Origin: Minisyncoccia bacterium | GTDB lineage: Bacteria; Patescibacteriota; Minisyncoccia; Phycocordibacterales; UBA9973 | Assembly (NCBI GenBank): GCA_044228545.1 | Contig: JBGAUR010000001.1 | Coordinates: 450-64,449, forward strand | Reading direction: 5' to 3' | DNA length: 64,000 nucleotides | Shown here: piece by piece, positions 1 through 64,000 of the stretch | Position numbering within the stretch: position 1 is the stretch's first letter | Layout: each line of letters opens with the position of its first letter | Notes under the pieces: model-generated | What the model was told of the DNA's origin: nothing | The model's database searches: none | Seen by the model: the letters and a program-made list of their open reading frames with translations, nothing else | Translations under genes and position numbers: made by a program

Positions 1-514
1 TGTAAACAACTTGGAGCATTCCTGAACCCAGGATGTGGCCCGCGTCTTTGAATGAAAATTGAAAACCGTGATCCACATTCAGAACTTGATGGTAATCTAG
101 TGTTTCCCAGAGGTCTAAAGCTTTTCTAGTATTTTCTTCTGTATATATTTCATCGAGACCGTGATCTTTATCCCGAGAAAGTAAGTGATTAGTATCGGCA
201 AGCATTACTTCGGCAATATCTTTTGTAGGAATAGTGGAGATGATCCTACCCTTGAAACCTTCACTTATTATCTTTGGTATCCTACCTATGTGATCGATAT
301 GCCCATGGGTTATAAAAAGTATATCTATTTCAGATACTGGGTAGTTGAAAGGGTCCCAGTTTACACTTTCTGCAAGTTGCTCACCTTGGATCAAACCACA
401 ATCTATTAAAAATTTTTTACCATTGCCTTCGATTAAGAAATTTGCACCAGTCACAGTCGCAGTCCCAGAACAAAAGGTCACTTTCAGATTCTTGTCATTT
501 GCCATATGTGTCAT
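1..514 (-). CDS. MBL-fold metallo-hydrolase (metallo-beta-lactamase superfamily), N-terminal part; the gene continues beyond the window start
   Basis: The minus-strand frame is open from ATG (complement of 512-514) to position 1. The translation MTHMANDKNLKVTFCSGTATVTGANFLIEG...ITHGHIDHIGRIP carries the HxHxDH zinc-binding motif of the MBL fold. The track ORFs 185-409 and 345-563 are antisense to it. Confidence 0.55.
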   Translation of the reverse strand, partial: MTHMANDKNLKVTFCSGTATVTGANFLIEGNGKKFLIDCGLIQGEQLAESVNWDPFNYPVSEIDILFITHGHIDHIGRIPKIISEGFKGRIISTIPTKDIAEVMLADTNHLLSRDKDHGLDEIYTEENTRKALDLWETLDYHQVLNVDHGFQFSFKDAGHILGSGMLQVVY

Positions 515-574
515 ATTATACCTTAAATATCAAAATTATCTAAAAAATAACCTTATTTTCTAGTAAAAACAAAA

Positions 575-600
575 AATTCTTCCGAAAATGTGGAAGAATT
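575..600. terminator. Perfect 9-bp inverted repeat AATTCTTCC-N8-GGAAGAATT in an AT-rich spacer
   Basis: Read directly. It lies between the HD gene (ends 845) and the MBL gene start (514). Confidence 0.3.
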
Positions 601-844
601 ACTTGTTAGGACTATTTGAAGGATATTACCATAGCCGTTAAGCTAAGTGGGACTGGGGATGATAGGGATTTGTTCACATTAATAACGTTACAGCACTCTA
701 TCAAAACACTCTGTCCCCTATAAAATATGATCTAGGTAATACAAATCAAATAACCCTACTTAAAGTATACCTACCTGGGAGAACTCTGCAAGTTTTTTTC
801 TAAAAAAACACACTTTTGACATAGTTTCAAGTTAGATTCAGAGT

Positions 845-1495
845 TTAAATTTCAAAATTTTTCAATTCTTCGATAATTTCTTTTACTGATTCATCATTTA
901 TATCTTCTGATTTAATATTTGAGTGAGAAAAAATATATTTTTCTATATCTCTACCGCAATTTACCAATCTATCACGTTCTTCTTCGTGCACACTTAGTTT
1001 GTGACCCTTGTATCTTTTACTTGCATCATTCATTCGTTCGTCATATGAAAGAATTCCGTGTGGACCAACTCGTCCATCCGCATAGTGAATCAATTTTTGA
1101 ATAAGATCGCCTTCCTTGCTATGCTTACACATAAAAGAAAATCTATTTTCTCCAGCCAAATATCTAACTTTCTCTGATAAACCAAGTTCTTCTATGATTT
1201 TAATTGTTGCTTCATGCTCATCTTCTCCATATTTATTAATAAATTCTTTTTTTACAATTCTTACATCTTCCACTTCTATATCTGAAAGTCCAAAGACTGA
1301 TTTAGTTTGGTCTAAATTAAATTTTATTACATTACCCATGTCATGTAGTAGACAAGTTGTGATGATTAATTTTTTATCCAGTTTTAAATCTAGAGAATCA
1401 CATACAATAGAAGCAACAGCTGCTACTCGCAACTGGTGCATTTGTAAATGTGGCATTATTTTATATTCTTTGTATATATCAGTAATTTTCCTCAT
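845..1495 (-). CDS. HD-domain phosphohydrolase
   Basis: HQLRVAAVASIVCDSL...LHDMGN matches the H...HD metal-binding signature of HD hydrolases. It is the last gene of the co-directional cluster. Confidence 0.6.
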   Translation of the reverse strand: MRKITDIYKEYKIMPHLQMHQLRVAAVASIVCDSLDLKLDKKLIITTCLLHDMGNVIKFNLDQTKSVFGLSDIEVEDVRIVKKEFINKYGEDEHEATIKIIEELGLSEKVRYLAGENRFSFMCKHSKEGDLIQKLIHYADGRVGPHGILSYDERMNDASKRYKGHKLSVHEEERDRLVNCGRDIEKYIFSHSNIKSEDINDESVKEIIEELKNFEI

Positions 1496-1499
1496 AAAA

Positions 1500-2039
1500 T
1501 TAAAATCTCATATCATTCCAATCAAGACCATATCTCTCACGAATTAATTTAGTTTCACCTTGTGATAACGCTTCATACTCAACTAAATCAAGTAATTTAA
1601 TAGCTTCACCAACGTGCTCTTCACTACTACCTTCTATCTCAAGATAAGCTGGCATTTTAGGATATTGATCAAGATCAAAAATCCAATCTTTATATGTAAA
1701 AGATACTCGGTCTTTTTCTTGATGAGCATAGTGAACCAACCCAATCGCTTCTAGAATTAGCTTAGCATTATTAAAATCAGAAACATCAATATTTACTTCC
1801 TTAGATTGTCTAGTATTTCCAACAAATGTTTCTAAAGATTTCCATGTTATTTCATTTTTTCCATCGGTAGTACTACGAACCCTTAAGTACCAAGGATGAC
1901 TACCTTTTAGAGCTTCTTCTGTACAATACCAATCAACCGTGAGTCTGGTATCTTTTACTCTTATAGCACCTAAATTCTCTAATTTAGCTAAAATTAAATC
2001 TTTATCAATCTCTAATACCTTTGTTTCAATCTCGTGCAT
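1500..2039 (-). CDS. CYTH-domain protein (triphosphate tunnel metalloenzyme / class IV adenylyl cyclase-like), paralog 3
   Basis: N-terminal EIETKVL, central YLRVR, and C-terminal YLEIEG acidic motif are typical of CYTH. There is a 4-nt gap to each neighbouring gene. Confidence 0.65.
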   Translation of the reverse strand: MHEIETKVLEIDKDLILAKLENLGAIRVKDTRLTVDWYCTEEALKGSHPWYLRVRSTTDGKNEITWKSLETFVGNTRQSKEVNIDVSDFNNAKLILEAIGLVHYAHQEKDRVSFTYKDWIFDLDQYPKMPAYLEIEGSSEEHVGEAIKLLDLVEYEALSQGETKLIRERYGLDWNDMRF

Positions 2040-2043
2040 AAAA

Positions 2044-2595
2044 TTAACTCATTCCATACTTCTCAAAAAGCATAATATCGTACTTTCCATCTATAATATG
2101 GTCATCTTTAGTAATACCTAAATCACCAAGAAAAGAAAAAAGTTCTTCTTGAATTTTAATCCGAGCTTCTGGGTCTGATGTTTCAACTATTTTCTCAACC
2201 TCAATAAATTCACCCAACCCTTCCACTAAATCAAGTACAATTTCCATATCATTCAAAGTGGTTTTTACTCTTTTCTTTTCAACTGTTGGAACCTGTTTAT
2301 ACCCAATTAATTTTATAACTTCAAGCATTTCATTGCCATCTGATATTTCAAATTCTTTTTCAATACAATCCTGTCTACTTGACTGTGGTATTTTTAGAGT
2401 AAATAGATGTGACTCATTTTGTTTACGTACTCTAAGTACCGGCACACCTAGTGGTGGAGGGAAAATTTCTTTTTCCGGTATAAATATATAATCAATCTGA
2501 TGTAATTCCTCACCGAACACACACCCTAGGGTTTGAAGTTTTTGTATTATCTCTTCTCTATTATTTAGCCTGGCTTTAATCTCCACTTCGTACAT
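2044..2595 (-). CDS. CYTH-domain protein, paralog 2
   Basis: N-terminal MYEVEIKARL, LRVRKQ, and C-terminal GEFIEVE. It shows the same architecture as the flanking paralogs. Confidence 0.65.
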   Translation of the reverse strand: MYEVEIKARLNNREEIIQKLQTLGCVFGEELHQIDYIFIPEKEIFPPPLGVPVLRVRKQNESHLFTLKIPQSSRQDCIEKEFEISDGNEMLEVIKLIGYKQVPTVEKKRVKTTLNDMEIVLDLVEGLGEFIEVEKIVETSDPEARIKIQEELFSFLGDLGITKDDHIIDGKYDIMLFEKYGMS

Positions 2596-2611
2596 GGTCT
2601 TAATATAACAT

Positions 2612-2633
2612 AAAATCCCCTTTCGGGGATTTT
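2612..2633 (-). terminator. Hairpin AAAATCCCC-TTTC-GGGGATTTT (GAAA tetraloop on the transcribed minus strand), 12 nt after the ndk stop
   Basis: Read directly. A 28-nt string including it (2608-2635) is identical to 16851-16878. Confidence 0.5.
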
Positions 2634-2644
2634 ATTAGATTTAA

Positions 2645-3229
2645 TTATTCATCAACACCAAAGCGTTTGTAATCCATAAGTTTTATATCACCAAACCAAT
2701 GTTTAATTTCATGTTCAGCTTCTTCTGGAGTCTCTGAACAGTGGACGATATTCATAACTGCGCGTTTTTCCATGTTTGCAAGCGCAGGACTGTCGATTGA
2801 GAAATCTCCACGGATTGTTCCCATTTCAGCTTTGTAAGGCATAGTATCACCTGCAACTTTACGAACGACATCAACAGCGTGAACTCCTTTTACAACCATT
2901 TTTACAAGTGGAGCTGAAGTCATATAATCTATAAGCCATTTACGTATTTCAGGGCCAATCTTAGCAGCTTCTGTTGTGCCAAAATCTTTCATAGCATCAT
3001 AACCATATTTCTCATAAGTAGTTAGTGTTTTATTTCCAAGACGTGTTATCCACTCTTCACTTTTTGGATAGTGATCATTAACTTTATCAAATTCTGGGAC
3101 AAACATTTCAAGTGCGACAATCTTAAGATCTCGTTGTTCAAAACGCTTGATAACTTCACCGATTAAGCCTTTTTTAACTCCATCTGGCTTCATCATGACA
3201 TATGTAACTTCTTCTTTTGGGTGTTTCAT
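2645..3229 (-). CDS. ndk: Nucleoside diphosphate kinase with an internal insertion of about 30 aa. The track start at 3271 is probably an over-extension; the ATG at 3229 gives MKHPKEEVTYVMMKPDG.
   Basis: YVMMKPDGVKKGLIGEVIKRFEQRDLKIVALEMF and the active-site region NIVHCSETPEEAEHEIKHWF match the NDK motifs N.IHGSDS..A..EI..WF. Confidence 0.85.
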   Translation of the reverse strand: MKHPKEEVTYVMMKPDGVKKGLIGEVIKRFEQRDLKIVALEMFVPEFDKVNDHYPKSEEWITRLGNKTLTTYEKYGYDAMKDFGTTEAAKIGPEIRKWLIDYMTSAPLVKMVVKGVHAVDVVRKVAGDTMPYKAEMGTIRGDFSIDSPALANMEKRAVMNIVHCSETPEEAEHEIKHWFGDIKLMDYKRFGVDE

Positions 3230-3302
3230 ATAAATAAAAAATCGCTTTCGCGGTTGTAATAATATACTCAAACTATAGCAAAAATCGGGGTATTTTGCAA
3301 TT

Positions 3303-3875
3303 TTACTTTTTTACCTGTTTTTCGAAAGTAAACACTGAATAGTCATGTGGGTTTACATCGTAATTATGCAAAACTTGTAGCGCTGAACACACAACATGGT
3401 CCTCCCATTTAAAACCAAGTTTATCTGAGATTTCTTTTATTTCTTCAATTGTATCCCCCTCCAACTCTATATATGGAGGTATTAACGGCCACTCATCTAT
3501 ATCACATTCTATATTGTCTAAAATATATCTTGTTCTTATTCTCTCCTCATATACTTTTGGAACTAATCCTATTTCTTCAAGAAGCTGGGATGTTTTGTCG
3601 AAATCTGAAACTTCGACTTCGATTTCTTTCATCCCTTGATCTTTTAGAGGATTATTTCCCACTCCTAATCTTTCTTTATAGCTAAGAGTTATTCTGTTCC
3701 CTTCATCTCTAAGTCTAACCCAAGCATTTCGTTCTTTTGAAAGTTTTAAATTGGGAAAATCGTAGGGTTTAAGTCTATAATCAAATCTACCTACAAGAAC
3801 GGCTCCTAGATTTTTTAAATCTTCTTCAATTTTATCTTTATTAATATTTAGAAATTTTACTTCTATTTCTTCCAT
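3303..3875 (-). CDS. CYTH-domain protein, paralog 1
   Basis: MEEIEVKFLNINKDKIEEDL, WVRLRDEG, EIEVEVSDF, and C-terminal YIELEGDT. The stop overlaps the upstream ATPase gene by 1 nt. Confidence 0.65.
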   Translation of the reverse strand: MEEIEVKFLNINKDKIEEDLKNLGAVLVGRFDYRLKPYDFPNLKLSKERNAWVRLRDEGNRITLSYKERLGVGNNPLKDQGMKEIEVEVSDFDKTSQLLEEIGLVPKVYEERIRTRYILDNIECDIDEWPLIPPYIELEGDTIEEIKEISDKLGFKWEDHVVCSALQVLHNYDVNPHDYSVFTFEKQVKK

Positions 3876-6610
3876 TATCCTTGTTGTCTATACTTTGACA
3901 TTATTTCCTCTTCTACTTCTGCACGCTCGCGACCAAATTTTAGATATGAAAGTTCTTTGATTTTTTCTACAATTTCCATATTGCCTTGTGGAGGCGGGAA
4001 TGTTCCCATATTAAAGGGTTTTGTTGGCTGACCTGCCACTAGCATCGATACATAAGCATTTCTATTCTCTATTTTCATTATATCCGCAGAGGTAAATATA
4101 GGTTTAAACTTACTCTCTAGGAATTGTGCATCTTCCGCTCCAACACGGAAAACTGTCATTGAGCCGACGTTACCAAAAACTGCATTCTTGATATTGTCCT
4201 CAAGTTGAGCGATGTATTGGTGGGCAACAGTTAGAGAAAGTCTATACTTACGAGCCTCTGACAAGATAGACTCAATTGAATCCGTAGTAACATTTTGGAA
4301 CTCGTCTATATATAGGAAGAAATCTTGCATCTTTTTTCCATACATATCTACACGTGAAAGTGCAGCCATCTGAATTTTGTTTACTATTAGAAGCCCGATA
4401 AGGTTAGCATTTATATCACCAAGGCGACCTTTTGAAAGGTTTACCAATAGAATCTTTTTATTGTCCATTATATCTCGGAAGTTAAATACAGATTTTTCCT
4501 GAAGAACAACTGGACGCATAATATCGTTGGAAATAAAGTTGTCGAATTTTGAAGTGATATATGGTACGAAGTTCGCAAGGGATTGATCCCCTGTTGTTTG
4601 TTCTGCTCCTTTCCAGAACTGCGTAATGATAGGATTTTTACAATGAGAAAGCTTCATGTCACGGAACTCTTTGTCGGCAAGCACTCTTCCAATTTCTAAA
4701 AGTGTTGAACCAGACTCTGGATGTTCCATAACAAGAAATGCTGAATTCTTGAAATATTGTTCAAACATTGGTCCTCCTGATGTCTTCATATCAAAAAGCT
4801 TGTTGAATATATTCATCAGCTCATTGACTACAAAAGTCTTCTGTTCTGGGTATTTAGGATCATATTCGAGCATGTTTAGACCCATAGGACGAGCAGTGTA
4901 AGCAGGATCAAAATATATAACGTCATCTATGCGTTCCTTTGGAATATAACTCAAAATATCTTGAATATCTGTTCCATGAGGGTCAATATAGCAAACACCG
5001 TGGCCTGCCTTAATATCCTGAGCTATCATATTCTTCATGATTGTCGTCTTACCTGTACCTGTCTGACCTATCACATATAAGTGTCGCATACGGTCTTCGT
5101 CTGCAAAGTGAATGGCTGTATCTTTACCTCTGTAACTGTTAACTCCGAGTATAACGCCTTGTTCCCCCATTTCGATAGGCGCAGGGGCAATACCGGCTTT
5201 TGCTTGCTTGAGTTGAGGAGATGAAGTGATACCGTGTGGGAAGTGGAAGACTGTTGCAAGTTCTTTAAGATTTAGTGGCATTGAATATTCATCGGAAAAG
5301 GTACGGTAAGAAAAATCATGAGTTAATTGGTTTAGATCTTTACCTTGTGGGTGGTTCCAATTGAAACCATTGCGATCAGACTCTGTAAATTGATTGAATG
5401 ATGACTCGATATCTGAAAGAATTTGTTTAGCTCTCAGACTACTCTCAGCTGAAGCAATCACCCGAATATTACAAGCCATTATAGTGCTCTTCATTTTTTC
5501 AGTAATATTCTCTACTGCTTTATCGTTAACCTTTTTCTCTTCTTTGTTTTTTGATTGTCCAAATACAAGCTCTTTGGCAATAGAGCCTAGGCCTTTAGTA
5601 AACTGCCTTGTCATACTTGAAGCTGTGCGCACTGACATCCCCTCTTTTACATCTCCGAGTATTATGTGGAACTTTCTGATAATGTCATCATCTTCTGGGC
5701 AAATAGTAAACTGAATTGCTGCTCCTTCTCCAGATTTTTTGAGCTTAGTGAAGACATTGAGAATAATATTTAGTGGATCGTGATCTATAGCATCATAAAG
5801 CTTTATCGGATAAACTTCGTGATGAGCAAGTGTTGCATAAGAAGCTACCACTGAGCCACTGTCAGTAAATATATTATAGTCATCTGGCGCTTCATTTATC
5901 TTTGCACTAGGGTGGACACCTAAAAGTTGTTTTTCAAAAAGATCTGCTTTGTGTGTTGGCACTGCAGTGTAGAAAACAAAGTGATCAGTATCTTCAGCTA
6001 ATGCAATCTCTAGTGTAAAATGGTTACGATTATAATTCTGCCTACCTTCACCTACTGAATGCATTCCGGCATAAAATTGCTCCATAGCAGAGAGTAACTC
6101 TTTTAAACCTTTTTTTTCTTTCTCATCATTTGTTGGATCAGGTAAAGTAATCTCAAATAACTTCATATCGAGCGATTTGAAGAGTGGAGTACTTTCTTTG
6201 AGTCCAGGGATTTTATGCCTACTATATAAATATTGAACTAGGAATCTATGAAAATCATCATCAAGGTGAGGATTGTTCATCTTAGCCACTATTGAAAGCG
6301 CTGTTGAGATGCCTTTATCTAATAGAATTCCTAACATCTCTTCCATCTTATTATCGTGCGATTCAGGGTGGAGTCTAAGCACCAAGTCATTCGCATCAAC
6401 ATCTTCCATGACAGCACTTTTATGCATTACTTCTTGTGGTTCATATTTCTTATACTCTTGGATAACATCATGAGCAAGATTTTCTTTTGAATAATCTTGT
6501 CCTTGATCTATGAGAGCTTTTTCTTTTTCAGCAATATGGGCACGCAAAAATTCAAGCTCCTCTTCCGGAGTCTTGAACTTTGGAGCATTGTTTAAATTAA
6601 AACCTTCCAT
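3875..6610 (-). CDS. Type IV coupling protein-like ATPase (VirD4/TraD/TrwB family, FtsK-HerA superfamily) with a roughly 500-aa N-terminal extension and no obvious transmembrane anchor. The track start at 6679 is TTG; the ATG at 6610 is preceded by TGATATAAT.
   Basis: The Walker A block HLYVIGQTGTGKTTIMKNMIAQDIKAGHGVCYIDPHGTD aligns with TrwB HLLVNGATGTGKSVL...VIVDPNGD. The Walker B and arginine-finger block FLYIDEFQNV...ARKYRLSLTVAHQYIAQLED aligns with TrwB LWLFIDELASL...GRKAGLRVVAGLQSTSQLDD. Confidence 0.6.
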   Translation of the reverse strand: MEGFNLNNAPKFKTPEEELEFLRAHIAEKEKALIDQGQDYSKENLAHDVIQEYKKYEPQEVMHKSAVMEDVDANDLVLRLHPESHDNKMEEMLGILLDKGISTALSIVAKMNNPHLDDDFHRFLVQYLYSRHKIPGLKESTPLFKSLDMKLFEITLPDPTNDEKEKKGLKELLSAMEQFYAGMHSVGEGRQNYNRNHFTLEIALAEDTDHFVFYTAVPTHKADLFEKQLLGVHPSAKINEAPDDYNIFTDSGSVVASYATLAHHEVYPIKLYDAIDHDPLNIILNVFTKLKKSGEGAAIQFTICPEDDDIIRKFHIILGDVKEGMSVRTASSMTRQFTKGLGSIAKELVFGQSKNKEEKKVNDKAVENITEKMKSTIMACNIRVIASAESSLRAKQILSDIESSFNQFTESDRNGFNWNHPQGKDLNQLTHDFSYRTFSDEYSMPLNLKELATVFHFPHGITSSPQLKQAKAGIAPAPIEMGEQGVILGVNSYRGKDTAIHFADEDRMRHLYVIGQTGTGKTTIMKNMIAQDIKAGHGVCYIDPHGTDIQDILSYIPKERIDDVIYFDPAYTARPMGLNMLEYDPKYPEQKTFVVNELMNIFNKLFDMKTSGGPMFEQYFKNSAFLVMEHPESGSTLLEIGRVLADKEFRDMKLSHCKNPIITQFWKGAEQTTGDQSLANFVPYITSKFDNFISNDIMRPVVLQEKSVFNFRDIMDNKKILLVNLSKGRLGDINANLIGLLIVNKIQMAALSRVDMYGKKMQDFFLYIDEFQNVTTDSIESILSEARKYRLSLTVAHQYIAQLEDNIKNAVFGNVGSMTVFRVGAEDAQFLESKFKPIFTSADIMKIENRNAYVSMLVAGQPTKPFNMGTFPPPQGNMEIVEKIKELSYLKFGRERAEVEEEIMSKYRQQG

Positions 6611-6617
6611 TAAAACT

Positions 6618-6626
6618 ATTATATCA
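6618..6626 (-). promoter_or_regulatory. Extended -10 (TGATATAAT on the minus strand) ending 7 nt before the ATPase ATG; leaderless-type arrangement
   Basis: Read directly on the reverse complement of 6611-6630. Confidence 0.35.
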
Positions 6627-6656
6627 TAAAGATTTTTATAAACTGATATAAAAAAA

Positions 6657-6673
6657 GCCGGAGTGCGTCCGGC
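6657..6673 (-). terminator. Hairpin GCCGGA-GTGCG-TCCGGC, followed on the minus strand by a T-run; terminates the 163-aa gene
   Basis: Read directly. An A-run at 6650-6656 sits on the plus strand. Confidence 0.45.
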
Positions 6674-6702
6674 TGGCAAGTTGGCAATCCTATTTGGTAG
6701 GA

Positions 6703-7194
6703 TTAAAACCTTTTTGCCATAAATTCTTTCGGGTTTTGGATGAATTCCAATAATGAGAGACCATGGAGTCCGGCTGCTTGGGACCAGTCATTAGATATCT
6801 CAAACATTGATTTACCATCTTTCCGGAATGTAGCTATTGCAATTTGTTTAAAAAGCACAGCCCCTTTCATCTCTGAAAGGAATTCCAGTTGACCCATTAT
6901 TGTTGGATTCTTGACCATGAAATCAACACGGCCGATTTTAAAGAAAGTTGAAACTTCGCCGGTATTCCTGGGAGAAAGCACAGACGTAAAATCCATACCA
7001 TTTCCGCCAAGTTTATTAAGCTGATCAATTTTGTTCCAGATGTTCTCAGAAACAACTTTTAAACCAGCTAAGCCGGGAATTTCAGCAGCCTCTTCACTGT
7101 TGTTTTCAACTAATGAAAAGCTGCATTCAAATTTACTGAATTTACCCAGGAAGAAATTCAAAACCTCTTCAAGGGAGAAGTACTCATATGTCAT
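6703..7194 (-). CDS. Hypothetical protein of 163 aa
   Basis: It is a long ORF with its own TTGACA-17-TTTAAT promoter and its own terminator. I recognise no family. Confidence 0.4.
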   Translation of the reverse strand: MTYEYFSLEEVLNFFLGKFSKFECSFSLVENNSEEAAEIPGLAGLKVVSENIWNKIDQLNKLGGNGMDFTSVLSPRNTGEVSTFFKIGRVDFMVKNPTIMGQLEFLSEMKGAVLFKQIAIATFRKDGKSMFEISNDWSQAAGLHGLSLLEFIQNPKEFMAKRF

Positions 7195-7229
7195 AACAGA
7201 AAGGTTTTAGTTATTTGAAACTTGTTTAA

Positions 7230-7258
7230 ATTAAAGCATTTTTTATTACTTTTGTCAA
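7230..7258 (-). promoter_or_regulatory. Sigma70-like promoter: TTGACA (7258-7253), 17-nt spacer, TTTAAT (7235-7230)
   Basis: Read directly. It lies immediately downstream of the map stop and 35 nt upstream of the 163-aa gene. Confidence 0.35.
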
Positions 7259-7263
7259 TATAC

Positions 7264-8031
7264 CTATCCTATAGTCAAAATCTCTGCATCACCTTCTGTT
7301 ATGAGAACTGTATGTTCGAAATGGGCGCTACGAGAACCATCAACTGTTTTTATCGTATATCCATCTGGAAGGGTCATGATAGCAGCTCTGCCTATATTTA
7401 GCATCGGTTCTATTGCAATAACCATACCAGGAACTAACTTCTCTCCTTTCCCGGGTTTGCCAAAGTTTGGAATAAATGGATCTTCATGAATCTTTTTACC
7501 GACACCGTGCCCAGAGAGTTCCTTTACTATCCCGTATTTTTTACCAACAAATTTTTCAATTGCATGACCAATATCGCCTACAGTATTACCACCTACCGCT
7601 TGCTCAATACCAACAAGTAGGGCTTCATGGGTAATTTCTAAAAGTTTTTGTGATGCTTTAGGAACTTTGCCTACAGGTACAGTAATAGCATGATCTGTAA
7701 AAAGTCCTTTGTGTTTTATGCCAAGATCAATTGATATAATGTCTCCTTCTTTTAGAATTTTATTTTCACCTGGAATCCCGTGCACAATTTCATTATTAAC
7801 TGAAGTGCAGAGAGATGCTGGATAAGCTTTATTTTGTCCTTCTGGTTTATAGTTTAAAAATGCTGGCTCATCGCCACCTTCTTTTATGAGTTTGTAGGCA
7901 TATTCATCTAGTTCTTTTGTAGTAACTCCAGGAGCTACTTTTTTAGCCACTTTCGCTAAAATAGAGGCCAATCTATGCCCCCCTTCTCTAAGTATTTCAA
8001 TCTCTTCTTTGGTTTTAATAATCACTACCAT
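7264..8031 (-). CDS. map: Methionine aminopeptidase type I
   Basis: It has the full MAP fold signature (EGGHRLASIL..., HGIPG, metal ligands D/D/H/E/E). It sits in the expected position after adk. Confidence 0.9.
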   Translation of the reverse strand: MVVIIKTKEEIEILREGGHRLASILAKVAKKVAPGVTTKELDEYAYKLIKEGGDEPAFLNYKPEGQNKAYPASLCTSVNNEIVHGIPGENKILKEGDIISIDLGIKHKGLFTDHAITVPVGKVPKASQKLLEITHEALLVGIEQAVGGNTVGDIGHAIEKFVGKKYGIVKELSGHGVGKKIHEDPFIPNFGKPGKGEKLVPGMVIAIEPMLNIGRAAIMTLPDGYTIKTVDGSRSAHFEHTVLITEGDAEILTIG

Positions 8032-8078
8032 ATACGGCTTATACTATATAAATATAGTACATTATGCAATATATAAAT

Positions 8079-9767
8079 TTATTCAAACTCTTTTTTGTAT
8101 TCTTCAACATCCCATACCTTCTCCAAAGATTCTTGCGAATAAGAACTTATTATATTATTACCTGACTTATCACTTTTACGATTGAAGAGTCTAAAGGAGC
8201 TTGCCATAGTATGGCGTTTTTTGTGTCTCTCATAGAAGGACTCTCTAGGTAATGGAATTTTATATTTGCGGTAAAAAGAAAGCTCTTGCTCTGTAATTTT
8301 ATATCTTTTATTTGATAATTTAGATAGAATAACCTCGTTCACAATATCATCACCAACATCAAGAATAGAGTCAGGGAGCTCCTCTGCTTTGATTGTATGA
8401 TCAAATATTTGATCCTCTGTTTTATCTTCATATCTAAAACCATGCAAATTTATTTCATCCTTTGTAAGCGGATATAACTCTTGAGCTTCTGTGTCTAGAT
8501 AAGGGAAATAAGATAATTCGGTAGGTAAATAATCTCCGAAAACATATTTATTCCCTTTTTTATCAATATATGGCATGTCAGACATGTGCTTTTTTATTTC
8601 TTCAACTAACTTTAAATATTCTTCTTTTGTATATTGCTTATTCAAAATACAATATTCTGCATCTTTTAAACCATTACAACCAAAACAATTTTTACTTCTA
8701 TAAATTTGACTCACATATGTCACATCCTGACAGTTCCACGCTGAATAACTACCAATAATATTAGAAGAGAAGGCTGGGAGATCTGATTCATAAGCAAGCT
8801 CTGATCCTCCACCAGCATCAGTATCATAGGAATCTCTTGCTCCATCAGCATAGTTATCGAATCTACAATTTTCACTCGAAAGCATTAAAAAAGAATCTTT
8901 ACAGTTATGACAATTAGTCAAAAGGTCACCAGAACAGTCAACGCAATTAACCATCCTGACAGCTTTTCTGGGATGAGTATTTAAAATGGGTTCAAATTCT
9001 TTCTTAGCTCTTTCAACCCCAGAGTAAGTATGCAAAGCATATTCTTTCATCAGCTCTTCATATTTTTCTTTACCAACATCTTCATTTTTAAAAAAATATG
9101 ATTTTCCTCGAAGCCCTGTGCACATAAAACAGTGGTTACAATTTCGGCAATCATAACAGAAGGCAGAATCTGAACATGATCGTGAATCATACACATATCT
9201 ACATTGATAACAATGTTCAGTGTTTACAGTTTCGTAATTGCCTTCATCTTTCCCAAAGCTCGTATGCACATCTACTAAGTCCTTACTATTTACAACATAG
9301 AAAGAATACATAACATTCTCAAGCTTCCAAGCCTTTATCACTAAATAGCAATCTTTTCCCATTGCAAAGTCATTTGTATACATACAATTAGTACTCAGTA
9401 ATCCATCATCTGTATCCATTGCTGGTTTCGGAACAGTTTTTATTAAATCAACATATTGCTCAAAAAATGAACGGGAAAAATCATAGTCCCTTCCATAATC
9501 AAAAGCGTTCCATTGATCGGAATGCCATAATTTAGGAGTATATACGGTAATATCAGACTTAGGAGAATATAAAGAGATAACGGAATTCCCTGACAAACCA
9601 CATGTCGATTTATAATAATTAACATAGTTTCTCCAACTAAACCTTCTTTGTCTTCTACATTCTGGGCAAAACGTCGGCGGAGGAACTTTTATTTTTTCAT
9701 AAAAGGAGAAATCATCAACCTCTATATTAAAGGAGTTTTTACAATTCTGACAATTCCTAGTTTCCAT
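8079..9767 (-). CDS. Cysteine-rich protein of 562 aa, unknown family (paralog A)
   Basis: ATG at 9765-9767. An N-terminal zinc ribbon C-x2-C...FY...P-P-x2-CP-x-CRRQRRFSWRN is followed by a WHSDQWN..DYGRDYDFSRSFFEQ block, CxxCxxCxxC clusters and a CILNKQYTKEEY motif. It is paralogous to 42309-43955 and 60546-62231. Confidence 0.6.
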   Translation of the reverse strand: METRNCQNCKNSFNIEVDDFSFYEKIKVPPPTFCPECRRQRRFSWRNYVNYYKSTCGLSGNSVISLYSPKSDITVYTPKLWHSDQWNAFDYGRDYDFSRSFFEQYVDLIKTVPKPAMDTDDGLLSTNCMYTNDFAMGKDCYLVIKAWKLENVMYSFYVVNSKDLVDVHTSFGKDEGNYETVNTEHCYQCRYVYDSRSCSDSAFCYDCRNCNHCFMCTGLRGKSYFFKNEDVGKEKYEELMKEYALHTYSGVERAKKEFEPILNTHPRKAVRMVNCVDCSGDLLTNCHNCKDSFLMLSSENCRFDNYADGARDSYDTDAGGGSELAYESDLPAFSSNIIGSYSAWNCQDVTYVSQIYRSKNCFGCNGLKDAEYCILNKQYTKEEYLKLVEEIKKHMSDMPYIDKKGNKYVFGDYLPTELSYFPYLDTEAQELYPLTKDEINLHGFRYEDKTEDQIFDHTIKAEELPDSILDVGDDIVNEVILSKLSNKRYKITEQELSFYRKYKIPLPRESFYERHKKRHTMASSFRLFNRKSDKSGNNIISSYSQESLEKVWDVEEYKKEFE

Positions 9768-9771
9768 AAAT

Positions 9772-10368
9772 TTAATCTATTTTGACTTTTATAATTCCAG
9801 TCAAGTTCTCACTTGATAAATAACCACACCATTTTTCTAAATCTGGAATATCTATTTTTATTGGTATTTCTGGCTTAGTAAATATTACTATATTTTTATA
9901 GCTTTTCTTTATTACTTCTTCTTTTGCTACACAATTATCTATGTGGCCAGAAAATATTATCTTATTTAAGCCCAAACAGGAATCAAAAACTTGTTTACTG
10001 AATGCTTCAATATTTTTTACAAGAACGACTCTATCTTTTATATCTTCCAAATTTTTTACAGCATTAATAAAAAGATCTTCATTGCCACTATCTAAAATTA
10101 TTACCTGGCTATCTCGATGATTCTCTAAATCTTCAGTTGAATTAACAAAGGCTAAGGTTGTATGTTTATTACCTATCTGTTCTAAAAAGTTATCTTTAGC
10201 CATAGGAAAGGCTGTAAAAAATAATATTTTTGAACCAGATAAAAATAAATCTTTGATGAGGGTAATAGTAAAATGAGAACCTCCAGATTTTTCTCCATAT
10301 ATAACTAAATAAGGTAAATCTTTTTCTTGTATTTTATATTCATTACCATTAAGTAGTACCTGGTTCAT
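9772..10368 (-). CDS. Hypothetical protein of 198 aa
   Basis: It is a long ORF tightly packed between pyrH-like and the Cys-rich gene. I recognise no family. Confidence 0.4.
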   Translation of the reverse strand: MNQVLLNGNEYKIQEKDLPYLVIYGEKSGGSHFTITLIKDLFLSGSKILFFTAFPMAKDNFLEQIGNKHTTLAFVNSTEDLENHRDSQVIILDSGNEDLFINAVKNLEDIKDRVVLVKNIEAFSKQVFDSCLGLNKIIFSGHIDNCVAKEEVIKKSYKNIVIFTKPEIPIKIDIPDLEKWCGYLSSENLTGIIKVKID

Positions 10369-10372
10369 ATAT

Positions 10373-11059
10373 TTATTTTATAACAGTTCCAATAAAGTCT
10401 TCACTATTGAGATATTTTTTAAGATTCTCTATATTTTTTCCGTTTAAGATTGAGACTTCAAGACCAAGCTCTTCGGCTTTTGCTGCAGCTACTGGATCAA
10501 AAGGAGCATTGAGTCCTGGATTCCACTCTGTTGGCAATATTGCTCGGAAATCTGCCCAAGAGCTTTGTTTTATAATCTCGGCATCTGGGAACTTTTTCGG
10601 GTCCTTATTATAAGCATAATCAATATTTGAAAGGTTTATTACCTTTTTTGCTCCTACGCTACCTGCTGCATGGACTGCTGCAAGGTCGCTACTATTACCT
10701 GGCTTCCAGCCTGCTCCTATAAGCACTGGTTTATCTGTACTGGGAATACTATCTGGATCCATGATTATAGAGCTATGAGCAATATTACCAAATCCAGTTC
10801 TTATAAGCTCTGCGTTCATACGTGTAGCTGCGATACCAATCCAATCGAGATCATCATGACTAGGAGTCACTATCTCCTTTGATGCAGCTATATAAGTACG
10901 GGCAGTGTGTCCCCCACCTGTAATAATTACAAATTTAAAACCTTTTTCTACGTATTGATTTATAGTTTCTATAAATTGTTTTATAAAAATAGTATCAATA
11001 TCATTTGGCACGATAAGCGAACCACCGAGAGATATTACGATGTGCTTATCAGTTTCCAT
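10373..11059 (-). CDS. pyrH: Amino-acid-kinase-fold protein, probably archaeal-type UMP kinase
   Basis: VISLGGSLIVPNDIDTIFIKQF, FVIITGGGHTARTYI, YNKDPKKFPDAE, and the C-terminal GTVIK parallel archaeal PyrH (IGGSV..P..IDFIK, VVGGG..AR.YI, DPKKDP, GTTIEP). Confidence 0.6.
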   Translation of the reverse strand: METDKHIVISLGGSLIVPNDIDTIFIKQFIETINQYVEKGFKFVIITGGGHTARTYIAASKEIVTPSHDDLDWIGIAATRMNAELIRTGFGNIAHSSIIMDPDSIPSTDKPVLIGAGWKPGNSSDLAAVHAAGSVGAKKVINLSNIDYAYNKDPKKFPDAEIIKQSSWADFRAILPTEWNPGLNAPFDPVAAAKAEELGLEVSILNGKNIENLKKYLNSEDFIGTVIK

Positions 11060-11060
11060 A

Positions 11061-11654
11061 TTAGAGTCCTAGAGTTTTAATTAATTCTTTATGGACGTCT
11101 TCGACTGATTGCTCACCATTGATAGTATAAATAGTATAACCACCTTTATCTTTAAAATAATACATGGCAGGGACAACATTGTTTACATATTCATCAAAAC
11201 GCTTTGCGATGCCCTCGTCTGTGTCGTCACTGCGAGCGCGAAGTTTCATTCGTTTAATTGCTTCTTCTTTTTCAACTTTAATATATACAACCTTAATATC
11301 ACTTCTACTATAAAAATCCATAGCCGCTTCAAAAACTTCAGACTGAGTAACTGTGCGAGGGAAACCATCTACCATCAAATGAGTATCTTCTCCAAGCGAT
11401 GAGACTAAAATGTTGGTAAATAAACTAATGGTTAAAAAATTTGGTTGGAGCCAACCTTGTTCAAGAGTAGTCTGTACCAATTTCCCAGTATAACTACCCC
11501 CTGCAATAAGTTTTCTAAACTCTGAACCCGGGTAAGCAAGAGTGATTTGGGCATTTGGATCTTTTTCTTTTAAATATTTCTGTAGAAGCTCAATCTGAGT
11601 ACCTTTACCAGAGCCTGCTATACCAAAGAAAAGAAATGTATGTGGTTTATTCAT
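11061..11654 (-). CDS. adk: Adenylate kinase
   Basis: P-loop FLFFGIAGSGKGTQ, NMP-binding and LID regions. It follows secY as in the canonical spc cluster. Confidence 0.9.
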   Translation of the reverse strand: MNKPHTFLFFGIAGSGKGTQIELLQKYLKEKDPNAQITLAYPGSEFRKLIAGGSYTGKLVQTTLEQGWLQPNFLTISLFTNILVSSLGEDTHLMVDGFPRTVTQSEVFEAAMDFYSRSDIKVVYIKVEKEEAIKRMKLRARSDDTDEGIAKRFDEYVNNVVPAMYYFKDKGGYTIYTINGEQSVEDVHKELIKTLGL

Positions 11655-11714
11655 ATGTTTATATTATATACTAATTACTTCCATATTAAAAAAGACCTCA
11701 TTGTAAGGTCTTTT

Positions 11715-12986
11715 TTAATATTCTCTCATTGAAAGCTGAGCTTCGACTTTCTTAATCAAATCAAGAACGACTGACACGACGATTAGAAGCGCTGTACCTC
11801 CGATAGCAAAAGCAGAAATTCCCGTGACAGATTTAACGATAAGAGGTAAGACCGCTATGAGACCGAGGAATATTGCACCCATTAGAGTAATACGATTTAG
11901 AATTTTAGCTATATAGTCTCGAGTTGCAGTACCTGGTCTAATCCCTGGAACGAATGCACCATTTTTCTGTAGATTTGTAGAGAGTTGATCTGGATCGAAA
12001 GTCACTGCTGTATAGAAGTAAGTAAATAAAAATACAAATATAAAGTAAGCTAGTGAATAAAGCCAAGTATTATTCACAAACCAAAGTAATCCTTTTGAAA
12101 TACTTAGAAGAGTAGCGTTAGCACTTGTTGCTAAGAAATTTCCAATTAGTTGAGGGAAAAGAAGTATTGATAGAGCAAAGATTATCGGGATAACACCAGC
12201 TTGATTCACGCGTAGAGGTAAATATGTCTGAGTACCTCCAGAAACCTTGTCTCCATGCATCTGTCGTGCATAAGTCACCGGGATTGGTCGCTCTGCTTCA
12301 GTAACAACTACAACACCAGCGACAATAGCAACTCCAACAGCTAAGAATAGGATATATGTTGGAAGATTCGCCATATCAAAGGTAAACAGGAATTGTGAAA
12401 TCTCTGTCGGAATATTTGCAACGATACCGGCAAAGATTATGAGAGATACTCCATTACCAATACCAAATTCAGAAATAAGTTCACCGATCCACATTATGAG
12501 CATTGATCCAGCCACAATTACTGATACGTTGGCAATCATTCCGAACAAATCTACATCTCCAAGAATTCCTTGGCGCTTTAAAAGTATTAAAAGACTTAGC
12601 CCTTGAATTATCGCAAGAGGGATAGTAAGAGTGCGACTGATTTGAGTAAACTTCTTGCGTCCTATTTCTCCATCTTCTTGGTACATTGCTTTCAATCTTG
12701 GGGACATTATAGTAAGAAGTTGCATTATTATAGATGAAGTAATATATGGTCCAACACCAAGCATCAATATAGATAAGTGCGAAAGTCCACCTCCAGTAAA
12801 TATACTAAGAGTACCTAGGAATTGGTTGTTGTTTAGAAAAGCATCGAGTCTCATCTTGTCGATACCTGGGATTGGAATACCTGAAAGTAGACGAAACACA
12901 ATAAGAGCAACTAACACAAATAAGACACGAGATCTAAGTGTCTTATCTGTAAATATAGTTTTTATTTTATTCCAAACGGTTTCCAT
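11715..12986 (-). CDS. secY: Preprotein translocase subunit SecY
   Basis: It has 10 TM segments, conserved SecY motifs and the expected position after rplO. Confidence 0.95.
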   Translation of the reverse strand: METVWNKIKTIFTDKTLRSRVLFVLVALIVFRLLSGIPIPGIDKMRLDAFLNNNQFLGTLSIFTGGGLSHLSILMLGVGPYITSSIIMQLLTIMSPRLKAMYQEDGEIGRKKFTQISRTLTIPLAIIQGLSLLILLKRQGILGDVDLFGMIANVSVIVAGSMLIMWIGELISEFGIGNGVSLIIFAGIVANIPTEISQFLFTFDMANLPTYILFLAVGVAIVAGVVVVTEAERPIPVTYARQMHGDKVSGGTQTYLPLRVNQAGVIPIIFALSILLFPQLIGNFLATSANATLLSISKGLLWFVNNTWLYSLAYFIFVFLFTYFYTAVTFDPDQLSTNLQKNGAFVPGIRPGTATRDYIAKILNRITLMGAIFLGLIAVLPLIVKSVTGISAFAIGGTALLIVVSVVLDLIKKVEAQLSMREY

Positions 12987-12988
12987 AA

Positions 12989-13417
12989 TTATTTTATACT
13001 TCCACCAGCTTTTTCAATTTTCTCCTTTGCAGATGCTGAAACTTTACAACCTACAACAGAAACATTGACTGTGATTTCACCACTACCTAGAATTTTAACT
13101 TTTGGTAGAACTCCACCTAGTTTACGAACAAGCTTCTTTGCAAAAAGAGTCTCAGGATTAACAATTGCTCCTTTTTCAAAAACATTTAATGCACCAACGT
13201 TTACAGGTGAGAACTTTGAGACAGTTGAATTGAATCGGTAGCCACGAAGCTTAGGGAGCTTCTTAATAATATCACGCATTTGTGGGCGACGCTTGTTACC
13301 AGCACGAGCTGTCTGACCTTTGCCTCCACGACCTGAAGTCTTACCTCGAGTACCTCCACGTCCTACAAGGCGAGATTTACGATTTGGATTCTTTCTTTTT
13401 AGTGTATGTAATTGCAT
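12989..13417 (-). CDS. rplO: 50S ribosomal protein L15
   Basis: Gly/Arg-rich N-terminus GRGGTRGKTSGRGGKGQ. It lies directly after rpsE with no L30 gene between them. Confidence 0.85.
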   Translation of the reverse strand: MQLHTLKRKNPNRKSRLVGRGGTRGKTSGRGGKGQTARAGNKRRPQMRDIIKKLPKLRGYRFNSTVSKFSPVNVGALNVFEKGAIVNPETLFAKKLVRKLGGVLPKVKILGSGEITVNVSVVGCKVSASAKEKIEKAGGSIK

Positions 13418-13424
13418 ATAATTT

Positions 13425-14060
13425 TTATTTAGCGTCTACTACTTCAACCTCTGTTACTCCTGCACTAGCGAGTAGGTCTTTTTCAGAAACTGCGGCTTCA
13501 GCTATAACTTGAGCAATCTTTGGAAGAGCCGCTTTTGCACGTAGTTGATAAAGTGCAGCATAGGCAACACGAGCGTTGTTTAATTTATTCTTACTACCAG
13601 AGCGAAGTTTTGCAGTAACATTTTTGATACCTGCAAGTGTAAGCATGTCGCGAACAGTACTACCAGCAACTAAACCTTTTCCATGGTTTGGCATAATTGA
13701 AAGCTTTGAACTTGAAAATTTATCGTGAACCTCATGCATTATAGACATATCTTTTGTAGTTTTTATCTTGAACATGTTCTTCTTTGCTTGACGAAGAGCT
13801 TTAGCGATAGCTACTGCTGTGTCTCCTCCTTTTCCTGTACCAAGACCAACAGAACCTTTCTTGTCCCCTATAGCAATTGCAACAGCAAATGTCATACGAC
13901 GTCCTCCTGCAACAACGCGAGTAACGCGACGAATAGAAACCATCTTCTGATCAAATTCTGGTTTTGGACGCTCGAAGAAAGTGCGTGGCTTTCTATCACC
14001 ACCTTCTTTTCGTGGTCCTGACCCTCTAGTATTATTTGTTTTAGGTTTTGTTGTATCCAT
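13425..14060 (-). CDS. rpsE: 30S ribosomal protein S5 with a basic N-terminal extension
   Basis: RVTRVVAGGRRMTFAVAIAIGDKKGSVGLGTGKGGD matches the S5 core. Confidence 0.9.
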   Translation of the reverse strand: MDTTKPKTNNTRGSGPRKEGGDRKPRTFFERPKPEFDQKMVSIRRVTRVVAGGRRMTFAVAIAIGDKKGSVGLGTGKGGDTAVAIAKALRQAKKNMFKIKTTKDMSIMHEVHDKFSSSKLSIMPNHGKGLVAGSTVRDMLTLAGIKNVTAKLRSGSKNKLNNARVAYAALYQLRAKAALPKIAQVIAEAAVSEKDLLASAGVTEVEVVDAK

Positions 14061-14069
14061 ATATTTATA

Positions 14070-14414
14070 TTAAAATTCTAAACCAGAACTTCTAGCAGAA
14101 TCTGCAAGTGCTTTCACGCGACCAGTGTATTTAAAACCATTGCGATCAAAAACAACTTTTTTGATCCCCTTTTCATTTGCAAGCTTTGCAACATTTGCAC
14201 CGACTAGAACTGAGCGCTCTGTCTTTGTGCCTTTCTTTGCGTCCATATCAGAAGCAGAAACTACAGTGACATGTTTTGAATCATCAATAATTTGAGCATA
14301 AATGAATTGGTTTGATCGGAATACTGAAAAACGTGGTCGCTCTGTTGTACCAAGAATCTTTGTACGAATCTTTTTCTTTAATCTTATTCTTTTTTCTGCT
14401 TTTTTGTTCATCAT
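14070..14414 (-). CDS. rplR: 50S ribosomal protein L18
   Basis: Position, and the motif [19 protein letters not shown]. Confidence 0.85.
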
Positions 14415-14426
14415 AAAATAAAATTA

Positions 14427-14963
14427 TTATGCGGCTTTCTTACCTTGCTTACGACGGATAACTTCACCAACATATCTGAAACCTTTACCTTTGTAAGGTT
14501 CTGGTTTTTTCATTGATCGGACAGAAGCAGCAAATTGGCCAACTAGTTCTTTATCAATACCAGATATAGCAATGATATTTTTATCAGCAGTAACAGTAAG
14601 ACCTTGTGGGATTGGTACTTTAACAGGGTGAGAAAATCCTAGAGCAAGGTTTAGTGTAGTACCAGCAACATCTGATTTGAATCCAACTCCTTCTAGAACA
14701 AGACTCTTTGTATAACCATTGTTTACACCTTCTACCATGTTTTTAACATGTGAAGCGTATGTTCCCCATAGTGCATTGATTGTACGATCACCTGTTTTGT
14801 TTGGAGTAAAAGTTATCTCACTACCATTTATATTTATTGTGACAGGACCTGAGAAGTCACGTGATAGAGTTCCTTTTGGACCTTTCACAGAAAGAGTAGT
14901 ACCAGAGAGTTTTACTTCTGTACCATTTGGGATCATAACTGTTTGTTTTCCTATACGTGACAT
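14427..14963 (-). CDS. rplF: 50S ribosomal protein L6
   Basis: MSRIGKQ...V, a two-repeat L6 fold, and position. Confidence 0.9.
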   Translation of the reverse strand: MSRIGKQTVMIPNGTEVKLSGTTLSVKGPKGTLSRDFSGPVTININGSEITFTPNKTGDRTINALWGTYASHVKNMVEGVNNGYTKSLVLEGVGFKSDVAGTTLNLALGFSHPVKVPIPQGLTVTADKNIIAISGIDKELVGQFAASVRSMKKPEPYKGKGFRYVGEVIRRKQGKKAA

Positions 14964-14972
14964 ATAATTTAA

Positions 14973-15350
14973 TTACCAAACTTTAAATAAAACTTCCCCG
15001 CCGACCATCTCCTTGCGAGCTTGTTTATCTGTCAAAATTCCTTTTGGTGTAGTCATAACAGTAAGACCATAAGAACGCTTTATATCTTTAACTCCTTTAT
15101 AAACACGGCATGAAGATTTTGAAACTCTCTCTGCTCCTTTTACTTTTGGCATACCATCTACGTAAACGATTCCAATTTCAAGGGTTGGCATTCCTTTCTT
15201 CATCTTTTTAGTAACAGAAGAAACATAACCTTCTTTCATAAGGCATTCTGCGATTGATTCTTTGATTTTTGAATAAGGAACGGTTACAGACTCATGTTCT
15301 GCAACACCAGCATTCTTTATCATATTTATCATGTTTGCGATTTGATCCAT
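14973..15350 (-). CDS. rpsH: 30S ribosomal protein S8
   Basis: MDQIANMINMIKNAG...; position after rpsN. Confidence 0.9.
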   Translation of the reverse strand: MDQIANMINMIKNAGVAEHESVTVPYSKIKESIAECLMKEGYVSSVTKKMKKGMPTLEIGIVYVDGMPKVKGAERVSKSSCRVYKGVKDIKRSYGLTVMTTPKGILTDKQARKEMVGGEVLFKVW

Positions 15351-15362
15351 ATATATTGTTTA

Positions 15363-15548
15363 TTACCAACTAGATTTACGAACACCTGGAAGCATACCTT
15401 CGTTTGCAAGTTCACGGAAACATATACGGCATAGGCCGAAATCTCTCATATAAGCATGGCCTCTTCCACAGCGAAAACAACGATTTGTCTCTCGTGTTGA
15501 AAACTTAGATTTCTTATGATGTCTTGCTAAAACTGATGTTTTTGCCAT
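15363..15548 (-). CDS. rpsZ: 30S ribosomal protein S14, zinc-binding type Z (61 aa)
   Basis: [25 protein letters not shown] shows the C4 zinc motif of short S14. Confidence 0.9.
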
Positions 15549-15655
15549 ATATAAAAATGATCGTTCTTAATCGAGTGATGTCTTGTGTCTTTTCTTAAAG
15601 CCTTTATTTATGCCTTAAGGAGAAACACAGATCCTCTCAATACCGAACTTCCCCT

Positions 15656-15684
15656 ATACTATCAGATACCCCCTTTTGTGTCAA
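15656..15684 (-). promoter_or_regulatory. Promoter TTGACA (15684-15679), 17-nt spacer, TAGTAT (15661-15656), about 100 nt upstream of rpsZ
   Basis: Read directly. It has the same -10 hexamer and the same flanking GAG/GGG as the tuf and rpsS promoters. Confidence 0.4.
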
Positions 15685-15689
15685 ATAAC

Positions 15690-16290
15690 AAAGATCGGGC
15701 TTGCATTAGAATTAAGCCATGTAGTATAATGTAACGGTATTTGACAAACAGGGGTGGTTCCCTAATAAACGAGATTCCGAAACAGTAACCTGTTTCAAGT
15801 GTGGCGTGGGTCTTAAAAAACCATACGCCAAGTGCGTATTCCCGTAAAAAGGAATCTCACCTACGTCACACTTGGTACAGGTTTTTTATTTATCTCGTAT
15901 TTCCTAATAGCAACTAACGAAAGTTAGTTGGTTGTTATAAAGGGGATGCGAGATTAACATAATCCAGAACGACATCCTGAAATTCTGGTAGGTGGTGACC
16001 GAAATACACTAAAAAATGTCAGCAAAATTTGCTAGATGTTTTCCAGGAGATGAAGGCAATATTATTTGTCAGCATTGGAATGGAAGCTGGATTGTCTTCC
16101 CAGGTGGTAGTGAAGACCAGACGGAGAAAAGAAAACGCCTCCGTGTCACAAGGACAAAGAAGCGTTTTCAACAAGTATAAGGCTATAAACCTTTACAAGG
16201 CACTCTCAAGAAATTGGGGGTGCTTTGTATTTATATTATATCTCAACAAAGGGATCTAACGTAAGTACCCTTTGTAAACTTTATGGGGAT
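15690..16290 (-). other. ORF-free, GC-elevated segment inside the spc cluster; candidate structured non-coding RNA or decayed insertion
   Basis: There is no minus-strand ORF of 60 aa or more, and GC is visibly higher than the flanks. It contains the hairpin GGCGTGGG...CCATACGCC and a TTGACA-17-TAAGAT promoter at its upstream edge (16319-16291). The only track ORF (16029-16259) is on the opposite strand. Confidence 0.25.
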
Positions 16291-16336
16291 ATCTTATATT
16301 AAGACTCTCAGTATGTCAAATAACTCTTATCCAAGC

Positions 16337-16726
16337 TTATATTTTAAACAATAAATAGTTAAATAATAATATATACCCATATATTAAAAAGATTATTTTT
16401 AGTATAAAAAATACCCACCCAGGTAAACTTAACCATTCACTAGATTTAATATCAGCTTCTGTGTTGCCCCCATTCTTGTATTCGTGAAAGGTAAAAAAGA
16501 AAAACCAGATCAAAGATGATACTAAATATTGAATAAAATCAAAAAATAAGCTTGAAATAAATAAAGATAAGGGCATTATGAGTTCTTCAGGAATTAACGG
16601 TTTGTCAAATTTAGTAATCTTAAAAATCCAAATTATTGCTATTCCAGCTAAAGATAATTGCCTAGCAATATTACTAGTCTTTTCTGTAAATTCATATGAA
16701 TCATTTTTATACTCTTTTAGTTGCAT
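16337..16726 (-). CDS. Small polytopic membrane protein (129 aa) inserted between rplE and rpsZ
   Basis: It has 3-4 hydrophobic helices (LSLAGIAIIWIF, FISSLFFDFIQYLVSSLIWFFFF, VFFILKIIFLIYGYILLF). I recognise no family. Confidence 0.4.
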   Translation of the reverse strand: MQLKEYKNDSYEFTEKTSNIARQLSLAGIAIIWIFKITKFDKPLIPEELIMPLSLFISSLFFDFIQYLVSSLIWFFFFTFHEYKNGGNTEADIKSSEWLSLPGWVFFILKIIFLIYGYILLFNYLLFKI

Positions 16727-16855
16727 GTTTTTCTGGGGCCAGTGTGATCTGTACCTTTTCTACCTGAATACTTTCTTAAAACAAACTTACCATTTATAGA
16801 ACCACGCCTAATAGCTTTTTTTGATTTCTTCTTTGCCATACATAAATATTAACAT

Positions 16856-16877
16856 AAAATCCCCTTTCGGGGATTTT
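16856..16877 (-). terminator. Hairpin AAAATCCCC-TTTC-GGGGATTTT, 11 nt after the rplE stop, identical to the ndk-downstream copy
   Basis: Read directly. The identical 28-mer is ACATAAAATCCCCTTTCGGGGATTTTAT. Confidence 0.5.
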
Positions 16878-16887
16878 ATGAGGAGGT

Positions 16888-17427
16888 CTATTTTTTGAAC
16901 GGGACACCGATCATTTCAAAGAAGTCTGTTGCTTCGGCTTTGGATTTTGCTGTAGTCACGATTGTGATAGCTAGTCCAAATATATCTTTGATATCTTCGT
17001 CACCTGTCTCTGGAAATATTGTGTGCTCTTTTATTCCGTAAGTCATGTTGCCAATATTGTCCACTACCTTTCTCTCAATTCCACGGAAGTCTTTTGTACG
17101 AGGTATAGCAACATTGATAAGCTTGTCTAGGAATCCATACATGCGAGCTCCACGAAGTGTAACCATCACACCAATTGGATCACCGAGGCGGATCTTGAAT
17201 GTTGCGATAGATTTCTTTGCACCACGAGTTGCAGGCTTCTGACCTGTAATCTTTGCAAGTCGATCCATTATGAATTTATTGCGATCTTTGTCTTTCTTTA
17301 TACCAGTACCTGTACCTGTTGCAATAACAACCTTCACAAGGTGAGGCGCAGCCATAGAGCTCTTGTAGCCGTATTTAGCTTTTAGAGTAGTGTATGCTTT
17401 TTTTTCTTTTTGTTTAACTGTTTCCAT
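16888..17427 (-). CDS. rplE: 50S ribosomal protein L5
   Basis: L5 signature, and position after rplX. Confidence 0.9.
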   Translation of the reverse strand: METVKQKEKKAYTTLKAKYGYKSSMAAPHLVKVVIATGTGTGIKKDKDRNKFIMDRLAKITGQKPATRGAKKSIATFKIRLGDPIGVMVTLRGARMYGFLDKLINVAIPRTKDFRGIERKVVDNIGNMTYGIKEHTIFPETGDEDIKDIFGLAITIVTTAKSKAEATDFFEMIGVPFKK

Positions 17428-17435
17428 AATATTTT

Positions 17436-17654
17436 TTAGCTAGTCTTTTTAACATTTGATACATTTATTGGCATAGCAATATCTATAACCTGGCTCTGTT
17501 CCCCTTTTTTCATAGCCTTGCGAGATTTCTTGTGCATATTCACTCCTTCAACAATAACTTTGTTTAGGGTTGGCATAGCTTTTACAACCTTACCTTTTTT
17601 GCCTTTACTTGCACCAGCTATAACTATTACATTGTCTCCTTTCTTGATTTTCAT
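17436..17654 (-). CDS. rplX: 50S ribosomal protein L24 (short, 72 aa)
   Basis: MKIKKGDNVIVIAGASKGKKGKV is a KOW motif; position. Confidence 0.85.
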   Translation of the reverse strand: MKIKKGDNVIVIAGASKGKKGKVVKAMPTLNKVIVEGVNMHKKSRKAMKKGEQSQVIDIAMPINVSNVKKTS

Positions 17655-17658
17655 AAAA

Positions 17659-18030
17659 TTAAATAACCTCTTGTGCTAAAGAAATAATCTTCTGGTATCC
17701 TCGTTCTGCGAGCTCGCGTGGGATTGGTCCGAATACACGACCCCCTTTTGGATCCATCTTATCTTTTTCCAAAATAACTACAGCATTATCATCAAAACTA
17801 ATGTATGATCCGTCTTTACGTCGGTAAGACTTAACAGTGCGGACAACAACAGCTTGATGAACATCTTTTTTCTTGACTCCTTTACGAGGCTCAGCAATTT
17901 TGACTGAGATAATAACCTTATCTCCTAGTCCAGCATAACGACGCTTGGAAGAACCAAGTACCTTGAAAACTTTTCCGACTTTACCGCCGGCGTTATCTGC
18001 TATATTTACTACTGTTCCATCTTGTATCAT
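17659..18030 (-). CDS. rplN: 50S ribosomal protein L14
   Basis: MIQDGTVVNIADNAGGK... is highly conserved L14. Confidence 0.95.
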   Translation of the reverse strand: MIQDGTVVNIADNAGGKVGKVFKVLGSSKRRYAGLGDKVIISVKIAEPRKGVKKKDVHQAVVVRTVKSYRRKDGSYISFDDNAVVILEKDKMDPKGGRVFGPIPRELAERGYQKIISLAQEVI

Positions 18031-18037
18031 ATAATTT

Positions 18038-18304
18038 TTACGCTACTACTTTAAATTTCTTATCTTTTGATATTGGTCGTGTTTCTTCTATCTCTACGAC
18101 ATCACCAATCTTCTTACTATTGTTCTCGTCGTGAGCTTTGTACTTCTTGGATTTCTTGATTCTCTTGCCGTATTTTGAGTGTTCAACGAATCTTGTAACT
18201 TTTACAACTATAGTCTTATCCATCTTATCTGAGGTAACTACACCTTTTAGAGTTTTATTTGTTTTTTTATTTGTGCTTGTCATATAATTATCGTGCGACA
18301 ACAC
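18038..18304 (-). CDS. rpsQ: 30S ribosomal protein S17
   Basis: [18 protein letters not shown]...; it overlaps the rplP end, so no rpmC lies between them. Confidence 0.85.
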
Positions 18305-18704
18305 GTGTAGTTACTGGTAATTTTGTACCTGCTTTACGCAATGCTTCTTTGGCAACTGCTTCTGGTACACCGTCGACTTCAAATATTACTCGGCCTGGGC
18401 GGATATCTAGACAGTAACCTTGTGGATCACCCTTTCCCTTTCCCATTCCTACTTCTGCTGGCTTTGCTGTAAAAGGTCTATCAGGGAAAATACGAATCCA
18501 CATACGGCCAGTCTTGCCGATTGTACGTGATGTAACCTTACGAGCAGACTCTATCTGGTTTGAACGAATACGGCCACCTTTTGTAGCTTTTAGAGCGTAT
18601 GAACCAAAGGCAATAGTAATACCTCGAGTATCTGGAGTGACTTTCGTCATATCAGTTCTACCTGTTTGCCACTTTCTAAATTTTACTTTTTTAGGTAATA
18701 ACAT
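18288..18704 (-). CDS. rplP: 50S ribosomal protein L16
   Basis: [16 protein letters not shown]... Confidence 0.9.
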
Positions 18705-18709
18705 AAAAA

Positions 18710-19393
18710 TTAATTCTTATTATTTCTAGTATTATTCTCTGGTGTATTAAAAACTTCACCGCGGTAAATCCAGACCTTGATTCCGATATCTCCATAACTC
18801 ATATGAGCTTTCTCGCGAGCAAAATCTACATCTGCACGGAATGTTTGAAGTGGGATTGAACCTCTTTTAATCTGCTCAGAGCGAGCGATTTCAGATCCAG
18901 CTAAACGGCCTCCAACATAAATACGTGCTCCTTTTACTCCACGAGCAGCCATAACCTTTTCAATAGCTTGCTTGATAACACGACGGTATGGGAGACGTTT
19001 TTCAAGTCCTTCAGCGATAGCACATCCAACGATTGCAGCATCTGCATCTGGATTTCCAACTTCAACAATATCAAATTTAAAGTCTTCTGGTATTAAAATC
19101 TTCTTCTTTTTCATTGCAGATATTAGGTCAGCCTTCAATTTTGCTGCACCTTCACCTGAACGTCCAATGATCATACCTGGACGTGAAGTATGAACCATTA
19201 TTTTTGTTGATTTAACATTTCTTTCTATTTCAATACGAGAAACGTAAAAGCCGCGTAGTTTCTTTGCTAGAAATTCACGGATAACAACATCACTTGCAAG
19301 AAGAGTTTTGTATTTCTTATCAGCAAACCATCGTGACTTCCAATCACGGTTTATTACTAGTCTATGTGCGTATGGATGGACAACTTTTGACAT
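18710..19393 (-). CDS. rpsC: 30S ribosomal protein S3
   Basis: KH domain and the S3 C-terminal domain. Confidence 0.9.
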   Translation of the reverse strand: MSKVVHPYAHRLVINRDWKSRWFADKKYKTLLASDVVIREFLAKKLRGFYVSRIEIERNVKSTKIMVHTSRPGMIIGRSGEGAAKLKADLISAMKKKKILIPEDFKFDIVEVGNPDADAAIVGCAIAEGLEKRLPYRRVIKQAIEKVMAARGVKGARIYVGGRLAGSEIARSEQIKRGSIPLQTFRADVDFAREKAHMSYGDIGIKVWIYRGEVFNTPENNTRNNKN

Positions 19394-19396
19394 ATA

Positions 19397-19831
19397 TTAT
19401 TTATCTTCTTTCTTAGTTACCTTTTTAGTTGCGACTTTTTTAGTTTTTGGTTTTTCTGTTTTTGTTTCAGCCTTCTTTTCCTTTACTACTTTTTCCTTCT
19501 TTGTTGATGTATTTTCAGAAAGTGTAAGCATAATGTGACTCATGCGCTTATTGATTCGAGATGCTGAACCTCGAGCACGAGGCATACTTCTCATCATAAC
19601 AACTCCTTTGTTTACTGTAACATTTGAAATTATAAGGTTTTCTTCTGATACACCTGCCTGTTTAGCATTAGCTACTGCTGAAGCAAGTAATTTCTCGATA
19701 GGACCTGATGCACGCTTTGGGAGTGATTTTAAATGAGTAAAAGCGTCAGCAACCCTTTTGCCTTTGATAAGTCCTGCTACAAGGCGAACCTTGCGTGGGG
19801 ACTGTCTGTAGTTTTTTAAAAATGCTTTCAT
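19397..19831 (-). CDS. rplV: 50S ribosomal protein L22 with a Lys-rich C-terminal tail
   Basis: SPRKVRLVAGLIKGKRVADA... Confidence 0.85.
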   Translation of the reverse strand: MKAFLKNYRQSPRKVRLVAGLIKGKRVADAFTHLKSLPKRASGPIEKLLASAVANAKQAGVSEENLIISNVTVNKGVVMMRSMPRARGSASRINKRMSHIMLTLSENTSTKKEKVVKEKKAETKTEKPKTKKVATKKVTKKEDK

Positions 19832-19841
19832 AATCTAAATT

Positions 19842-20183
19842 TTATTTCTTTGAATCGGTTGCTGCTTTAGCTGACTTTGCTGCGGATATTTCGGCTTCTT
19901 TCTTCTTCTCTTCTAATTCTTTCTGCATCTTACCTCCGTGCTTAGTGAACTTGCGAGTAGGAGAGAATTCTCCGAGTCTATGTCCTACCATATCTTCACT
20001 GACTAGGACTTCTATATGAGCTTTTCCGTTGTGGACACCAAACACGAATCCAACCATTTCAGGAGAGATGACGCAAGCTCGAGACCAAGTTTTTATCATA
20101 CCTGTCTCAATAGGCTTTTTGCCAGCTATCTTTTTAAGTAGCCTTTCATCAACATATGGACCTTTTTTGAGTGACCTTGTCAT
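19842..20183 (-). CDS. rpsS: 30S ribosomal protein S19. The true start is the ATG at 20183 ([10 protein letters not shown]); the track start at 20189 is TTG.
   Basis: [19 protein letters not shown]...[13 protein letters not shown]. Confidence 0.9.
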
Positions 20184-20220
20184 ATACAATATAAATAAGC
20201 TCTTGTGAGCTCGTTCGTCT

Positions 20221-20248
20221 ATACTAGCAAACTTAAAAATAATGTCAA
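20221..20248 (-). promoter_or_regulatory. Promoter TTGACA (20248-20243), 16-nt spacer, TAGTAT (20226-20221), 30-40 nt upstream of rpsS
   Basis: Read directly. It is near-identical to the tuf promoter (ACTAGCAAAYYTAAAAATAATGTCAA). Confidence 0.45.
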
Positions 20249-20266
20249 ATCCTAAAGATTATAACA

Positions 20267-20659
20267 TTAAAATATTACTATGATTTTAGGTAGGAAGATA
20301 ATTATCCCTATAATACCAGCAATTATTACAGCAATCGACACAGCCCCAGCAGCGACATCTTTGGTATCGCGAGCATATGGGTGATAATTAGGGCTTGTAA
20401 GATCAATATCAATTTCAATGGCTGTATTTATCATTTCAAAAAGAATCACGAGTCCTATTGCAAAAATTATCAATACCCATTCGATGCTAGATATACAAAG
20501 CACAACTCCCAAATATATTGCGAGTATTGCAAAGAAAATATGAACCCATGCATTGTGAGTTGTTTTTAAAAATATAGAAATCCCCCGAAGTGCATGATTA
20601 GTACTTCGAAGTCTAGATATTATCGAGAATCGTGTTTTTTCCGGTAGTTTATTTTCCAT
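20267..20659 (-). CDS. dgkA: Diacylglycerol kinase / undecaprenol kinase family (DgkA) membrane protein, inserted between rplB and rpsS. The track start at 20677 is TTG; the ATG at 20659 gives MENKLPEK.
   Basis: LRGISIFLKTTHNAWVH...EMINTAIEIDIDLTSPNYHPYARDTKDVAAGAVSIAVIIAG matches the DgkA motif (E..NSAIE..VD......H..A..AKD.AAGAVL). It has 3 TM helices. Confidence 0.65.
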   Translation of the reverse strand: MENKLPEKTRFSIISRLRSTNHALRGISIFLKTTHNAWVHIFFAILAIYLGVVLCISSIEWVLIIFAIGLVILFEMINTAIEIDIDLTSPNYHPYARDTKDVAAGAVSIAVIIAGIIGIIIFLPKIIVIF

Positions 20660-20665
20660 ATCGCT

Positions 20666-20675
20666 ATTATATAAC
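20666..20675 (-). promoter_or_regulatory. -10 element (TGTTATATAAT on the minus strand) ending 6 nt before the dgkA ATG; leaderless-type
   Basis: Read directly on the reverse complement of 20660-20680. Confidence 0.35.
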
Positions 20676-20770
20676 AAAAGTGAGATAAAAGATTAATTTT
20701 ATGAGCCCAGCCTGCGCCCCCGCAGAGAGGGTAAAGCGCGAATAAAATTAATCATTTATGAAGCTCTAAA

Positions 20771-20795
20771 ACAAAAGCGCCTTTTGGGCGCTTTT
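20771..20795 (-). terminator. Hairpin AAAAGCGCC-TTTTG-GGCGCTTTT immediately after the rplB stop, flanked by A and T runs
   Basis: Read directly. It is an intra-cluster terminator separating rplB from dgkA/rpsS. Confidence 0.5.
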
Positions 20796-20799
20796 GTTT

Positions 20800-21651
20800 T
20801 TATTTTGTATTTTTTGATTTTCCAACCTTTCGGCGAGAGACGATCCACATGTTTGAGTATTTCTTTGGAGTACGAGTCTTCTGACCTTTTCCAGATGGTT
20901 TACCCCACATAGTCTTTGCACGACGAAGACCTCGTCCTTGTGCACCTTCACCCCCTCCGTATGGGTGATCAACTGGGTTCATAGCACTTCCACGAACTGT
21001 TGGGCGGATACCCTTCCAGCGTGAACGTCCTGCTTTACCAAAATTTTGAAGTTTGTATTCAGAATTCGAAACTTCACCGATACATGCATAGCAATTTTCA
21101 GAAACTTTTCGAACTTCTGTTGATGGCATCTTTATGTTTGTATATCCTCCATCGTTTGCAACTACTTGAGCAAATACTCCGGCACTTCGTGCGAGCTTAC
21201 CACCATTGCCAGGTTTGATTTCAATATTGTAAACAAACGTACCGACAGGAATCAATTTAAGTGGTAGACGATTTGCTGTAGTTAGAGGAACTTTTTCACC
21301 TACTACAAATTTATCACCAACTTTTATAGATTTAGGAACGATAACATAGCGTTTTTCACCATCAGCATAAACTGCAAGACCTATAAACGCATTTCTATTT
21401 GGATCGTATTCGATAGACATTATCTTTGCAGGAATATCTTTCTTGTTGTACATGAAATCAATCTCACGGTATAGACGCTTGTGACCACCCCCTTTGTGGC
21501 GAGTAGTAATACGGCCTTGATTATTTCTTCCAACAGATCTCTTAAAACCTTTGGTTAAAGATTTCTGTGGTTTACTCGCAGTCAAAACGTTTCTGTATGA
21601 AACAGTAGTTTGATGACGCTTTGATGGAGTTGTTGGTTTATATGTTTTCAT
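20800..21651 (-). CDS. rplB: 50S ribosomal protein L2
   Basis: Conserved C-terminus GGGEGAQGRG...; 283 aa. Confidence 0.95.
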   Translation of the reverse strand: MKTYKPTTPSKRHQTTVSYRNVLTASKPQKSLTKGFKRSVGRNNQGRITTRHKGGGHKRLYREIDFMYNKKDIPAKIMSIEYDPNRNAFIGLAVYADGEKRYVIVPKSIKVGDKFVVGEKVPLTTANRLPLKLIPVGTFVYNIEIKPGNGGKLARSAGVFAQVVANDGGYTNIKMPSTEVRKVSENCYACIGEVSNSEYKLQNFGKAGRSRWKGIRPTVRGSAMNPVDHPYGGGEGAQGRGLRRAKTMWGKPSGKGQKTRTPKKYSNMWIVSRRKVGKSKNTK

Positions 21652-21652
21652 A

Positions 21653-21982
21653 TTATACGAATGCTATTTTATCTCCTTTCTTCAAATAAACGACCGCTTT
21701 TTTACCACCACTTTTTGTACCAATAACTCCACGGCGCATTACAACCTTTGAAGTTCTTTGAGTTATAGAAATTTTAATTGGTGTGACATTGTAAAGCATT
21801 TTGATAGCTTTCTTTATCTCATTCTTATTTGCATTACCTGTTACATTGAAAGTGTAAGCACCTTTATCTGCGCCGATTGCTGATTTTTCTGTGATACGTG
21901 GACCGATTATCATTGGGTGTGTTTTTGCACTTCCTTTTTTCTCAACCACTTCTTTTGTTTTTTTGTTTTTTGTTGTTGCCAT
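21653..21982 (-). CDS. rplW: 50S ribosomal protein L23
   Basis: Position between rplD and rplB, and L23-like core. Confidence 0.85.
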   Translation of the reverse strand: MATTKNKKTKEVVEKKGSAKTHPMIIGPRITEKSAIGADKGAYTFNVTGNANKNEIKKAIKMLYNVTPIKISITQRTSKVVMRRGVIGTKSGGKKAVVYLKKGDKIAFV

Positions 21983-21985
21983 ATA

Positions 21986-22666
21986 TTATTTCTTTTCAGA
22001 TTTACCACCTAGGAAGGCGATACTCTCTGTTGGTTGTGAAATGATAATGTATCTGTAAGACAGCAAATCAACTGGGTTCATATTTCGAACTTCATCAATC
22101 TCAACTGTCGGAATATTTCCAAAACTTTTCTTCAAAACTTCACTCTTAGCTGGAACAGTGATATAAGTGTTTGGCTTTTTACCACCAACCATCTTTTCAA
22201 AACCAGAAACTTTACTAAGATCTTTGACAATCGCGACAGCATCTTTAGTTTTGATATTTTTAAGTGTTAGTTCTTCTAAGAAAAGAATTTGTCCTTTGCG
22301 AAGTTTTTCAGAAAGCACAGTGTAGAGAGCTTTTGTTCTCATTTTCTTATTGATCTTTTGCTCATAACTCTTCTCATTGCGAGGACCGTGAGTTATACCT
22401 CCTCCTTTCCAGATTGGTGAACGAGTTGAACCATGGCGAGCGCGTCCTGTACCCTTTTGTCTCCAAGGTTTCTTACCACCTCCACGGACTTCTCCACGTG
22501 TTTTTGTATGTGCAACAGGAGTACGAGCATTTGCTTGCATCGCAGTTACAACTTGGTGAACTAGGTCAGCATTCCAAGGCAAAGCAAATAGAGACTCTGG
22601 TAGATTTAACTTACCAACTGACTTACCTTTTTGATTGTATACTTGTGTTTCCATAATATTATCCAA
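21986..22666 (-). CDS. rplD: 50S ribosomal protein L4
   Basis: Position, and L4 motifs. Confidence 0.9.
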   Translation of the reverse strand: MDNIMETQVYNQKGKSVGKLNLPESLFALPWNADLVHQVVTAMQANARTPVAHTKTRGEVRGGGKKPWRQKGTGRARHGSTRSPIWKGGGITHGPRNEKSYEQKINKKMRTKALYTVLSEKLRKGQILFLEELTLKNIKTKDAVAIVKDLSKVSGFEKMVGGKKPNTYITVPAKSEVLKKSFGNIPTVEIDEVRNMNPVDLLSYRYIIISQPTESIAFLGGKSEKK

Positions 22667-23258
22667 TTATTTCTACAAGAGTTCCACGTCGTCCTGGAAT
22701 TGCTCCTTTTACGATTAATTGATTGTTTTCTTTATCAACACCAACTATTTCTAGATTTTTTACAGTGATGCGATTTCCACCAGTTCGTCCTGCCATGCGC
22801 ATTCCTTTTGGAACTTTATTTCGAAGACCTCCTCCGATAGAACCTGGTTCACGCTCAGAGTGCTTCTGTCCATGAGAACGTGGTCCTCCATGGAATCCGT
22901 GTCGTTTAACAACACCTTGGAAACCTTTTCCTTTTGAAAGTCCTGAAATAGTTACAATATCACCTTTTGCAAATGCATCGACGGTGATATGATCACCTAC
23001 TGCTATCTCTTCGATATCTCGAAATTCGCGCAAGTGTTTATATGCACCTTCTTTTACATGTCCTAGGTGAGCTTTCGTTGCACGATTTACTTTTTGTTCT
23101 TCAAATGCAACTTGAATAGCAGTATAACCATCCGTATCAGGATTTTTAACTTGAGTGACAACCATTGGACCAGCATCTATAACTGTAGCTGGTATCACTG
23201 TGCCGTCATCATCAAAGCACTGCATCATATGCTGTTTTTTACCAAGAATAAATTTCAT
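22659..23258 (-). CDS. rplC: 50S ribosomal protein L3
   Basis: Position, and L3 motifs (GKGFQGVVKRHGF). Confidence 0.9.
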   Translation of the reverse strand: MKFILGKKQHMMQCFDDDGTVIPATVIDAGPMVVTQVKNPDTDGYTAIQVAFEEQKVNRATKAHLGHVKEGAYKHLREFRDIEEIAVGDHITVDAFAKGDIVTISGLSKGKGFQGVVKRHGFHGGPRSHGQKHSEREPGSIGGGLRNKVPKGMRMAGRTGGNRITVKNLEIVGVDKENNQLIVKGAIPGRRGTLVEIIG

Positions 23259-23270
23259 AAATTAATATCT

Positions 23271-23636
23271 TTACATCATCTTCACGTCTATATCAACTCC
23301 AGATGGAAGAGATAAGTTCGTAAGCGCTTCGATAGTTTTTGGATTCGGATTTAGAATATCGATAACACGCTTATGGATTCTGATTTCAAATTGTTCACGA
23401 GCATTCTTAAAAACAAACGACGCTCGGTTGACAGTGTATTTCTTTATCTCTGTCGGAAGTGGAATAGGTCCTACGATTTTTGCATCATAGCGAAGTGCAG
23501 TATCGATAATCTGTTTTACAGATGTATCGAGTATCTTATTCTCATACGCTCTGACGCGTATGCGAAGTTTAACAACTGCTTCCTCTTTATCCTTTTTTAC
23601 TTTTGTCCCACTTGTAGGGGCTTTTTTTGTTGTCAT
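23271..23636 (-). CDS. rpsJ: 30S ribosomal protein S10 with an N-terminal extension
   Basis: [15 protein letters not shown]... is the S10 core. Confidence 0.9.
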
Positions 23637-23671
23637 ACGTTTGTTGTTTAGAAAGAACGGAATGGTTAATA

Positions 23672-24871
23672 CTACTTAATAACTTTTGTCACAACACCAG
23701 CACCAACAGTCTTTCCACCTTCACGGATAGCAAAGTGTTGTTGATCTTCAAGAGCAACTGGGGTTACGAGTTTAACTGAAAGTTTAACTGTGTCACCTGG
23801 CATAACCATCTCAACTCCACTAGGAAGTGCAGCTTCCCCAGTAACGTCTGTTGTACGGATGTAGAATTGTGGTTTGTATCCAGTAAAGAATGGAGTGTGG
23901 CGACCACCTTCTTCCTTCTTCAAGATGTAAACTTCACATTCAAATTCTGAGTGAGGTGTAGTTGTACCTGGCTTACAAAGAACTTGTCCACGAGTAATAT
24001 CTTCTTTTTTGATACCACGGATAAGGATACCAGCGTTGTCTCCAGCCATACCTTCTTTTAGGTTTTTGTTGAACATTTCAATACCAGTAACTGTAGTCTT
24101 TGCTGTATCTTTGATTCCAACGATTTCAACGTCTTCACCAACTTTAACAATTCCACGTTCGATTTTACCAGTAACAACTGTTCCACGGCCTTCGATTGAG
24201 AATATATCTTCAATAGGCATTAGGAATGGTTTTGCTGTATCACGTTCTGGAACTGGGATATAAGTATCAAGAGCATTTACTAGCTCAAGAACTTTCTTTG
24301 CCCATTCATCATTGTTATCTGCTGATTCAAGAGCTTTAAGTCCTGATCCACGGATAACAGGAGCATTTGCGCCATCAAAGCCTTGTTTTGTAAGGAGTTC
24401 ACGGATTTCTTCTTCAACTAGGTCGATCATATCTTTATCATCAACCATGTCGCATTTGTTTAGGAATACGATTATTTTTGGAACACCAACTTGTTTTGCA
24501 AGGAGAACGTGTTCACGAGTCTGAGGCATCGCACCATCAGTTGCAGCTACGACAAGTACAGCACCGTCCATTTGAGCGGCACCTGTAATCATGTTTTTGA
24601 TGTAGTCAGCGTGTCCTGGAGCATCGATGTGTGCATAGTGACGAGCTGGAGTCCAGTATTCGTTATGAGAAAGAGCGATCGTGATACCACGAGCTTTTTC
24701 TTCTGGAGCTGAGTCGATTTGATCTACGCCTTTAATTTTAGCACCGTATCCATCACCTTGACGATTAAGTACTGATAGGATTGCTGCTGTTAATGTTGTT
24801 TTACCATGGTCAACGTGACCAATAGTTCCCACATTTACGTGTGGCTTATCTCTGTTAAATTCTTCTGCCAT
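23672..24871 (-). CDS. tuf: Elongation factor Tu
   Basis: [22 protein letters not shown] and the full 399 aa. Confidence 0.97.
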
Positions 24872-24961
24872 ATATTTTATTGGTTCCGACTACGCCGGAA
24901 CATAAATTAATTAATAATTAAAGGTGCTCCGACTATGTCGGAGGAAATCCCAATGTCACTC

Positions 24962-24989
24962 ATACTAGCAAATCTAAAAATAATGTCAA
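24962..24989 (-). promoter_or_regulatory. Promoter TTGACA (24989-24984), 16-nt spacer, TAGTAT (24967-24962), about 85 nt upstream of tuf
   Basis: Read directly. The 5-prime UTR contains two related palindromes: TTCCGACTACGCCGGAA (24884-24900) and CTCCGACTATGTCGGAG (24927-24943). Confidence 0.45.
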
Positions 24990-25032
24990 TCTTCCCAAAT
25001 CAAAAACTCCCCATTGGGGAGTTTTTGATTTA

Positions 25033-26616
25033 CTATATCTCTATTTGTTTAGGCTTAGGGTTATTGTTTTCACTATTATCCTGAGCACTGCTACAACCTG
25101 GATCACCATCTTTACCACCAAAATCAATCTTTCCATCCCCATCGTTATCAATTAAATCACTACATTGAGGAAGACTATTCGCTTCATTATTATCATTTGG
25201 ATCATAACTTGTATCATTACCAGCATCACCTTCAGTATGACAACCTGGATCAGCTATGTCTATTAAACTATCAGAATCATTATCTGTGCCATCACTACAT
25301 TGTGGATCACCTCCACCACCTGCTGCTTCAAAACATGCAGCTGTTGACCCTCCACCTGATCCTTGGCAAGTCCATGTCCAAGGGCCACTAACTCCACCAG
25401 TTCCACCACCAGGATAGGTACCAGCAACACAATTGAAGTGGGTCGCTGCACACATACCATTTACAATAGTCTCATCCAATACAACCACTGTAGAATTTGC
25501 AGTTGCATTAGTTCCAAAGCCATCACATTGTACAGAGTAAGTTGTTGTAGAAGATAGACTTACATCGACACTTCCGTTTATATTACCGTTAGTATTAAAA
25601 CCAGAACCAGTACAAGAGTCTGCGTTTGTAGAAGACCAAGTCAAAGATGTAATTCCTCCACCATAAGACAATACACTGGGGTTTGCATACAATGTGGCTG
25701 TAGGAGTTTTAGGATTAGATGGAGAAACAGACACATTCACTTGCGACACATCATTAGGATATCCTGTCTTAGTACAGGTAATTGTATATATATGTGTTCC
25801 AGCAGATAGGCCAGATATTACCTCAGAACCACCTAGTGTAGACTTATTTCCACTCCATCCATTTGAGGCTACACAACTATCTGGTGAACCAGTTGTAACC
25901 CAAGAAAGAGTTGTTTGGTCATCAGGAAGAGTCATGGAGCGAGGATTAGCTGATAGTTGAACGGTCATGCCAGATTGTTGAGGAAGTACGGTTATAGTGA
26001 CCTGTGCTTGTGCAGAATTACCAGAACCATCGTCACAAACTACAGTATAAGTTGTTGTTGTTATTAGAGATACGTTATCAATTCCAGATATTGCTCCACC
26101 GGTAGAAAAATCACTACTATTACAAGAAGTTGCGCCGGTAGAAGACCAAGTTAAATTCGCTGATCCTCCTCCATAAGGTAAAGTATACGTATCGGAAGTT
26201 AGATTAGCTGTTACACCGTTTGCAGCAAGAACTTCTATCTGAACTTGGTCTGATGCGTCAGCGAATCCAGTTTTATGACAAGTAATTTCATAAGTATAAG
26301 TACCTATAGAATATAGATCAGTTATTGCTTCATTCCCACTATTTGGAGACTTAGTACCAGTCCACATGCCGTTTGTTGTAGCGTCACAACTATCTGGTGA
26401 ACCAGTTGTAACCCAAGAAAGGGTTGTAGTACTGTTAGGTTGAGTTATTGGTGTTGTTCCAGATAGATCAACTGTTATTGCTGAATTAACAACTTGGTAA
26501 GGTTCATCGTGGTCAATTAATATCCAAGTAGCACTGACTGGTTTTGACACTGAAAACAATAGAACAAACATTAATCCTAGGAGTGCAAATTTATATTTAT
26601 TTAATATTTTTTTCAT
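25033..26616 (-). CDS. Secreted protein with a signal peptide, four Ig-like repeats and an acidic C-terminal C-x-DG-x-DND-x-D calcium-binding-like module
   Basis: N-terminal MKKILNKYKFALLGLMFVLLFSVSKPVSA. The repeats are TTLSWVTTGSPDSC...TYTYEITCHKTG and ANLTWSSTGATSC...TTYTVVCDDG, each present twice. The C-terminus is CSDGTDNDSDSLIDIADPGC...CSDLIDNDGDGKIDFGGKDGDPGC. Confidence 0.55.
   Translation of the reverse strand: MKKILNKYKFALLGLMFVLLFSVSKPVSATWILIDHDEPYQVVNSAITVDLSGTTPITQPNSTTTLSWVTTGSPDSCDATTNGMWTGTKSPNSGNEAITDLYSIGTYTYEITCHKTGFADASDQVQIEVLAANGVTANLTSDTYTLPYGGGSANLTWSSTGATSCNSSDFSTGGAISGIDNVSLITTTTYTVVCDDGSGNSAQAQVTITVLPQQSGMTVQLSANPRSMTLPDDQTTLSWVTTGSPDSCVASNGWSGNKSTLGGSEVISGLSAGTHIYTITCTKTGYPNDVSQVNVSVSPSNPKTPTATLYANPSVLSYGGGITSLTWSSTNADSCTGSGFNTNGNINGSVDVSLSSTTTYSVQCDGFGTNATANSTVVVLDETIVNGMCAATHFNCVAGTYPGGGTGGVSGPWTWTCQGSGGGSTAACFEAAGGGGDPQCSDGTDNDSDSLIDIADPGCHTEGDAGNDTSYDPNDNNEANSLPQCSDLIDNDGDGKIDFGGKDGDPGCSSAQDNSENNNPKPKQIEI
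25873..26421 (-). repeat. Intragenic tandem duplication with a period of about 513 bp (171 aa)
   Basis: The 36-mer ACAACTATCTGGTGAACCAGTTGTAACCCAAGAAAG occurs at 25873 and again at 26386. Confidence 0.5.
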
Positions 26617-26634
26617 AGATTTCAGTTATTTTTA

Positions 26635-28047
26635 TTAATTAGGCGCACTATCACCACAACCAACTATTCCTGGCTGACCACCAGAACTATAACAACCCCT
26701 ATAGATAAATGTTCCCCCACAACTACCGATATAAGCAGCTGGGTTATTTTCTGCATATATATCTCCGATTCCACCACAATAACTAGGCATTACATCACCC
26801 CTAGGATCTCCAGGTACAACCAATAAGTGTGTATCTTCATCTATACAAGTTTCATTTGGATCACAAGGTACTTTGTTGTGCACCAGGAATCCATCAGCGT
26901 AGTATGTTCTATCACCAGACAATACAAAGTTATATAGCGGTGTAGTCTCAGGAACATTCTTGCTTTCAATAGAGTTAATAACCTCATTGCCAGATTCTTT
27001 AATAAGAGTATCGCCAACTTCAAGCTTGGTTACACTTATACCAATATGCTCTTGTCTAGTTTTTTCAGGATTTAGTGATTTCCAACCTTGCGTTGTCTTG
27101 AATGGATGTTCTTCGGTAACAAACAGACGCCCTTTGTTAAATCCATATATCTTGCCATCTGATTTTAGTGGACGATGATATGCTAAAACTTCATTATTAG
27201 ACTTTTCTCCTTTTACTACATCCCCAATCTTAACATCTTGAATATTTTTTATTGAACCATCAGCCATTGTTACTTTTGTATCGGAGATAAAACATACGTG
27301 GTACGCATTTGGACCACCAGTAGGTGGAGTACCTGTGGCTCCACAGATATTTCCCCCAGCCATACTTGTAGGACTATTTGAGTGTACGTGACCTTCATAA
27401 AAACCTGCAGTTCCTTCTATTTCACAACCAGTACCATTACATGCTTGACCATTATAATAACTAGTTGACTGGTTTGCTGGGATAGTAAACACAACGATTC
27501 TTGGATCAAGAGGGAGTGGACCGTATTGAGTGGTACCTGTTAATTGAGCGTTAACTGTTATCGCTGGGTGATTAGCTGGTCCAACATAATTTATCTTACC
27601 CCATCGGAAATTACCGGAGAAATATAATGTAGCTATACATGGGGATATTCCAGTATCAACACCAGTTAAATAATTAGCAAAATAGTTTCCAGTTAATGTT
27701 GGTGATTGAAATGGAGTAGAAGCTGGGGGTCCAAAAGGGAATGTCTCATTAAATCCAATATAAGTAGCAGGTATTATTGATACAGGGGTCCCACCATTGT
27801 TGCCCACAGTAAGAGAAACCTGCTCAGTATCGCAGTTGTTAGAAGTTATTTGGCCCTTCGCTAAAAATGTTGTAGCTGTGGTAGTGAAAGGACCAGCAGG
27901 ATCTAGATAAGCAAGTGTTGTTATATTTCCACTTGGTTGACAATTGTATACGTAAGTTGCAGCATCAGCATTTGAATAACTAAAAGCTAATAAAAGAAAT
28001 ACAGATGCTAGTGTTATATATTTAATGTTTTTTAGAAGTTTTTTCAT
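26635..28047 (-). CDS. Secreted protein with a Hint (hedgehog/intein-like, BIL-type) autoprocessing domain and a 79-aa Cys-rich C-terminal peptide. The track start at 28071 is GTG; the ATG at 28047 gives a signal peptide.
   Basis: The Hint domain spans aa 260-399, from CFISDTKVTMADGSIKNIQDVKIGDVV (Cys codon 27292-27294) to FLVHN (26875-26880), followed by KVPCDPNETC...CGGIGDIY...SCGGTFIYRGCYSSGGQPGIVGCGDSAPN. Confidence 0.6.
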   Translation of the reverse strand: MKKLLKNIKYITLASVFLLLAFSYSNADAATYVYNCQPSGNITTLAYLDPAGPFTTTATTFLAKGQITSNNCDTEQVSLTVGNNGGTPVSIIPATYIGFNETFPFGPPASTPFQSPTLTGNYFANYLTGVDTGISPCIATLYFSGNFRWGKINYVGPANHPAITVNAQLTGTTQYGPLPLDPRIVVFTIPANQSTSYYNGQACNGTGCEIEGTAGFYEGHVHSNSPTSMAGGNICGATGTPPTGGPNAYHVCFISDTKVTMADGSIKNIQDVKIGDVVKGEKSNNEVLAYHRPLKSDGKIYGFNKGRLFVTEEHPFKTTQGWKSLNPEKTRQEHIGISVTKLEVGDTLIKESGNEVINSIESKNVPETTPLYNFVLSGDRTYYADGFLVHNKVPCDPNETCIDEDTHLLVVPGDPRGDVMPSYCGGIGDIYAENNPAAYIGSCGGTFIYRGCYSSGGQPGIVGCGDSAPN

Positions 28048-28057
28048 AAGATTATAA

Positions 28058-29344
28058 TTACATATTAACACTATTAATTTTTTTTCTCCTATTCATATAT
28101 ATTCCAAAGGAAGCCACAATAACAAGTACAATTACTCCTAGAATAATAAATTTGCGATCTAAAGTAGGAGTGTAACTCTTAGGAACTTTTGCAGTTTTGA
28201 ATTTAAATTCTTTTTGATCTAAAACTTTACCACTTGGATCACTTAAAACAACCTTAACAAGGGGGTCTTCGCAAGTAGTTTTTACAGGATAAGATATTTT
28301 ATTTATGGGGCTTGATATATCTCGGCTTATTGTCTCTGTATTTTCTTCTATACATTGTCTACCTTTTTTATTAGTAATAGAAGTAGTGAGTGATACGTTA
28401 GAAGCCATACCAGCTGTCATACCCGAACCAAACCATATCAAAGAGAGTTCTGCAGTTTCACCTGTTCTATAATAATCTTTATCGAGAGAAATTTGCTGAA
28501 TGGTAGCACTTAGTCCTTTAATTATATAGTTAAGAGAAACATTGTTAGAAAAATTTACACCGTCAGATAAACTCAACTTTAAATTGTAAGGTTTAGATAT
28601 ATCACCTTTAGGTAGAGTGACTGAAAAAGTTTTTTTCTGACTCTTTTCAAAAATGATTGCTTCGTTTTCTTCAGTTGTCTGTGGAGCAGGTTCTCCATAT
28701 GAGCTAGAATATCGAGTATCGAAGAATGGACTAACCGTTAAAGATTCCATTGAATTATTTATTGCGGTACAAGTAAGACTAAGTGTTTGATCAGAGTTTA
28801 TCTCTACAGTTTTTGTAATTAGATATTTTGTGTCTTTATCTCCTAAAATCTGGACATAACATGACTCAGGTAGTATTTGTATACCCTTAGTAGAAGCGGT
28901 TAACTTTATCTTACCAACAACAACGTTTGCAAATGGAAAACCACTTTCGTTTTTACTATCTAAAAGAATTACAAAGTTACCATTTAGTCCAGACGGTGGA
29001 GTATAAACGATTTCTCTAGAAACAGAACTCTCTGGATGTAGTGTAAGAGCTTCATCATAGACTTTTTCATCAGCCAAATATGGATTCTTCTCATCTGAGA
29101 ATAATTTGATTCCATACTTTACCCCTGTCTGTAAACCTTGACCATTTGCTATTTTAAAGGATATTTTAAAAGTTTTTCCATCTTGAAATACTATTTTTGC
29201 ATTATTTATATCAACTGATGCAACCAGTACACCTTGAGCTTTTGGAAGTTCACTCTTAACTTCTGGAGCAGCACTAGATACTGTATAAAAAAACAAAGAG
29301 AAAAAAACAAAGAAACCAGCAAAGGAAGATTTATATAGATTCAT
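28058..29344 (-). CDS. Surface protein with an N-terminal signal peptide and a C-terminal TM anchor
   Basis: N-terminal MNLYKSSFAGFFVFFSLFFYTVSSA, and C-terminal FIILGVIVLVIVASFGIYMNRRKK. It is the first gene of the secreted-protein operon. Confidence 0.5.
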   Translation of the reverse strand: MNLYKSSFAGFFVFFSLFFYTVSSAAPEVKSELPKAQGVLVASVDINNAKIVFQDGKTFKISFKIANGQGLQTGVKYGIKLFSDEKNPYLADEKVYDEALTLHPESSVSREIVYTPPSGLNGNFVILLDSKNESGFPFANVVVGKIKLTASTKGIQILPESCYVQILGDKDTKYLITKTVEINSDQTLSLTCTAINNSMESLTVSPFFDTRYSSSYGEPAPQTTEENEAIIFEKSQKKTFSVTLPKGDISKPYNLKLSLSDGVNFSNNVSLNYIIKGLSATIQQISLDKDYYRTGETAELSLIWFGSGMTAGMASNVSLTTSITNKKGRQCIEENTETISRDISSPINKISYPVKTTCEDPLVKVVLSDPSGKVLDQKEFKFKTAKVPKSYTPTLDRKFIILGVIVLVIVASFGIYMNRRKKINSVNM

Positions 29345-29494
29345 ATTGAAAAATTATAATGGCTAATTGTTATCTTAGAATTATACCACTCTGAATTATT
29401 AAATAGTAGTAAAAGTTATCCCCAAAATAAAAAATAGCCTTGCATGTAAATGCAAGGCCGCCTTTCGGCTGAGTATTATTTTATGAAACAGAAG

Positions 29495-30259
29495 TTACGG
29501 CACTACTTTGTAGTGTATCCGGCGGGTAAATTGTACCCCGCTTGATACATACACCCTCTGCATTACCCATTTGGTATCAGAGAGAAAAATATTGTCGTAT
29601 ATACCGCCGCCATTCTGAAACTGGGCGCCGTTATTCAGCGAATTCCACCAACCAGTGGAGGTGCTTCCGTTGGGAGCAATAGCCGTACCAGACCTTTTAC
29701 CATTCACGATGGTCTTGTAATAGATATACTTATTCTGGTCCGGAGTGCTAACCTGGTAACCGCCGGGGAAAGCTGTAGAAAAAGTGGTGTCACCATTCTC
29801 CAGCCATTTTGAACCATTTTTACAAATGAACGTAAACATGGTGTCATACACAGCGATTGGCACTACTTTTGAAACTAATGCTCCATCTTCACCGGTAAGG
29901 GTGATAGTTGTAGAAGCTGATGTTTCTAAAGCAGGAATACTGGCAGATTTTTTGTCTTCAGCCAAAGCACCGAGTGTAATTTCGGTCTTAGTGGCATATT
30001 GGGTGTTCCAGTTCAACTGGCCAGGTGTTCTTGCCCAGAGGGTGTCCGGGTTCAAAACCGGATTGGATGTAAAGATAGCAGCATTTTTGGGTGGCGGCGG
30101 ACAATCGGCCGAATTTGTTTGTACCCCTGGTAAAAGGGGACATAAATCTACCGGGTCCGATTTTGATGGAGTATCTTTAGTGCAGCTAACCAGAGCTGCA
30201 GCCATTGCGAATGTGATATAGCCCACAAGCAGGCTTCTGATTGCTGTTTTCATGATCAT
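29495..30259 (-). CDS. Lipoprotein (lipobox LVSC) with atypically high GC
   Basis: N-terminal MKTAIRSLLVGYITFAMAAALVSCTKD. The coding sequence is about 48% GC against roughly 33-35% in the flanks. A GC-rich terminator hairpin lies at 29437-29458. Confidence 0.5.
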   Translation of the reverse strand: MIMKTAIRSLLVGYITFAMAAALVSCTKDTPSKSDPVDLCPLLPGVQTNSADCPPPPKNAAIFTSNPVLNPDTLWARTPGQLNWNTQYATKTEITLGALAEDKKSASIPALETSASTTITLTGEDGALVSKVVPIAVYDTMFTFICKNGSKWLENGDTTFSTAFPGGYQVSTPDQNKYIYYKTIVNGKRSGTAIAPNGSTSTGWWNSLNNGAQFQNGGGIYDNIFLSDTKWVMQRVYVSSGVQFTRRIHYKVVP

Positions 30260-30428
30260 TGTTTTTTTTGATGAAGAATACAGATCAAGCCTTGATTTAT
30301 AAGACTAAAACTGTATTCCCCACCAATAAAAACGTTTTTCAATGTGCAAATCGTGTTTAAGACACAACAAGGACCTTCATGTCAAGTATAAGCACTTTTG
30401 TGCATTTTGTCAATTTCTACAAGGCTAT

Positions 30429-30448
30429 TTATCCACAAATTATCCACA
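30429..30448 (+). promoter_or_regulatory. Two tandem perfect DnaA boxes TTATCCACA (30429-30437, 30440-30448) in the divergent lipoprotein/nusA intergenic region
   Basis: Read directly. There is a 2-nt spacing, they are head-to-tail, and they lie about 95 nt upstream of nusA. Confidence 0.4.
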
Positions 30449-30541
30449 ATTTGACGAGAGAGCTTTATTATAGTACGATGCGACAAGCTAGTCCGTTTTC
30501 GAACCGGACTTTTTTAATTAAAAATTTAATAACAACTAAAT

Positions 30542-31738
30542 ATGTTAGACCTCAAAACAATGAAATCCGCGCTTGAGCAACTCGAACAGGAGCGCAAAAT
30601 ACCCCGTGAAAAGATCATCGATGCTATCGAGCAAGCTCTTGCTGCTGCCTACAAAAAAGATTATGGAAAAAAAGGGCAAATAGTTCGTGCAACTATTGAT
30701 ATTGAAACTGGAAAGATGGAATTCTATCAAGTGAAAATTGTTGTCGATGATTCGATCGTACGCATGACAACAGATGAAGATGCTGAAGAAGAAATTTCTG
30801 AAGATGACAACCGTGTTCGCTTCAATGAAGAGCATCATATATTACTTGCTGATGCGAAAAAAATAAAAAGTGATGCAAAACTCGAAGAAGAAATAATTTT
30901 CCCATTGGAATCAAAAGAGGATTACGGTCGCATTGCTGCACAGACAGCAAAACAAGTTATAATCCAAAAAATCCGCGAAGCAGAACGTGGTGCTATTATC
31001 GACGAGTATGGAAGTAAAGAAGGTGAAATAGTAAATGGCTTCGTTCAAAAAGTTGAACGTGGAATCGTTTATGTTGATTTCAATCGTGCAACTGGAATAA
31101 TTTTACCTGAAGAACAAATTCCTGGAGAATTTTATAAACGTGGTGAACGAATCCGCGCATACCTTTATTCTGTTGAAGAAACTCCTCGCGGTGTAAACCT
31201 AAAACTTTCTCGCACTCATCCTCAACTTATAGAAGGTCTATTTGCATCTGAAGCACCAGAAATTGCAGGAGGTGTAGTAGAAATAAAAGCAATTGCTCGT
31301 GAAGCTGGAGCTCGTAGTAAAATTGCTGTTTACTCAAATGATGAACATGTTGATCCAGTTGGATCTTGTGTTGGTCAGAAGGGTGTTCGTGTGACTACAG
31401 TCATGAGTGAACTTGGTGGAGAAAAGATCGACATAATTCCTTGGTCAGGAAATCCTAGTGAATATATCGCAAGTGCTCTTTCTCCTGCGCGGGTTCTTGA
31501 TATAGAAGTCAATGAAACTGAACACAAGGCAGTGGTTGAAGTTACAGCAGATCAGCTTTCTCTTGCGATTGGTAAGGGTGGTCAGAATGTTCGCCTTGCG
31601 GCAAAGCTTACTGGTTGGAGAATAGATATCAAAGGTGTAACTGGTGAGGTAGTATCTAGTGAAGATGATATAATAAGTGAAGATGCAAGTGTGGTATCAC
31701 TCGACGAAGGTCTAGTTGATGATGGCACAAATGCATAA
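30542..31738 (+). CDS. nusA: Transcription termination/antitermination factor NusA
   Basis: NusA N-terminal domain, S1 and two KH domains (EIVNGFVQKVERGIVYVDF..., VGSCVGQKGVRV, AIGKGGQNVRLA). Confidence 0.9.
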   Translation: MLDLKTMKSALEQLEQERKIPREKIIDAIEQALAAAYKKDYGKKGQIVRATIDIETGKMEFYQVKIVVDDSIVRMTTDEDAEEEISEDDNRVRFNEEHHILLADAKKIKSDAKLEEEIIFPLESKEDYGRIAAQTAKQVIIQKIREAERGAIIDEYGSKEGEIVNGFVQKVERGIVYVDFNRATGIILPEEQIPGEFYKRGERIRAYLYSVEETPRGVNLKLSRTHPQLIEGLFASEAPEIAGGVVEIKAIAREAGARSKIAVYSNDEHVDPVGSCVGQKGVRVTTVMSELGGEKIDIIPWSGNPSEYIASALSPARVLDIEVNETEHKAVVEVTADQLSLAIGKGGQNVRLAAKLTGWRIDIKGVTGEVVSSEDDIISEDASVVSLDEGLVDDGTNA

Positions 31739-31759
31739 TTAAAATTATCTAAAAAATTT

Positions 31760-32347
31760 ATGGCAAATATAAATCACAAACCATCAAGATATATGCTCAA
31801 TCTGCTCCACGTACTTCCTCCATTTGCAGATGAAAATAAAAAAATAGTAAACACTATTATAGAAAATAATAAAGGCTCAAGAAATAAATATGAGTTGATT
31901 ACAGAGAGTGGGCAATTAAAACTTGATCGTGTAGGTTACTCACCATTAGTGTATCCATTTTCATACGGAGCAATTCCTATGACATGGGACGAAGACAACG
32001 ATCCCTTAGATATTGTTGTAGTGAATGTAACAGAAGAATTTGTACCTGGATCATTAGTTGAAATAAGAGTTATTGGTGTAATGAAATTCATAGATAGTGG
32101 AGAAGTTGATGATAAAATAATTGGTGTAGTGAGCGATGACAAGAAAAATGATCATATAAACTCTATCGAGGACTTGGGTGATTACTTTAAGACAGAAACA
32201 AAATATTTCTGGGAAAAATATAAGGAGCTCAAGAAACCAGGAACAGGAGAAGTGAAAGAATTTTTTGGAGCAGATGAAGCCGTTAAAATAATCAATGAGT
32301 GTAAAGAAAGATACAACAAAGATTACGCTCCTAAACTAGAAAATTAA
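31760..32347 (+). CDS. ppa: Inorganic pyrophosphatase
   Basis: IIENNKGSRNKYELITESGQLKLDRV...YGAIPMTWDEDNDPLDIVV matches family I PPase motifs. Confidence 0.85.
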   Translation: MANINHKPSRYMLNLLHVLPPFADENKKIVNTIIENNKGSRNKYELITESGQLKLDRVGYSPLVYPFSYGAIPMTWDEDNDPLDIVVVNVTEEFVPGSLVEIRVIGVMKFIDSGEVDDKIIGVVSDDKKNDHINSIEDLGDYFKTETKYFWEKYKELKKPGTGEVKEFFGADEAVKIINECKERYNKDYAPKLEN

Positions 32348-32422
32348 TTACTCAATCAAAAAATCCACCAACTGGTGGATTTTTTGACAAATAACCAATG
32401 TACATATAAACTAGATAAACTT

Positions 32423-33493
32423 ATGAAAACAACAATAAACAAAAAAGATAAAAGCGAGTTAGAAATAATAGGATCACTTCCTGTAGCAGATTTTGAAAAA
32501 TACGAAGAGAAAGCTCTATCTATTATAAGTGAGCGCCTTGAACTTCCAGGATTCCGAAAAGGAAAAGCTCCCGCATCTGTAGTAAAAGAGAATGCCACTG
32601 AAATGATAATTCTAGAAGAGATGGCAGAACTTGCAATCAAAGATGCCTATATAAAAATAATCGAAGAAAATAAAATCGAAGCTATTGGTCGCCCACAAGT
32701 CGCTATTACTAAGATCGCTAAAGGTTCAGATTTAGAATTTAAAATTCTAACTGCAGTACTGCCAGAAATGAAACTTCCAGATTATAAAAAACTTGCAAGC
32801 GACGAGAAGAAGAAAAATCCTATCGCTGAAGTTGTAGTAGATGAAGCAGATGTGGAGAAAACAATTCTCGATCTTCGCAAAATGCGCGCAGAACAAGCTC
32901 GTGGGGCAAATCACGAAGGACACGAGAACATGACTGAAGAAGAGCACGCAAAAGCGCACGAGATTCCAGAAAGTGAATACCCGAGCTTCGATGATGCTTT
33001 CGCAAAATCTTTTGGTGATTTTGAAAATGCAGATGCACTGAAGAATAAAATTCGTGAAAATATGAAGATTGAGAAAGAGACTCTCGAGAAAGATAAACTT
33101 CGTATGGTGATTGTTGAGAAATTAATTGCAGAAACTTCTGGAGAAATCCCTGAGATACTTATTGAAAGCGAAATACAAAAAATACTTTATCGCCTAGAGG
33201 CAGATGTTACAAATGCAGGACTAAACTTTGCAGATTATTTAGTACAGATAAAAAAGACTGAAGATGATTTGAGAAAAGAGTGGCGTGGAGATGCAGAGAA
33301 GCGTGCAAAGCTACAAATGATAATCAGAAATATTGCTGATAAAGAAAACTTAAAGCCAACAGAAGAAGAAATAGAAAAAGAAGTTGGAAATATTATGACC
33401 ATGTATAAAGATGCAGATCCAATTCGTGCTCGCGCGTACATCGAGAATATACTTGAAAACGAAAAAGTATTTAATTTCTTAGAGAATCAATAA
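32423..33493 (+). CDS. tig: Trigger factor, short form (about 357 aa) that probably lacks the PPIase domain
   Basis: It has the ribosome-binding signature GFRKGKAP. The tig-clpP neighbourhood is conserved. Confidence 0.7.
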   Translation: MKTTINKKDKSELEIIGSLPVADFEKYEEKALSIISERLELPGFRKGKAPASVVKENATEMIILEEMAELAIKDAYIKIIEENKIEAIGRPQVAITKIAKGSDLEFKILTAVLPEMKLPDYKKLASDEKKKNPIAEVVVDEADVEKTILDLRKMRAEQARGANHEGHENMTEEEHAKAHEIPESEYPSFDDAFAKSFGDFENADALKNKIRENMKIEKETLEKDKLRMVIVEKLIAETSGEIPEILIESEIQKILYRLEADVTNAGLNFADYLVQIKKTEDDLRKEWRGDAEKRAKLQMIIRNIADKENLKPTEEEIEKEVGNIMTMYKDADPIRARAYIENILENEKVFNFLENQ

Positions 33494-33517
33494 TAAATAT
33501 TTTGTGCAAAAAAAAAT

Positions 33518-33550
33518 GGCCCGTGTGGATGAAAATCCTGGGGCCTTTTT
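33518..33550. terminator. Hairpin GGCCC-N18-GGGCC flanked by an A-run and a T-run; probably a bidirectional terminator for tig and the lipoprotein gene
   Basis: Read directly. Confidence 0.45.
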
Positions 33551-33577
33551 TGATTTACTAACACTGCTTGGCTGAAA

Positions 33578-34045
33578 TTATTTTTGTTTAGCAACTATTG
33601 TACCAGTCCATGGACCATTATGAGTAAACGACCTTACCGGCCAGCTTACCAAAACAGCACACTTGCCACCTGGAGGAACATCAAACCAATTTTGCAAAGA
33701 TAACCACAACTGATTGGTTTGTGAACCTACCCCCATATCACAGCGGGCGGTACCGATCTGTCTGTTGTTTTTGTCAAAAACTGGTATTGACTCGGAGCTA
33801 TACGGCTTGGTTAATACATAACAAATGGTTGTTTCTGTATTAATGTTATTACCGTAAACATAAGAGTCATAGTATTGCTGGTCGTAATAATAGCCTCCGC
33901 CATTATTTATACCAAGCTCAACCCATGTTCCTGCGATTTGGAAGCCGACAGTAACGCCAATATTGTTCAAAACATCTTTTACCTCGGTTTTAGAACAACT
34001 GGTCAGAACGAGAGCAGCAATTGCTGCAAAAAATAAATTTTTCAT
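33578..34045 (-). CDS. Lipoprotein (lipobox LTSC), GC-elevated
   Basis: N-terminal MKNLFFAAIAALVLTSCSK. GC is higher than the flanks. Confidence 0.45.
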   Translation of the reverse strand: MKNLFFAAIAALVLTSCSKTEVKDVLNNIGVTVGFQIAGTWVELGINNGGGYYYDQQYYDSYVYGNNINTETTICYVLTKPYSSESIPVFDKNNRQIGTARCDMGVGSQTNQLWLSLQNWFDVPPGGKCAVLVSWPVRSFTHNGPWTGTIVAKQK

Positions 34046-34229
34046 GATTTTATTAATTATTGGTGATTTAGATTATTGATTTCTAGGGACCAAAATTGAT
34101 CCATACAATTCAACAATCTAAACCTTCATGAAAAGCCATACAATTTCTCAAAGATCATTTCTTTGTATATTATAACATATAATATCACTAAATGTCAAGT
34201 AAGCTTGGATTGGCGTAATACCCTTATTT

Positions 34230-34238
34230 TGCTATACT
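34230..34238 (+). promoter_or_regulatory. Extended -10 TGCTATACT ending 6 nt before the clpP ATG; leaderless-type
   Basis: Read directly. Confidence 0.35.
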
Positions 34239-34244
34239 ACTCTC

Positions 34245-34835
34245 ATGTTAATCCCTACAGTAATAGAAAAAAGTCAGTTTGGTGAACGAGCGTATGATAT
34301 ATATTCGCGCCTTTTAAATGAGCGTATTATTTTCCTAGGTGGCCCTATTGACGATCATACTGCAAACCTTGTAATAGCTCAGCTCCTATACCTTGACCAC
34401 ACAGACCCTAAGAAAGATATATATTTATATATCAACTCCCCTGGTGGTTCGGTTACTGCAGGACTCGCAATTCTCGACACTATGGGCTTTGTTAAAGCAG
34501 ATGTCTCTACTATATGTGTAGGTATTGCCGCTTCTATGGGGGCAGTACTACTTTCGGCTGGCGCAAAGGGTAAAAGATTTGCTCTTCCAAACTCTGAAGT
34601 TATGATTCACCAAGTTATGGGTGGCGCTGAGGGGCAAGCATCTGATATTGCAATCAATGCAAAACACATCCTTCGCACAAAAGACACCTTAAATAAAATC
34701 CTTGCAAAAAATACAGGGCAAACTGTAACTCAAATAGAAAAAGACTCAGATCGCGACTACTGGATGACAAGTGATGAAGCAAAAAAATACGGAATCATAG
34801 ACGATATAGTTTCTAAACCTAAAAATAATAAATAA
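34245..34835 (+). CDS. clpP: ATP-dependent Clp protease proteolytic subunit
   Basis: Ser-His-Asp triad context ([15 protein letters not shown]). Confidence 0.9.
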
Positions 34836-34837
34836 AA

Positions 34838-35587
34838 ATGCAAATAATAATCATTATTGTTTTAGTTTTAATTATTTTTTTATTACTAAAAAGGGAATTT
34901 AGTAGAAGTTTCACTGAGCAAACTTTTCTTTCCATAGTGAACCACACTTTCAGGACTCCATTGACTCGAATCAAATGGATGGCAGACGCACTAAAGACTG
35001 ATATGCCAAGGAAGGATGAACTTGAATTAATAAATAATTTGGATAATTCAGTAAACAGACTCCTTGAACTTGTAGATATTGTCGCTGGTATAAAAAATAT
35101 CCAAAATACTTCCACTTATGATCTAAAGGCAGTTTCAATGCGAGAGATTTTAGAAGAAGCTTTGAAAAAATACAGTGGGCTACTTCATGATAAAAAAATC
35201 TCTCTTCAAGTTCCTTCTCTTATAAATCTTCCGCTTCTATCAGTTGATACAAAGAAAATTTCTTTTGTTATAAATGTTGTGATAGAAAACGCAATTCTCT
35301 ACTCAAAAGAAAACGGTAAAATAAATATCGAGGCTGAATTAAAAAACGACAAGTTAATATTGAAAATCGAAGATAACGGTATAGGTCTATCTAGAAAAGA
35401 CCGTAACAATTTATTTAAGCGTTTTTATAGAGGTGCACGTGCAACAAAAATGAATACAGACGGTATGGGTCTTGGACTTTACGCTTCAAAGGAAATCATT
35501 CAAAGACACCACGGGGAGATATATGCTAATTCTAAAGGAGAAAACCTAGGTACTACTTTCTATATTGTTCTCCCTAGAACCAAGTAA
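34838..35587 (+). CDS. Sensor histidine kinase with a single N-terminal TM helix, a HisKA domain and a HATPase_c domain; no adjacent response regulator
   Basis: H-box VNHTFRTPLTRIKWMADAL; N/G boxes ENAILYSKENGKINI, DNGIGLS, GMGLGL. Confidence 0.7.
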   Translation: MQIIIIIVLVLIIFLLLKREFSRSFTEQTFLSIVNHTFRTPLTRIKWMADALKTDMPRKDELELINNLDNSVNRLLELVDIVAGIKNIQNTSTYDLKAVSMREILEEALKKYSGLLHDKKISLQVPSLINLPLLSVDTKKISFVINVVIENAILYSKENGKINIEAELKNDKLILKIEDNGIGLSRKDRNNLFKRFYRGARATKMNTDGMGLGLYASKEIIQRHHGEIYANSKGENLGTTFYIVLPRTK

Positions 35588-35811
35588 TTTTATAGTATCG
35601 ACAAAACCTGTTATTTCTAGTATTATACAGATATCGAATTTTAACAGTTTAGTAAGTGTTTACTTTCAAAAATACAGTCCTACCTGACACAGAAATCGAA
35701 AACAATCTTATGAAAAAAAGTTTTACCTTGGTAAGTGTGCTACATAAGAATACAGAATATAAAATAGGTCTATAAAAGGCTCGTGTATTTAGAAGTGACA
35801 CTGTCACTTAT

Positions 35812-37338
35812 ATGTCATTAACAGCAATAATAATTTCAGTACTTGCACTCGCTGCAGGTGTTGGTGTTGGGTATTATTTGCGCCTTATCATTTCTCTTGG
35901 TAAGAAGGGTTCAATGGAACTCGAAATCAAGCAGATCATGCTCGGTGCAAAAGAAGAAGCTCAAAGAGTCCTCGACGAAGCTAAGAAAAAAGCCGAAGAG
36001 AAGGCTGAAGAAGTACAATTAGAAAGCAAGAAAAAAGAAGAGGAGTGGAAGCAAACAGAACATCGTCTTATAAAAAAGGAAGAGCTTCTAGATGCTCGCC
36101 AAGTCGAGATTGATCGTGAAGTAGAAAATATCAAGCTTAAAGTTGAAGAAGTTAAAAAAGTAAAAGATCGTGTTGAGAATATGCAGTCTGAAAAAGAAGC
36201 TGAGCTTGAGAAGATTGCTCATCTTTCTGTAGATGATGCAAAAAATATTCTATTCAAGAGTATTGAAGAGCGTTATGAAGAAGATTTGCTTGTAAGAATG
36301 CAAAAGATGGAAACAGCAAATACAGAGAAGCTTGATCGTCGTGCAAAAGATATCCTATCTGCAAGTATCAATCGCCTTGCTTCATCTACAGCAAGCGAAA
36401 TGATGACGACTTCAGTAAATATCCCAAACGATGAGATCAAAGGAAAGATTATCGGTAAAGAAGGACGTAATATCCGTGCATTTGAACGTGCTGCAGGAGT
36501 TGAACTTATTATCGATGAAACTCCAGGCGCAATCGTAATATCTTCCTTTGACCCAGTTCGTAGACAAGTAGCCCGTCTTGCGCTTGAAAACCTTATATTA
36601 GACGGCCGTATCCAACCAGCAAAAATCGAAGAGGTGGTACTAAAAGCACAAGAAGATATCAATAAAATCATAAAAGATAAGGGTGACCAAGCTGTGTACG
36701 AGTGTGGAATATTTAATCTCGACCCTCGTATTGTAGCTATCGTTGGACGCTTATACTTCCGTACAAGTTATGGACAAAATGTTCTTCAACACTCTATCGA
36801 GATGGCCCACATTGCAGGAATGCTTGCTGAAGAACTTGGCGCAGATATTCAAATCGCAAAGGCAGGTGCACTTGTACATGACATTGGTAAAGCACTCGAT
36901 CATGAAGTTCAAGGTACGCACATCGACATAGGTATCCGTATCCTTCAGAAATTTGGTGCAGATCCAAGGATTATCACAGCAATGAAAAGTCACCACGATG
37001 ATTGCCCTCACGAATCTATCGAGGCTGTGATCGTCCAAACAGCGGATATGATCTCAGGTGGCAGACCTGGCGCAAGACGTGATAGTGTTGAGAATTACAT
37101 TAAACGTTTGCAGGACCTTGAAGCGCTAGCTAAAAGTTTTGAAGGGGTTGAGAAATCTTATGCTCTATCTGCTGGACGCGAAATCAGAATATTCGTCACT
37201 CCAGAGAAAGTAACAGATATAGGTGCAAAAGATATGGCACGTGATATCGCAAAGAAAATAGAGCAAGAACTCACTTACCCAGGAGAAATAAAAGTTACAA
37301 TGATAAGAGAGAATCGTATTATTGAGTTTGCAAGATAA
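35812..37338 (+). CDS. rny: Ribonuclease Y
   Basis: N-terminal TM helix, coiled coil, KH domain (GKIIGKEGRNIRAFE) and HD domain (HDIGK). Confidence 0.85.
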   Translation: MSLTAIIISVLALAAGVGVGYYLRLIISLGKKGSMELEIKQIMLGAKEEAQRVLDEAKKKAEEKAEEVQLESKKKEEEWKQTEHRLIKKEELLDARQVEIDREVENIKLKVEEVKKVKDRVENMQSEKEAELEKIAHLSVDDAKNILFKSIEERYEEDLLVRMQKMETANTEKLDRRAKDILSASINRLASSTASEMMTTSVNIPNDEIKGKIIGKEGRNIRAFERAAGVELIIDETPGAIVISSFDPVRRQVARLALENLILDGRIQPAKIEEVVLKAQEDINKIIKDKGDQAVYECGIFNLDPRIVAIVGRLYFRTSYGQNVLQHSIEMAHIAGMLAEELGADIQIAKAGALVHDIGKALDHEVQGTHIDIGIRILQKFGADPRIITAMKSHHDDCPHESIEAVIVQTADMISGGRPGARRDSVENYIKRLQDLEALAKSFEGVEKSYALSAGREIRIFVTPEKVTDIGAKDMARDIAKKIEQELTYPGEIKVTMIRENRIIEFAR

Positions 37339-37354
37339 AATAAATTAAATCCAT

Positions 37355-37669
37355 ATGAATATAGAACAAATTGGAAGAGGTAAGTTAGAAAAAATAGCTG
37401 CAGAAAGTCCTGAGTTGCAAGCAATATATCTAAAAAAGTTTGAAGAAATAGAAAAAAGAATACTTGTTGGAGAAGCAACATGGGACCAGCTTGAGGATCT
37501 TATATATGAAGCGCTAACAAGTTCAGAGGAAGTACAAAATATAGCGATGGATTTTCTCAAAAAGAGAGTTGAGGAAAGAAGGAAAAATCCACAATATAAA
37601 TCTTTGGTTTTAAAAGAAGATAGGACTGGATTTGTACATCCAGACTATCAAGAAAATAGAGAAAATTAA
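37355..37669 (+). CDS. Hypothetical protein of 104 aa
   Basis: ORF only. Confidence 0.3.
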   Translation: MNIEQIGRGKLEKIAAESPELQAIYLKKFEEIEKRILVGEATWDQLEDLIYEALTSSEEVQNIAMDFLKKRVEERRKNPQYKSLVLKEDRTGFVHPDYQENREN

Positions 37670-37718
37670 TCCGAGTGAAATAGCTATCACAAAAAAGAGC
37701 CATTTATTTGGTTCTTTT

Positions 37719-38102
37719 TTATATTTCTTCTCTTTTCAAAATGATTAAATTCAAATGAAAATGTCCTGGCATTGTTTGACCTTTTGGCAAATTTTCCCAG
37801 ATAGCATCGTAGTTTTTTGTTAAATAATCTTTTTTTATTTGTTCAAATTCTTCCCTTTCTTCAGATGTAAGTAATTCCCAACTAAAAGGAATTTCTCGTT
37901 TTGTTGCTAACATATGAGTAGTTGTTGCGACTGCATCATATGGAAATTGATTGTCTATAATAACCCAATGATTAAATTCTTTAATTGGAGTTTCTTTAAA
38001 GGGGTTGTACTGTATGCCCTTTTCTTCCCTTTCCCTCATCACTTTCATATACTTTGTCATCATCGCATCGCTACGTAAAAATGTCCGTGTAATGTTTGCC
38101 AT
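37719..38102 (-). CDS. Hypothetical protein, possibly HIT-like (GHFHLNLI)
   Basis: It has a weak, degenerate histidine-triad-like motif. The family call has low confidence. Confidence 0.3.
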   Translation of the reverse strand: MANITRTFLRSDAMMTKYMKVMREREEKGIQYNPFKETPIKEFNHWVIIDNQFPYDAVATTTHMLATKREIPFSWELLTSEEREEFEQIKKDYLTKNYDAIWENLPKGQTMPGHFHLNLIILKREEI

Positions 38103-38178
38103 AAATATTTATGGATTATAGCATAAAAAAATACCAAGCGGACTTGGTATTAATGCAAAATCTTGAGCATTTAAAATA

Positions 38179-38679
38179 TTATTTCTTTAAGGACCAGGAT
38201 GCATTGATCAAAATCCCAAACGATAATATTGGCTTACCTTGGAAGGTAGTGCCTAACTCAACAAACTCAAAGATTTTAATATTGCCAACCTTTTCCATTT
38301 TCTCAACACCTGCTCCCAGGTATTTACCTTTGGAATTCAAACTCTTAGCAAATACTCCATATACATCCCAATTTTTTTTCAAGAAATAGCCATTGAGTGA
38401 TACTAAAGAGTTATTACCGAAGCCGTACATAACCTTATGAAAGGTTTTTTCGGTGATAAATGTTACATCGGCAAGCAAATTCTGGTTTACAGTAAATGGT
38501 TTACCGCTTCCAGAGAAGGAAGTCTCTGCAACTGTGGCCAATACTGCTCCGGCGTTAACTTTTTTTATTAACTGAGCATTTATAAGTTTAGAAAATAAAG
38601 ATACGACAGCAATAAGGATAATCTTTTTCATTTTGTTTGATTTAAGGTTCTTTAATATTATTTGAACATATTCTGACAC
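38179..38679 (-). CDS. Secreted hypothetical protein with a signal peptide
   Basis: N-terminal MKKIILIAVVSLFSKLINAQ. Confidence 0.4.
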   Translation of the reverse strand: MSEYVQIILKNLKSNKMKKIILIAVVSLFSKLINAQLIKKVNAGAVLATVAETSFSGSGKPFTVNQNLLADVTFITEKTFHKVMYGFGNNSLVSLNGYFLKKNWDVYGVFAKSLNSKGKYLGAGVEKMEKVGNIKIFEFVELGTTFQGKPILSFGILINASWSLKK

Positions 38680-38779
38680 GAATTCTGTATTCTGTCATAT
38701 TTGTCGTCAAAAGATATAAAATTGCTATTTAAGCTATATTTTGTATAATATAAATGTTGTCAATTATTACGACAAATCT

Positions 38780-39529
38780 ATGAAAAACCCTAAATTATTG
38801 GGAACATTAAAAGATATTGGACTTGATGAGACAGAAGCACAAATCTACCTGACTTCCCTTTCATTAGGCCCAACTACAGTACTGAAGATCGCTCGCAGTA
38901 GTTATATCAAGCGCACGACGGTATATGGAGTTATTGAATCCTTGCAGAGCAAAGGTCTAATGCGAATTGAGTTAAAGGGACTGAAGCAACTATATGTGGC
39001 TGAAAACCCAGAGAAACTAGAGGCGATACTTGATAATAGGAAAAGAGAATTTAGCGCAAAATTGCCTGACTTTATGGCTCTTTATAAGCTAGAAGGTGGT
39101 GAAAGTACTATAAAATACTACACTGGGCTCAAAGCCATGAAACGTATATATCTGAGCACTCTAGATGAGGTAAAAAGTGGTGATGAATACCTTGTGATAA
39201 CCAACCAAGAAAAGTGGTTCCTCCTTGATCCAGACTTTTGGATGAAGGAGTATATAGAGGAAAGGGCGAAATTGCCTTGCAAAACAAGGCTAATATCCCA
39301 AAATTCCAATACCGCTCTAGAACATCAGAAGTTTGAAAGAAATTACAACGAAAAATTCAAGATTTTCGGAGAAAATGTTTCAATAAATATAGATATGGTG
39401 CTTATCCCGAACAAACTCATAATTGTTGACCTACTTCCACCTCTTACAACCCTTGTAATAGAAAATAAAAATATCATTGAACTCCAAAAACAACTTTTTG
39501 AAATTATCTGGAGCTCTATACCAGAATAG
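38780..39529 (+). CDS. TrmB-family winged-helix transcriptional regulator
   Basis: GLDETEAQIYLTSLSLGPTTVLKIARSSYIKRTTVYGVIESLQSKGLM is a TrmB-type N-terminal HTH. Confidence 0.6.
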   Translation: MKNPKLLGTLKDIGLDETEAQIYLTSLSLGPTTVLKIARSSYIKRTTVYGVIESLQSKGLMRIELKGLKQLYVAENPEKLEAILDNRKREFSAKLPDFMALYKLEGGESTIKYYTGLKAMKRIYLSTLDEVKSGDEYLVITNQEKWFLLDPDFWMKEYIEERAKLPCKTRLISQNSNTALEHQKFERNYNEKFKIFGENVSINIDMVLIPNKLIIVDLLPPLTTLVIENKNIIELQKQLFEIIWSSIPE

Positions 39530-39687
39530 ATTGAGTATTTTGTCAATCCAGATGTGAAAGCTTGCGTGAAAATACCCTTGGTATATAATAGTATTACTCC
39601 TATTTTAAGGAACGCGTTTCAAAAACGGTCGAACATTATTCAGAAAAATTTTCACTTTTTCTCGCGAGATTGTGAAAAAACAAATAA

Positions 39688-39960
39688 ATGAATAAACAAG
39701 CATTAGTAGAATGGGTTCACGGCAAAATCGGCGGTACAAAAGTGCAAGCTGAAGAAGTTGTGAACGGAATGTTTGATGCTATCGTATCTACTTTGAAGAA
39801 AGGTGGCGAAGTATCAATCGCGGGAATTGGAATCTTCTCAGTCAAGCAACGCGCAGCTCGTATGGCTCGCAATCCAAAGACTGGTGAACAAGTCAAAGTC
39901 CCTGCGACAAAAGTGCCTAAGTTCCGAGCAGCGAAAGCTCTAAAAGACGCTGTAAAATAA
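39688..39960 (+). CDS. hup: DNA-binding protein HU
   Basis: MNKQALVEWVHGK...ISIAGIGIFSVKQRAARMARNPKTGEQVKVPA shows the HU arm motif. Confidence 0.85.
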   Translation: MNKQALVEWVHGKIGGTKVQAEEVVNGMFDAIVSTLKKGGEVSIAGIGIFSVKQRAARMARNPKTGEQVKVPATKVPKFRAAKALKDAVK

Positions 39961-40072
39961 AATATTATACAGATTGAAGGACCACTCTATTCTATCCATG
40001 AGTGGTTTTTTAATGCGTGGTTAAGTGCTATGATTAAAAGAAACTTTAACCTGTACTCTTAAAAAAATAAAT

Positions 40073-41152
40073 ATGATAAAGATAACCACGGGCCAGGGCT
40101 CCCCTTTCTACAGCTCTTTAAAGACAAAAGTTTATTCCCACTTTGAAGAAAATGGAATCTCAATTAAGGGTAACTTGGTTCTGTTTATCAAAACAGGTAT
40201 CATTATAACCCTTGCAGTATTTCTTTATGTTTACCCTTACACCACACAAATGACTCTTTCAACCTATTTATGGTTTAGAGCAATGAGTGGAGTGGTTATG
40301 GGATTAGCCGGATTTAATATTGGCCACGATGGAGCTCATGGTAGCTACAGCAAAAACGAAGTTGTAAACGAAATCATGAGTTGGGTGTTTGACGCTTCGG
40401 GAGCCAGTAACTTCATGTGGAAAACAAAACATAATGTCATACATCATGGTGTAACCAACACACCAGAAGACGATGATGTAGACACTAATAGTGCTCTGCG
40501 TTTAGGCTTTTGGCAAAAATGGCGTTTTGTTTATATTTTTCAACCCTTTTATGCCTTTATCCTTTATGGAGTACTCCACTTCTTCTGGTTTGCTGTTAAA
40601 GATATCCATAAGTATTTTACTGGTAGAATTGGTGGTCGGAAAATAAAGCCGATGACAAAAAACCAGAAAATATTCTTTTGGGTTGGTAAATTTGTTTACT
40701 TATTCAAATCTTTAATCTTACCGATGATTGTGTTTGGCTCTGTAAAAGGTGGCCTTGGGTTTATCGTACTTGAATTTGTATGTGGATTTATCATAGCGAT
40801 TGTTTTCCAAATGGCACATGTTCAAAATAAAGCTATGTTTTATGTGGGTAACCCCAATATAAACATGGAATGGGCAGTGTTTCAATTAAAAACAACAGCA
40901 GACTTTGGGACATGGAATCCTATTTGGTTCCATTTATTTGGTGGACTTAACTTCCAAGTTGAGCATCACCTATTCCCAGATATCTCACATGTACATTATC
41001 GTAGAGTACGAAAAATACTTAAGCAACATTGTAGAGAGTTCAATGTGGAATACAATGAGTATAAAACATTCATAGGAGTGTTCATTGACCACATTTCATA
41101 TCTCTGCAAAATGGCCTGGGTTAAAAATCACCCACAACCAGCGGTTGTATAA
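40073..41152 (+). CDS. Membrane fatty-acid desaturase
   Basis: Three histidine boxes HDGAHGS, HNVIHHG and EHHLFPDISHVHY, plus multiple TM helices. Confidence 0.75.
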   Translation: MIKITTGQGSPFYSSLKTKVYSHFEENGISIKGNLVLFIKTGIIITLAVFLYVYPYTTQMTLSTYLWFRAMSGVVMGLAGFNIGHDGAHGSYSKNEVVNEIMSWVFDASGASNFMWKTKHNVIHHGVTNTPEDDDVDTNSALRLGFWQKWRFVYIFQPFYAFILYGVLHFFWFAVKDIHKYFTGRIGGRKIKPMTKNQKIFFWVGKFVYLFKSLILPMIVFGSVKGGLGFIVLEFVCGFIIAIVFQMAHVQNKAMFYVGNPNINMEWAVFQLKTTADFGTWNPIWFHLFGGLNFQVEHHLFPDISHVHYRRVRKILKQHCREFNVEYNEYKTFIGVFIDHISYLCKMAWVKNHPQPAVV

Positions 41153-41174
41153 TTATTGTATTACAGAAAATGGG

Positions 41175-41203
41175 ACCGGATCACACAAGATCCGGTTTTT
41201 TTA
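41175..41203. terminator. Hairpin ACCGGATC-ACACAA-GATCCGGT plus a T-run, between the convergent desaturase and zupT genes
   Basis: Read directly. Confidence 0.5.
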
Positions 41204-41205
41204 TT

Positions 41206-41955
41206 TTATTCTAAAAATGTAAGGAGAAGCATTAAACCAACTCCAACAATGACAGTAATTATTTGAAATATAGAATTATTATTTCCTTGGTGTTTGTGTA
41301 ATTCTGGAATTAGATCCGCAACTGCTATATATATAAATCCTCCAGCTGCAATTGGCAGTAGCCAGATTATTGAAGCCTCAGCTACAGAACCCAACACTAA
41401 TGCAACAATAACTCCTACTACAGATAGTAGAGCTGAAACAAAGTTCAACCACAGTGCTTTATTTTTTGAGTATCCTGAGTGTAATAAAACAGCAAAATCA
41501 CCAATCTCTTGAGGGATTTCGTGTAAAATAACTGCAATTGTAGTTGCGATACCAAGAGGTATGCTGACAAGGAAACTAGCTCCAATAATAACTCCGTCGA
41601 TTAGATTGTGAATCCCATCAGATACGAGAATCAACTTCCCTACTGGGTGTATTTCAGGATGTGCAGCATCTTCTCCGTGATGATGCCAGTGAAGGAACTT
41701 TTCTAATATAAAGAATACCAATATACCTGCTATAACTAAGGAGCTTACCAAAGCATTATCTGTTCCCTGTTCAAAGGCTTCAGGAATTATATGAATAAAA
41801 GCATCTCCAAGAAGCGCTCCAACAGCAAGACTTATAAAAATACCAATATATTTCTTCAAGGTTTCCTCTTTAAAAGAAAGAGTAAAAACTCCTACGAGTG
41901 ATATTAGGCTTATAAGTAGAACACTACCTACTGCATATAAATATGTTGTGATCAT
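41206..41955 (-). CDS. zupT: ZIP-family metal transporter (ZupT-like)
   Basis: HEIPQEIGDFAVLLHSG is the ZIP signature. It has 8 TM helices. Confidence 0.8.
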   Translation of the reverse strand: MITTYLYAVGSVLLISLISLVGVFTLSFKEETLKKYIGIFISLAVGALLGDAFIHIIPEAFEQGTDNALVSSLVIAGILVFFILEKFLHWHHHGEDAAHPEIHPVGKLILVSDGIHNLIDGVIIGASFLVSIPLGIATTIAVILHEIPQEIGDFAVLLHSGYSKNKALWLNFVSALLSVVGVIVALVLGSVAEASIIWLLPIAAGGFIYIAVADLIPELHKHQGNNNSIFQIITVIVGVGLMLLLTFLE

Positions 41956-41957
41956 TG

Positions 41958-42031
41958 TGGTGCGGGATAAGAGAATCGAACTCTTGCCAACAGTTTGGAA
42001 AACTGTAGTTCTACCACTAAACTAATCCCGC
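41958..42031 (-). tRNA. tRNA-Gly (anticodon TCC), CCA encoded
   Basis: Manual fold of the reverse complement: GCGGGAT acceptor, anticodon loop TTTCCAA, 4-nt variable loop, T-arm AAGAGTTCGATTCTCTT, and terminal ACCA. Confidence 0.8.
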
Positions 42032-42178
42032 GATTTTACTGTAAAAAAACTTGTCGGGGTGCCGGGAATTTCTACCCTTACAGGGTCAGTATACTTTTTA
42101 AAATTTACTATCGTAAATATTTAAAAAGTCTTCGAATCCCGGACGCAAGCAAAGCAGTTTGCTTGCTCATCCGACTTG

Positions 42179-42251
42179 TCGGGGTGCCGGGATTCGAACC
42201 CGGAGTCGCCTGTTCCCAAAACAGGAATGTTAGCCGTTACACCACACCCCG
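42179..42251 (-). tRNA. tRNA-Pro (anticodon TGG)
   Basis: Manual fold: CGGGGTG acceptor, D-stem GTGT/ACAT, anticodon loop TTTGGGA, T-arm CCGGGTTCGAATCCCGG. No CCA is encoded. Confidence 0.8.
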
Positions 42252-42308
42252 AACCCGAAAAACACTCATCTATATTAGCATATTTTGCATAAAACACAAT
42301 TATAAAAT

Positions 42309-43955
42309 TTAAGCAATTTCTTTTAGATAACAACTCTCACAAGCAATTTTTTCATACCCCCAACTTTTTGGATAAAATGCATTTATATTTTTATTACAAT
42401 AAAAACAATTGTAAAATTCACTTTTACTTGGACTTGTAGTAATAAGACGCTCTTTCGTACGTACATCAAAGTGAACTCTTGGAATAGCAATCTGCATTTT
42501 CTTGAGAAAAGATAGTTCCGCTTCTGATATATTATATCTCCATCCAGTTACAGGACAAACTAAGGGTTGTTTACAAATACTTACATCAATAGCTTCAATT
42601 GATTCTGGTATATCTTTAGTATTCATACCTTCGACTTTTACTCCTTCACCTTCGTCCCAATATCCACCCTTTTCTAATACATACTCTCTTGTAACTTCTG
42701 GAAAATAAATCGCTGCAGTAGAAAAATTGTAAGGGCATAAACCAAGTGAGTATGGTGGAAATTTACCATATTCCCCCTTCTCTTTCATATCAGAAATTAT
42801 TTTTGATTTCAAAACTTCGTATTCTTCTTTTGTATACTGCTTATTTAAGATACAATACTTCTTCTTACGCAAACTAATACAACCGAAACAATAATCGATT
42901 TCGAGGCACTCGTCACAATACTCAGAATATCTTGCTCCATCACACCATATAGAATAATTCAGTTGGTACCCATTAGTGCAACAGCTATTATTACCAGATA
43001 GTTCAATTTTCCAACAACCGGTCAAATCTATACAATCTTTTGCCTCACGACCTCTTAAACAATCTACACAATTTTCAGATTCCTCCCAAAAGAAAACATT
43101 AGTACAACTTTTGCAGTCACTAAGATAACTACCAAAAGAATCATATGTTTTAATACTAAAATTCTCTCTATGAACGACTTGTTTCTTTAATATTTCTTGA
43201 TATTGGGAACGTAATTTTTCAAGATTTTTATTGGAAGAAAAATCAAATTCCTTAACTTTTTCTAAATACTCTTCTTTCGTATATTGAACATTTAAAATGC
43301 AATACGACTTCCCTCTTAGATTCCAACACATAAAGCAATTACTACAATTTCTACAATCAAAAAGGAAAGAACTATTTATGCAATCTCTACTATTTCTAGA
43401 GAAAAATAATTCATAGGAGTTAAAACAGTAAACGCAATCATAGCACTTTTCAAGATCAAACACATGTGATGTATCTATCGAGTCTTTTACCTTTACTGCC
43501 CTATATCCGTAAATAAGATCTTCGCAATGTGAAACCGAGCGACTCAAATAACAATTCTTAGATTCCCATGCATCATCACACCAATCACAATTTAGATTTT
43601 GTGCTCCTTGTTGGTGTGGGCGAGGAACTTTTTCTTGAAGTTCTTTTAATTGATCAATAAATGGCCGACTTGAATCGTAATCTTGTCCATATTCCATCGG
43701 ATCCCAAGCATCACTCCACCATTCTTTTGATGTATATATTGGATATCTTGGATTCTCTGGTAAAACAGTAATGAGCTTTTCCCCAGACAAATCAGACTTC
43801 CCTGTTCTAAATTTGCCAAACGGCCAAAAAGCCATATGTTGTTTCCATCTGCAATATACACAAATATCAGGCCCAACAATATCAACTTTATTATATAAAT
43901 CCCTTTCTATTGGAGTTATCTCAAAATTTGCTTTGCAATACAGACATTCTTTCAT
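42309..43955 (-). CDS. Cysteine-rich protein of 548 aa, unknown family (paralog B)
   Basis: The same architecture as 8079-9767: CLYCKANFEITPIERDLY...CVYCRWKQ, WWSDAWDPMEYGQDYDSSRPFIDQLKEL, and two CILN(V/K)QYTKEEY motifs. Confidence 0.6.
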   Translation of the reverse strand: MKECLYCKANFEITPIERDLYNKVDIVGPDICVYCRWKQHMAFWPFGKFRTGKSDLSGEKLITVLPENPRYPIYTSKEWWSDAWDPMEYGQDYDSSRPFIDQLKELQEKVPRPHQQGAQNLNCDWCDDAWESKNCYLSRSVSHCEDLIYGYRAVKVKDSIDTSHVFDLEKCYDCVYCFNSYELFFSRNSRDCINSSFLFDCRNCSNCFMCWNLRGKSYCILNVQYTKEEYLEKVKEFDFSSNKNLEKLRSQYQEILKKQVVHRENFSIKTYDSFGSYLSDCKSCTNVFFWEESENCVDCLRGREAKDCIDLTGCWKIELSGNNSCCTNGYQLNYSIWCDGARYSEYCDECLEIDYCFGCISLRKKKYCILNKQYTKEEYEVLKSKIISDMKEKGEYGKFPPYSLGLCPYNFSTAAIYFPEVTREYVLEKGGYWDEGEGVKVEGMNTKDIPESIEAIDVSICKQPLVCPVTGWRYNISEAELSFLKKMQIAIPRVHFDVRTKERLITTSPSKSEFYNCFYCNKNINAFYPKSWGYEKIACESCYLKEIA

Positions 43956-43982
43956 TTATAAAGTATAGCTTATATACAGTAT

Positions 43983-44387
43983 TTATAAAATAATATTTTC
44001 AATGGTTCTCACCCTTGCTGTTCTGGTTTTTAAGTCAATGTAAACTAACAACAGGTCAAACTGCCAAGATGTATTCCCTATTCTTTTATGAATCAAGTAA
44101 GTTTGGATTGTCCTTGATAGTCTTTTAAGCTTCCAAGGGTGCATATTTTCTTCTGGTCTTTTGATAAATGGGTTCTCGTCTTTAAAATCTGGCAAGGTTA
44201 CACATGAAACTGACTTTACTTCAAAAAAATAGAGCTTGTCATCTTTTTGAGCAATTATATCTATTTCACCCCATTTTTTAGTGTAGTTTCTTTCTAATAT
44301 TAGAAAGTCCTGTTTCATAAGAAACTTACAAGCTATATCCTCGCCCAATTGACCAATTTTTTGAGAATCTGAGGTGAATTTTTTCAT
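43983..44387 (-). CDS. yraN: YraN-family (UPF0102) predicted endonuclease
   Basis: GQLGEDIACKFLMKQDFLILERNYTKKWGEIDIIAQKDDKLYFFEVKS matches the YraN motif. Confidence 0.6.
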   Translation of the reverse strand: MKKFTSDSQKIGQLGEDIACKFLMKQDFLILERNYTKKWGEIDIIAQKDDKLYFFEVKSVSCVTLPDFKDENPFIKRPEENMHPWKLKRLSRTIQTYLIHKRIGNTSWQFDLLLVYIDLKTRTARVRTIENIIL

Positions 44388-44657
44388 ATGTTACATGTGT
44401 AACTTGATAATGTGTTTCACGTGAAACTTTTATATATTTATAGGACATAAAAAGGAAAAGACCCCTGTCTTTCAAAAATAACCTTATTATATAAGTCTTT
44501 TTATTACTTTATAGTAAATATTTATTTTGTCAGGAATTGTCTTTTATGAACAATGCCCACATACTTATCCACAAAATCTATAATTTAAAAGGGTTTTTAG
44601 TGTGTATAAAAGACTAATAAAGAACAGTGGACTTTAAGACACTTATAAAATATTTTG

Positions 44658-44728
44658 TGCGGGATAGGAGAATCGAACTCCTGTCTCATCCTTGGCAAGG
44701 ACGTGTTCTACCACTAAACCAATCCCGC
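44658..44728 (-). tRNA. tRNA-Gly (anticodon GCC)
   Basis: Manual fold: GCGGGAT acceptor, anticodon stem CGTCC/GGATG, loop TTGCCAA, 4-nt variable loop. No CCA is encoded. Confidence 0.8.
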
Positions 44729-44866
44729 AAAATAAAATAACTCATAGATTATAACCATTTTTATCGATAATTGCAATTTGTAATTTTAGCCTTAATTTAT
44801 AAGGCTATTTACTAAATATCTGTTTTAGTATACAATGATTTAGTCGCAAATATAACCAAATAATTT

Positions 44867-44938
44867 GCACCCATGGTGAAATGGATATCACAACGGTCTT
44901 CGGAACCGTTATTGGGGGTTCGAATCCCTCTGGGTGCA
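44867..44938 (+). tRNA. tRNA-Arg (anticodon TCG)
   Basis: Manual fold: GCACCCA acceptor, D-stem GTGA/TCAC, anticodon stem ACGGT/ACCGT, loop CTTCGGA, T-arm GGGGGTTCGAATCCCTC. It is followed by hairpin 44939-44957. No CCA is encoded. Confidence 0.7.
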
Positions 44939-45040
44939 CAAAGTACGGGGTACTTTGTACAAGGCGGAGGCAGACGTGCCGAGCCAGGGTCGTGCAAGTT
45001 TTCAGCAGAAAACTATGCCTGACCACAGAAATCAACCCTC

Positions 45041-46540
45041 ATGAAACCACTAATCAATAAAAACTTAATTCCAGATTACGTTACACATGTAACAGAATCT
45101 CTTGAAAAAGCTGGTTTTGAAGCTTTTCTTGTGGGTGGTTGTGTAAGAGATCTCTTAATGGGTGGGACTCCTAAAGACTGGGATATAACCACAAACGCTA
45201 ATCCTGAGCAAATAATACCCTTATTTGAAAAGACTATATATGAAAATACATACGGCACAGTGGGGGTTTGTGTTCCACGTGAAACTAGAAGTGAGGTTAC
45301 ACAAGAAACACCTGAATATCACATTATAGAAGTCACCCCTTACAGAATCGAAGCAAAATATAGCGATTTCCGTCATCCGGACCAAGTAAAATATAGCGAT
45401 AACATAGAAGATGACCTTAAAAGACGTGATTTCACAATGAATGCTTTGGCTTATAGCATATCTAAAGGACACATTATTGACCTTTATAAAGGACAGGATG
45501 ATATTAAAGACAGGGTAGTAAGGGCTGTAGGGGAGGCAGGTGATAGATTTAACGAAGACGCACTTAGAATGTTAAGAGCTGTGCGATTTTCTACTCAGTT
45601 AGACTTTGCAATCGATTATGAAACAATGCAAGCAATTTCAGATAATGCGAGCCTAATCAAAAATATCTCTTTTGAGAGAATTCATGACGAATTTGTAAAA
45701 ATAATTGAATCAAAAAATCCAAGTGTTGGTATTGGTATGCTTTCAAAATTGGGACTTCTAAAACATATAATGCCAGAGCTAGAGGAGGGAATTGGATGCG
45801 ACCAAGGAGGAGCTCATATTTATGACGTTTTTGAACACTGTTTGCAAGCCCTAGAACACTCTGCTAATAAAGGTTTTTCAAAAGAAATTAGACTCTCTGC
45901 ACTATTTCATGACATTGGTAAACCTCGCACAAGACGACCAGGTGAGAAAAAAGCCTATACATTTTATGGTCACGAAGTAGTGGGGGCTCGTATGACAAAG
46001 ACAATAATGGAAAGGTTAAAGTTTCCAAAAAAAGAAACTGACTTTGTGGTGTCTATGGTTCGCAACCACATGTTCTTCTCAGATACTGAGCAAATCACAC
46101 TCTCAGCAGTAAGAAGGATGGTGGCAAAAGTCGGTAAAGAAAATATTTGGGATCTTATGAATATCCGTGAATGTGATAGGGTAGGGATGAAAAAAGTTGA
46201 AGCTCCTTACAGACTTCGAAAATACCACGCGATGATCGAAGAAGTTTTACGTGATCCTATCTCTGTCGGACAACTTGCGATAGATGGGAAAGTGTTAATG
46301 GGGGAGTTGAACATTAAACCTGGACCAAGAATGGGTTGGATTTTAAATGCTCTCCTTGAAGAAGTACTTGATGATCCGAAGAAAAATACAAAAGAATATT
46401 TATCTGAATTAGTTCAAAAATTGGATAAATTGGAAGATAAAGAGTTGAAAATACTAGGGGAAAGTGGTAAGGAGAAAAAAGAAAACCTAGAAGAAGAAGA
46501 AATAAAAAAACTCCACGCCAAGCATGGGGTAAAAAAATAA
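45041..46540 (+). CDS. cca: CCA-adding tRNA nucleotidyltransferase with an HD domain and a Lys/Glu-rich C-terminal tail
   Basis: GGCVRDLLMGGTPKDWDITT is the pol-beta NTase motif; RFSTQL; HDIGK HD domain. Confidence 0.85.
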   Translation: MKPLINKNLIPDYVTHVTESLEKAGFEAFLVGGCVRDLLMGGTPKDWDITTNANPEQIIPLFEKTIYENTYGTVGVCVPRETRSEVTQETPEYHIIEVTPYRIEAKYSDFRHPDQVKYSDNIEDDLKRRDFTMNALAYSISKGHIIDLYKGQDDIKDRVVRAVGEAGDRFNEDALRMLRAVRFSTQLDFAIDYETMQAISDNASLIKNISFERIHDEFVKIIESKNPSVGIGMLSKLGLLKHIMPELEEGIGCDQGGAHIYDVFEHCLQALEHSANKGFSKEIRLSALFHDIGKPRTRRPGEKKAYTFYGHEVVGARMTKTIMERLKFPKKETDFVVSMVRNHMFFSDTEQITLSAVRRMVAKVGKENIWDLMNIRECDRVGMKKVEAPYRLRKYHAMIEEVLRDPISVGQLAIDGKVLMGELNIKPGPRMGWILNALLEEVLDDPKKNTKEYLSELVQKLDKLEDKELKILGESGKEKKENLEEEEIKKLHAKHGVKK

Positions 46541-46980
46541 AGGGAGACCATTGGCCACCCTTTATGCATAGATTCCAAAGAACTTACATTATTGTTCATC
46601 ACCATGTCCGTGGATAGACTCATCACTATTTTCGCCTTTTATAGCTTTGTCATTGTGATTAATCTCAGTCGTGGTAAGAGGAATAAGTAATGTTCCTTTT
46701 GGAATTGGTTTTTTAGTTTTTTTCTTTTGCTTGGCCATGGGCTGTAAGTTTATAGTTGTATGAAAAATTTACAAAAGAAAAGGATTATGTAAAACCTGAT
46801 AGATGATACTTAATCCTTAGGAGTATAGGTTTTTACCTTAAAGATTAACCAGTATAGGAAAATCGAGGCTAAAACTATACAAACGCATCCGAGAACTTTT
46901 TGATAATCCATTTGTTTTGATACTAGCACATATTTCGTATATGTTATACTACTTTTATTAACACTAAAAATACCATAAAA

Positions 46981-47475
46981 ATGATTACAAAAGAACAATA
47001 CTTAGGAATACTAGGAAACGAATTTAGAATTATCAAACATTTAGCAGAAAAAATAAAACCAGAACAGCTTTCTCATAAACCAACAGAGCCTCAGAGAAAC
47101 ATGCAGGAGCTTATGACATATCTAACTCAGATATTTATATCTGGAGTGGAGGGGATAGTTAATGAAGACGGAAGTGCATATAAGAAATATCTTGGGGTAG
47201 GGGAACAAGCTACACTCGAGAATTTTGCAAGTATGCTGGATAAAGAATTTGCCGAGGTAGAAAAACTAATAAATTCTCTTTCCGAAGAAGATATGGGGAC
47301 TGAAGTAAACATGTGGGGAAGGAATCAAAGTAAAGCACTGCATTTGATGGGCATGCTCTCTATTGCTGCCGCATACAAAATGCAACTATTCCTTTATATG
47401 AAACAGTCTGGTACAGAGAATATTGGCACTATGAATCTTTGGGCTGGGATGGATCAACCACCAAAAGTATCTTAA
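46981..47475 (+). CDS. Hypothetical protein of 164 aa
   Basis: ORF only. Confidence 0.35.
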   Translation: MITKEQYLGILGNEFRIIKHLAEKIKPEQLSHKPTEPQRNMQELMTYLTQIFISGVEGIVNEDGSAYKKYLGVGEQATLENFASMLDKEFAEVEKLINSLSEEDMGTEVNMWGRNQSKALHLMGMLSIAAAYKMQLFLYMKQSGTENIGTMNLWAGMDQPPKVS

Positions 47476-47782
47476 ATAAAAAGAACCAACCGGGTTAGCA
47501 GTTGGAACTTAATGGGGTGGATTGAGAGGCATGCTTCTACTTGAAGCTTTTCTTAGACCAAAGTCCTTCTCCTATATTAGGAGGTGAGTCTTTGGATTGA
47601 AATTTTCTTCTCAGATACCACAGTGGTACTGAGAGAATGCGAACGAACTTTCTTAAATGTCTCATAAACCGGGAATTTAATTATTTAACTTATCAAGATA
47701 CTATCATAATGGATTTGATTTTCAAAATTAAATAAAAAACCCCCGACACATGGCCGGGGTATAAATGGAGATTGAGAAAAAA

Positions 47783-48856
47783 TTAAACTCTCAAACTTTT
47801 TTTGATTGATTCACTGACAATACTTGGAAAAGTATTTGCCACATTCAAAATAGGCACCACCACCTCTTCCTCCATAAATTGGCGAGAAGTCAACTGATCA
47901 GATGTCAAAATTTTATTTACGCCTTTTTCAGTACAACCACCTGGAGTGACAACACTTTCACGCAATTTGATTGTAGGATTTTCAACACCTTCTTTTATCA
48001 GAGTTCTTAATGCACTTATCGTACTACTAAAGGTGTTTAATGTTAGCTTCTCAGCTTGCGAAATGGTGTAATTTAAATTTCTTGAAGAGATTATACTAAT
48101 CGTAGATAAGTATTCCTTAATGACATGCTGAGGATCCTTTTGGTTAATCTCTTCAGGAAAGTTGAAACCAGATAGGGAATTTTCAGCACAGTTGAGCCAC
48201 TTCTCTAATGTCATACCAGATTGGTTTTTTGCAATATCAATTCCTACACAATGTAAGGCATTAAATGAACCTACACCTACTATTGAATTAATTATTTTCT
48301 CTGGTTTTCTCTCTATGAGGAGATTGTCTTCAACCAAAAAACGTAATAATTCTGAATCCCTGGTTGAGTGAACAATACCTGAACCGTATGCTATGTTGGT
48401 ATTGCATGTAGCAGATATGGTTCTGTGCGCCACACTCTCTGGTATGAAATTACTTATCTGTTCAGGCATTAAGCCTGAAGCAAAAGAAATAAATTCATAA
48501 CCAAACAATCTTTGCAAACCAACTTTGCTAATTCTGGTCAAGGTATCTCCACAACCTACTGGAGTAACAGCGATAATTATATGACTTGCTGTTGCAATCT
48601 CCTCCATATAGCGGGAGGTGTTTACTTTTTTTGAGAACCATTCTAAGTCGGATGTTTCCCTGCCTATTACAATAATCTGGCCTGGCCTAAACCCAGCTCT
48701 TAACAAACCCAGGGTTATGGATTTAGCCAATTTGCCGTTGCCAATAATGGCAATTCTGTAAGTACTCTTGTTCATCTTAGTGAATTTAAGGGGGTTAGTG
48801 AATATTTTGAATAATTTTAAAAGAACGAAAATGAGCCACCTGATTTGGTGGCTCAT
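47783..48856 (-). CDS. proC: Pyrroline-5-carboxylate reductase-like NAD(P)-binding oxidoreductase. The likely start is the ATG at 48775 (MNKSTYRIAIIGNG).
   Basis: Rossmann motif IAIIGNGKLA, and the C-terminal VVTPGGCTEKG resembles the ProC motif VTSPGGTT. Confidence 0.5.
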   Translation of the reverse strand: MSHQIRWLIFVLLKLFKIFTNPLKFTKMNKSTYRIAIIGNGKLAKSITLGLLRAGFRPGQIIVIGRETSDLEWFSKKVNTSRYMEEIATASHIIIAVTPVGCGDTLTRISKVGLQRLFGYEFISFASGLMPEQISNFIPESVAHRTISATCNTNIAYGSGIVHSTRDSELLRFLVEDNLLIERKPEKIINSIVGVGSFNALHCVGIDIAKNQSGMTLEKWLNCAENSLSGFNFPEEINQKDPQHVIKEYLSTISIISSRNLNYTISQAEKLTLNTFSSTISALRTLIKEGVENPTIKLRESVVTPGGCTEKGVNKILTSDQLTSRQFMEEEVVVPILNVANTFPSIVSESIKKSLRV

Positions 48857-49082
48857 TTTTATTTTTAATCATTTTTCAAGTGATAGATTAAACGCAAAAA
48901 TCAGCCATCAAATATGGTGTCAGGATTGTTCCCGGGATTTGATTATACTGATTTGTAAACTCGCGTTTCATACATTTACCAATATAGCGTATTTCGTATT
49001 AATAAGTCAATGGTCATAAGGTTTAGCTCTCTATTAAAAAACATACGAATCTGGTCGTGTGTTTTTTAAGGAAATTATAGGA

Positions 49083-49694
49083 CTATTTCAACGGCACAGT
49101 AACTGTAAGCTCTATGACCTCATTGGCAAATTTTTGATTGATGCCAAATTCTTTCATATCGATATTGAACTTAGAAGATAGCTCCTTATCAGATGACACT
49201 ACATCAAAGCTAACATTTTTAGAAATTCCGTGGGTAGTCATTACTCCAGAAAGTTTTCCATCTTTTAGAGAAGTTACCTTAAAAGTCGCAGTTGGATACT
49301 TAGCTACATCAAAAAAGTCAGCAGACTTTAGGTGTGGAGTTAATTTGCCTTCATTATCAGTTGAAAGTGAACTCATATCTACAACTACTTCACCTTCTAG
49401 ACTTCCTGAAGCTTCAAATGAGAGCTTAGAATCTATCTTAGCAAATGATCCATTGTGAACTTTTCCTGGACCAAAACCTTTGAATGAAATTTTTACATTT
49501 GTATTATCGATTTCTTTAACTTGAGTGACTGGCTTATTAATACTTTCATCTGCTACTACATTTTTATCCTCAGTTGTAGTGCTAACATCTGAGACAGTAG
49601 CAGCTGGCACTGATGCATCCGGTTTAGTCTGAATGCTATACCATACAACTCCACCTAGAACTAAAACAACCAAAACAATTAAAACTGATTTCAT
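49083..49694 (-). CDS. YceI-family periplasmic or secreted protein
   Basis: TPHLKSADFFDVAKYPTATFK matches the YceI signature. It has a signal peptide. Confidence 0.7.
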   Translation of the reverse strand: MKSVLIVLVVLVLGGVVWYSIQTKPDASVPAATVSDVSTTTEDKNVVADESINKPVTQVKEIDNTNVKISFKGFGPGKVHNGSFAKIDSKLSFEASGSLEGEVVVDMSSLSTDNEGKLTPHLKSADFFDVAKYPTATFKVTSLKDGKLSGVMTTHGISKNVSFDVVSSDKELSSKFNIDMKEFGINQKFANEVIELTVTVPLK

Positions 49695-49965
49695 ATTCTA
49701 TTTAAAAATTTATTATTAATAGATTCCAATTATACATGATTTTATAGATAAATAAAAAAGAATCGCGGTGAAACGATTCTGCTACCATACAGGGTAGTGC
49801 TGTTTAATAAATTGGCAATGTTAATATCCAGATCCGTAAACGTCTGCATCTCCAAAGAGTGCACCCAGTACTAACAGAGAGATTATAAATAACCTCCAAA
49901 ACCAATTTTTTTCTAAAACTTTTTTCATTTGTCTAAATTATAACATAATGTATAGAAAAAGCAAG

Positions 49966-50760
49966 CTATTTTAGCTCTAAAAATATAGGGCAGTGGTCTG
50001 AACCTAGAACATCTGATAGAATTTTTGCTGATTTAACCTTTGATTTTAGTTTCTCTGAAACTAAAAAGTAATCTATCCTCCAGCCAATGTTTCGAGCACG
50101 GGCATTTGCAAAATGACTCCACCAAGTGTAGTGACCATTCCCCTTTATAAATAACCTAAACGTATCCACGAATCCTGCATCAATAAAATTCTCAAAGCCT
50201 TTTCTTTCTTCATCAGTAAAACCTTTCTTACCCATATTTTCTTTTGGTCGAGCCAGGTCATCTGGTGTATGGGCAACATTCAAATCACCGGAGAAAATGA
50301 CTGGCTTCTTTTTTTGAAGTGTTTTCATGTACTCAAGAAATGCCTTATCCCACATATCATGACGCATATCTATACGAGAAAGATCGTCTTTTGCGTTTGG
50401 AGTGTAAACTGTGACAATATAAAAACCTTTAAATTCTGCTGCTATCACACGACCTTCGCCATTGGCATCTCCATATTTATCACTCAAATTTTTATATTTT
50501 TTCGCAATATCTTTTGGAATATCTAGTATTACTGATATTGGTTTTGTTTTAGTAAAAATAGCTGTACCACTATAACCCTTACGATTTGCGGAGTTCCAAT
50601 ATTCCTCGTAATCTCCTAGATCTACTTCTGATTGATGTTGTTCTGCTTTTGTTTCTTGTAAACAAATAATATCCGGCTTGTATTTTTTTACAAAAGGCAC
50701 AAAAAGATTCTTTTTGTGTACTGCTCGTATTCCATTTACATTCCAAGAAATTATTTTCAT
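49966..50760 (-). CDS. xth: Exodeoxyribonuclease III
   Basis: MKIISWNVNGIRA, ICLQETK and the C-terminal SDHCP match EEP-family AP endonuclease motifs. Confidence 0.9.
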   Translation of the reverse strand: MKIISWNVNGIRAVHKKNLFVPFVKKYKPDIICLQETKAEQHQSEVDLGDYEEYWNSANRKGYSGTAIFTKTKPISVILDIPKDIAKKYKNLSDKYGDANGEGRVIAAEFKGFYIVTVYTPNAKDDLSRIDMRHDMWDKAFLEYMKTLQKKKPVIFSGDLNVAHTPDDLARPKENMGKKGFTDEERKGFENFIDAGFVDTFRLFIKGNGHYTWWSHFANARARNIGWRIDYFLVSEKLKSKVKSAKILSDVLGSDHCPIFLELK

Positions 50761-50931
50761 AAATATAGTTTACCAAATCTTAATAATAAAACTAATTTGA
50801 TTTTTTAAATATAAATTGATAGTGTAACTAAATATTGTACACACCTGGTTATTGTCTCCGGCCAAGGTGGAAGTCAAGCGAGACGGTAAATATATAAAAT
50901 GAAACATAGAGCCACCCTGGAGGAAGTGGCT

Positions 50932-51867
50932 TTATTTTTTACTGTGAAACTTTTTGTGTACATCGCGAAGTTGCTTGTCGGTTATGTGGGTATATATTTG
51001 TGTTGTAGCAATATTTGCATGTCCTAGCATCATCTGCACTGATCGAATGTCTGCACCATTGGAAAGTAGATCAGTGGCAAAGGAGTGACGAATGACGTGA
51101 GGTGTAACTTTTTTAGAAATTCCAGCTTTGATCGCATAATGTTTCACAATGCGCTCAATTGAGCGGGGAGTTAGGCGATTGCTTTTATTATTCTTTGATC
51201 CGTTGTGCGAATACTGTATAAAAAGTGGTTCTTCGAGATCTTTTCTACCTTTTAAATAATCCCTGATTGCGTCCTTTGCAGAATCTGATAGAAATACTAC
51301 ACGAACCTTTTCTCCTTTCCCACGAATTGAGAATTCATCTTTCGATAAATCGAGATCTCGATCGAGTGAACAAAGCTCAGATAGACGAAGCCCTGTCGAA
51401 AAGAATAATTCTAGCACGGCTTTATCACGCAAACCTTTTGTTGTGGTTTTATCAGGAGCATCCATAAGTCTTCCAAGTTCGTCGGTAGATATAAGATCAA
51501 GTGATCGCTCTTTAATCTTTGCAAGCTCTATCCGATCTGGGGGAAGCGATGTAACTTCGCGCTTCATCATATATTTAAGAAAAGATCGTAATGCAATTAG
51601 ATGATAATTCTGGGTATTTTTTTTTAGAGTACTAGCTTGTTGGCCACGGATTTTAATTCCTGGCTGACGATTTAGAAATAGTCTGAATTCGCGAATCTTG
51701 TCGTCAGTGATTTGTTTAGGGTCAGTAATTTTTGCAAATTCAAAAAACCTAGATAAATAATGGTCATAATTATTAACTGTCTTGAGACTATTTCCTTTTT
51801 CAATCTCTACATGTTCGAGGAACTCTCTTTTTAATTGTTCGAGTTTTGAAGCCATAGAATGTCGCAC
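50932..51867 (-). CDS. xerD: Tyrosine site-specific recombinase, XerC/XerD-like
   Basis: RHSFATDLLSNGADIRSVQMMLGHANIATTQIYTHI contains the R..H..R..Y catalytic residues. Confidence 0.8.
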   Translation of the reverse strand: MRHSMASKLEQLKREFLEHVEIEKGNSLKTVNNYDHYLSRFFEFAKITDPKQITDDKIREFRLFLNRQPGIKIRGQQASTLKKNTQNYHLIALRSFLKYMMKREVTSLPPDRIELAKIKERSLDLISTDELGRLMDAPDKTTTKGLRDKAVLELFFSTGLRLSELCSLDRDLDLSKDEFSIRGKGEKVRVVFLSDSAKDAIRDYLKGRKDLEEPLFIQYSHNGSKNNKSNRLTPRSIERIVKHYAIKAGISKKVTPHVIRHSFATDLLSNGADIRSVQMMLGHANIATTQIYTHITDKQLRDVHKKFHSKK

Positions 51868-51945
51868 AATAATTGTATCACATAACTTGGCTTAAATACC
51901 CTTATATAGAGGCCTCTTGCAATTTTTTCCAATATGTGCTAATAT

Positions 51946-52215
51946 ATGAGGACGATGTTAACAACAAAGAAAAAGCAAAATATTATAAAGAAAAGCCAGA
52001 TTCACGACAAGGACACAGGATCTCCTGAAGTTCAGATTGCGATATTAAGTAAAAGAATCGATGAGCTTGCAAGTCATTTGAAGGAACATAAGAAAGATAA
52101 TCACTCTCGACGTGGACTTATCAAAATGGTTGCAGATCGTAGAAGTCATCTTAAGTACTTAGAAAAGAAAGATAAGACTCGCCACGCAACTCAACTTAAA
52201 ACATTAAAAGCATAA
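51946..52215 (+). CDS. rpsO: 30S ribosomal protein S15
   Basis: [38 protein letters not shown]. Confidence 0.9.
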
Positions 52216-52261
52216 CATCATGCCTCGCAAGGGGCATTTTGTTTTGGTACAATAAACATAT

Positions 52262-52768
52262 ATGAGCATAATAAAACATAAAGAGCAGAGAGTTGGTGTA
52301 TTTATTGATACAGCAAACCTCTATCATAGTGCTAAAAATCTATACAAACGAAAAGTAAATTTTGGTGCGGTACTTAAAGATGCAGTAGCAGGGCGAAAGC
52401 TTGTGCGCGCAACCGCATATGTCATAACTTCTGAAGGGGGTGAAGAAAAGAACTTTTTTGACGCACTTACTAAGCTCGGCATTGAAACTAAAACAAAAGA
52501 ACTACAAATCTTTGCCGGTGGAAATAAGAAAGGTGATTGGGATGTTGGAATATCAATTGATGCAGTTAAAATGGCACCTAGGCTTGATGCTGTAGTGCTT
52601 GTAGCAGGGGATGGTGACTTCGTACCGCTTGTAGAATATTTGCAGAGTACTTTTGGAGTACAAGTTGAAGTTGTCTCTTTTGGAAAAAGTTCTTCAATGA
52701 AACTAAAAGAACAAGCTGACGATTTCCTAGACCTCTCAGCTAACCCAAGAAAATACTTGATTTATTAA
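52262..52768 (+). CDS. NYN-domain (LabA-like) protein
   Basis: GVFIDTANLY...LVAGDGDFVPLV is the NYN/PIN-like acidic motif. Confidence 0.65.
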   Translation: MSIIKHKEQRVGVFIDTANLYHSAKNLYKRKVNFGAVLKDAVAGRKLVRATAYVITSEGGEEKNFFDALTKLGIETKTKELQIFAGGNKKGDWDVGISIDAVKMAPRLDAVVLVAGDGDFVPLVEYLQSTFGVQVEVVSFGKSSSMKLKEQADDFLDLSANPRKYLIY

Positions 52769-52825
52769 ACCCAATCCTATAACATTCGGTTTAAGGTAAA
52801 TATCGCCGAAATTAAATCTCCTGTC

Positions 52826-53323
52826 ATGAAGATAACAATAACCCCATGCGTAGGTGGCTATAGTTTAGCTGTTTACAAAAATCGTACCTTTAACCCCCAA
52901 AAAATACTGTCTGAAGTTGCACCTCATTTAACCTGGATCGGCAAGCCAGAAGATGTGTATCTGGAGGAAAAATTCCAACTGGAATTGGTGTCATCTGAGA
53001 TAATCAATCCCTATGTCAAAACAAACGGGGAATTGAATTCAAATGCCGCCAGCATAATTCTGGCATTATCCCTCTATGCTGAACTTCCAAAAGAACTGGC
53101 TGCTGCACAAATACTCAGTATTGGTCAGTGTGTAAGGAGTTCAGAAAATGGGTTAGGCTATTTAAGCCTTATGAACGGAGGTATAAAATTCTCACCCCTG
53201 AACGCAGAAAGGAAGTACAAAGAAAAACCCTTGTACGCAGTTACCTGCGAAAGTATTGGGGCTGTATTTGTGAGCCCTTCTTTCATTAACGCAGACTTTT
53301 ACAACAATCCGGGTAGTGGTTAA
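52826..53323 (+). CDS. Hypothetical protein of 165 aa
   Basis: ORF only, with slightly elevated GC. Confidence 0.3.
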   Translation: MKITITPCVGGYSLAVYKNRTFNPQKILSEVAPHLTWIGKPEDVYLEEKFQLELVSSEIINPYVKTNGELNSNAASIILALSLYAELPKELAAAQILSIGQCVRSSENGLGYLSLMNGGIKFSPLNAERKYKEKPLYAVTCESIGAVFVSPSFINADFYNNPGSG

Positions 53324-53393
53324 TATTCCACTTAATAAAATATTCATGGAGGCGAAAGCTTCCATTTTTTATATTAAGTTATAGAATACAAAT

Positions 53394-54206
53394 ATGATAC
53401 AAAAACAAACCGAAAAAACATCTCTATATAAAGATTTAGAAAAAATGTCTTCTAAAAAGATTGCAGATAGTATAAACAAAGAAGATGGTAAAGTCAGCTT
53501 GGCAGTAAAGAAAAACATTAATGAGATCTCAAAAATTATTGATGTAGTGAGTGAGAAAATAAAAAAAGGTGGAAGATTGTTTTATATAGGAGCTGGTACA
53601 AGTGGTCGACTGGGGGTTCTTGATGCTTCAGAATGCCCTCCAACATATGGAATAAAGAAAGGAATTGTAGTAGGAATTATCGCAGGAGGTGATAAGGCTC
53701 TACGAGATTCTGTTGAATCTGCTGAGGATAGTTTAACTGGTGGATGGAAAGATTTATCTAAATTTAAAATCAATAAAAAAGATTTTGTTGTTGGAATTAC
53801 AGCTTCTGGCTCAACTCCATATGTCTTAGGCGCAATAGGTACTTGTAAAAAGAGAGGTATAAAAACTGCTGGGATATCTTGTAACAAGAACTCAAAATTG
53901 AGTGAAATATCTGATTATAAAATAGAAGCGGTTGTAGGACCTGAATTTGTAACTGGTAGTACTAGAATGAAATCAGGCACTGCGCAAAAGATGATTTTGA
54001 ATATGATATCAACTGGGGTAATGATAAAAATTGGTAGAGTTAAAGGAAACAAAATGGTTGATATGGCTCTATCAAATAAAAAACTTATTGAAAGAGGCGT
54101 AAGAATGATAATGTCAGAACATAAAATTGAAAAATCTGTTGCAGAAAAAATCCTACTAAAAGAAGGGAGTGTTAGAAAAGCTTTAGAGAAACTAAAAAAT
54201 AAATAA
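53394..54206 (+). CDS. murQ: N-acetylmuramic acid 6-phosphate etherase (SIS domain)
   Basis: GGRLFYIGAGTSGRLGVLDASECPPTYG matches the MurQ SIS motif; full length. Confidence 0.8.
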   Translation: MIQKQTEKTSLYKDLEKMSSKKIADSINKEDGKVSLAVKKNINEISKIIDVVSEKIKKGGRLFYIGAGTSGRLGVLDASECPPTYGIKKGIVVGIIAGGDKALRDSVESAEDSLTGGWKDLSKFKINKKDFVVGITASGSTPYVLGAIGTCKKRGIKTAGISCNKNSKLSEISDYKIEAVVGPEFVTGSTRMKSGTAQKMILNMISTGVMIKIGRVKGNKMVDMALSNKKLIERGVRMIMSEHKIEKSVAEKILLKEGSVRKALEKLKNK

Positions 54207-54333
54207 TCTTGCGAAAGTAGTATTTTCTGCTATGCTTTGTATATATTACAAATAACCAGTTATTCTCTAGACGGATAGAGTTGAAACCGGACGTGTTTCA
54301 AAACTAGGGTCTGGAGAAAAGCTTATAAAAAAT

Positions 54334-56463
54334 ATGAATAGCAAAGAATACGAAGTAGAAATCGGTGGTAAGAAGATCACTGCGGTTTTTAGTGACTTAG
54401 CAGATCAAGCAAATGGTTCAGTGATGCTCAAATGCGAAGGTACTGTAGTTATGGCAACAGCTGTGATCTCAAAGAGTGGTGAAAATAATCCAGGCTTTTT
54501 CAACCTAACAGTTGAGTACTTAGAGAAGTTTTATGCTGCTGGAAAAATCTTAGGTAGTCAATTTAGTAAAAGGGAAGGGCGTCCATCTGACCAAGCAATT
54601 CTAGCGGCACGTGTCATCGATAGAACAATCCGACCTCTTTTTGATCACCATATAAAAAATGCAGTTCAAGTAATAATCACAGTTATTGCTATCGGTAAAG
54701 CAGATCCAAAAACTTTGGGAGTGAACGCTACATCTATCGCACTTAATATTTCAGACATACCTTGGAATGGGCCAATTGGAGGAGTCCATATAAGTAAAAC
54801 AAAAGAAGATAGTACTCTGAAAGTAAACAATTATATTCCGAGCGCAGATGAGCCAGTCTATGCTCTTGATCTAATGGTCTGCGGAAAAGATAGAACTATA
54901 AATATGATCGAGTCTATGGCTTTCGAACTATCTGATGAAGAGATGGGTCAGGGATTCGACATTGCAATCGAGGAGATAACAAAATGGGAAGCATTCCAAC
55001 AAAAACTCAGAAGTGAACTTGGTAAAGAAAAACTTTCATTTCCAAAGCCTGAAGCAACAAAAGATGTGGTTGACTTATTCAACGACAAAGTAAAATCAAT
55101 AATTGATGCTGGTATTTTTAGTAAAGATGGGAAGAAAGTTGCAAATGATGCAGAATCGCTTTGGAACAATATTTTAAAAGAGACATACAATGAAGAACAA
55201 AAAGAAGAAATCTATGTTGCACAGGATTACCTACATCACTATCTTGATAACATGTTTCATGAAAAAGCAATTGCAGAAAACAAACGCGCAGATGGTCGTG
55301 CACTAGATGAAGTTCGCGCTCTTTATGCAAAGGCTGGTGGTATTTCAGACGTGTTACACGGTTCTGGAATATTCTACAGAGGAGAAACTCATGTGCTATC
55401 AGTTCTCACACTTGCCGGTCCTGAGAGTATGCACACTATAGATGGAGTGGAATTCTCAGCAAAGAAAAGATTTATGCATCACTATAACTTTCCTCCATAC
55501 TCAGGCGGTGAAACAGGCCGTGTTGGAGGACTAAATCGCAGAGAAATGGGTCATGGATTTCTAGCTGAAAAAGCTCTTACACCTGTTATCCCAGAAAAAG
55601 TAAACTTCCCTTACACTATCCGAGTTGTTTCTGAATCAGTAGCTTCAAATGGATCAACATCTCAAGCTTCAATCTGTGCATCAACCGTAGCACTGATGGA
55701 TGGTGGAGTTCCTATAAAAACACCAGTTGCAGGAATCTCAATCGGTGCGATGATTGACACTGCTGATAAGAATAAATATGTATTGTTAACAGACATACAA
55801 GGTCCAGAAGATCACTATGGAGATATGGACTTCAAAGTTGCTGGAACAAAAGATGGTATCACGGCAATACAGCTTGATGTAAAAGTTGATGGAATTCCGT
55901 TAAACATCCTAAAAGAAGCACTTAATCGTGCAAAAGTTGCTCGTCTAAAAATTCTCGAAACTATTACAAAAGAAATATCTACTCCTCGCGCATCTATATC
56001 ACCAAATGCGCCGATGATAGTAGTTACAAAAGTAAAGAAAGAACAGATAGGACTTGTTATTGGTCCAGGAGGAAAAAATGTAAATGCAATTCGTGAAGAG
56101 ACTGGAACTGAAATTACGATCGAAGAAGATGGTACTGTATTTATAACAGGTAAAAACGGCGGAGCAGAAAAAGCAAAGAAGATAATTGAGGATATGACTC
56201 ATGAATACGTTGTAGGAGAACTAGCAAATGGAGAAGTTGTGAAGATAATGGACTTTGGTGCTTTTGTTAAAATAAATGCAGATACGGAAGGGTTAGTACA
56301 TGTATCTGAAATCGCACCATTCCGAGTTGAGAAAGTTTCTGATATCCTTAAAGAAGGAGATGAAGTTCCAGTAAAAATAATTAAAGTGGACGAGAGAGGA
56401 CGTCTTAACTTATCAATTAAAGAAGCGAACTCTGATTTCTTTAAGCCAAATGGAGGAAAATAA
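54334..56463 (+). CDS. pnp: Polynucleotide phosphorylase
   Basis: Two RNase PH domains, a KH domain (GLVIGPGGKNVNAIREETG) and an S1 domain; 709 aa. Confidence 0.95.
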   Translation: MNSKEYEVEIGGKKITAVFSDLADQANGSVMLKCEGTVVMATAVISKSGENNPGFFNLTVEYLEKFYAAGKILGSQFSKREGRPSDQAILAARVIDRTIRPLFDHHIKNAVQVIITVIAIGKADPKTLGVNATSIALNISDIPWNGPIGGVHISKTKEDSTLKVNNYIPSADEPVYALDLMVCGKDRTINMIESMAFELSDEEMGQGFDIAIEEITKWEAFQQKLRSELGKEKLSFPKPEATKDVVDLFNDKVKSIIDAGIFSKDGKKVANDAESLWNNILKETYNEEQKEEIYVAQDYLHHYLDNMFHEKAIAENKRADGRALDEVRALYAKAGGISDVLHGSGIFYRGETHVLSVLTLAGPESMHTIDGVEFSAKKRFMHHYNFPPYSGGETGRVGGLNRREMGHGFLAEKALTPVIPEKVNFPYTIRVVSESVASNGSTSQASICASTVALMDGGVPIKTPVAGISIGAMIDTADKNKYVLLTDIQGPEDHYGDMDFKVAGTKDGITAIQLDVKVDGIPLNILKEALNRAKVARLKILETITKEISTPRASISPNAPMIVVTKVKKEQIGLVIGPGGKNVNAIREETGTEITIEEDGTVFITGKNGGAEKAKKIIEDMTHEYVVGELANGEVVKIMDFGAFVKINADTEGLVHVSEIAPFRVEKVSDILKEGDEVPVKIIKVDERGRLNLSIKEANSDFFKPNGGK

Positions 56464-57355
56464 AAAACCTAACAATTTAGACAGCGACTTAAAAGTTATC
56501 CATACATATACTTCGGATATGGCTGATGCAGTGCGTCAAAATGAAATGTCGGTTATAAAAATAGCACTGGCAGAAAAAGAAAAAAGGGAGAGTGAGGAGA
56601 TGTACAAAAAATCCGAAGGAAGTAATTCTTCAAAAATCTTTCTAATTTTTGGAGGTATTATTTTAATAGGAATTGCTTTGGGAATAACTTACTTTGTAAC
56701 GAAAAAAAATATTGAGACAAACTCTCCAATCCAAACTACAAAAGAAATTGAAGCACCTATTGTTTATAACGAAAAAGTATTTATAGATACAGCAGGACTT
56801 ACGACTCATAATGATTTATCGGGTGCAATAAAGAAAGAAGTTGAAAATACTAGTAAAGATAATTCAGTAAAAGCTATCTTCTTGAAGAAAGATGTAGGCG
56901 GTAAATCAGAATTAGTAGATGTAAATGGCTTTACTTCTTTAATTGGTGAAACTGCACCCCAAGCTTTAATTAGAAACTTGGGTGAAGAATATTTGATAGG
57001 GACTTACAATATTAAAGATGGTGATATCTCAAAACCTCATTTATTCCTAATATTTAATATAAAGGATTATAACCAAATATATGCTTCAATGCTTGCTTGG
57101 GAAAAAACACTACTTAATGATATGAATTTGATTTTCAATATCGATGTAAATGAAGATAGATCTGAGCTTCTTGAAAAACAATGGTCTGACATAATTATAA
57201 ACAACAAGGATGCTAGAGTATTATATGACAATCTAGGAAAAGAAGTCTTGTACTATATTTTTATAGATAAAAATAGTTTCCTTATTACAGACAGTCAGGA
57301 TATGATAAAGGAAATTGGAGCAAGAATTACATCTAAGAAGACAAAACCATTATAA
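56450..57355 (+). CDS. Hypothetical membrane-anchored protein of 301 aa
   Basis: It has a single TM helix (IFLIFGGIILIGIALGITYFV). I recognise no family. Confidence 0.4.
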   Translation: MEENKKPNNLDSDLKVIHTYTSDMADAVRQNEMSVIKIALAEKEKRESEEMYKKSEGSNSSKIFLIFGGIILIGIALGITYFVTKKNIETNSPIQTTKEIEAPIVYNEKVFIDTAGLTTHNDLSGAIKKEVENTSKDNSVKAIFLKKDVGGKSELVDVNGFTSLIGETAPQALIRNLGEEYLIGTYNIKDGDISKPHLFLIFNIKDYNQIYASMLAWEKTLLNDMNLIFNIDVNEDRSELLEKQWSDIIINNKDARVLYDNLGKEVLYYIFIDKNSFLITDSQDMIKEIGARITSKKTKPL

Positions 57356-57357
57356 GA

Positions 57358-57753
57358 TTGCTAATTATAAACAGTCTTGTTAAGATTAAAAATATGAAAA
57401 CAGATACATATAAAGCAAAATTGGAAGAAGAAAAGAAACTATTGGAAGAAGAGCTAAGCTCTATGGGTAAGCTCGATAAAGAGACTGGCGACTGGGAAGC
57501 TACACCTCCGTCCCAAAGTGCTCCAGAAGCAGACGAGAGTGATATGGCAGATCGAACAGAAGATTATGAAGAGCGATCAGCTATAACTGAAACTTTGGAT
57601 CAGAGATTTGATGATATTAATAATGCTTTACAAAAGATAGAGAGTGGTAATTATGGAACTTGTGAAGTTTGTGGAAAACCAATTGAAGAAGACAGATTAG
57701 AGGCAAACCCTGCAGCTCGCACATGCAAGGCTTGCATGGAGAAGGTCGTATAA
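57358..57753 (+). CDS. DksA/TraR-family C4 zinc-finger protein. The likely start is the ATG at 57394.
   Basis: CEVCGKPIEEDRLEANPAARTCKAC after a coiled-coil region. Confidence 0.6.
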   Translation: MLIINSLVKIKNMKTDTYKAKLEEEKKLLEEELSSMGKLDKETGDWEATPPSQSAPEADESDMADRTEDYEERSAITETLDQRFDDINNALQKIESGNYGTCEVCGKPIEEDRLEANPAARTCKACMEKVV

Positions 57754-57792
57754 GAATTTTAATAAAAGCCCATTTGGGGCTTTTATGTTTTT

Positions 57793-59364
57793 ATGTCATT
57801 TTCTAGAGTTTATTCTGCTCAAACACATTTACTAAAAGGTAAAATCGTCACAGTTGAGGTAGATATTACCAAAAATACTCTACACTCTTTCACATTGGTA
57901 GGTCTTCCAGATAAAGCAGTCGATGAATCAAAGGATAGGATGAGCTCGGCGCTCAAAAACTCTGGATTTACTTCTCCTAAAAATCAAAACCAGAAAATAG
58001 TTATCTCGCTTTCACCGGCAGATCTGAAAAAAGAAGGACCTTACTTTGATCTCGCTATAGCTTTGGCGTATTTATTATCAGCCGGTGAAATAGACTTTGA
58101 CCCAGAGAATAGAATTTTCTTGGGTGAATTATCTCTTAATGGTGAACTTCAACCAATTAAGGGAGCACTGCCTCTTGCAGAAGCTGCAAAGAAACTTGGG
58201 TTCAAAGAAATATTTTTACCAGAACAAAATGCAAAAGAAGCAGCGCTTGTCGAAGGACTAACTATCTATGGAGCAAAAACATTGAGAGAAGTAGTGGATC
58301 ACATTTATAAAATAAAATTGGACAAAAAAGGTAACCCAATCGAAAAAGAAAGATTGAAAATAACTCCAACTCCAAAAACAGAAATAATTTATAATAAAAA
58401 AGAACACGGGATAGATTTTTCAGATATTCGCGGACAAGAAGGGGCAAAGCGGGGGATAGAGATAGCTGCTGCAGGTGGACACAATATTGCTATGTCTGGA
58501 CCTCCAGGCACTGGTAAAACAATGCTTGCTAGAGTTTTCTCTCATATTCTTCCTGATTTAAAAACAGACGAATGTTTAGAAATCACAGGAATACATTCAG
58601 TGGTTGGGCTTTTGGACGACGCCCTTGTTACAGAACCACCTTTTAGGGCACCGCACCATACAGCAAGCTATGTATCAATGATTGGTGGTGGTGCTAATCC
58701 AAAGCCTGGTGAAGTTACACTTTCTCATAGAGGAGTATTATTCCTTGACGAATTCCCAGAATTTGAAAAACGTGTTTTGGAATCTCTTCGCCAACCACTT
58801 GAAGACAATATTGTATCTATATCTCGCGCTCGAGGATCGGCAATATTCCCATCGAATTTCATCTTAGTCGCAGCCATGAATCCATGCCCTTGTGGTAATA
58901 AGGGAAGTAAGCAAAAAGAGTGTATTTGTAAACCGAGTGATTTAGATAGATATTCAAGAAAACTTTCAGGTCCTATAATGGATCGTATAGATATCTGGGT
59001 AACCGTCGGAGCAGTAGACTATGAAAAGTTATCTAGCATAGAACCATCTGGAGAAAAGACGAGTGTAATAAAAGACCGTGTAAAGAGAGCTCGCGACATT
59101 CAAAATAAAAGATTTAAAAATTCCCCAAGAAAAATAAACACAAATAGCGAGATGAATGTTAAAGAGCTCGCGATTTATGCTCCGCTTGATCCTGAAATTA
59201 AAAAATTATTAAACGAGAGTGCTGAGAAACTCCAACTATCTGCAAGAGCATATCATCGAACTATAAAACTCGCTCGTACTATCGCAGATTTAGAAGGGAA
59301 TGAGAATATAAACCAAAATCACATTTTAGAAGCATTACAATATAGACCGAGAACAAATAATTAA
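57793..59364 (+). CDS. yifB: YifB/ComM-family Mg-chelatase-like AAA+ ATPase
   Basis: Lon-like N-domain, Walker A MSGPPGTGKTMLA, Walker B VLFLDEFPEF, arginine finger. Confidence 0.85.
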   Translation: MSFSRVYSAQTHLLKGKIVTVEVDITKNTLHSFTLVGLPDKAVDESKDRMSSALKNSGFTSPKNQNQKIVISLSPADLKKEGPYFDLAIALAYLLSAGEIDFDPENRIFLGELSLNGELQPIKGALPLAEAAKKLGFKEIFLPEQNAKEAALVEGLTIYGAKTLREVVDHIYKIKLDKKGNPIEKERLKITPTPKTEIIYNKKEHGIDFSDIRGQEGAKRGIEIAAAGGHNIAMSGPPGTGKTMLARVFSHILPDLKTDECLEITGIHSVVGLLDDALVTEPPFRAPHHTASYVSMIGGGANPKPGEVTLSHRGVLFLDEFPEFEKRVLESLRQPLEDNIVSISRARGSAIFPSNFILVAAMNPCPCGNKGSKQKECICKPSDLDRYSRKLSGPIMDRIDIWVTVGAVDYEKLSSIEPSGEKTSVIKDRVKRARDIQNKRFKNSPRKINTNSEMNVKELAIYAPLDPEIKKLLNESAEKLQLSARAYHRTIKLARTIADLEGNENINQNHILEALQYRPRTNN

Positions 59365-60137
59365 TTGTTGGTATCCAATCTTTTTGCTTCAGCCCAAGCA
59401 AGTTCGTAAATTTTTTTCATTGCATCTGCAATCTCACTACTCTCTATTATTATTCCGAGTTTCTCTCTCCATGAAGCAATCATGACTTTGTTGTCATAAA
59501 TATTTATCTCTGGAGAAAAATAAAATTTATCTGCAGGCACTAGTGCGCTTTCTCGCATCTCATCTTTATCTAATGATTTTCTTTCTCTACCGATATCAGT
59601 GTTAGGAATTATCGCTCGTATATGAATACCGTTTCCTGCACGACGTTTGTAGTATTTCGGGAAATAATTTGGAAGACCTTTGTGCATATCATCAACTGTT
59701 GCATAAGCACGGATTGGTTCGTGAGAGGTGAGAGTATCTTCATACACTTCCATGAGGCCTTCCGTACCTTCATAGAAACGAACTCGGGCACGATCTGTCA
59801 TATTGTGGATTGATTTTAATTCCGGAATTAGTTCTTCTGTTTTTTTTAACGCTTCATGTTTATGACGAATATCTTCTGTTATAAATCTTGAAAGATTCTC
59901 TGGTGATTCGGCACTGTACTCTTGTTTAGGTTCTTTGCCTGAGATAATAACAAGACCTTTTGCAGATAGGGAATCGAGAATATCATAACCGGTTGTACGA
60001 TTTATATTTGCACGTCGAGAAATAGCTGAAACCGTCCCTTTACCAAGCTCAAGGAGGGAGATATACACACCTGCTTCTTTATCTGTAAGACCAATTGCTA
60101 CAAGCTTTGTTTTAAGCTCAACTTGCTCTTTTTTCAT
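59361..60137 (-). CDS. TrmB-family transcriptional regulator (second copy)
   Basis: GLTDKEAGVYISLLELGKGTVSAISRRANINRTTGYDILDSLSAKGLV. Confidence 0.6.
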   Translation of the reverse strand: MKKEQVELKTKLVAIGLTDKEAGVYISLLELGKGTVSAISRRANINRTTGYDILDSLSAKGLVIISGKEPKQEYSAESPENLSRFITEDIRHKHEALKKTEELIPELKSIHNMTDRARVRFYEGTEGLMEVYEDTLTSHEPIRAYATVDDMHKGLPNYFPKYYKRRAGNGIHIRAIIPNTDIGRERKSLDKDEMRESALVPADKFYFSPEINIYDNKVMIASWREKLGIIIESSEIADAMKKIYELAWAEAKRLDTNN

Positions 60138-60252
60138 GCTTTAAGTATATATTACGGGTGATATTTGTGTCAATATCTTTCCACAATTTTCTTTTTTATA
60201 ATTTATAGTCTTATAAATAAGCTATTTTATATATCTTTTTTGACGATATAAC

Positions 60253-60281
60253 TTGACAGATAGATTGTAATTGGTTATATT
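60253..60281 (+). promoter_or_regulatory. Sigma70-like promoter: TTGACA (60253-60258), 17-nt spacer, TATATT (60276-60281)
   Basis: Read directly. It lies upstream of the small zinc-ribbon ORF and Cys-rich paralog C. Confidence 0.4.
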
Positions 60282-60312
60282 CTGTTATGTTATTGGCAAA
60301 CTTAAGAATTTT

Positions 60313-60510
60313 ATGGAAAAAGAAACAATTCCAAAAAAAATTACACGGGTTTGTAAAAAATGTAATAATACTTATATGATAGATTACGAAAATGTACTAT
60401 TCTATAAATCTATCAATAGTGAACTTTTTGAGTATTGCCAAGAATGTAGATTAGTTCCAAAAATTAGAAATACAGAGAAGAAAGACTGGTGCCACAATGA
60501 CCTAAAATAA
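60313..60510 (+). CDS. Small zinc-ribbon protein of 65 aa, a stand-alone copy of the N-terminal module of the Cys-rich family. The track start at 60271 is TTG.
   Basis: CKKCNNTYMIDYENVLFYKSIN...YCQECR parallels CKTCEKEFGIRDEDLVFYEQMKSPTPQYCPDCR of the downstream gene. Confidence 0.4.
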   Translation: MEKETIPKKITRVCKKCNNTYMIDYENVLFYKSINSELFEYCQECRLVPKIRNTEKKDWCHNDLK

Positions 60511-60545
60511 GATTACTAAAATTAGGGTTATGGTAATAAATATAT

Positions 60546-62231
60546 ATGACTAAACAAAATTGTAAAACATGTGAAAAAGAATTTGGTATAAGAGATGAAG
60601 ATCTTGTGTTTTATGAGCAGATGAAAAGTCCAACACCACAATACTGCCCTGACTGTCGTATGATGCGACGTCTTGCTTTTCGAAACGAACGAACATTATA
60701 CAAAAGAAAGTGCGATCTTTGTGGAGAGAACGGAGTATCACTTTATACCGAAGGGACTCCATTCCCAGTGTATTGTCATAAATGTTGGTGGAGTGATAAA
60801 TGGGACCCAAGAGATTTAGCAATGAATTACGATCCGTCTCGTCCATTCTTAGAACAGTTTAAAGAATTGCAAAGTAAAATACCGCGCATTGCACTTCTTG
60901 TGATTGACTCAGTTCGATCGGACTACACAAACAACGCAGGTGAGAATAAAGACTGTTACCTAATATTTGCAGCTGAAAATAATGAAGATTGTTCATACGG
61001 TCGTCTAGTTCAGAGGTGTAAAGGTTGTGTTGACTGTGCATTTATATATGATTCCGAACTTTGTTATGAGTGTATAGATTGTAGAGGGTGTTTCAAATGT
61101 ATGTATTCTGAGCAGTGTCAATCCTCTAGCGATCTATTGTTCTGCTACAACATGCGTGATTCCCAAAATTGTATCTTATGTACTAATGGTAGGCACATGT
61201 CTAATGCAATTTTAAACGTTAAGTATAGTAAAGAAGAATTTGAAAAGAAGAAAACTGAAATACTTTCGAGTTATGAAAATATTGAGGAAGCAAAGAGACA
61301 GTACAATGAACTAAAAAACAATAATATAGTAAAAAATGCATGGCAAACAAAGTGCCACAACACAACGGGAGACTATATGTACAACTGCTATGATGGAGTA
61401 AGACTTTTTGACGTATCAGATGCAAAAAATTGTTCCTATATGGCAGATGCTATGGATATAAAAGACTCTATGGATTGCAATAATTTTTATATAAAGTGTG
61501 AATTTGAATACGATATGATGGGAGTACTTGGTGGAGCAAAGAATAAGCATGGTTTCTATGTTATGTGGTGTAATAATACAGAATATTGTGACTCATGTTA
61601 TCACTCAAATGACTTGTTCGGTTGCATAAGATTAAATAAAGAGAGCTATTCAATACTGAATAAAAGATATGATAAGGAAGAATATCTACAGTTACGAGAA
61701 AAAATAATTGAAAGTATGAAAGTCGATGGAACATACGGTCAATTCTTTCCACCATCACTATCACCATTCGGATATAATGAAACCTTGGCGAAAGAATACT
61801 TCCCAATGAATCGAGATGAGGCAATTAAAAAAGGCTTCAAATGGCAGGAACAAAATTCAGGAACATTTGGTAAGGAAACCGTTATAGAAGAAAATATTCC
61901 AAAAACAACAGAAGATATCCAAGATACTATAACAGGAGATATTCTCGCATGTAATGAATGTGGAAAAAACTACAAGCTTACTCAAACAGAGGTGGAATTT
62001 TATCGTAGAATGCATCTACCAGTACCACATAAAGATTTTGAGTGTCGCCACCAAAACAGAATGAAAAAAAGAAATCCGCGAGCACTTTGGCCACGCTCAT
62101 GCATGTGCACAAACGAAAAACATATGAATCACCAGAGTGGAACATGTAAGGAAAACTTTGAGACAAGCTACTCACCAGATCGAAAAGAAATAGTTTATTG
62201 TGAAAGTTGTTATCAACAAGAAGTTGCTTAG
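60546..62231 (+). CDS. Cysteine-rich protein of 561 aa, unknown family (paralog C)
   Basis: N-terminal ribbon, WWSDKWDPRDLAMNYDPSRPFLEQFKEL, CxxCxxCxxC clusters, two ILN(V/K)(K/R)Y(S/D)KEE(F/Y) motifs, and a C-terminal ribbon CNECGKNYKLTQTEVEFYRRMHLPVPHKDFECRHQNRMKKRN. Confidence 0.6.
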   Translation: MTKQNCKTCEKEFGIRDEDLVFYEQMKSPTPQYCPDCRMMRRLAFRNERTLYKRKCDLCGENGVSLYTEGTPFPVYCHKCWWSDKWDPRDLAMNYDPSRPFLEQFKELQSKIPRIALLVIDSVRSDYTNNAGENKDCYLIFAAENNEDCSYGRLVQRCKGCVDCAFIYDSELCYECIDCRGCFKCMYSEQCQSSSDLLFCYNMRDSQNCILCTNGRHMSNAILNVKYSKEEFEKKKTEILSSYENIEEAKRQYNELKNNNIVKNAWQTKCHNTTGDYMYNCYDGVRLFDVSDAKNCSYMADAMDIKDSMDCNNFYIKCEFEYDMMGVLGGAKNKHGFYVMWCNNTEYCDSCYHSNDLFGCIRLNKESYSILNKRYDKEEYLQLREKIIESMKVDGTYGQFFPPSLSPFGYNETLAKEYFPMNRDEAIKKGFKWQEQNSGTFGKETVIEENIPKTTEDIQDTITGDILACNECGKNYKLTQTEVEFYRRMHLPVPHKDFECRHQNRMKKRNPRALWPRSCMCTNEKHMNHQSGTCKENFETSYSPDRKEIVYCESCYQQEVA

Positions 62232-62235
62232 CATA

Positions 62236-62268
62236 AAAAATCCCTCGATTTTAATCGGGGATTTTTTA
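62236..62268. terminator. Hairpin AAAAATCCCTCG-ATTTTAAT-CGGGGATTTTTT between convergent genes
   Basis: Read directly. Confidence 0.4.
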
Positions 62269-62574
62269 TGCTTTCTTAACTACCTTTTTCTTAGTTGTTG
62301 TTTTCTTTTTTGCTTTAGCTATTGGTTTTGGTGAGAAAGGAGCAGTTTCAATGGTAAATGGTTTTGGAGCAGCGATTAATCTTTCTTTTTTCTTCTTTTT
62401 TACAGTTTTCTTTTTAGCTACGACTTTCTTTTTTGTAGCTGTTTTACTTGTAGCTACCTTGGTGGGTGATACTGTGGTTTTTGAAGTAGTTGTAGTTGCT
62501 GCAGACACATCCGCCATAGGATAGCCTATGAATAGAGTAAGAACTATAAGTAATGGGATCAATCTTTTATTCAT
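62266..62574 (-). CDS. Secreted Lys/Thr-rich low-complexity protein of 102 aa
   Basis: A signal peptide is followed by TTTTSKTTVSPTKVATSKTATKKKVVAKKK repeats. Confidence 0.4.
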   Translation of the reverse strand: MNKRLIPLLIVLTLFIGYPMADVSAATTTTSKTTVSPTKVATSKTATKKKVVAKKKTVKKKKKERLIAAPKPFTIETAPFSPKPIAKAKKKTTTKKKVVKKA

Positions 62575-63790
62575 GGTCTACAAAATCTCTACTGTTAACT
62601 TTTAAGCCCTTATAAGGGTTACCAAGACCTGAACCACTTTCGAAGTGGAACCCTAAGTGGAGGTGTGGCCCTGTAGATTTACCAGTTGAACCAACATATC
62701 CTATTATATCGCCTTTTTTAACATCTTGACCAGCTACTGCAATGACCTCACTCATGTGACCAAATATTGCTTGGCGTCCATCAATAAAGTTTATGACCAC
62801 ATATCGGCCATACCCACCATTATAACCTGTTGGCTTAGCAATTAAAACATTACCCCCTTGAACAGCATATATAGGTGTACCTATTGGAGCAGCAAAATCA
62901 TAGGCTTGGTCAGCATGTAATCCTTGCGAAACTCGGCCTATACCCTTAGGGAACGGCCAGATATAGCCACTATCTATATTACCTTCTGGTTGGCCTGTTG
63001 GACCTTGAGGTTCAGGTTGTTGTGGTGGTTGCTCTACTTGTGGTGTCTCCACAACAGGAACGCTTACAACTGGAGCTTGGATTGCAGGAGTAGGAGCTGG
63101 TGGCTCTTCTTTTACTTCTTGTTTTACTTCTACTTCAACCTTTTTGACCTCTTTTGTATCAGTATTTTTAGCTATAGTTTTATCGTTTTTAGAAATGTCT
63201 TCTTTAGTATCGGGTTTGATACCGAAGATAACTAGATTCTGACCAATCTTTATAAGATCAGACTTCTTAAGATCAGTGTTAGATGCAATGATTGTACTTT
63301 TACTGATTTTTAGCTTTTTAGCAATACTATCTAAAGTATCACCCTTTTTAACTATATATGTAGTAATTTTGACTTCGGGATCATACTGTTCAAGACCTGA
63401 GTCAACATCCAGGTTTCCATTGTTAGATAGAGCTGTGCTGTTTGGCAAAGAAGTAATAACAGGTTCGTCTTTAATACTCTTTAAGTCTGGGTTGATAGAA
63501 GATTCAAGCAATGGAACATTCTGAGAGTTGTGAATCACATCTCCAGATTCTTCTAATTCAGAAGCTTGGGTCTTATTACCGACTATCTTGTCTACTAAGT
63601 CTGAGAAAAAACCAGCCGAAGCGAGGCTTGGCTGGTAAAACAGAAATATAAATATAAAAACAGAAATATAAGCTTTCATAGTAGAAGGCTTGCAAAATAA
63701 GGTTATTTTCATCTTTTGGTGATTTTGCCAAGCAAAACTACCATTAGAATCTTGATTTTTGAGTTTAATAAGCCTAAATAAATTAACCAC
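62567..63790 (-). CDS. LysM-domain M23-family peptidoglycan metalloendopeptidase. The true start is probably an internal ATG after the hydrophobic segment.
   Basis: LysM block YIVKKGDTLDSIAKKLKISKSTIIASNTDLKKSDLIKIGQNLVI; M23 motifs HADQAYDFAAPIGTPIYAV and GYVGSTGKSTGPHLHLGFHF. Confidence 0.8.
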   Translation of the reverse strand: MVNLFRLIKLKNQDSNGSFAWQNHQKMKITLFCKPSTMKAYISVFIFIFLFYQPSLASAGFFSDLVDKIVGNKTQASELEESGDVIHNSQNVPLLESSINPDLKSIKDEPVITSLPNSTALSNNGNLDVDSGLEQYDPEVKITTYIVKKGDTLDSIAKKLKISKSTIIASNTDLKKSDLIKIGQNLVIFGIKPDTKEDISKNDKTIAKNTDTKEVKKVEVEVKQEVKEEPPAPTPAIQAPVVSVPVVETPQVEQPPQQPEPQGPTGQPEGNIDSGYIWPFPKGIGRVSQGLHADQAYDFAAPIGTPIYAVQGGNVLIAKPTGYNGGYGRYVVINFIDGRQAIFGHMSEVIAVAGQDVKKGDIIGYVGSTGKSTGPHLHLGFHFESGSGLGNPYKGLKVNSRDFVDHE

Positions 63791-64000
63791 ATTGAGATCA
63801 CCCTATCTAGGAACTACAGTACGACCACAAATGTGAGGGCTGTAATTTTCTAAATGATATCAACGTGATTGTTACAATCTTTTCGGTAATGCTTACAAAA
63901 TAAAGCTTTTCTTCTATATCTGGAGGTAGAGGAGCCCGGAAGCAACCCTACTCATTAAAGGGTAGCCCATAAGAGCTAGTTAGTCAACAAAGTAATGCAC

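Follow-up and report, generated by a model that had tools for sequence, protein, structure and literature searches.

What would an ATPase of the VirD4/TrwB coupling-protein type do in a cell if it has no membrane anchor and its gene sits among housekeeping genes of the chromosome? This question is raised by a gene in the window (the whole stretch of 64,000 nt analysed here), located in an open frame that is unbroken across 3875-6679 on the minus strand. The gene and the elements around it are as follows.

3875..6610, minus strand: complete coding sequence, 911 aa, DUF8128 plus T4CP-type ATPase (open reading frame list and translation)
6623..6674, minus strand: terminator-like hairpin of the upstream gene (6674-6656), then a promoter-like site (6652-6623, TATGAT/TATAAT) before the ATG
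2610..3875, minus strand: predicted co-transcribed genes for a CYTH-domain protein and NDK, then a terminator-like hairpin (Pfam and terminator scan)
3303-3875, minus strand: CYTH-domain protein, its start overlapping the stop of the ATPase gene at 3875
2645-3271, minus strand: NDK (Pfam)
2635-2610, minus strand: terminator-like hairpin after NDK (terminator scan)

The preliminary description gave a length of 911-934 aa, of which we keep the lower value. The upstream terminator and promoter, together with the N-termini of homologues (M1 and E2 are conserved among those 907-915 aa long), support the ATG at 6610 as the real start, giving 911 aa. A 934-aa form started at TTG would cross both the terminator-like hairpin and the promoter-like site and was rejected. 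The gene is confirmed to be real and intact; scoring covered 2,402 homologues, and the best 120 have 79-100% identity over full length.

The C-terminal half of the protein carries the ATPase, with the following features.

4001..5155, minus strand: T4CP-type nucleotide-binding domain with an inserted all-alpha domain, residues 486-870 (Pfam, hhalign, Foldseek)
5042..5068, minus strand: Walker A/P-loop GQTGTGKTT, residues 515-523
4463..4843, minus strand: all-alpha insert between Walker A and B, residues ~590-716 (AF2, inside the TrwB alignment)
4298..4321, minus strand: Walker B FFLYIDEF, residues 764-771
4214..4255, minus strand: ARKYRLSLTVAHQY, residues 786-799, with candidate arginine finger R787 and conserved Q798
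3878..3979, minus strand: C-terminal helix pair, residues 878-911 (AF2 helices 878-892 and 896-908)

Both motif regions had been said to match those of TrwB, and in a profile alignment they do, including the conserved Arg and Gln: D769/E770 are aligned with the TrwB IDEL motif, and R787 and Q798 with TrwB ...KGRKAGLRVVAGLQ.... We take R787 to be the equivalent of the TrwB arginine finger. Among 27 diverse family members G515, T517, G518, G520 and K521 are invariant, while D769, E770, R787 and Q798 are nearly so. The segment VCYIDPHGTD occupies residues 539-548, and conserved residues of the C-terminal pair are K885, L887, S888, Y889, G893 and R894. The AF2 model (pLDDT 84.7) is purely helical over residues 590-716, the position of the T4CP all-alpha domain; this region falls within the TrwB alignment, with low column confidence there.

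By sequence, the domain is of T4CP rather than FtsK or VirB4 type, as proposed earlier. It passes three Pfam gathering scores: PF10412 (TrwB_AAD_bind; 26.9 bits versus a cut-off of 20.5) and PF02534 (T4SS-DNA_transf; 26.2 versus 20.1), together spanning residues 502-806, and PF12696 (TraG-D_C). The hhalign comparison with TrwB gave 94% probability (E 1.5e-7, 310 columns, residues 502-866), and a search of the family profile against PDB sequences ranked TrwB and DotL first. The best NCBIfam matches are TraD and VirD4 models, at scores far below the curated cut-offs (SXT_TraD, the best, 53.4 bits versus 366; CD1115 35.3 versus 250). Foldseek TM(target) values are 0.60-0.66 for TrwB and 0.51-0.56 for Cag-beta. 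We regard the VirD4/TrwB-type identity of the ATPase as secure. With Walker A, Walker B, the candidate arginine finger and the conserved glutamine all intact, the protein should bind and hydrolyse NTP.

The N-terminal half consists of two parts.

6206..6610, minus strand: soluble helical module, residues 1-135, in place of the sister clade's TM helix
5171..6193, minus strand: DUF8128 (PF26449) alpha/beta core, residues ~140-480 (precomputed Pfam on the exact protein)

This region had been described as a 500-aa N-terminal extension. Local Pfam, NCBIfam and PDB sequence searches indeed returned no T4CP, HerA or FtsK match for residues 1-~485. The region is neither an ad hoc addition nor an orphan, though: it consists of the helical module and of DUF8128, a catalogued but uncharacterised domain (Pfam PF26449) that was found in 1,080 representative clusters and that phage proteins have as well. 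Residues E201, D244, F248, Q300, K372, R436 and E450 are invariant in DUF8128. In the AF2 model, helices of the module span residues 15-129 (pLDDT ~80).

The reported lack of a TM segment was borne out by a hydropathy scan and the AF2 model, on which, rather than on a dedicated TM predictor, this call is based. The Kyte-Doolittle mean over 19 residues peaks at 1.39, in an internal helix of the ATPase core, and over their first 60 residues the 120 closest homologues all stay below 1.9. A sister clade of Patescibacteria has a single N-terminal TM helix where the module would be; a hydrophobic N-terminus was found in 114 of 119 members of this clade versus 0 of 120 in the soluble one. Among 130 representatives, 102 have the helical module and 20 a TM-like helix instead. 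The soluble and membrane-anchored forms differ only at the extreme N-terminus. The preliminary description set the protein against canonical T4CPs with their N-terminal TM helices, but the lack of a TMD has precedents: T4CPs without a TMD are a recognised subfamily, such as TraJ of pIP501 with its membrane partner TraI (PMC7434980), and the sister clade has the helix.

The family is large in Patescibacteria and occurs also in Bacillus phages (phrog_5156; E 4e-85, residues 144-906 aligned with profile positions 23-807 of 824). The phage G homologue gp156 was matched at E 3e-35, and by a profile of the N-terminal domain only at 98% (E 1.7e-13). Foldseek matched gp156 at 8e-43 and the phage JL protein with a TM of 0.59 over 839 columns. 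In phage G, gp156 adjoins gp153 (TrbL_4, VirB6-like) and gp155 (P-loop_TraG/AAA_10, VirB4-like); in YungSlug, genes for membrane proteins and an M23 peptidase lie upstream of the homologue. The neighbours of the phage members thereby include peptidoglycan-hydrolase genes. Homologues of the family are also found on plasmids.

The structural searches bring in a different reading, in which the protein is a VirB4-like two-domain ATPase that stands between VirB4 and VirD4 or itself energises a minimal channel, and is not a coupling protein. The top 13 PDB matches of Foldseek are full-length TrwK/VirB4 (about 840-906 columns, E 2e-13 to 9e-10), with E-values better than those of the VirB4 C-terminal domain alone (7e-8) and of TrwB (2e-9). 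Gp155 of phage G aligns over 814 columns, and VirB4 too is soluble and anchored via partners. These matches touch the condition under which the preliminary description would give up its T4CP assignment, but they were unconfirmed at the profile level: the N-domain compared with a 59-sequence VirB4 N-domain profile gave 0.2% probability, and the ATPase halves gave 81%, below the TrwB match. The TM-scores of the full-length matches are just 0.21-0.33 with rmsd 15-17 A, the TIGR00929 score is far below its cut-off, and phage G has its separate VirB4-like protein beside the homologue. We consider a VirB4-like role improbable.

The chromosomal context of the gene is one of housekeeping genes. In about half of 80 species it follows a block of the spc operon, SecY, Adk and Map, directly after which it has its own promoter-like site. 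Its flanks in the window include Adk, a PyrH-like kinase and an RNase J-like gene. The identity of the Nomurabacteria orthologue is 79.5%, compared with 81% for SecY and 72-92% for ribosomal proteins, and identity correlates with that of SecY (r = 0.94, n = 29) and of Map (r = 0.89, n = 38). The Paceibacteria gene is chromosomal, vertically inherited and conserved like SecY and Map; its behaviour is that of a housekeeping gene under slow evolution and differs from that of genes for plasmids, conjugation or defence. Neither VirB4, VirB6, VirB3 or TrsD nor a relaxase was found within 8-10 kb on either side in about 85 Patescibacteria loci, and about 86 kb of the source contig likewise lack T4SS components and relaxase. 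No integrase, transposase or repeats were seen nearby.

The ‘defence-like module’ suggested earlier is not supported by these observations. A part in anti-phage defence or in an integrated mobile element might have been expected given that HerA/FtsK-superfamily ATPases recur in defence systems, that the phage and plasmid homologues exist, and that there are weak PADLOC matches (mad8 2e-14; HerA models 1e-6). These matches reflect the generic ATPase only; system partner genes are absent and the four neighbours have no PADLOC matches. Dozens of species keep the gene in its place next to the ribosomal operon, with housekeeping synteny and no island, and the substitution rate equals that of core proteins. 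Such a role is very improbable.

The neighbourhood could also be read as pointing to a motor or receptor for nucleic-acid uptake linked to type IV pili or competence, feeding nucleotide salvage in organisms unable to make nucleotides. A PilC/PilMNO-like/PilB-like cluster directly follows the gene of one divergent family member, and both the predicted co-transcription with the CYTH and NDK genes and the flanking genes fit nucleotide and nucleic-acid metabolism. Yet only one locus shows the pilus adjacency, Adk and Map commonly belong to the tail of the spc operon, and comEC was reported to be non-essential in Southlakia (PMC12102498). An NDK tblastn match shares the locus with the gene in 39 of 83 loci, directly downstream in most, but the divergence of NDK is uncorrelated with that of the ATPase protein (r = 0.26), which suggests synteny of the two genes without co-evolution. 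We consider an uptake motor of this kind improbable.

Quinonero-Coronel et al. (PMC12102498) reported in 2025 T4CP homologues in 2,918 of 3,035 Patescibacteria genomes (96%) and VirB4 in 2,417 (80%). Only 148 of 5,713 T4CP homologues were near virB4, and relaxases numbered only 109. The authors raised exaptation, as ‘exaptation not ruled out’. Their orphan T4CP homologues are very probably the same gene set as the one described here. The text of that paper contains the word ‘transmembrane’ 0 times and gives no domain architecture or DUF8128, nor anything on soluble and TM clades, ribosomal-operon synteny or phage relatives. We found no publication that describes how the domains are arranged, the split into TM and soluble forms or the way the gene behaves as a core gene.

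Exaptation could have produced a cytoplasmic housekeeping translocase, a T4CP-derived ring that has left the service of secretion and acts on the cell's own DNA or nucleoprotein in segregation, repair or replication-associated tasks in the manner of FtsK or HerA. This would account for the soluble form and the core-gene conservation. The clade without a TM helix, the vertical inheritance at the level of SecY and Map, the housekeeping-only synteny and the excess of T4CP over VirB4 prevalence are all in favour, as are the TM-form relatives, located near dnaX in 3 of 3 loci and in one case adjoining UDG, AP endonuclease and ExoVII. On the other hand, the nucleotide-binding domain is of T4CP type with the all-alpha insert, FtsK_SpoIIIE is sub-threshold and DUF87 covers the P-loop only; there is neither an FtsK gamma domain nor a nearby gene for a nuclease partner like NurA. 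Members of the sister clade have a membrane anchor, the phage homologues stand beside VirB6/VirB4-like genes, and FtsK has been reported at least in Saccharibacteria. We regard such a translocase as unlikely, if less so than a pilus-linked or VirB4-like ATPase.

Our preferred reading, to which we give a probability of roughly 0.5, is that the soluble-clade protein of Paceibacteria, DUF8128 joined to a VirD4/TrwB-type ATPase, feeds a substrate into an envelope-spanning machine. By analogy with TrwB and other T4CPs it would form a hexameric ring and use ATP to receive a macromolecular substrate (nucleic acid or protein) and pass it on. The likeliest partner would be a T4SS-like apparatus whose chromosomal genes, located away from this one, are present in about 80% of Patescibacteria. 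Because the protein has no anchor of its own, DUF8128 and the N-terminal helical module may serve to dock it on a separate membrane partner, in the way that TraI presumably recruits TraJ of pIP501. Since relaxases are almost absent from the phylum and the gene is so conserved, its role would lie in transport essential to the lineage and not in conjugation. We infer both substrate and partner machine; DNA uptake or transfer, named in the preliminary description, may be the role of the ATPase.

Several observations count against a substrate-feeding ATPase of this kind. There is no T4SS component near the gene in about 85 loci, and T4CP homologues are commoner in the phylum than VirB4. In Southlakia a t4cp, which may or may not be of the DUF8128 type, was reported to be non-essential, as opposed to the essential T4SS genes (PMC12102498). 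Canonical T4CPs need the TMD for activity and oligomerisation (PMC7434980), and conservation at the level of ribosomal proteins is atypical of secretion-system coupling proteins.

A bolder formulation, which we put forward only tentatively and consider unlikely, makes DUF8128 plus T4CP a housekeeping motor essential to the Paceibacteria lineage. Its ancestor would be a coupling protein of the conjugation type that left the membrane when a soluble module took the place of the TM helix. The motor would now power a process other than conjugation that is central to the life of these ultra-small symbionts, such as handling nucleic acid taken from the host or the chromosome of the cell itself. The N-domain might then prove to be of VirB4 type, making the family a structural link between VirB4 and VirD4.

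Patescibacteria account for much of bacterial diversity and have tiny genomes and a host dependence whose mechanisms are mostly unknown. The exaptation question of 2025 now takes a concrete shape: evolution like that of SecY and Map, a position at the ribosomal operon, DUF8128 and two forms, with DUF8128 common to phage proteins in T4SS-like clusters. If the function is non-conjugative, a conjugation ATPase would have been turned into core cellular machinery.

Among known systems, HerA belongs to the same ASCE P-loop superfamily (Foldseek TM(target) 0.44-0.54); it was rejected as DUF87 matches only residues 509-546, the P-loop, and Pfam scans of the neighbours showed no NurA-type partner. For FtsK/SpoIIIE, PF01580 scores 19.7 bits versus a cut-off of 24 over about 30 P-loop residues only, and the window protein has no gamma domain, membrane domain or TM segment. 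VirB4 (TrwK of R388, PDB 7O43/8RTD) is likewise soluble, has two domains and a similar size, and contains a related ATPase domain. It differs in that its N-domain has no profile-level similarity to that of the window protein, whose ATPase is nearer to TrwB by sequence and which has no VirB3/VirB6 neighbours. As a sequence assignment VirB4 was rejected (TIGR00929 21.8 bits versus a cut-off of 643; PF03135, CagE_TrbE_VirB, on no homologue; hhalign with VirB4/TrwK 8.6%, P-loop only).

With VirD4/TrwB/TraD (TrwB of R388, PDB 1E9R/1GKI) the protein shares the RecA-like nucleotide-binding domain, Walker A and B, the Arg and Gln and the all-alpha insert. Unlike them, it has a ~480-residue helical module plus DUF8128 in place of the N-terminal TMD, has no relaxase or MPF genes nearby and is encoded by a chromosomal core gene with ribosomal-protein-like conservation. 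TraJ of pIP501, described only as a T4CP without TMD and likened here by that description, is likewise a cytosolic T4CP-type ATPase, presumably recruited by a separate membrane protein. TraJ is plasmid-borne, in a tra operon beside its partner, whereas the window gene has no adjacent partner gene and encodes a large conserved N-domain. The phage proteins (phrog_5156, phage G gp156 and the Herelleviridae ‘ATPase domain protein’ of YungSlug, JL and Shanette) lack the ~140-residue N-terminal helical module, are only 20-24% identical to the window protein and, unlike the Patescibacteria genes, are phage-borne beside VirB6-like, VirB4-like or M23-peptidase genes; they have the same DUF8128 and T4CP-like ATPase.

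In the ORF list of the window a single long ORF occupies 3875-6679 on the minus strand. Its first ATG is at 6610, and the 23 codons upstream of this ATG cross a terminator-like hairpin and a promoter-like site. Since homologues of 907-915 aa also share the same Met-Glu start, the product is 911 aa long. The preliminary description gave a length of 911-934 aa; the lower value stands, while the longer start, placed over the hairpin and promoter-like site, does not. No paralogue of the gene was found in the window. The features of the gene and its product are as follows:

6674-6656, terminator-like hairpin, AGCCGGACGCACTCCGGCT followed by a T-run
6652-6623, promoter-like site, between the hairpin and the ATG at 6610
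residues 515-523, Walker A, GQTGTGKTT
residues 764-771, Walker B, FFLYIDEF
residues 786-799, motif ARKYRLSLTVAHQY

The motifs quoted in the preliminary description were thus located, and its view of the protein as soluble is borne out by a hydropathy scan: no 19-residue stretch has transmembrane-type hydropathy, and the highest value, 1.39, falls inside an internal helix of the ATPase core.

Residues ~500-830 exceed the Pfam gathering scores of TrwB_AAD_bind, T4SS-DNA_transf and TraG-D_C; the match to DUF87/HerA is confined to the P-loop, and FtsK_SpoIIIE stays under its threshold. Among NCBIfam models TraD and VirD4 are top-ranked, yet far under their equivalog cut-offs. When 27 diverse members of the family are combined in a profile, TrwB and DotL rank first among PDB sequences, and TrwB of R388 (reference record NC_028464) aligns with the family profile over 310 columns (residues 502-866) at 94% probability. 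The claim of a coupling protein-like (T4CP-like) ATPase therefore holds, on the three Pfam models and the TrwB alignment. AlphaFold2 with 28 homologues of 79-100% identity as input reached a pLDDT of 43.6, and this model was discarded for one from a diverse alignment, which is confident (pLDDT 84.7, pTM 0.68) and has a P-loop fold with an all-helical insert at residues 590-716. K521 is invariant in the family alignment and D769, E770, R787 and Q798 are nearly so; the enzyme should be active.

In Foldseek comparisons the TM-scores (target) were 0.60-0.66 for TrwB-deltaN70, 0.51-0.56 for Cag-beta, 0.44-0.54 for HerA and 0.68 for the VirB4 C-terminal domain. A VirB4-like energising ATPase, or an intermediate between VirB4 and VirD4, is an improbable reading of the protein: the VirB4 proteins TrwK and PrgJ align with the family profile at the P-loop or Walker B only. 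A VirB4-type N-domain is retained as a structural lead only, the sequence and profile comparisons being negative: single-sequence hhalign against TrwK, PrgJ, TrwB and PcfC, the N-domain alone against the VirB4-like gp155 of Bacillus phage G, and a profile-profile comparison with a 59-sequence VirB4 alignment (0.2%).

The N-terminal ~500 residues, first described as an extension, include a domain already catalogued: precomputed annotation assigns PF26449 (DUF8128) to the exact target protein and its relatives. An exhaustive search with residues 1-495 retrieved 1,080 representative clusters, whose full-length proteins measure ~800-1,120 aa; no mention of DUF8128 was found in the literature searched. 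The model has a helical module at residues 1-135, followed by an alpha/beta region (residues ~149-455) whose conserved polar residues are E201, D244, Q300, K372, R436 and E450. In shorter relatives the match is limited to residues ~143-495, and a strongly hydrophobic helix stands at the start. Of the 130 representatives whose core N-terminus is complete, the helical module is present in 102 and a TM-like helix in 20. A TM-like N-terminus was seen in 114 of the 119 members of the P0267 clade (Portnoybacteria, Pacebacteria and other Parcubacteria) versus none of the 120 in the target's clade, from which we infer that the soluble form arose by exchange of a single-pass anchor for a soluble module of ~135 residues.

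The domain pair extends to phages. The family phrog_5156, with no assigned function, matches residues 144-906 (E 4e-85); both domains are common to gp156 of Bacillus phage G and to proteins of the Herelleviridae phages YungSlug, JL and Shanette, and the JL protein is a strong structural match (TM 0.59 over 839 columns). Beside gp156, gp153 is a VirB6-like TrbL_4 protein and gp155 a VirB4-like P-loop_TraG/AAA_10 protein; gp153-gp156 of this jumbo phage (L091:2827-8391) form a compact set resembling a type IV secretion system (T4SS), with gp156 as its DUF8128 and T4CP-like member. The YungSlug gene neighbours two membrane proteins and a membrane-anchored M23 peptidase. For the ATPase half alone, the plasmid relatives are annotated as T4CP-type and include a stand-alone Sulfitobacter ATPase (34% identity), haloarchaeal and Sulfolobus conjugative-plasmid proteins, and ATPases of Bacillus and Streptomyces. 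Plasmids are nearly devoid of DUF8128. A defence or mobile-element role is highly improbable; PADLOC gave generic ATPase matches only, and the defence-like module suggested earlier is not upheld.

The window belongs to the chromosome. On the target's strand, upstream of it, come the ribosomal spc operon, then SecY, Adk, a PyrH-like kinase, two ORFs without assignment, Map and an unassigned 163-aa ORF. The start of a CYTH protein overlaps the target stop at 3875, and on this strand no further terminator-like hairpin occurs until after NDK. Directly downstream, ahead of an RNase J-like gene, the same-strand run 845-3875 consists of:

3303-3875, minus strand, CYTH paralogue
2645-3271, minus strand, NDK
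2044-2595, minus strand, CYTH paralogue
1500-2039, minus strand, CYTH paralogue
845-1495, minus strand, HD-domain protein

The CYTH and HD genes are present in only some relatives. At least 393 relatives were obtained from GTDB species representatives. The 80 top-scoring ones are all Patescibacteria, mostly of Paceibacteria lineages, and about half of the 80 keep the order SecY-Adk-Map-gene-NDK-RNase J. Identity to the target protein correlates with that of SecY (r = 0.94) and of Map (r = 0.89), and its mean equals that of Map. In one Nomurabacteria genome the target is 79.5% identical, SecY 81% and ribosomal proteins 72-92%, with Adk at 34% and NDK at 31%. By these identities the gene behaves as a vertically inherited core gene. 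NDK identity is bimodal over the loci, at 28-43% or 63-98%, and shows no correlation with that of the target (r = 0.26), a pattern suggestive of two types of NDK or of a replacement.

The identity of the target is secure: it is an ATPase of the T4CP family whose N-domain is DUF8128, it belongs to the soluble clade, and its gene is a core gene. The protein would act as a hexameric NTP-driven receptor or translocase, with DUF8128 and the N-module docking it to a membrane machine whose genes lie elsewhere. We give a probability of about 0.5 to such a docking hexamer, with a chromosomal Patescibacteria T4SS-like apparatus as its most plausible partner.

VirB4, VirB6 and relaxase were absent from the large ORFs of the window and its flanks (~86 kb of contig), from 80 GTDB loci and from the surroundings of the TM-form and divergent Patescibacteria members examined. 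Large ORFs without Pfam match lie directly downstream of the gene in many loci; they are not usable as a conserved partner, because their mutual similarity is loose, most are not membrane proteins and a P-loop is lacking. The 163-aa and 562-aa upstream ORFs of the window showed no relation to neighbours of TM-form relatives. A motor tied to type IV pili or to nucleic-acid uptake is an unlikely alternative to the docking hexamer; a pilus cluster adjoins one divergent member only. That member (L094:1006-8573), a DUF8128 and T4CP-like gene in two pieces of 816 and 254 aa, immediately precedes a type IV pilus-like cluster, which comprises T2SSF/PilC, three small proteins with N-terminal anchors and a PilB-like N-terminus.

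TM-form members were near dnaX in three of three loci (L088, L090 and L096). The last also adjoins GIY-YIG, UDG, AP-endonuclease and ExoVII genes; the first two have an FtsQ-like POTRA protein and a PMT-like glycosyltransferase close by. Another locus (L095:96-15721) carries two T4CP-like paralogues (958 and 1,120 aa) within 8 kb, each adjoining a ~770-aa ORF without Pfam match; large unannotated ORFs akin to these, of loose mutual kinship, also stand after the gene in numerous loci of Paceibacteria.

Several further regions of the window were recorded. Two paralogous ORFs of ~560 aa (8079-9767 and 60546-62231) have no Pfam match and abundant CxxC motifs; their family is represented in relatives by one to four tandem copies between the PyrH-like gene and Map. 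A 198-aa ORF (9772-10368), also without Pfam match, carries the motif LVIYGEKSGGSHFT, which resembles a degenerate P-loop; only two other loci have this ORF, and the target's ATPase profile misses it. The spc operon is interrupted at 15549-16726, between S14 (15363-15548) and L5 (16888-17427), by an ORF-free gap of ~790 bp and a hydrophobic 129-aa ORF (16337-16726); an Rfam search there gave no family match. A protein with a Hint/intein-like domain (26635-28071, within 25033-29344) is flanked by 527-aa and 428-aa ORFs that have no Pfam match, and lies upstream of a presumed EF-Tu ORF of 399 aa (23672-24871). An M23 and LysM peptidase stands at the end of the window (62567-63790). Just past it (L093:801-9702) are K/E-rich ORFs of 829, 178, 386, 198 and 1,237 aa without Pfam match; as none has a P-loop, this run was rejected as a T4SS cluster, and the 829-aa ORF beside the peptidase as VirB4.

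Quinonero-Coronel et al. (2025, PMC12102498) reported that 2,918 of the 3,035 Patescibacteria genomes carry VirD4-type T4CP homologues, 5,713 in all, of which only 148 are near virB4; VirB4 was present in 2,417 genomes, and relaxases numbered only 109. The authors note that the Southlakia t4cp was not essential, allow exaptation of these proteins and did not analyse T4CP architecture. An exapted cytoplasmic DNA translocase is a rather doubtful reading of our target; a replacement of FtsK by it also seems doubtful, FtsK being documented in the literature at least in Saccharibacteria. The finding sharpens the exaptation question for Patescibacteria T4CPs, but the target itself is an unexceptional representative of a large family catalogued before. 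Absence of a transmembrane domain, presented at first as unusual, has a precedent: T4CPs of this kind are a recognised subfamily, exemplified by TraJ of pIP501 with its membrane partner TraI (PMC7434980).

Follow-up and report, generated by a model that had tools for sequence, protein, structure and literature searches.

Several described systems invite comparison with the proteins analysed here. The antifreeze protein of Tenebrio molitor (PDB 1ezg) is a secreted, disulfide-braced beta-helix of 84 aa with 12 residues per turn and a TCT ice-binding face. LIM domains are tandem treble-clef fingers that serve protein-protein contacts. In the Dot/Icm system, DotN is a small, single-copy zinc-binding partner of the type IV coupling protein DotL, and VirD4-type ATPases can translocate DNA. 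A 2025 survey counted 5,713 VirD4 homologues in Patescibacteria, only 148 of them near virB4, and VirB2 arrays have been described in the same group (PMC12102498). The window (the whole stretch of 64,000 nucleotides from a Minisyncoccia bacterium) encodes three cysteine-rich proteins, A, B and C, paralogues of ancient divergence within a very large family that is uncharacterised and essentially confined to Patescibacteria. The family is covered by no entry in Pfam, NCBIfam, the PDB or the literature.

Paralogues A, B and C and their family

The three ORFs have exactly the coordinates and strands given in an earlier note made from the sequence of the window (Table 1). In an all-against-all comparison (BLASTP, composition-adjusted statistics) they can be aligned over their full length, with identities of 30-31% and E-values of 2e-73, 7e-90 and 2e-87; these values far exceed the effect of a common cysteine content, and the description of the ORFs as clear paralogues stands. 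The N-terminal CxxC...FY...PxPxxCPxCR motif is found in all three. The WWSDxWDP...SRPF...Q block is likewise present and conserved, but to call it almost invariant, as the earlier note did, overstates the case (A has LWHSDQWNAF), and the two ILN motifs ascribed to each copy are seen in B and C but not in A, which has one clean ILNKQYTKEEY and, as its first, FFKNEDVGKEKY.

Table 1. Family features and the VirD4-like gene of the window (positions are those of the window).
Feature	Residues	Position	Strand	Basis and remarks
Paralogue A	562 aa	8079..9767	-	ORF call; 24 Cys
A, N-terminal Z module	3-114	9426..9761	-	N-module HMM E 2.3e-49; pLDDT 88-98
A, S1 and capping helix	125-267	8967..9395	-	S1 HMM E 1.3e-49; pLDDT about 60
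A, S2 and ILNKQYTKEEY helix	268-398	8574..8966	-	S2 HMM E 2.9e-43; pLDDT 73-98
A, C-terminal Z' module	473-561	8085..8351	-	C-module HMM E 2.4e-25
Paralogue B	548 aa	42309..43955	-	ORF call; 38 Cys
B, N-terminal Z module	1-112	43620..43955	-	N-module HMM E 3.7e-38
B, S1 and ILNVQYTKEEY helix	118-260	43176..43604	-	S1 HMM E 6.7e-52
B, S2 and ILNKQYTKEEY helix	265-395	42771..43163	-	S2 HMM E 2.6e-40
B, C-terminal Z' module	459-547	42315..42581	-	C-module HMM E 4.9e-23
Paralogue C	561 aa	60546..62231	+	ORF call; 39 Cys
C, N-terminal Z module	3-115	60552..60890	+	N-module HMM E 2.9e-51
C, S1 and ILNVKYSKEEF helix	117-261	60894..61328	+	S1 HMM E 7.4e-50
C, S2 and ILNKRYDKEEY helix	263-395	61332..61730	+	S2 HMM E 6.7e-42
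C, C-terminal Z' module	460-560	61923..62225	+	C-module HMM E 1.5e-36
Fourth, truncated family element	65-aa ORF	60313..60510	+	finger-1 module only (CKKC...FY...CQECR...RN)
VirD4-like gene	934 aa	3875-6679		Pfam type IV coupling protein profiles

At 50% identity the family comprises more than 4,600 representatives, nearly all of which carry a Patescibacteria label; its Patescibacteria origin is thereby borne out. Relatives carry same-strand tandem arrays of up to eight diverged copies, and of 80 related loci, each about 13 kb long, 61 contain at least two copies and 21 at least four. To speak of a dispersed three-member family, as the earlier note did, falls short, since members run to thousands and tandem arrays are their normal arrangement; three copies in 64 kb are a low number for this family and nothing unusual. 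Members contain 23-44 Cys (median 34) and have a median net charge of -5; A, B and C are all net acidic (K+R 71-76 against D+E 81-89). No 19-residue segment with a Kyte-Doolittle mean above 1.6 occurs in 184 members, which on this measure are soluble; a secreted or membrane protein was rejected for want of hydrophobic segments.

Searches of Pfam, NCBIfam, PADLOC (anti-phage models, E <= 0.01) and the PDB all came back empty for the core of A, B and C, in keeping with the earlier reading that this is no named family. Against PDB sequences, profiles from alignments of 3 and 142 sequences gave nothing under E 0.02, and literature searches turned up no account of the family or of the Pfam fingers discussed below. 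The family does not qualify as phage-encoded by viral contigs or annotated PHROGs: one partial match was found among 2.9 million viral contigs, and PHROGs gave weak matches only (E 4.5e-6 to 7e-4), to phrog_15341 of unknown function.

Each subfamily has orthologues of at least 55% identity in many MAGs (A, 56-84%; B, 55-99%; C, 59-88%). Between C and its orthologue in a relative, identity is 84.7%; for the same genome pair the values are 82% for PNPase and ComM, 62% for TrmB and 37% for the M23 peptidase. Neighbouring copies within arrays are only 28-55% identical, and some subfamilies keep their position in the array. Amplification in the recent past and a mobile element were both rejected, since identity between adjacent copies reaches 55% at most and viral contigs yield only the one partial match. 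From orthologues conserved as tightly as PNPase we infer a core cellular role rather than an arms race.

A 65-aa ORF just upstream of C, which the source assembly annotates as a gene, matches the family N-module HMM (E 2.1e-6) and, by BLASTP (E about 2e-7 to 5e-7), A, C and the extra copy in the relative. In a close relative a full-length family gene of 576 aa occupies this position. The ORF would be what is left of a fourth paralogue since lost, or else a mini-protein.

Mirrored domain order and cysteine-rich core

Family members of about 560 aa have the domain order Z-S-S'-Z', with boundaries set in the sequences by family HMMs for the N-module, S1, S2 and the C-module (domain E-values in Table 1). 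Profile-profile comparison within a 153-sequence family alignment matches solenoid half 1 to half 2 (probability 99.9%, E 2.2e-36) and the N-terminal module to the C-terminal one (probability 99.8%, E 4.3e-29); no cross-control is significant. The internally duplicated core that had been proposed is thus borne out, as is the view of the C-terminus as a degenerate repeat of the N-terminal module, although A's copy has no Cys at all. Because the order is mirrored and not a tandem (Z-S)x2, the term 'pseudo-dimeric' is only loosely apt.

Among 153 diverse members (C numbering) C6, C9, C34 and C37 are conserved at 90-98% and C519, C534, C552 and C555 at 95-98%. Two CxxC pairs are conserved family-wide as putative zinc ligands, with certain fingers missing from some individual copies. 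The terminal modules are predicted zinc fingers, in agreement with the earlier note: of 52 family members scanned, 15 match Pfam zf_Tbcl (PF13451), with a best E of 1.1e-7, and 8 match zf_Tbcl_2 (PF23477), with a best E of 2.2e-5; A, B and C match neither at E <= 1 in the Pfam scan. C has four Cys in three of its four fingers (finger 1, C6, C9, C34, C37; finger 2, C56, C59, C77, C80; finger 2', C519/521, C534, C552, C555) and three in the third (finger 1', C469, C472, C500). Finger 1 of B is formed by C4, C7, C32 and C35 and finger 2' is complete (C517, C520, C539, C542); finger 2 is absent. In A, finger 1 is complete (C6, C9, C34, C37), finger 2 is degenerate with C56 alone left, and a helix (LWHSDQW...SRSFFEQ) follows. 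All zinc ligands of Z' are gone in A, with no Cys past residue 373, and the ELSFY...PLP...R motif is retained.

Between the fingers, Cys spacing has a strict period of three across both halves, its autocorrelation shows secondary peaks at 9 and 12, and the core hexad has the layout x-[DNE]-C-x-x-[CS]; S1 of A contains CYDCRNCNHCFMC. Most core Cys positions are taken by Ser, Leu or Val in other family members, and highly conserved core Cys are confined to C203, C206, C209, C212, C360 and C369 (C numbering). The structure prediction that the earlier note had called for gave a solenoid-like AlphaFold model of A (142-sequence alignment as input; mean pLDDT 83.8, pTM 0.85), in which short strands recur every ~6 residues in S2, the finger-plus-helix layout of a treble clef is visible and S1 is placed with the low pLDDT listed in Table 1. 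S is accordingly predicted to be a narrow beta-solenoid in which a repeat spans six residues and a coil 12 or 18; in this prediction Cys or Ser occupies most inward positions, and a strand and helix with the conserved sequence C-I-L-N-K-Q-Y-x-K-E-E-Y close the solenoid. The CxxCxxCxxC runs are present as they had been quoted; in the model they look like ladder or core positions of the narrow solenoid and, with their period of three and the Ser, Leu and Val swaps, are probably not classical metal clusters. Fe-S or zinc clusters at all core Cys were rejected, as these replacements are frequent.

Beta-solenoids are the sole fold neighbours found by Foldseek, headed by gamma-carbonic anhydrases, LpxD and GlmU, and all matches are weak (E >= 0.019, TM <= 0.23), so that no significant similarity to a solved left-handed beta-helix was obtained. 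The Pfam hexapeptide-repeat model matches neither A, B and C (E <= 1) nor the 52 homologues (E <= 0.01).

Gene neighbourhoods and VirD4-like ATPases

Of the neighbours outside the family, VirD4-like ATPases are the most frequent, with 31 ORFs spread over 24 of 80 loci; they adjoin the array in 22 of these 80 family-centred loci, and those 22 are phylogenetically related. Complete copies of the b-type carry CSxCGKxxxVPFEPxxGRPVYCKDC straight after the ATPase domain in 14 of 14 cases. The b-type neighbour matches PF23477 (E 2.7e-12), and among 770 non-family ORFs only VirD4-like ATPases match the family finger HMMs. A b-type ATPase from locus L050 scores 52.8 bits and is assigned to the type IV coupling proteins by profile; the NCBIfam TraD and VirD4 models score far below their cut-offs on the VirD4-like ATPases. 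The neighbourhood and the common finger type point to a possible link between the family and the finger-bearing VirD4-like ATPases. Such a link would bear on the point left open by the 2025 survey, that thousands of VirD4 homologues lie away from T4SS genes and have perhaps been co-opted.

The VirD4-like gene of the window belongs to a separate subtype that has no finger. It scores 25.9, 26.8 and 24.1 bits against T4SS-DNA_transf, TrwB_AAD_bind and TraG-D_C (cut-offs 20.1, 20.5 and 22), and its ATPase domain has a weak phmmer match to DotL/IcmO (E 0.008). The family occurs near this subtype in one of 80 metagenome loci and in none of the 48 loci of at least 8 kb; in 17 of the 80 loci the gene adjoins map, in most of them also adk, pyrH and secY, and the family is absent. 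A functional link to paralogue A was rejected on the single co-occurrence and the missing finger, and the gene is probably unrelated to A.

Many family genes have other conserved contexts instead, among them a cell-division and cell-wall cluster (ScpA-ScpB-VanY-F-MraY-FtsW-MurG, where F is the family gene) and a secY-adk-pyrH-F-map block. DnaK and DnaJ genes are further neighbours, as is an ORF of ~730-780 aa that reads by eye as a ribonucleotide reductase. In small, dense genomes gene neighbourhood is weak evidence.

Proposed function and comparison with known systems

Our tentative preference is to regard A, B and C as zinc-stabilised intracellular binding scaffolds with a possible tie to the finger-bearing VirD4-like ATPases. 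Zinc, bound structurally by the fingers and possibly by a few all-Cys rungs, would brace a rigid, compact body of two solenoids that serves as a binding scaffold inside the cell. Every paralogue would offer a particular surface to a particular ligand, and this would account for many old paralogues each under (inferred) strong purifying selection. In genomes with tandem arrays the family may work with the adjacent P-loop ATPases that bear a zf_Tbcl_2-type finger, as a partner, as an adaptor or through a common ligand. 'Scaffold' is a generic reading of solenoids.

Binding of DNA or RNA would lay the Arg-rich helix after the first fingers (CR-x2-RR-x3-RN) on the backbone, the mirrored ends gripping two sites, in translation, chromosome handling or DNA uptake. 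Conserved R38, R41, R42, R46 and N47, with R501 (100%) and R505 (97%) in the C-module, are consistent with this, as are the treble-clef layout of the model, the DNA-translocating ability of VirD4-type ATPases and the presence of family genes in secY-adk-map, ScpA/ScpB and tRNA/CCA-enzyme/UPF0102 neighbourhoods. However, the proteins are net acidic, the conserved Arg may merely pack on the acidic solenoid and the Pfam, NCBIfam and PDB searches matched no known nucleic-acid-binding family; we consider the role unlikely.

Export is a more doubtful reading still. The family proteins would be cargo, recognised by the adjacent VirD4-like ATPase and sent out by a type IV-like route as effectors on a host or neighbour cell. 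Arrays do adjoin VirD4-like genes, the b-type ATPase and the family have a finger type in common, and multi-copy diverged arrays recall those of effectors or pilins (VirB2 arrays, PMC12102498). Against this, the orthologues are conserved like PNPase with no recent duplication among adjacent copies, and many family copies are distant from any VirD4-like gene. The C-terminus is a predicted folded zinc finger ending YCExCY rather than a disordered tail, unfolding zinc-braced solenoids for export would be hard, and VirD4 homologues of Patescibacteria are mostly away from virB4 (PMC12102498).

Abundant proteins this rich in Cys might instead store zinc or iron, or absorb oxidants, in the manner of metallothioneins. 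B shares its strand with a ZIP zinc transporter gene, from which two tRNA genes separate it, and NRAMP and CutA genes flank some arrays, but metal-gene neighbours occur in few related loci only. Such buffering is improbable in view of the replaceability of most core Cys, of the many non-Cys residues that are 95-100% invariant, which is unlike metallothioneins, and of A, which lacks two and a half of four fingers and is still conserved. Some copies can do without certain zinc sites: the loss of the Z' ligands in A, with the invariant E, P and R kept, favours a scaffold over a metal store. Least probable of all is an enzyme with active sites on the solenoid face or between subunits, as in left-handed beta-helix acyltransferases and gamma-carbonic anhydrases: the six-residue period, the top Foldseek matches and the housekeeping-like conservation agree with it, but those matches are weak, the hexapeptide-repeat model is unmatched, the residues invariant across the family (Pro, Gly, Asn caps, aromatics) have a structural look, no catalytic constellation was recognised among them, and many paralogues per genome are atypical of such enzymes.

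A further reading, which we rate as a long shot, makes the family the partner that the orphan VirD4-like ATPases of Patescibacteria lack. Sets of old paralogues would build a zinc-rung beta-solenoid assembly, possibly a hetero-oligomer whose subunits come from an ordered gene array; it would dock via zf_Tbcl_2-type fingers onto a finger-bearing VirD4-like hexamer in a new ATPase-driven system, independent of the VirB4 type IV secretion machinery, with some all-Cys rungs holding metal. Metal ions inside a solenoid at CxxCxxCxxC rungs would then be a cofactor arrangement new to description. Whatever the role, genomes of Patescibacteria are tiny, yet many lineages spend 1.7 kb on each of up to eight copies per array; with the core-enzyme-like conservation, this investment makes the family very likely central to Patescibacteria.

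Compared with known systems, the nearest relatives of the fingers are zf_Tbcl and zf_Tbcl_2 ('probable treble clef'), whose CxxC...CxxC layouts are like those of the family's first and second fingers; they are short domains of unknown function and cover less than 15% of a family protein, the core excluded. LIM domains have two consecutive small zinc fingers per module, as do the family termini, but spacing and ligand sets are unlike: the second finger of the family C-terminus aligns with that of CRP LIM weakly and without significance (E 0.023-0.15, 40 residues only at best), and the Pfam LIM model matches neither A, B and C nor the 52 homologues. DotN, a soluble zinc-binding protein beside a VirD4-family ATPase in the Legionella DotL complex, parallels the role proposed here; family proteins are multi-copy and of ~560 aa, and the likeness is one of analogy.

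For the core, the hexapeptide-repeat enzymes (LpxA/LpxD, GlmU, gamma-carbonic anhydrase) have [LIV]-G-x4 where the family has its own hexad, and no catalytic residues are recognised in the family; membership was defined by [LIV]-[GAED]-x2-[STAV]-x together with a match to the Pfam model. Tenebrio molitor antifreeze protein gave no significant score against the family, which is predicted to be neither secreted nor disulfide-bonded and lacks the 12-residue TCTxSxxCxxAx repeat of insect antifreeze proteins; A, B and C are ~560 aa long and have no signal peptide, a Cys every three residues and no TCT face. The family would present a predicted cysteine-ladder solenoid with zinc-finger caps in the reducing cytoplasm, its nearest analogues being secreted antifreeze proteins braced by disulfides.

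Paralogy and mirrored domain order

The three cysteine-rich ORFs that the earlier note had called clear paralogues, here A, B and C, all lie at the coordinates in the table and contain the motifs it quoted. All-vs-all BLASTP aligns them pairwise over their full length with 30-31% identity (composition-adjusted E 2e-73, 7e-90 and 2e-87), so that cysteine content does not account for their similarity; this confirms the observation, and the feature is real. In an HMM scan of all six frames of the window there is no other full-length copy, and a truncated fourth element (E 2e-6) lies directly upstream of C. Since a close relative (locus L082) carries a complete family gene of 576 aa in just this place (8295-10025), the ORF probably represents what is left of a lost paralogue, or else a free-standing finger protein.

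Positions and sizes of family members, VirD4-like ATPase types and neighbouring features (coordinates are those of the window)
Feature	Position	Strand	Size	Description
Paralogue A	8079-9767	-	562 aa	Family ORF
Paralogue B	42309-43955	-	548 aa	Family ORF
Paralogue C	60546-62231	+	561 aa	Family ORF
Truncated fourth element	60313-60510	+	65 aa	First-finger module only
VirD4-like, 934-aa type	3875-6679	-	934 aa	P-loop ATPase
VirD4-like, a type			~490 aa	Upstream of arrays
VirD4-like, b type			498-999 aa	Downstream of arrays
ORF beside A	9772-10368	-	198 aa	Between pyrH and A, 4 bp upstream of A
TrmB-type regulator	59361-60137	-		Divergent from C, 408-bp spacer
TrmB-type regulator	38741-39529	+		
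Gene run including B	41206-44728	-		tRNA-Gly(gcc), UPF0102/YraN-like gene, B, tRNA-Pro, tRNA-Gly(tcc), ZIP zinc transporter; short gaps
ORF beside C	62266-62574	-	102 aa	Between C and M23/LysM peptidase

When the 153-sequence family alignment was split into segments that were compared profile against profile, the two core halves proved homologous (probability 99.9%, E 2.2e-36, 129 columns), which bears out the internal duplication proposed earlier, as did the N- and C-terminal modules (probability 99.8%, E 4.3e-29, 77 columns); no cross-comparison was significant. Because core halves match each other and terminal modules each other, with no match across, the domain order read from these profiles is Z-S-S'-Z' (Z, terminal zinc-finger module; S, solenoid half; the prime marks the second, C-terminal copy), which is mirrored and not a tandem (Z-S)x2.

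Each Z module contains two small fingers, C-x2-C-x3-F-x-I-x3-D-x2-FY-x5-P-x-P-x2-CP-x-CR-x2-RR-x3-RN and C-x2-C-...-P-x-x-VYC-x-x-C. The best-kept ligands family-wide are C6/C9/C34/C37 (90-98%; numbering of paralogue C) and C519/C534/C552/C555 (95-98%), and the inner fingers are retained by only about half of the members. C retains three fingers with all four cysteines and a fourth with three, B retains two fingers, and A has one, with no cysteine beyond residue 373. Pfam matches zf_Tbcl in 15 and zf_Tbcl_2 in 8 of 52 members, and gives no match to A, B and C themselves. The S domains show a strict cysteine period of three (autocorrelation 0.4-0.7 at lag 3, more peaks at 9 and 12) built from hexads x-[DNE]-C-x-x-[CS]. 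Across the family Ser, Leu or Val replace most of these cysteines, only C203/206/209/212, C360 and C369 exceeding ~75% conservation. A strand and helix, C-I-L-N-K-Q-Y-x-K-E-E-Y, close each S (N224 98%, N372 100%).

With a shallow alignment the core is unfolded in the structural model (mean pLDDT 73); a deeper one (142 sequences covering all three subfamilies) gives a model of A with mean pLDDT 83.8 and pTM 0.85. The termini and S' are confident, S' having short strands every ~6 residues, and the first half, which remains near pLDDT 60, should have the same fold as S', to which it is homologous. The predicted core is read as a narrow beta-solenoid with a Cys/Ser ladder. Hydrophobic segments are absent from all 184 members scanned and the proteins are, by this measure, soluble.

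A patescibacterial family in tandem arrays

When 1.84 billion cluster representatives were searched exhaustively by HMM, 4,639 matched at E <= 1e-3 and 2,058 at E <= 1e-30; the top 150 have lengths of 517-601 aa and all match end to end. The family is essentially restricted to Patescibacteria, which account for nearly all named matches and all genome loci, mostly in Paceibacteria-type lineages (Nomura-, Jorgensen-, Lipton-, Sungii-, Staskawicz- and Brennerbacteria). Other labels belong to a few contigs, short or probably mis-binned, and the family is essentially absent among 2.9 million viral contigs. A metagenome contig (ENA ERZ27258543 k141_1177508) encodes paralogue C; for A, B and C alike, many MAGs contain orthologues at >=55% identity.

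In 80 related genome loci of ~13 kb there are 221 family ORFs, nearly all in tightly spaced tandem on one strand (at least two copies in 61 loci, at least four in 21, maximum eight). Identity between neighbouring copies is just 28-55% (median 40%), and the arrays are therefore old. Some subfamilies hold their array position: in five loci one type closes the array ahead of the downstream ATPase gene, and in three loci the B type opens it behind the upstream ATPase.

VirD4-like ATPases and other neighbours

Among non-family neighbours, VirD4/TraD/TrwB-like P-loop ATPases are the most frequent (31 ORFs in 24 of the 80 loci), and they directly adjoin the family in 22. They fall into three subtypes, an a type, a b type and the 934-aa type of the window. 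All 14 complete b-type proteins have a finger, CSxCGKxxxVPFEPxxGRPVYCKDC, right after the ATPase domain that matches zf_Tbcl_2 (E 2.7e-12), and the b types are the only ones among 770 non-family ORFs to match the family finger HMMs; family and b types are thus adjacent and have a finger type in common. Long b types run on past this finger (L050 8588-11587; likewise L007, L009, L010 and L025), in L050 with a Pro-rich low-complexity stretch and then a long, Glu/Lys-rich segment resembling a coiled coil (total up to 999 aa).

The window's 934-aa gene, whose product lacks a transmembrane segment, ends a secY-adk-pyrH-map block. A reverse metagenome scan, confined to this subtype, finds a family gene in 1 of 80 loci and in none of the 48 of at least 8 kb; map adjoins in 17 of the 80, most also with adk, pyrH and secY, and those 17 have no family gene. 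Because these loci carry the map/ATPase block without the family, and the subtype has no zinc finger, paralogue A seems to have been inserted into a conserved secY-adk-pyrH-map-ATPase block, an arrangement common to the window, L024 and L048. The nearness of A to this ATPase is on the same grounds no evidence of a functional link, which was rejected. The arrays with a and b types are left as a suggestive association, and a link of the family to finger-bearing VirD4-like ATPases is possible, if rather doubtful. A 2025 survey counted 5,713 VirD4 homologues in Patescibacteria, 148 of them near virB4, and considered that they may have been co-opted for other functions (PMC12102498). A coupling-protein homologue tied to a ribosomal-protein gene cluster, as in the 934-aa type, is unusual.

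Upstream of some arrays (L056 3067-5902; L075, L071, L031) a module recurs in the order sigma-70 region 4 and HARE-HTH protein, ~440-aa membrane-anchored protein, a-type ATPase. Motifs common to the ~440-aa protein and the N-terminal half of the 934-aa protein can be seen by eye, so the 934-aa protein may be the fused form of a gene that is split here.

Housekeeping operons provide the other recurrent contexts: ScpA-ScpB-VanY-F-MraY-FtsW-MurG-GltX (F, family gene; 10 loci), a position beside DnaK or DnaJ, and ABC transporter-F-F ahead of a ~730-780-aa ORF, read by eye as ribonucleotide reductase. In L006, L009, L010, L056 and L076, genes for an NRAMP divalent-metal transporter and for CutA, a divalent-cation tolerance protein, lie beside or within the ATPase-bounded arrays, and the gene after the downstream ATPase encodes a secreted protein that combines lamin-tail and PKD domains. 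Within the window, the gene run including B may be a single transcription unit of tRNAs, zinc importer and zinc-finger protein. The 198-aa ORF has no match in Pfam, NCBIfam or PADLOC, a loose P-loop-like stretch (YGEKSGGSHFT) and one homologue (32% identity) near a family gene in L038. The TrmB-type regulator divergent from C, an arrangement kept in L082, could regulate C. In the 102-aa ORF a hydrophobic N-terminal segment precedes a low-complexity body rich in Thr and Lys, and a similar-sized ORF occupies its place in a relative.

A putative scaffold and its relation to known families

We propose that zinc in the fingers, perhaps together with zinc in a few all-Cys rungs, would brace a rigid twin-solenoid body acting as an intracellular binding scaffold, with its own ligand for each old paralogue, and that arrays and the finger-bearing ATPases they abut probably cooperate or share a partner. 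This composite is tentative, at somewhat under an even chance; its structural part is firmer and quite probable. The earlier interpretation was partly right: the duplicated core stands, and nucleic acid binding, which had been suggested from high cysteine content and basic tails, is unlikely. Less likely still is that the proteins are exported cargo. Between the window genome and its relative CBFHKH01, C is 84.7% identical, with PNPase at 82.3%, ComM at 82.5%, TrmB at 62% and the M23 peptidase at 37%; judged by such conservation, the family is under strong, housekeeping-grade purifying selection, which argues against fast-evolving effectors or antigens. Metal-related genes lie nearby in few cases (in the window B shares its strand with a ZIP transporter; a handful of related loci have NRAMP and CutA), and a metal or thiol buffer is very improbable. 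A solenoid enzyme is the least probable reading.

Literature and profile searches found no paper, Pfam model or NCBIfam model covering the family. Assignment of the core to Tenebrio-type or hexapeptide-repeat beta-helices fails on motif, profile and fold significance, and assignment to LIM, PADLOC or PHROG groups also failed. The terminal fingers resemble zf_Tbcl and zf_Tbcl_2, themselves families without assigned function, and the predicted core is comparable to the narrow Cys-braced beta-helix of Tenebrio antifreeze protein or to the hexapeptide-repeat left-handed beta-helix; as a whole the family forms a large and previously undescribed group of proteins, lineage-specific and combining solenoids with zinc fingers.

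Follow-up and report, generated by a model that had tools for sequence, protein, structure and literature searches.

Type-A BIL domains, which are reportedly the subject of Amitai et al. 2003 and Dassa et al. 2004, are the described domains closest to the one analysed here. They are defined by a C-terminal His-Asn and the lack of a +1 nucleophile; cleavage products dominate, and splicing is possible via the freed amine (PMC4031507, PMC7664689, PMC7765530). A Magnetospirillum BIL domain, for example, has Tyr at +1 (PMC4031507), and in the BIL2 domain of Tetrahymena thermophila BUBL (PDB 6tmm, 6y75) it is a lysine amine of the C-flank that resolves the thioester (PMC8616854). Other Hint domains are found in the Hedgehog and Hog proteins, in the eukaryotic vWA-Vint proteins (PMC2362128), and as PT-HINT (PF07591; type-B BIL) in polymorphic toxins, CDI and MafB, where an autoproteolytic release of the C-terminal module has been proposed (PMC3113570).

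Here we describe a Hint protein of 470 aa that is encoded in a window of 64,000 nucleotides from a Minisyncoccia bacterium (all coordinates refer to the window, and residues are numbered from the ATG start). We consider it fairly likely that, after export, this protein cleaves itself at both junctions of its Hint domain, and that this is a step by which a conserved module of surface proteins matures. Bacteria of the candidate phyla radiation (CPR) live attached to other cells, and hardly any of their surface proteins have been annotated. We were not able to find any paper on Hint domains in Patescibacteria/CPR in the literature, and for Bdellovibrio Hint domains we found polymorphic-toxin surveys only.

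The gene lies at 26635..28047 (-), including the stop codon, and starts with an ATG at 28047. The reading frame claimed in the first-pass annotation is real: a public protein (P0001) is identical to the 470-aa product, and its call starts at the same ATG. If translation began instead at the GTG at 28071, the ORF would have 478 aa (26635..28071 (-)), with 8 more residues and an overlap of 14 nt with the upstream gene; two close homologues (P0002 and P0003) are called from the upstream start. The first-pass annotation had mixed both readings, in that its residues 260-399 for the Hint domain fit the GTG start and its coordinate 28047 fits the ATG. The mismatch is harmless, and the positions that it gave for the Cys codon (27292-27294) and the His-Asn codons (26875-26880) agree exactly with ours.

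The Hint domain comprises residues 252-391 (140 aa; 26875..27294 (-)), as delimited by Pfam, PDB and AlphaFold. In a phmmer search against the PDB, residues 252-390 align end to end with Tetrahymena BIL2 (E = 2.7e-5). AlphaFold models residues 252-391 with a pLDDT above 90, and Foldseek matches the model best to Tetrahymena BIL2 and to 2lwy, a BIL domain of C. thermocellum. A Hint domain had been proposed at this place from the letters of the sequence, and the alignment, the model and the profile search all bear this out. Among the Pfam families, only Vint (PF14623) scores above its gathering cut-off (31.4 bits against 27). Weaker matches were seen to Hom_end_hint, to Hint (PF01079; 19.3 bits, cut-off 29.7) and to PT-HINT (PF07591; 16.8 bits, cut-off 27.7, profile positions 76-136 only); Hint_2 (PF13403) did not match the protein. 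Despite its score, the Vint match covers only profile positions 1-72 of 166 (motifs A and B), and we did not assign the protein to this family. Matches to AXH fall within the Hint domain and do not reach the threshold, and we set them aside as cross-matches to a part of the Hint fold.

Judging by its fold and by the residues that it keeps, the domain is a genuine and well conserved BIL-type Hint domain. Intein blocks A, B, F and G are all recognisable, and the Hint identity among dozens of Paceibacteria proteins amounts to 60-78%. Residue 1 of the domain, Cys252 (27292..27294 (-)), is its only Cys and the putative nucleophile of an N-S acyl shift at the V251-C252 junction. Block B contains the TxxH motif T311-E-E-H314 (27106..27117 (-)), and the domain ends in H390-N391 (26875..26880 (-)), where cyclisation of the Asn would cut between N391 and K392. 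In an alignment of 73 sequences, H314 is the one fully invariant column, and Cys1, T311, H390 and N391 are each at least 90% conserved. These catalysis-specific residues (Cys1, TxxH and the terminal His-Asn) are kept across phyla. In the homologue set, 92 of 101 C-ends of the Hint domain read HN. The residue that follows is Lys in 74 of these 92, Ser in two, and never Cys or Thr. In the window it is Lys392 (26872..26874 (-)), that is, a residue other than the splicing nucleophiles Cys, Ser and Thr. The same +1 Lys recurs in the genome scan, also in proteins that end at HN-K. Conserved catalytic residues are necessary for activity, and they are not sufficient for it.

The N-terminal part is predicted to begin with a signal peptide (residues 1-29, MKKLLKNIKYITLASVFLLLAFSYSNADA followed by ATY; 27961..28047 (-)), based on its hydrophobicity and an AxA-like site. 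Residues 8-22 form the sole hydrophobic segment of the protein (Kyte-Doolittle maximum 2.06), and we did not see a second membrane segment on this scale. AlphaFold places a helix at residues 2-21, and the AxA-like site that comes after the hydrophobic segment (SNADA, then ATY) fits a Sec signal peptide; a signal peptide had also been named in the first-pass annotation. We thus predict that the Hint protein is exported by Sec and is an extracellular surface protein. The signal peptide is followed by a beta-sandwich domain (residues 30-210, with 5 Cys; 27418..27960 (-)) and a linker rich in Gly, Pro and Thr (residues 211-251, with 1 Cys; 27295..27417 (-)), which is modelled with a pLDDT below 40. 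The last residues of the linker, GGPNAYHV, are a cassette-specific N-flank: the pattern GGPxxY[YHF]V is common to T1-type proteins whose N-terminal regions are unrelated, and such short, type-specific flanks come after a poly-Gly run. The Hint domain has a single Cys (Cys1), with 6 Cys ahead of it and 6 behind it in the tail. With even numbers on both sides, disulfides could form and leave Cys1 free. However, some T4-type tails have odd numbers of Cys, so the parity argument fails for the family as a whole.

The tail behind the Hint domain (79 aa, residues 392-470; 26638..26874 (-)) belongs to a type that we call T1. It has 14 Gly and 6 Cys (395, 401, 424, 443, 452 and 464), all of them invariant in T1 tails; the count of 8 Cys given in the first-pass annotation was wrong. 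The tail has a pLDDT of about 50 in the full-length AlphaFold model, and when Hint and tail were modelled alone (11 T1-type sequences) the mean pLDDT was 45. Such values are too low to show how the tail contacts the Hint domain, and it may act as a cargo, as a regulator or in docking. Searching 1.84 billion representatives with a profile of the T1 tail, we found it in Hint proteins only, and always behind this Hint domain. Pfam scans of the four tail types and the N-terminal domain gave no family, apart from one sub-threshold Trefoil match of a T4 tail, and the T1 profile had no match in the PDB below E 0.1.

The first-pass annotation had suggested looking for variable C-termini, and we do see them. 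Near-identical Hint domains are followed by at least four mutually unrelated types of Cys-rich tail (T1-T4), and syntenic orthologues carry a T2 tail in the very slot where the window has T1. The N-terminal side is equally diverse, with four unrelated N-terminal families in this one Hint clade; two of them, A and B, are each found with T1 and with T2. The Hint tree sorts by the type of the tail and not by the type of the N-terminal region, so Hint and tail move together. Tree and architectures show them to be one cassette, inherited behind differing secreted N-terminal modules.

The clade, in which the domain opens with CF[IVT]A.T and closes with G[YF]LVHN-K, is a new family of an already known kind of domain. 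Its members come from CPR bacteria, DPANN archaea, Bdellovibrionales and alphaproteobacteria. The clade is large and coherent, and three architectures recur. In CPR bacteria the tails are Cys-rich; here a disulfide-rich tail is obligatory, and it starts with KxxC...C[ILV][DN]. In the predatory Bdellovibrionales and Oligoflexia, the proteins end at HN-K, and in alphaproteobacteria the tails are rich in Gly, Ser and acidic residues. Since many relatives have no tail and end at HN-K, the delivery of a C-terminal cargo cannot be the function of the whole family.

Compared with the described systems, the protein is most similar to type-A BIL domains. It shares with them the N-terminal Cys, the TxxH motif, the C-terminal His-Asn, a +1 residue other than Cys, Ser or Thr, and the location in variable regions of secreted bacterial proteins. 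By analogy, cleavage at both junctions and possibly a ligation by aminolysis would be expected. The assignment as type-A BIL-like rests on the His-Asn end, the +1 residue and the variable location. On the other hand, the clade differs from type-A BIL domains in its nearly invariant +1 Lys and, in the CPR members, in the tails with their characteristic start and their common inheritance with the Hint domain. Tetrahymena BIL2 has the same Cys1 and terminal Asn; however, it is eukaryotic and cytoplasmic with ubiquitin-like flanks, whereas our protein is bacterial and secreted, with a beta-sandwich on its N-terminal and a Cys-rich tail on its C-terminal side. The identity between both Hint domains is only about 25%, and Lys392 as a nucleophile is putative. 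Hedgehog and Hog proteins have a similar build (a signal peptide, diverse N-terminal cargo, Hint with Cys1 and TxxH, and a C-region of about 60-120 aa), in which the N-terminal domain is likewise the likely released product. In contrast to our family, the Hog Hint domain has no terminal His-Asn and its C-region (SRR/ARR), which recruits the adduct, is not cut off; the tails of our family are disulfide-rich and have no similarity to SRR/ARR. PT-HINT domains resemble ours in standing in secreted proteins before a variable C-terminal module, but type-B domains are without block G, whereas our protein has His-Asn, and the N-terminal modules of our family are as variable as its tails. The likeness to Vint lies in the partial profile match given above.

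Upstream of the Hint gene, at a distance of 10 nt, lies a gene (g428; 28058..29344 (-)) for a protein with a predicted signal peptide, an extracellular region of about 370 aa, a C-terminal membrane anchor and an RRKK tail. Downstream, after 18 nt, follows g527 (25033..26616 (-)), which encodes a secreted repeat protein of 527 aa with C-terminal acidic double-disulfide repeats. The two neighbours, a membrane-anchored surface protein and a repeat protein, are as described in the first-pass annotation, and the spacing is tight. A homologue of g428 adjoins the Hint gene in at least 7 distinct loci, which carry T1, T2 or T4-like tails, and in two relatives (P0007 and P0025) g428 and the Hint protein are joined in one reading frame; these fusions could be due to a recent loss of the stop codon rather than to selection. 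We found no match to g428 in Pfam, NCBIfam, PADLOC or the PDB. The g527 protein scores 41.8 bits with NCBIfam NF033662 (cut-off 41), its orthologue in locus L003 has a PKD-like domain, and it is conserved in syntenic loci with 62% identity. The order nusA, g254, g428, Hint, g527, tuf is the same in the window and in four other loci (L003, L005, L009 and L089). Going by this gene order, the locus is a conserved slot of the core genome between nusA and tuf.

We also estimated the selection acting on the gene. The Hint domain has the lowest dN/dS of all regions (0.04-0.06, a rough value with dS of about 1, near saturation), which argues that it is functional and not decaying. The T1 tail is the mature region that evolves fastest, and its dN/dS of 0.10-0.23, equally rough with dS of about 1 near saturation, points to purifying and not to diversifying selection.

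For the self-cleavage that we favour, the following course can be proposed. In the folded, exported protein, Cys252 would attack the V251-C252 bond in an N-S acyl shift, after which the N-terminal beta-sandwich domain would be held by a thioester. Asn391 would then cyclise and cut the N391-K392 bond. A trans-esterification, the canonical next step in inteins, would not occur, because the +1 residue is Lys. As with characterised type-A BIL domains, the main products should be the N-terminal domain (about 23 kDa), the Hint domain (about 16 kDa) and the tail (about 8 kDa), and there may be a minor product in which the N-terminal domain is joined to the tail, should Lys392, once its amine is free, react with the thioester. 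It is chemically plausible that the Asn cyclises and sets the tail free, since Cys1, TxxH and the terminal His-Asn are kept at both junctions. The cleavage would take place outside the cell, where Cys1 could also be blocked by oxidation, and in this lineage the Hint protein would work together with the products of its two neighbours, g428 (membrane-anchored) and g527 (a repeat protein). Its role may be the maturation, the release or the display of a surface protein. A simple hydrolytic cleavage does not explain why the +1 Lys is nearly invariant or why there are proteins that stop at HN-K.

Several other readings have to be weighed against self-cleavage. That the domain is a true, mobile intein inserted into a host protein has practically no chance of being right. 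The Hint fold, blocks A, B, F and G and the size of a mini-intein would agree with it, but the +1 Lys and the variable flanks effectively refute it: the flanks are unrelated among homologues, so that no conserved extein is interrupted. Furthermore, a homing endonuclease is absent (the domain has 140 aa) and the protein is secreted. The first-pass annotation had already excluded an intein and had instead suggested a polymorphic-toxin or bacteriocin-like protein, whose N-terminal part delivers or displays and whose Hint domain frees the Cys-rich tail, which would then be a toxin, a bacteriocin or an effector of host interaction. While its Hint domain, signal peptide and variable tails have stood, we regard this last step as unlikely. 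The Hint domain does stand immediately ahead of a variable C-terminal module, with unrelated tails even in one syntenic slot; the tail can be severed at the retained His-Asn and evolves fast, and polymorphic-toxin Hint domains have been proposed to act in this way (PMC3113570). However, the tails match no toxin or bacteriocin family in Pfam or, by profile, in the PDB, and PT-HINT stays well below its cut-off. There is no small immunity-like gene downstream, where we find the conserved g527 instead, and orphan tail cassettes number 0 in the window and in 89 loci. Purifying selection on the tail, a cargo that is absent in many relatives and a conserved core slot in place of an island also speak against a toxin. 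N-terminal modules that vary like the tails, and a Hint domain that co-evolves with the tail, are the reverse of a fixed delivery part with variable toxins.

Two readings concern the fate of the thioester and of the domain itself. In a transfer of the Hedgehog/Hog or BUBL kind, an amine or hydroxyl, and not hydrolysis, would resolve the thioester and link the N-terminal domain covalently to an envelope component, to g428 or, by an isopeptide or peptide bond, to Lys392, and the tail would recognise the adduct or a partner. The build of the protein, with signal peptide, variable cargo, Hint and a C-region of 60-125 aa, parallels Hog (PMC2362128, PMC7765530), and the closest solved structure, Tetrahymena BIL2, forms an isopeptide via the epsilon-amine of a Lys (PMC8616854). 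The +1 Lys is nearly invariant, even as the last residue of a protein, the membrane-anchored g428 is a conserved neighbour of the Hint protein, with two relatives in which both are fused, and we never saw the tail without this Hint domain. Still, we hold such a transfer to be rather doubtful. The conserved His-Asn of our family differs from Hedgehog-type Hint domains, which have no terminal Asn; the common function does not need a recognition region, as the tailless members show; the acceptors are hypothetical; and aminolysis and hydrolysis are equally compatible with the sequence evidence. In the more specific form of this idea, the +1 Lys would be a built-in acceptor of a prokaryotic, extracellular BUBL-type reaction. 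The C-terminus of the N-terminal domain would be moved onto a lysine amine of Lys392, g428 or the cell wall, and the product would be rejoined or anchored at the surface without sortase or ATP. We think this doubtful; if it were true, the widespread clade would be a self-contained ligation or anchoring cassette and not a simple self-protease. Finally, the Hint domain might be catalytically dead or silent in vivo and do no more than provide structure or spacing in an ordinary adhesin, which the Cys-rich tail would cap permanently. Cleavage is indeed only predicted, oxidation of Cys1 is possible outside the cell, and tail and Hint are always together and co-evolve like one structural unit. Nevertheless this is very unlikely, given that Cys1, TxxH and His-Asn are all kept across phyla in the most constrained region of the gene, and that a structural role needs neither Cys1 nor Asn at the exact ends of the domain.

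The BIL-type self-processing proposed here would give the conserved surface module beside nusA and tuf (g428, Hint protein, g527) a concrete biochemistry that can be tested. Should the conserved Lys be an acceptor, the domain would be a small ligation module that works outside the cell and could interest biotechnology; otherwise it is a routine addition to the BIL family.

A PADLOC search with the four genes of the locus gave no match to a defence system, except for a trivial match to a homing-endonuclease N-motif. The fourth gene, g254, lies upstream of g428 (29495..30259 (-)) and encodes a protein of 254 aa with a lipobox-like N-terminus (LVSC). It is preceded by a promoter-like site (30413-30385, 11 of 12 matches) and followed by a terminator-like hairpin (29459-29436), and is probably a separate transcription unit. 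Like its neighbours, g254 is conserved in the syntenic loci.

The Hint protein is encoded on the minus strand at 26635..28071 if read from a GTG codon, which has AGGAG 13 nt upstream. Read from the ATG at 28047, which has no preceding AGGAG, it is 470 aa long and identical to a protein from a 124.9-kb metagenomic contig in public data (P0001). The start codon is ambiguous, and the finding is unaffected by the choice. The first-pass annotation, whose residue numbers 260-399 follow the GTG start, located the codons correctly (Cys252 at 27292-27294, His390-Asn391 at 26875-26880). A predicted Sec-type signal peptide (residues 1-29, ending SNADA/ATY) is the sole hydrophobic segment. A Gly/Pro/Thr-rich linker (residues 211-251, pLDDT below 40) precedes the Hint domain (residues 252-391, pLDDT above 90) and the Cys/Gly-rich tail (residues 392-470, pLDDT about 50). 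The tail has the 79 residues originally described, but we count 6 Cys in it rather than 8, along with 14 Gly. Six further Cys precede the Hint domain and one, the catalytic Cys252, lies within it, so that disulfides could form in both flanks outside the cell with Cys1 left free; this parity fails for some tail types elsewhere in the family.

The Hint domain is real and resembles bacterial intein-like (BIL) domains. Pfam Vint matches at 31.4 bits (cut-off 27), confined to motifs A and B, and the Hom_end_hint, Hint and PT-HINT profiles all stay below threshold. Using phmmer against PDB, residues 252-390 align end to end with the BIL2 domain of Tetrahymena BUBL (E 2.7e-5). A comparison whose figures carry no label gives 17.6 for Tetrahymena BIL2, 15.2 for the C. 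thermocellum BIL (2lwy) and 15.0 for the gp41-1 mini-intein, with Hedgehog (13.4) and Vint (10.8) at the lower end. H314 is invariant in an alignment of 73 sequences, and C252, T311, H390 and N391 are each kept in at least 90% of them. Of 92 residues that directly follow His-Asn (+1), 74 are Lys and two are Ser; none is Cys or Thr. Type-A BIL domains end in His-Asn, are without a +1 nucleophile and lie in the hypervariable parts of bacterial proteins that are not themselves conserved; they mainly give cleavage products, and splicing can also occur, through attack of the C-flank's freed amine on the N-terminal thioester (PMC4031507, PMC7664689, PMC7765530). Judged by its sequence, the window domain shows every type-A feature that was checked, and the proposed Hint autoprocessing domain appears sound in identity and in its retained catalytic residues. 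Our literature search found no description of this family, which is apparently a new, undescribed one of a known kind of domain.

We found 93 homologues of the window protein, and 188 relatives in a scan of GTDB species genomes. The closest come from Nomurabacteria, Paceibacteria and other Patescibacteria, with Hint domains that are 60-78% identical; remoter members belong to Gracilibacteria, Peribacteria, SR1, DPANN archaea, Omnitrophota, Bdellovibrionales, Oligoflexia, Micavibrio and alphaproteobacteria such as Kiloniellaceae and Rhodospirillales. The proteins show three recurrent architectures: CPR proteins with Cys-rich tails of 60-130 aa, every one starting KxxC...C[ILV][DN]; alphaproteobacterial proteins with a short N-terminus and a long tail rich in Gly/Ser/Asp/Glu; and, in many predatory bacteria, a big N-terminal region in a protein that stops exactly at HN-K. 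Proteins of 300-1000 aa ending ...G[YF]LVHN-K-stop (L037, L039, L040, L044, L048, L052, L057, L072, L076, L084) are seen in Bdellovibrionales, Oligoflexia, Micavibrio and some alphaproteobacteria, with the Hint domain at the extreme C-terminus and a single conserved Lys past the catalytic Asn, an ending for which simple cargo release does not account.

An Omnitrophota MAG (L046, 6001-7355) has four tandem paralogous Hint proteins with a conserved tail of ~30 aa ending ...DDICVTNGTGC and with T, P, A or V, not Lys, at +1. A giant ORF of Mucilaginibacter angelicae (L035, 6001-7794 and beyond) strings together five or more Hint domains of the window protein's clade in tandem, parted solely by K-G-G-(G/S/D)-S-C linkers, so that the next Cys1 follows almost directly after each HN-K. 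Several Hint copies of candidate division SR1 RAAC1_SR1_1 (L034) have an in-frame TGA where relatives have Gly (e.g. stop-YLVHN); this fits the SR1 code, in which UGA is Gly, and translation with table 11 breaks the genes.

The tails of the close relatives fall into four or more families that are unrelated to one another (T1 to T4, the window tail being T1), each with an invariant Cys pattern; the N-termini fall into four families. In a neighbour-joining tree the Hint domains group by tail type, with one group each for T1, T3 and T4, while N-terminal families A and B each occur in combination with T1 as well as with T2. A distinct N-flank of 6-8 residues, following a poly-Gly run, goes with each tail type (GGPxAY[YH]V for T1). 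The window Hint domain is 72-78% identical to those of T1 proteins with unrelated N-termini, but only 59-61% identical to those of the syntenic orthologues P0004, P0006 and P0014, whose N-domains are 38-47% identical to that of the window protein and whose tail is nevertheless T2. The tree, the flanks and these identities show that Hint domain and tail have moved together as one cassette, ending up behind various secreted modules. A T1 profile run against 1.84 billion representative proteins found Hint proteins only, plus three spurious repeat proteins; by this search, the T1 tail is not an independent module occurring elsewhere.

Variable tails behind a conserved Hint domain, the polymorphic-toxin signature that the first-pass annotation had proposed to look for, are present, and they speak for its suggestion of a toxin- or bacteriocin-like role, an idea proposed for Hint domains of polymorphic toxins (PMC3113570). 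However, in Pfam and PDB searches the tails show no similarity to toxin or bacteriocin families, there is no immunity-like gene at the Hint locus, orphan tail cassettes are lacking both from the window and across 89 loci, the defence-system search gave no matches, and PT-HINT is below threshold for the window protein. Since members without any tail exist, cargo release is not the common function of the family either. We regard the polymorphic-toxin reading as a minority possibility: of the earlier interpretation, the autoprocessing domain is retained and the toxin role finds no support. Compared with two close homologues, the window gene has dN/dS values of 0.04-0.06 in the Hint domain, 0.10-0.14 in the N-domain and 0.10-0.23 in the tail, which at a dS of about 1 are rough in value and clear in ranking. 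Constraint is strongest in the Hint domain, and none of the three regions gives any sign of diversifying selection in this comparison.

Self-cleavage after export, as in type-A BIL domains, is the best-supported model on the present analysis. The V251/C252 junction would be cut via a thioester and the N391/K392 junction via a succinimide, which would part the Hint domain from both the N-terminal beta-sandwich and the tail, possibly with some ligation of N-domain to tail. The conserved +1 Lys is the main feature for which simple hydrolysis offers no explanation. In BIL2, the closest solved relative, the epsilon-amine of a lysine resolves the thioester, forming an isopeptide (PMC8616854). Because hydrolysis leaves the Lys unexplained, this chemistry makes a ligation or anchoring reaction by the Hint domain a reading to consider, and the finding would gain interest if Lys392 is an acceptor. 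The overall layout parallels that of eukaryotic Hog proteins, in which diverse cargo is followed by Hint and then ARR (PMC2362128), except that the window protein retains His-Asn. The window family combines a tidy cassette structure with a conserved partner gene.

The Hint gene lies in a stretch bounded by the divergent nusA on one side and by the tuf-S10 ribosomal operon on the other, with the gene order g254, g428, Hint gene, g527 (neighbours named by length in aa). The g254 product has a lipobox-like N-terminus. That of g428 combines a signal peptide with a large ectodomain and a membrane anchor at its C-terminus, and that of g527 is a secreted repeat protein, scoring above the NCBIfam cut-off for acidic double-disulfide repeats at its C-terminus. 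Gaps of 10 and 18 nt space g428, the Hint gene and g527, and a terminator-like hairpin (10-bp, GC-containing, then a T-run; 29436-29459, minus strand) sets g254 apart from g428. It and the promoter-like site upstream of g254 (near-consensus TTGACA-17-TATACT; 30385-30413, minus strand) are of kinds whose counts in the region are not above those in shuffled sequence.

The window gene order recurs in L003, L005, L009 and L089, and g428 homologues also flank Hint genes with T4-like and other tails, at at least seven distinct loci in all. Two relatives, P0007 and P0025, carry the whole g428 homologue with its membrane anchor joined in frame to the Hint protein, a Rosetta-stone-type fusion that points to a link between the two adjacent window genes. 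The fused ORFs, of 777 and 786 aa in P0007 (L010, about 353-2686) and P0025, retain both the g428 anchor and the signal-peptide-like segment of the Hint protein; their halves correspond to window 28058-29344 and 26635-28047. The g527 repeats (CSDGxDNDxDxLIDxxDPGC; NF033662) lie in the C-terminal about 100 aa of window 25033-26616 (minus strand) and also stand directly before the Hint cassette in P0005, so these surface proteins shuffle a shared set of building blocks.

A T3 locus and P0012 also adjoin nusA, with different secreted neighbours. Across several lineages of Paceibacteria, genes with Hint cassettes of varied tail types sit in a cluster of secreted-protein genes directly divergent from nusA (L012 2964-7076; L007, L008; window nusA at 30542), and the site beside nusA may be a preferred place for surface-protein genes. 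Inside the S10 operon, a prokaryotic diacylglycerol kinase gene (PF01219; window 20267-20677, minus strand; L001 17389-17781; L003 14745-15158) lies between rplB (L2) and rpsS (S19), and it is placed likewise in a related genome.
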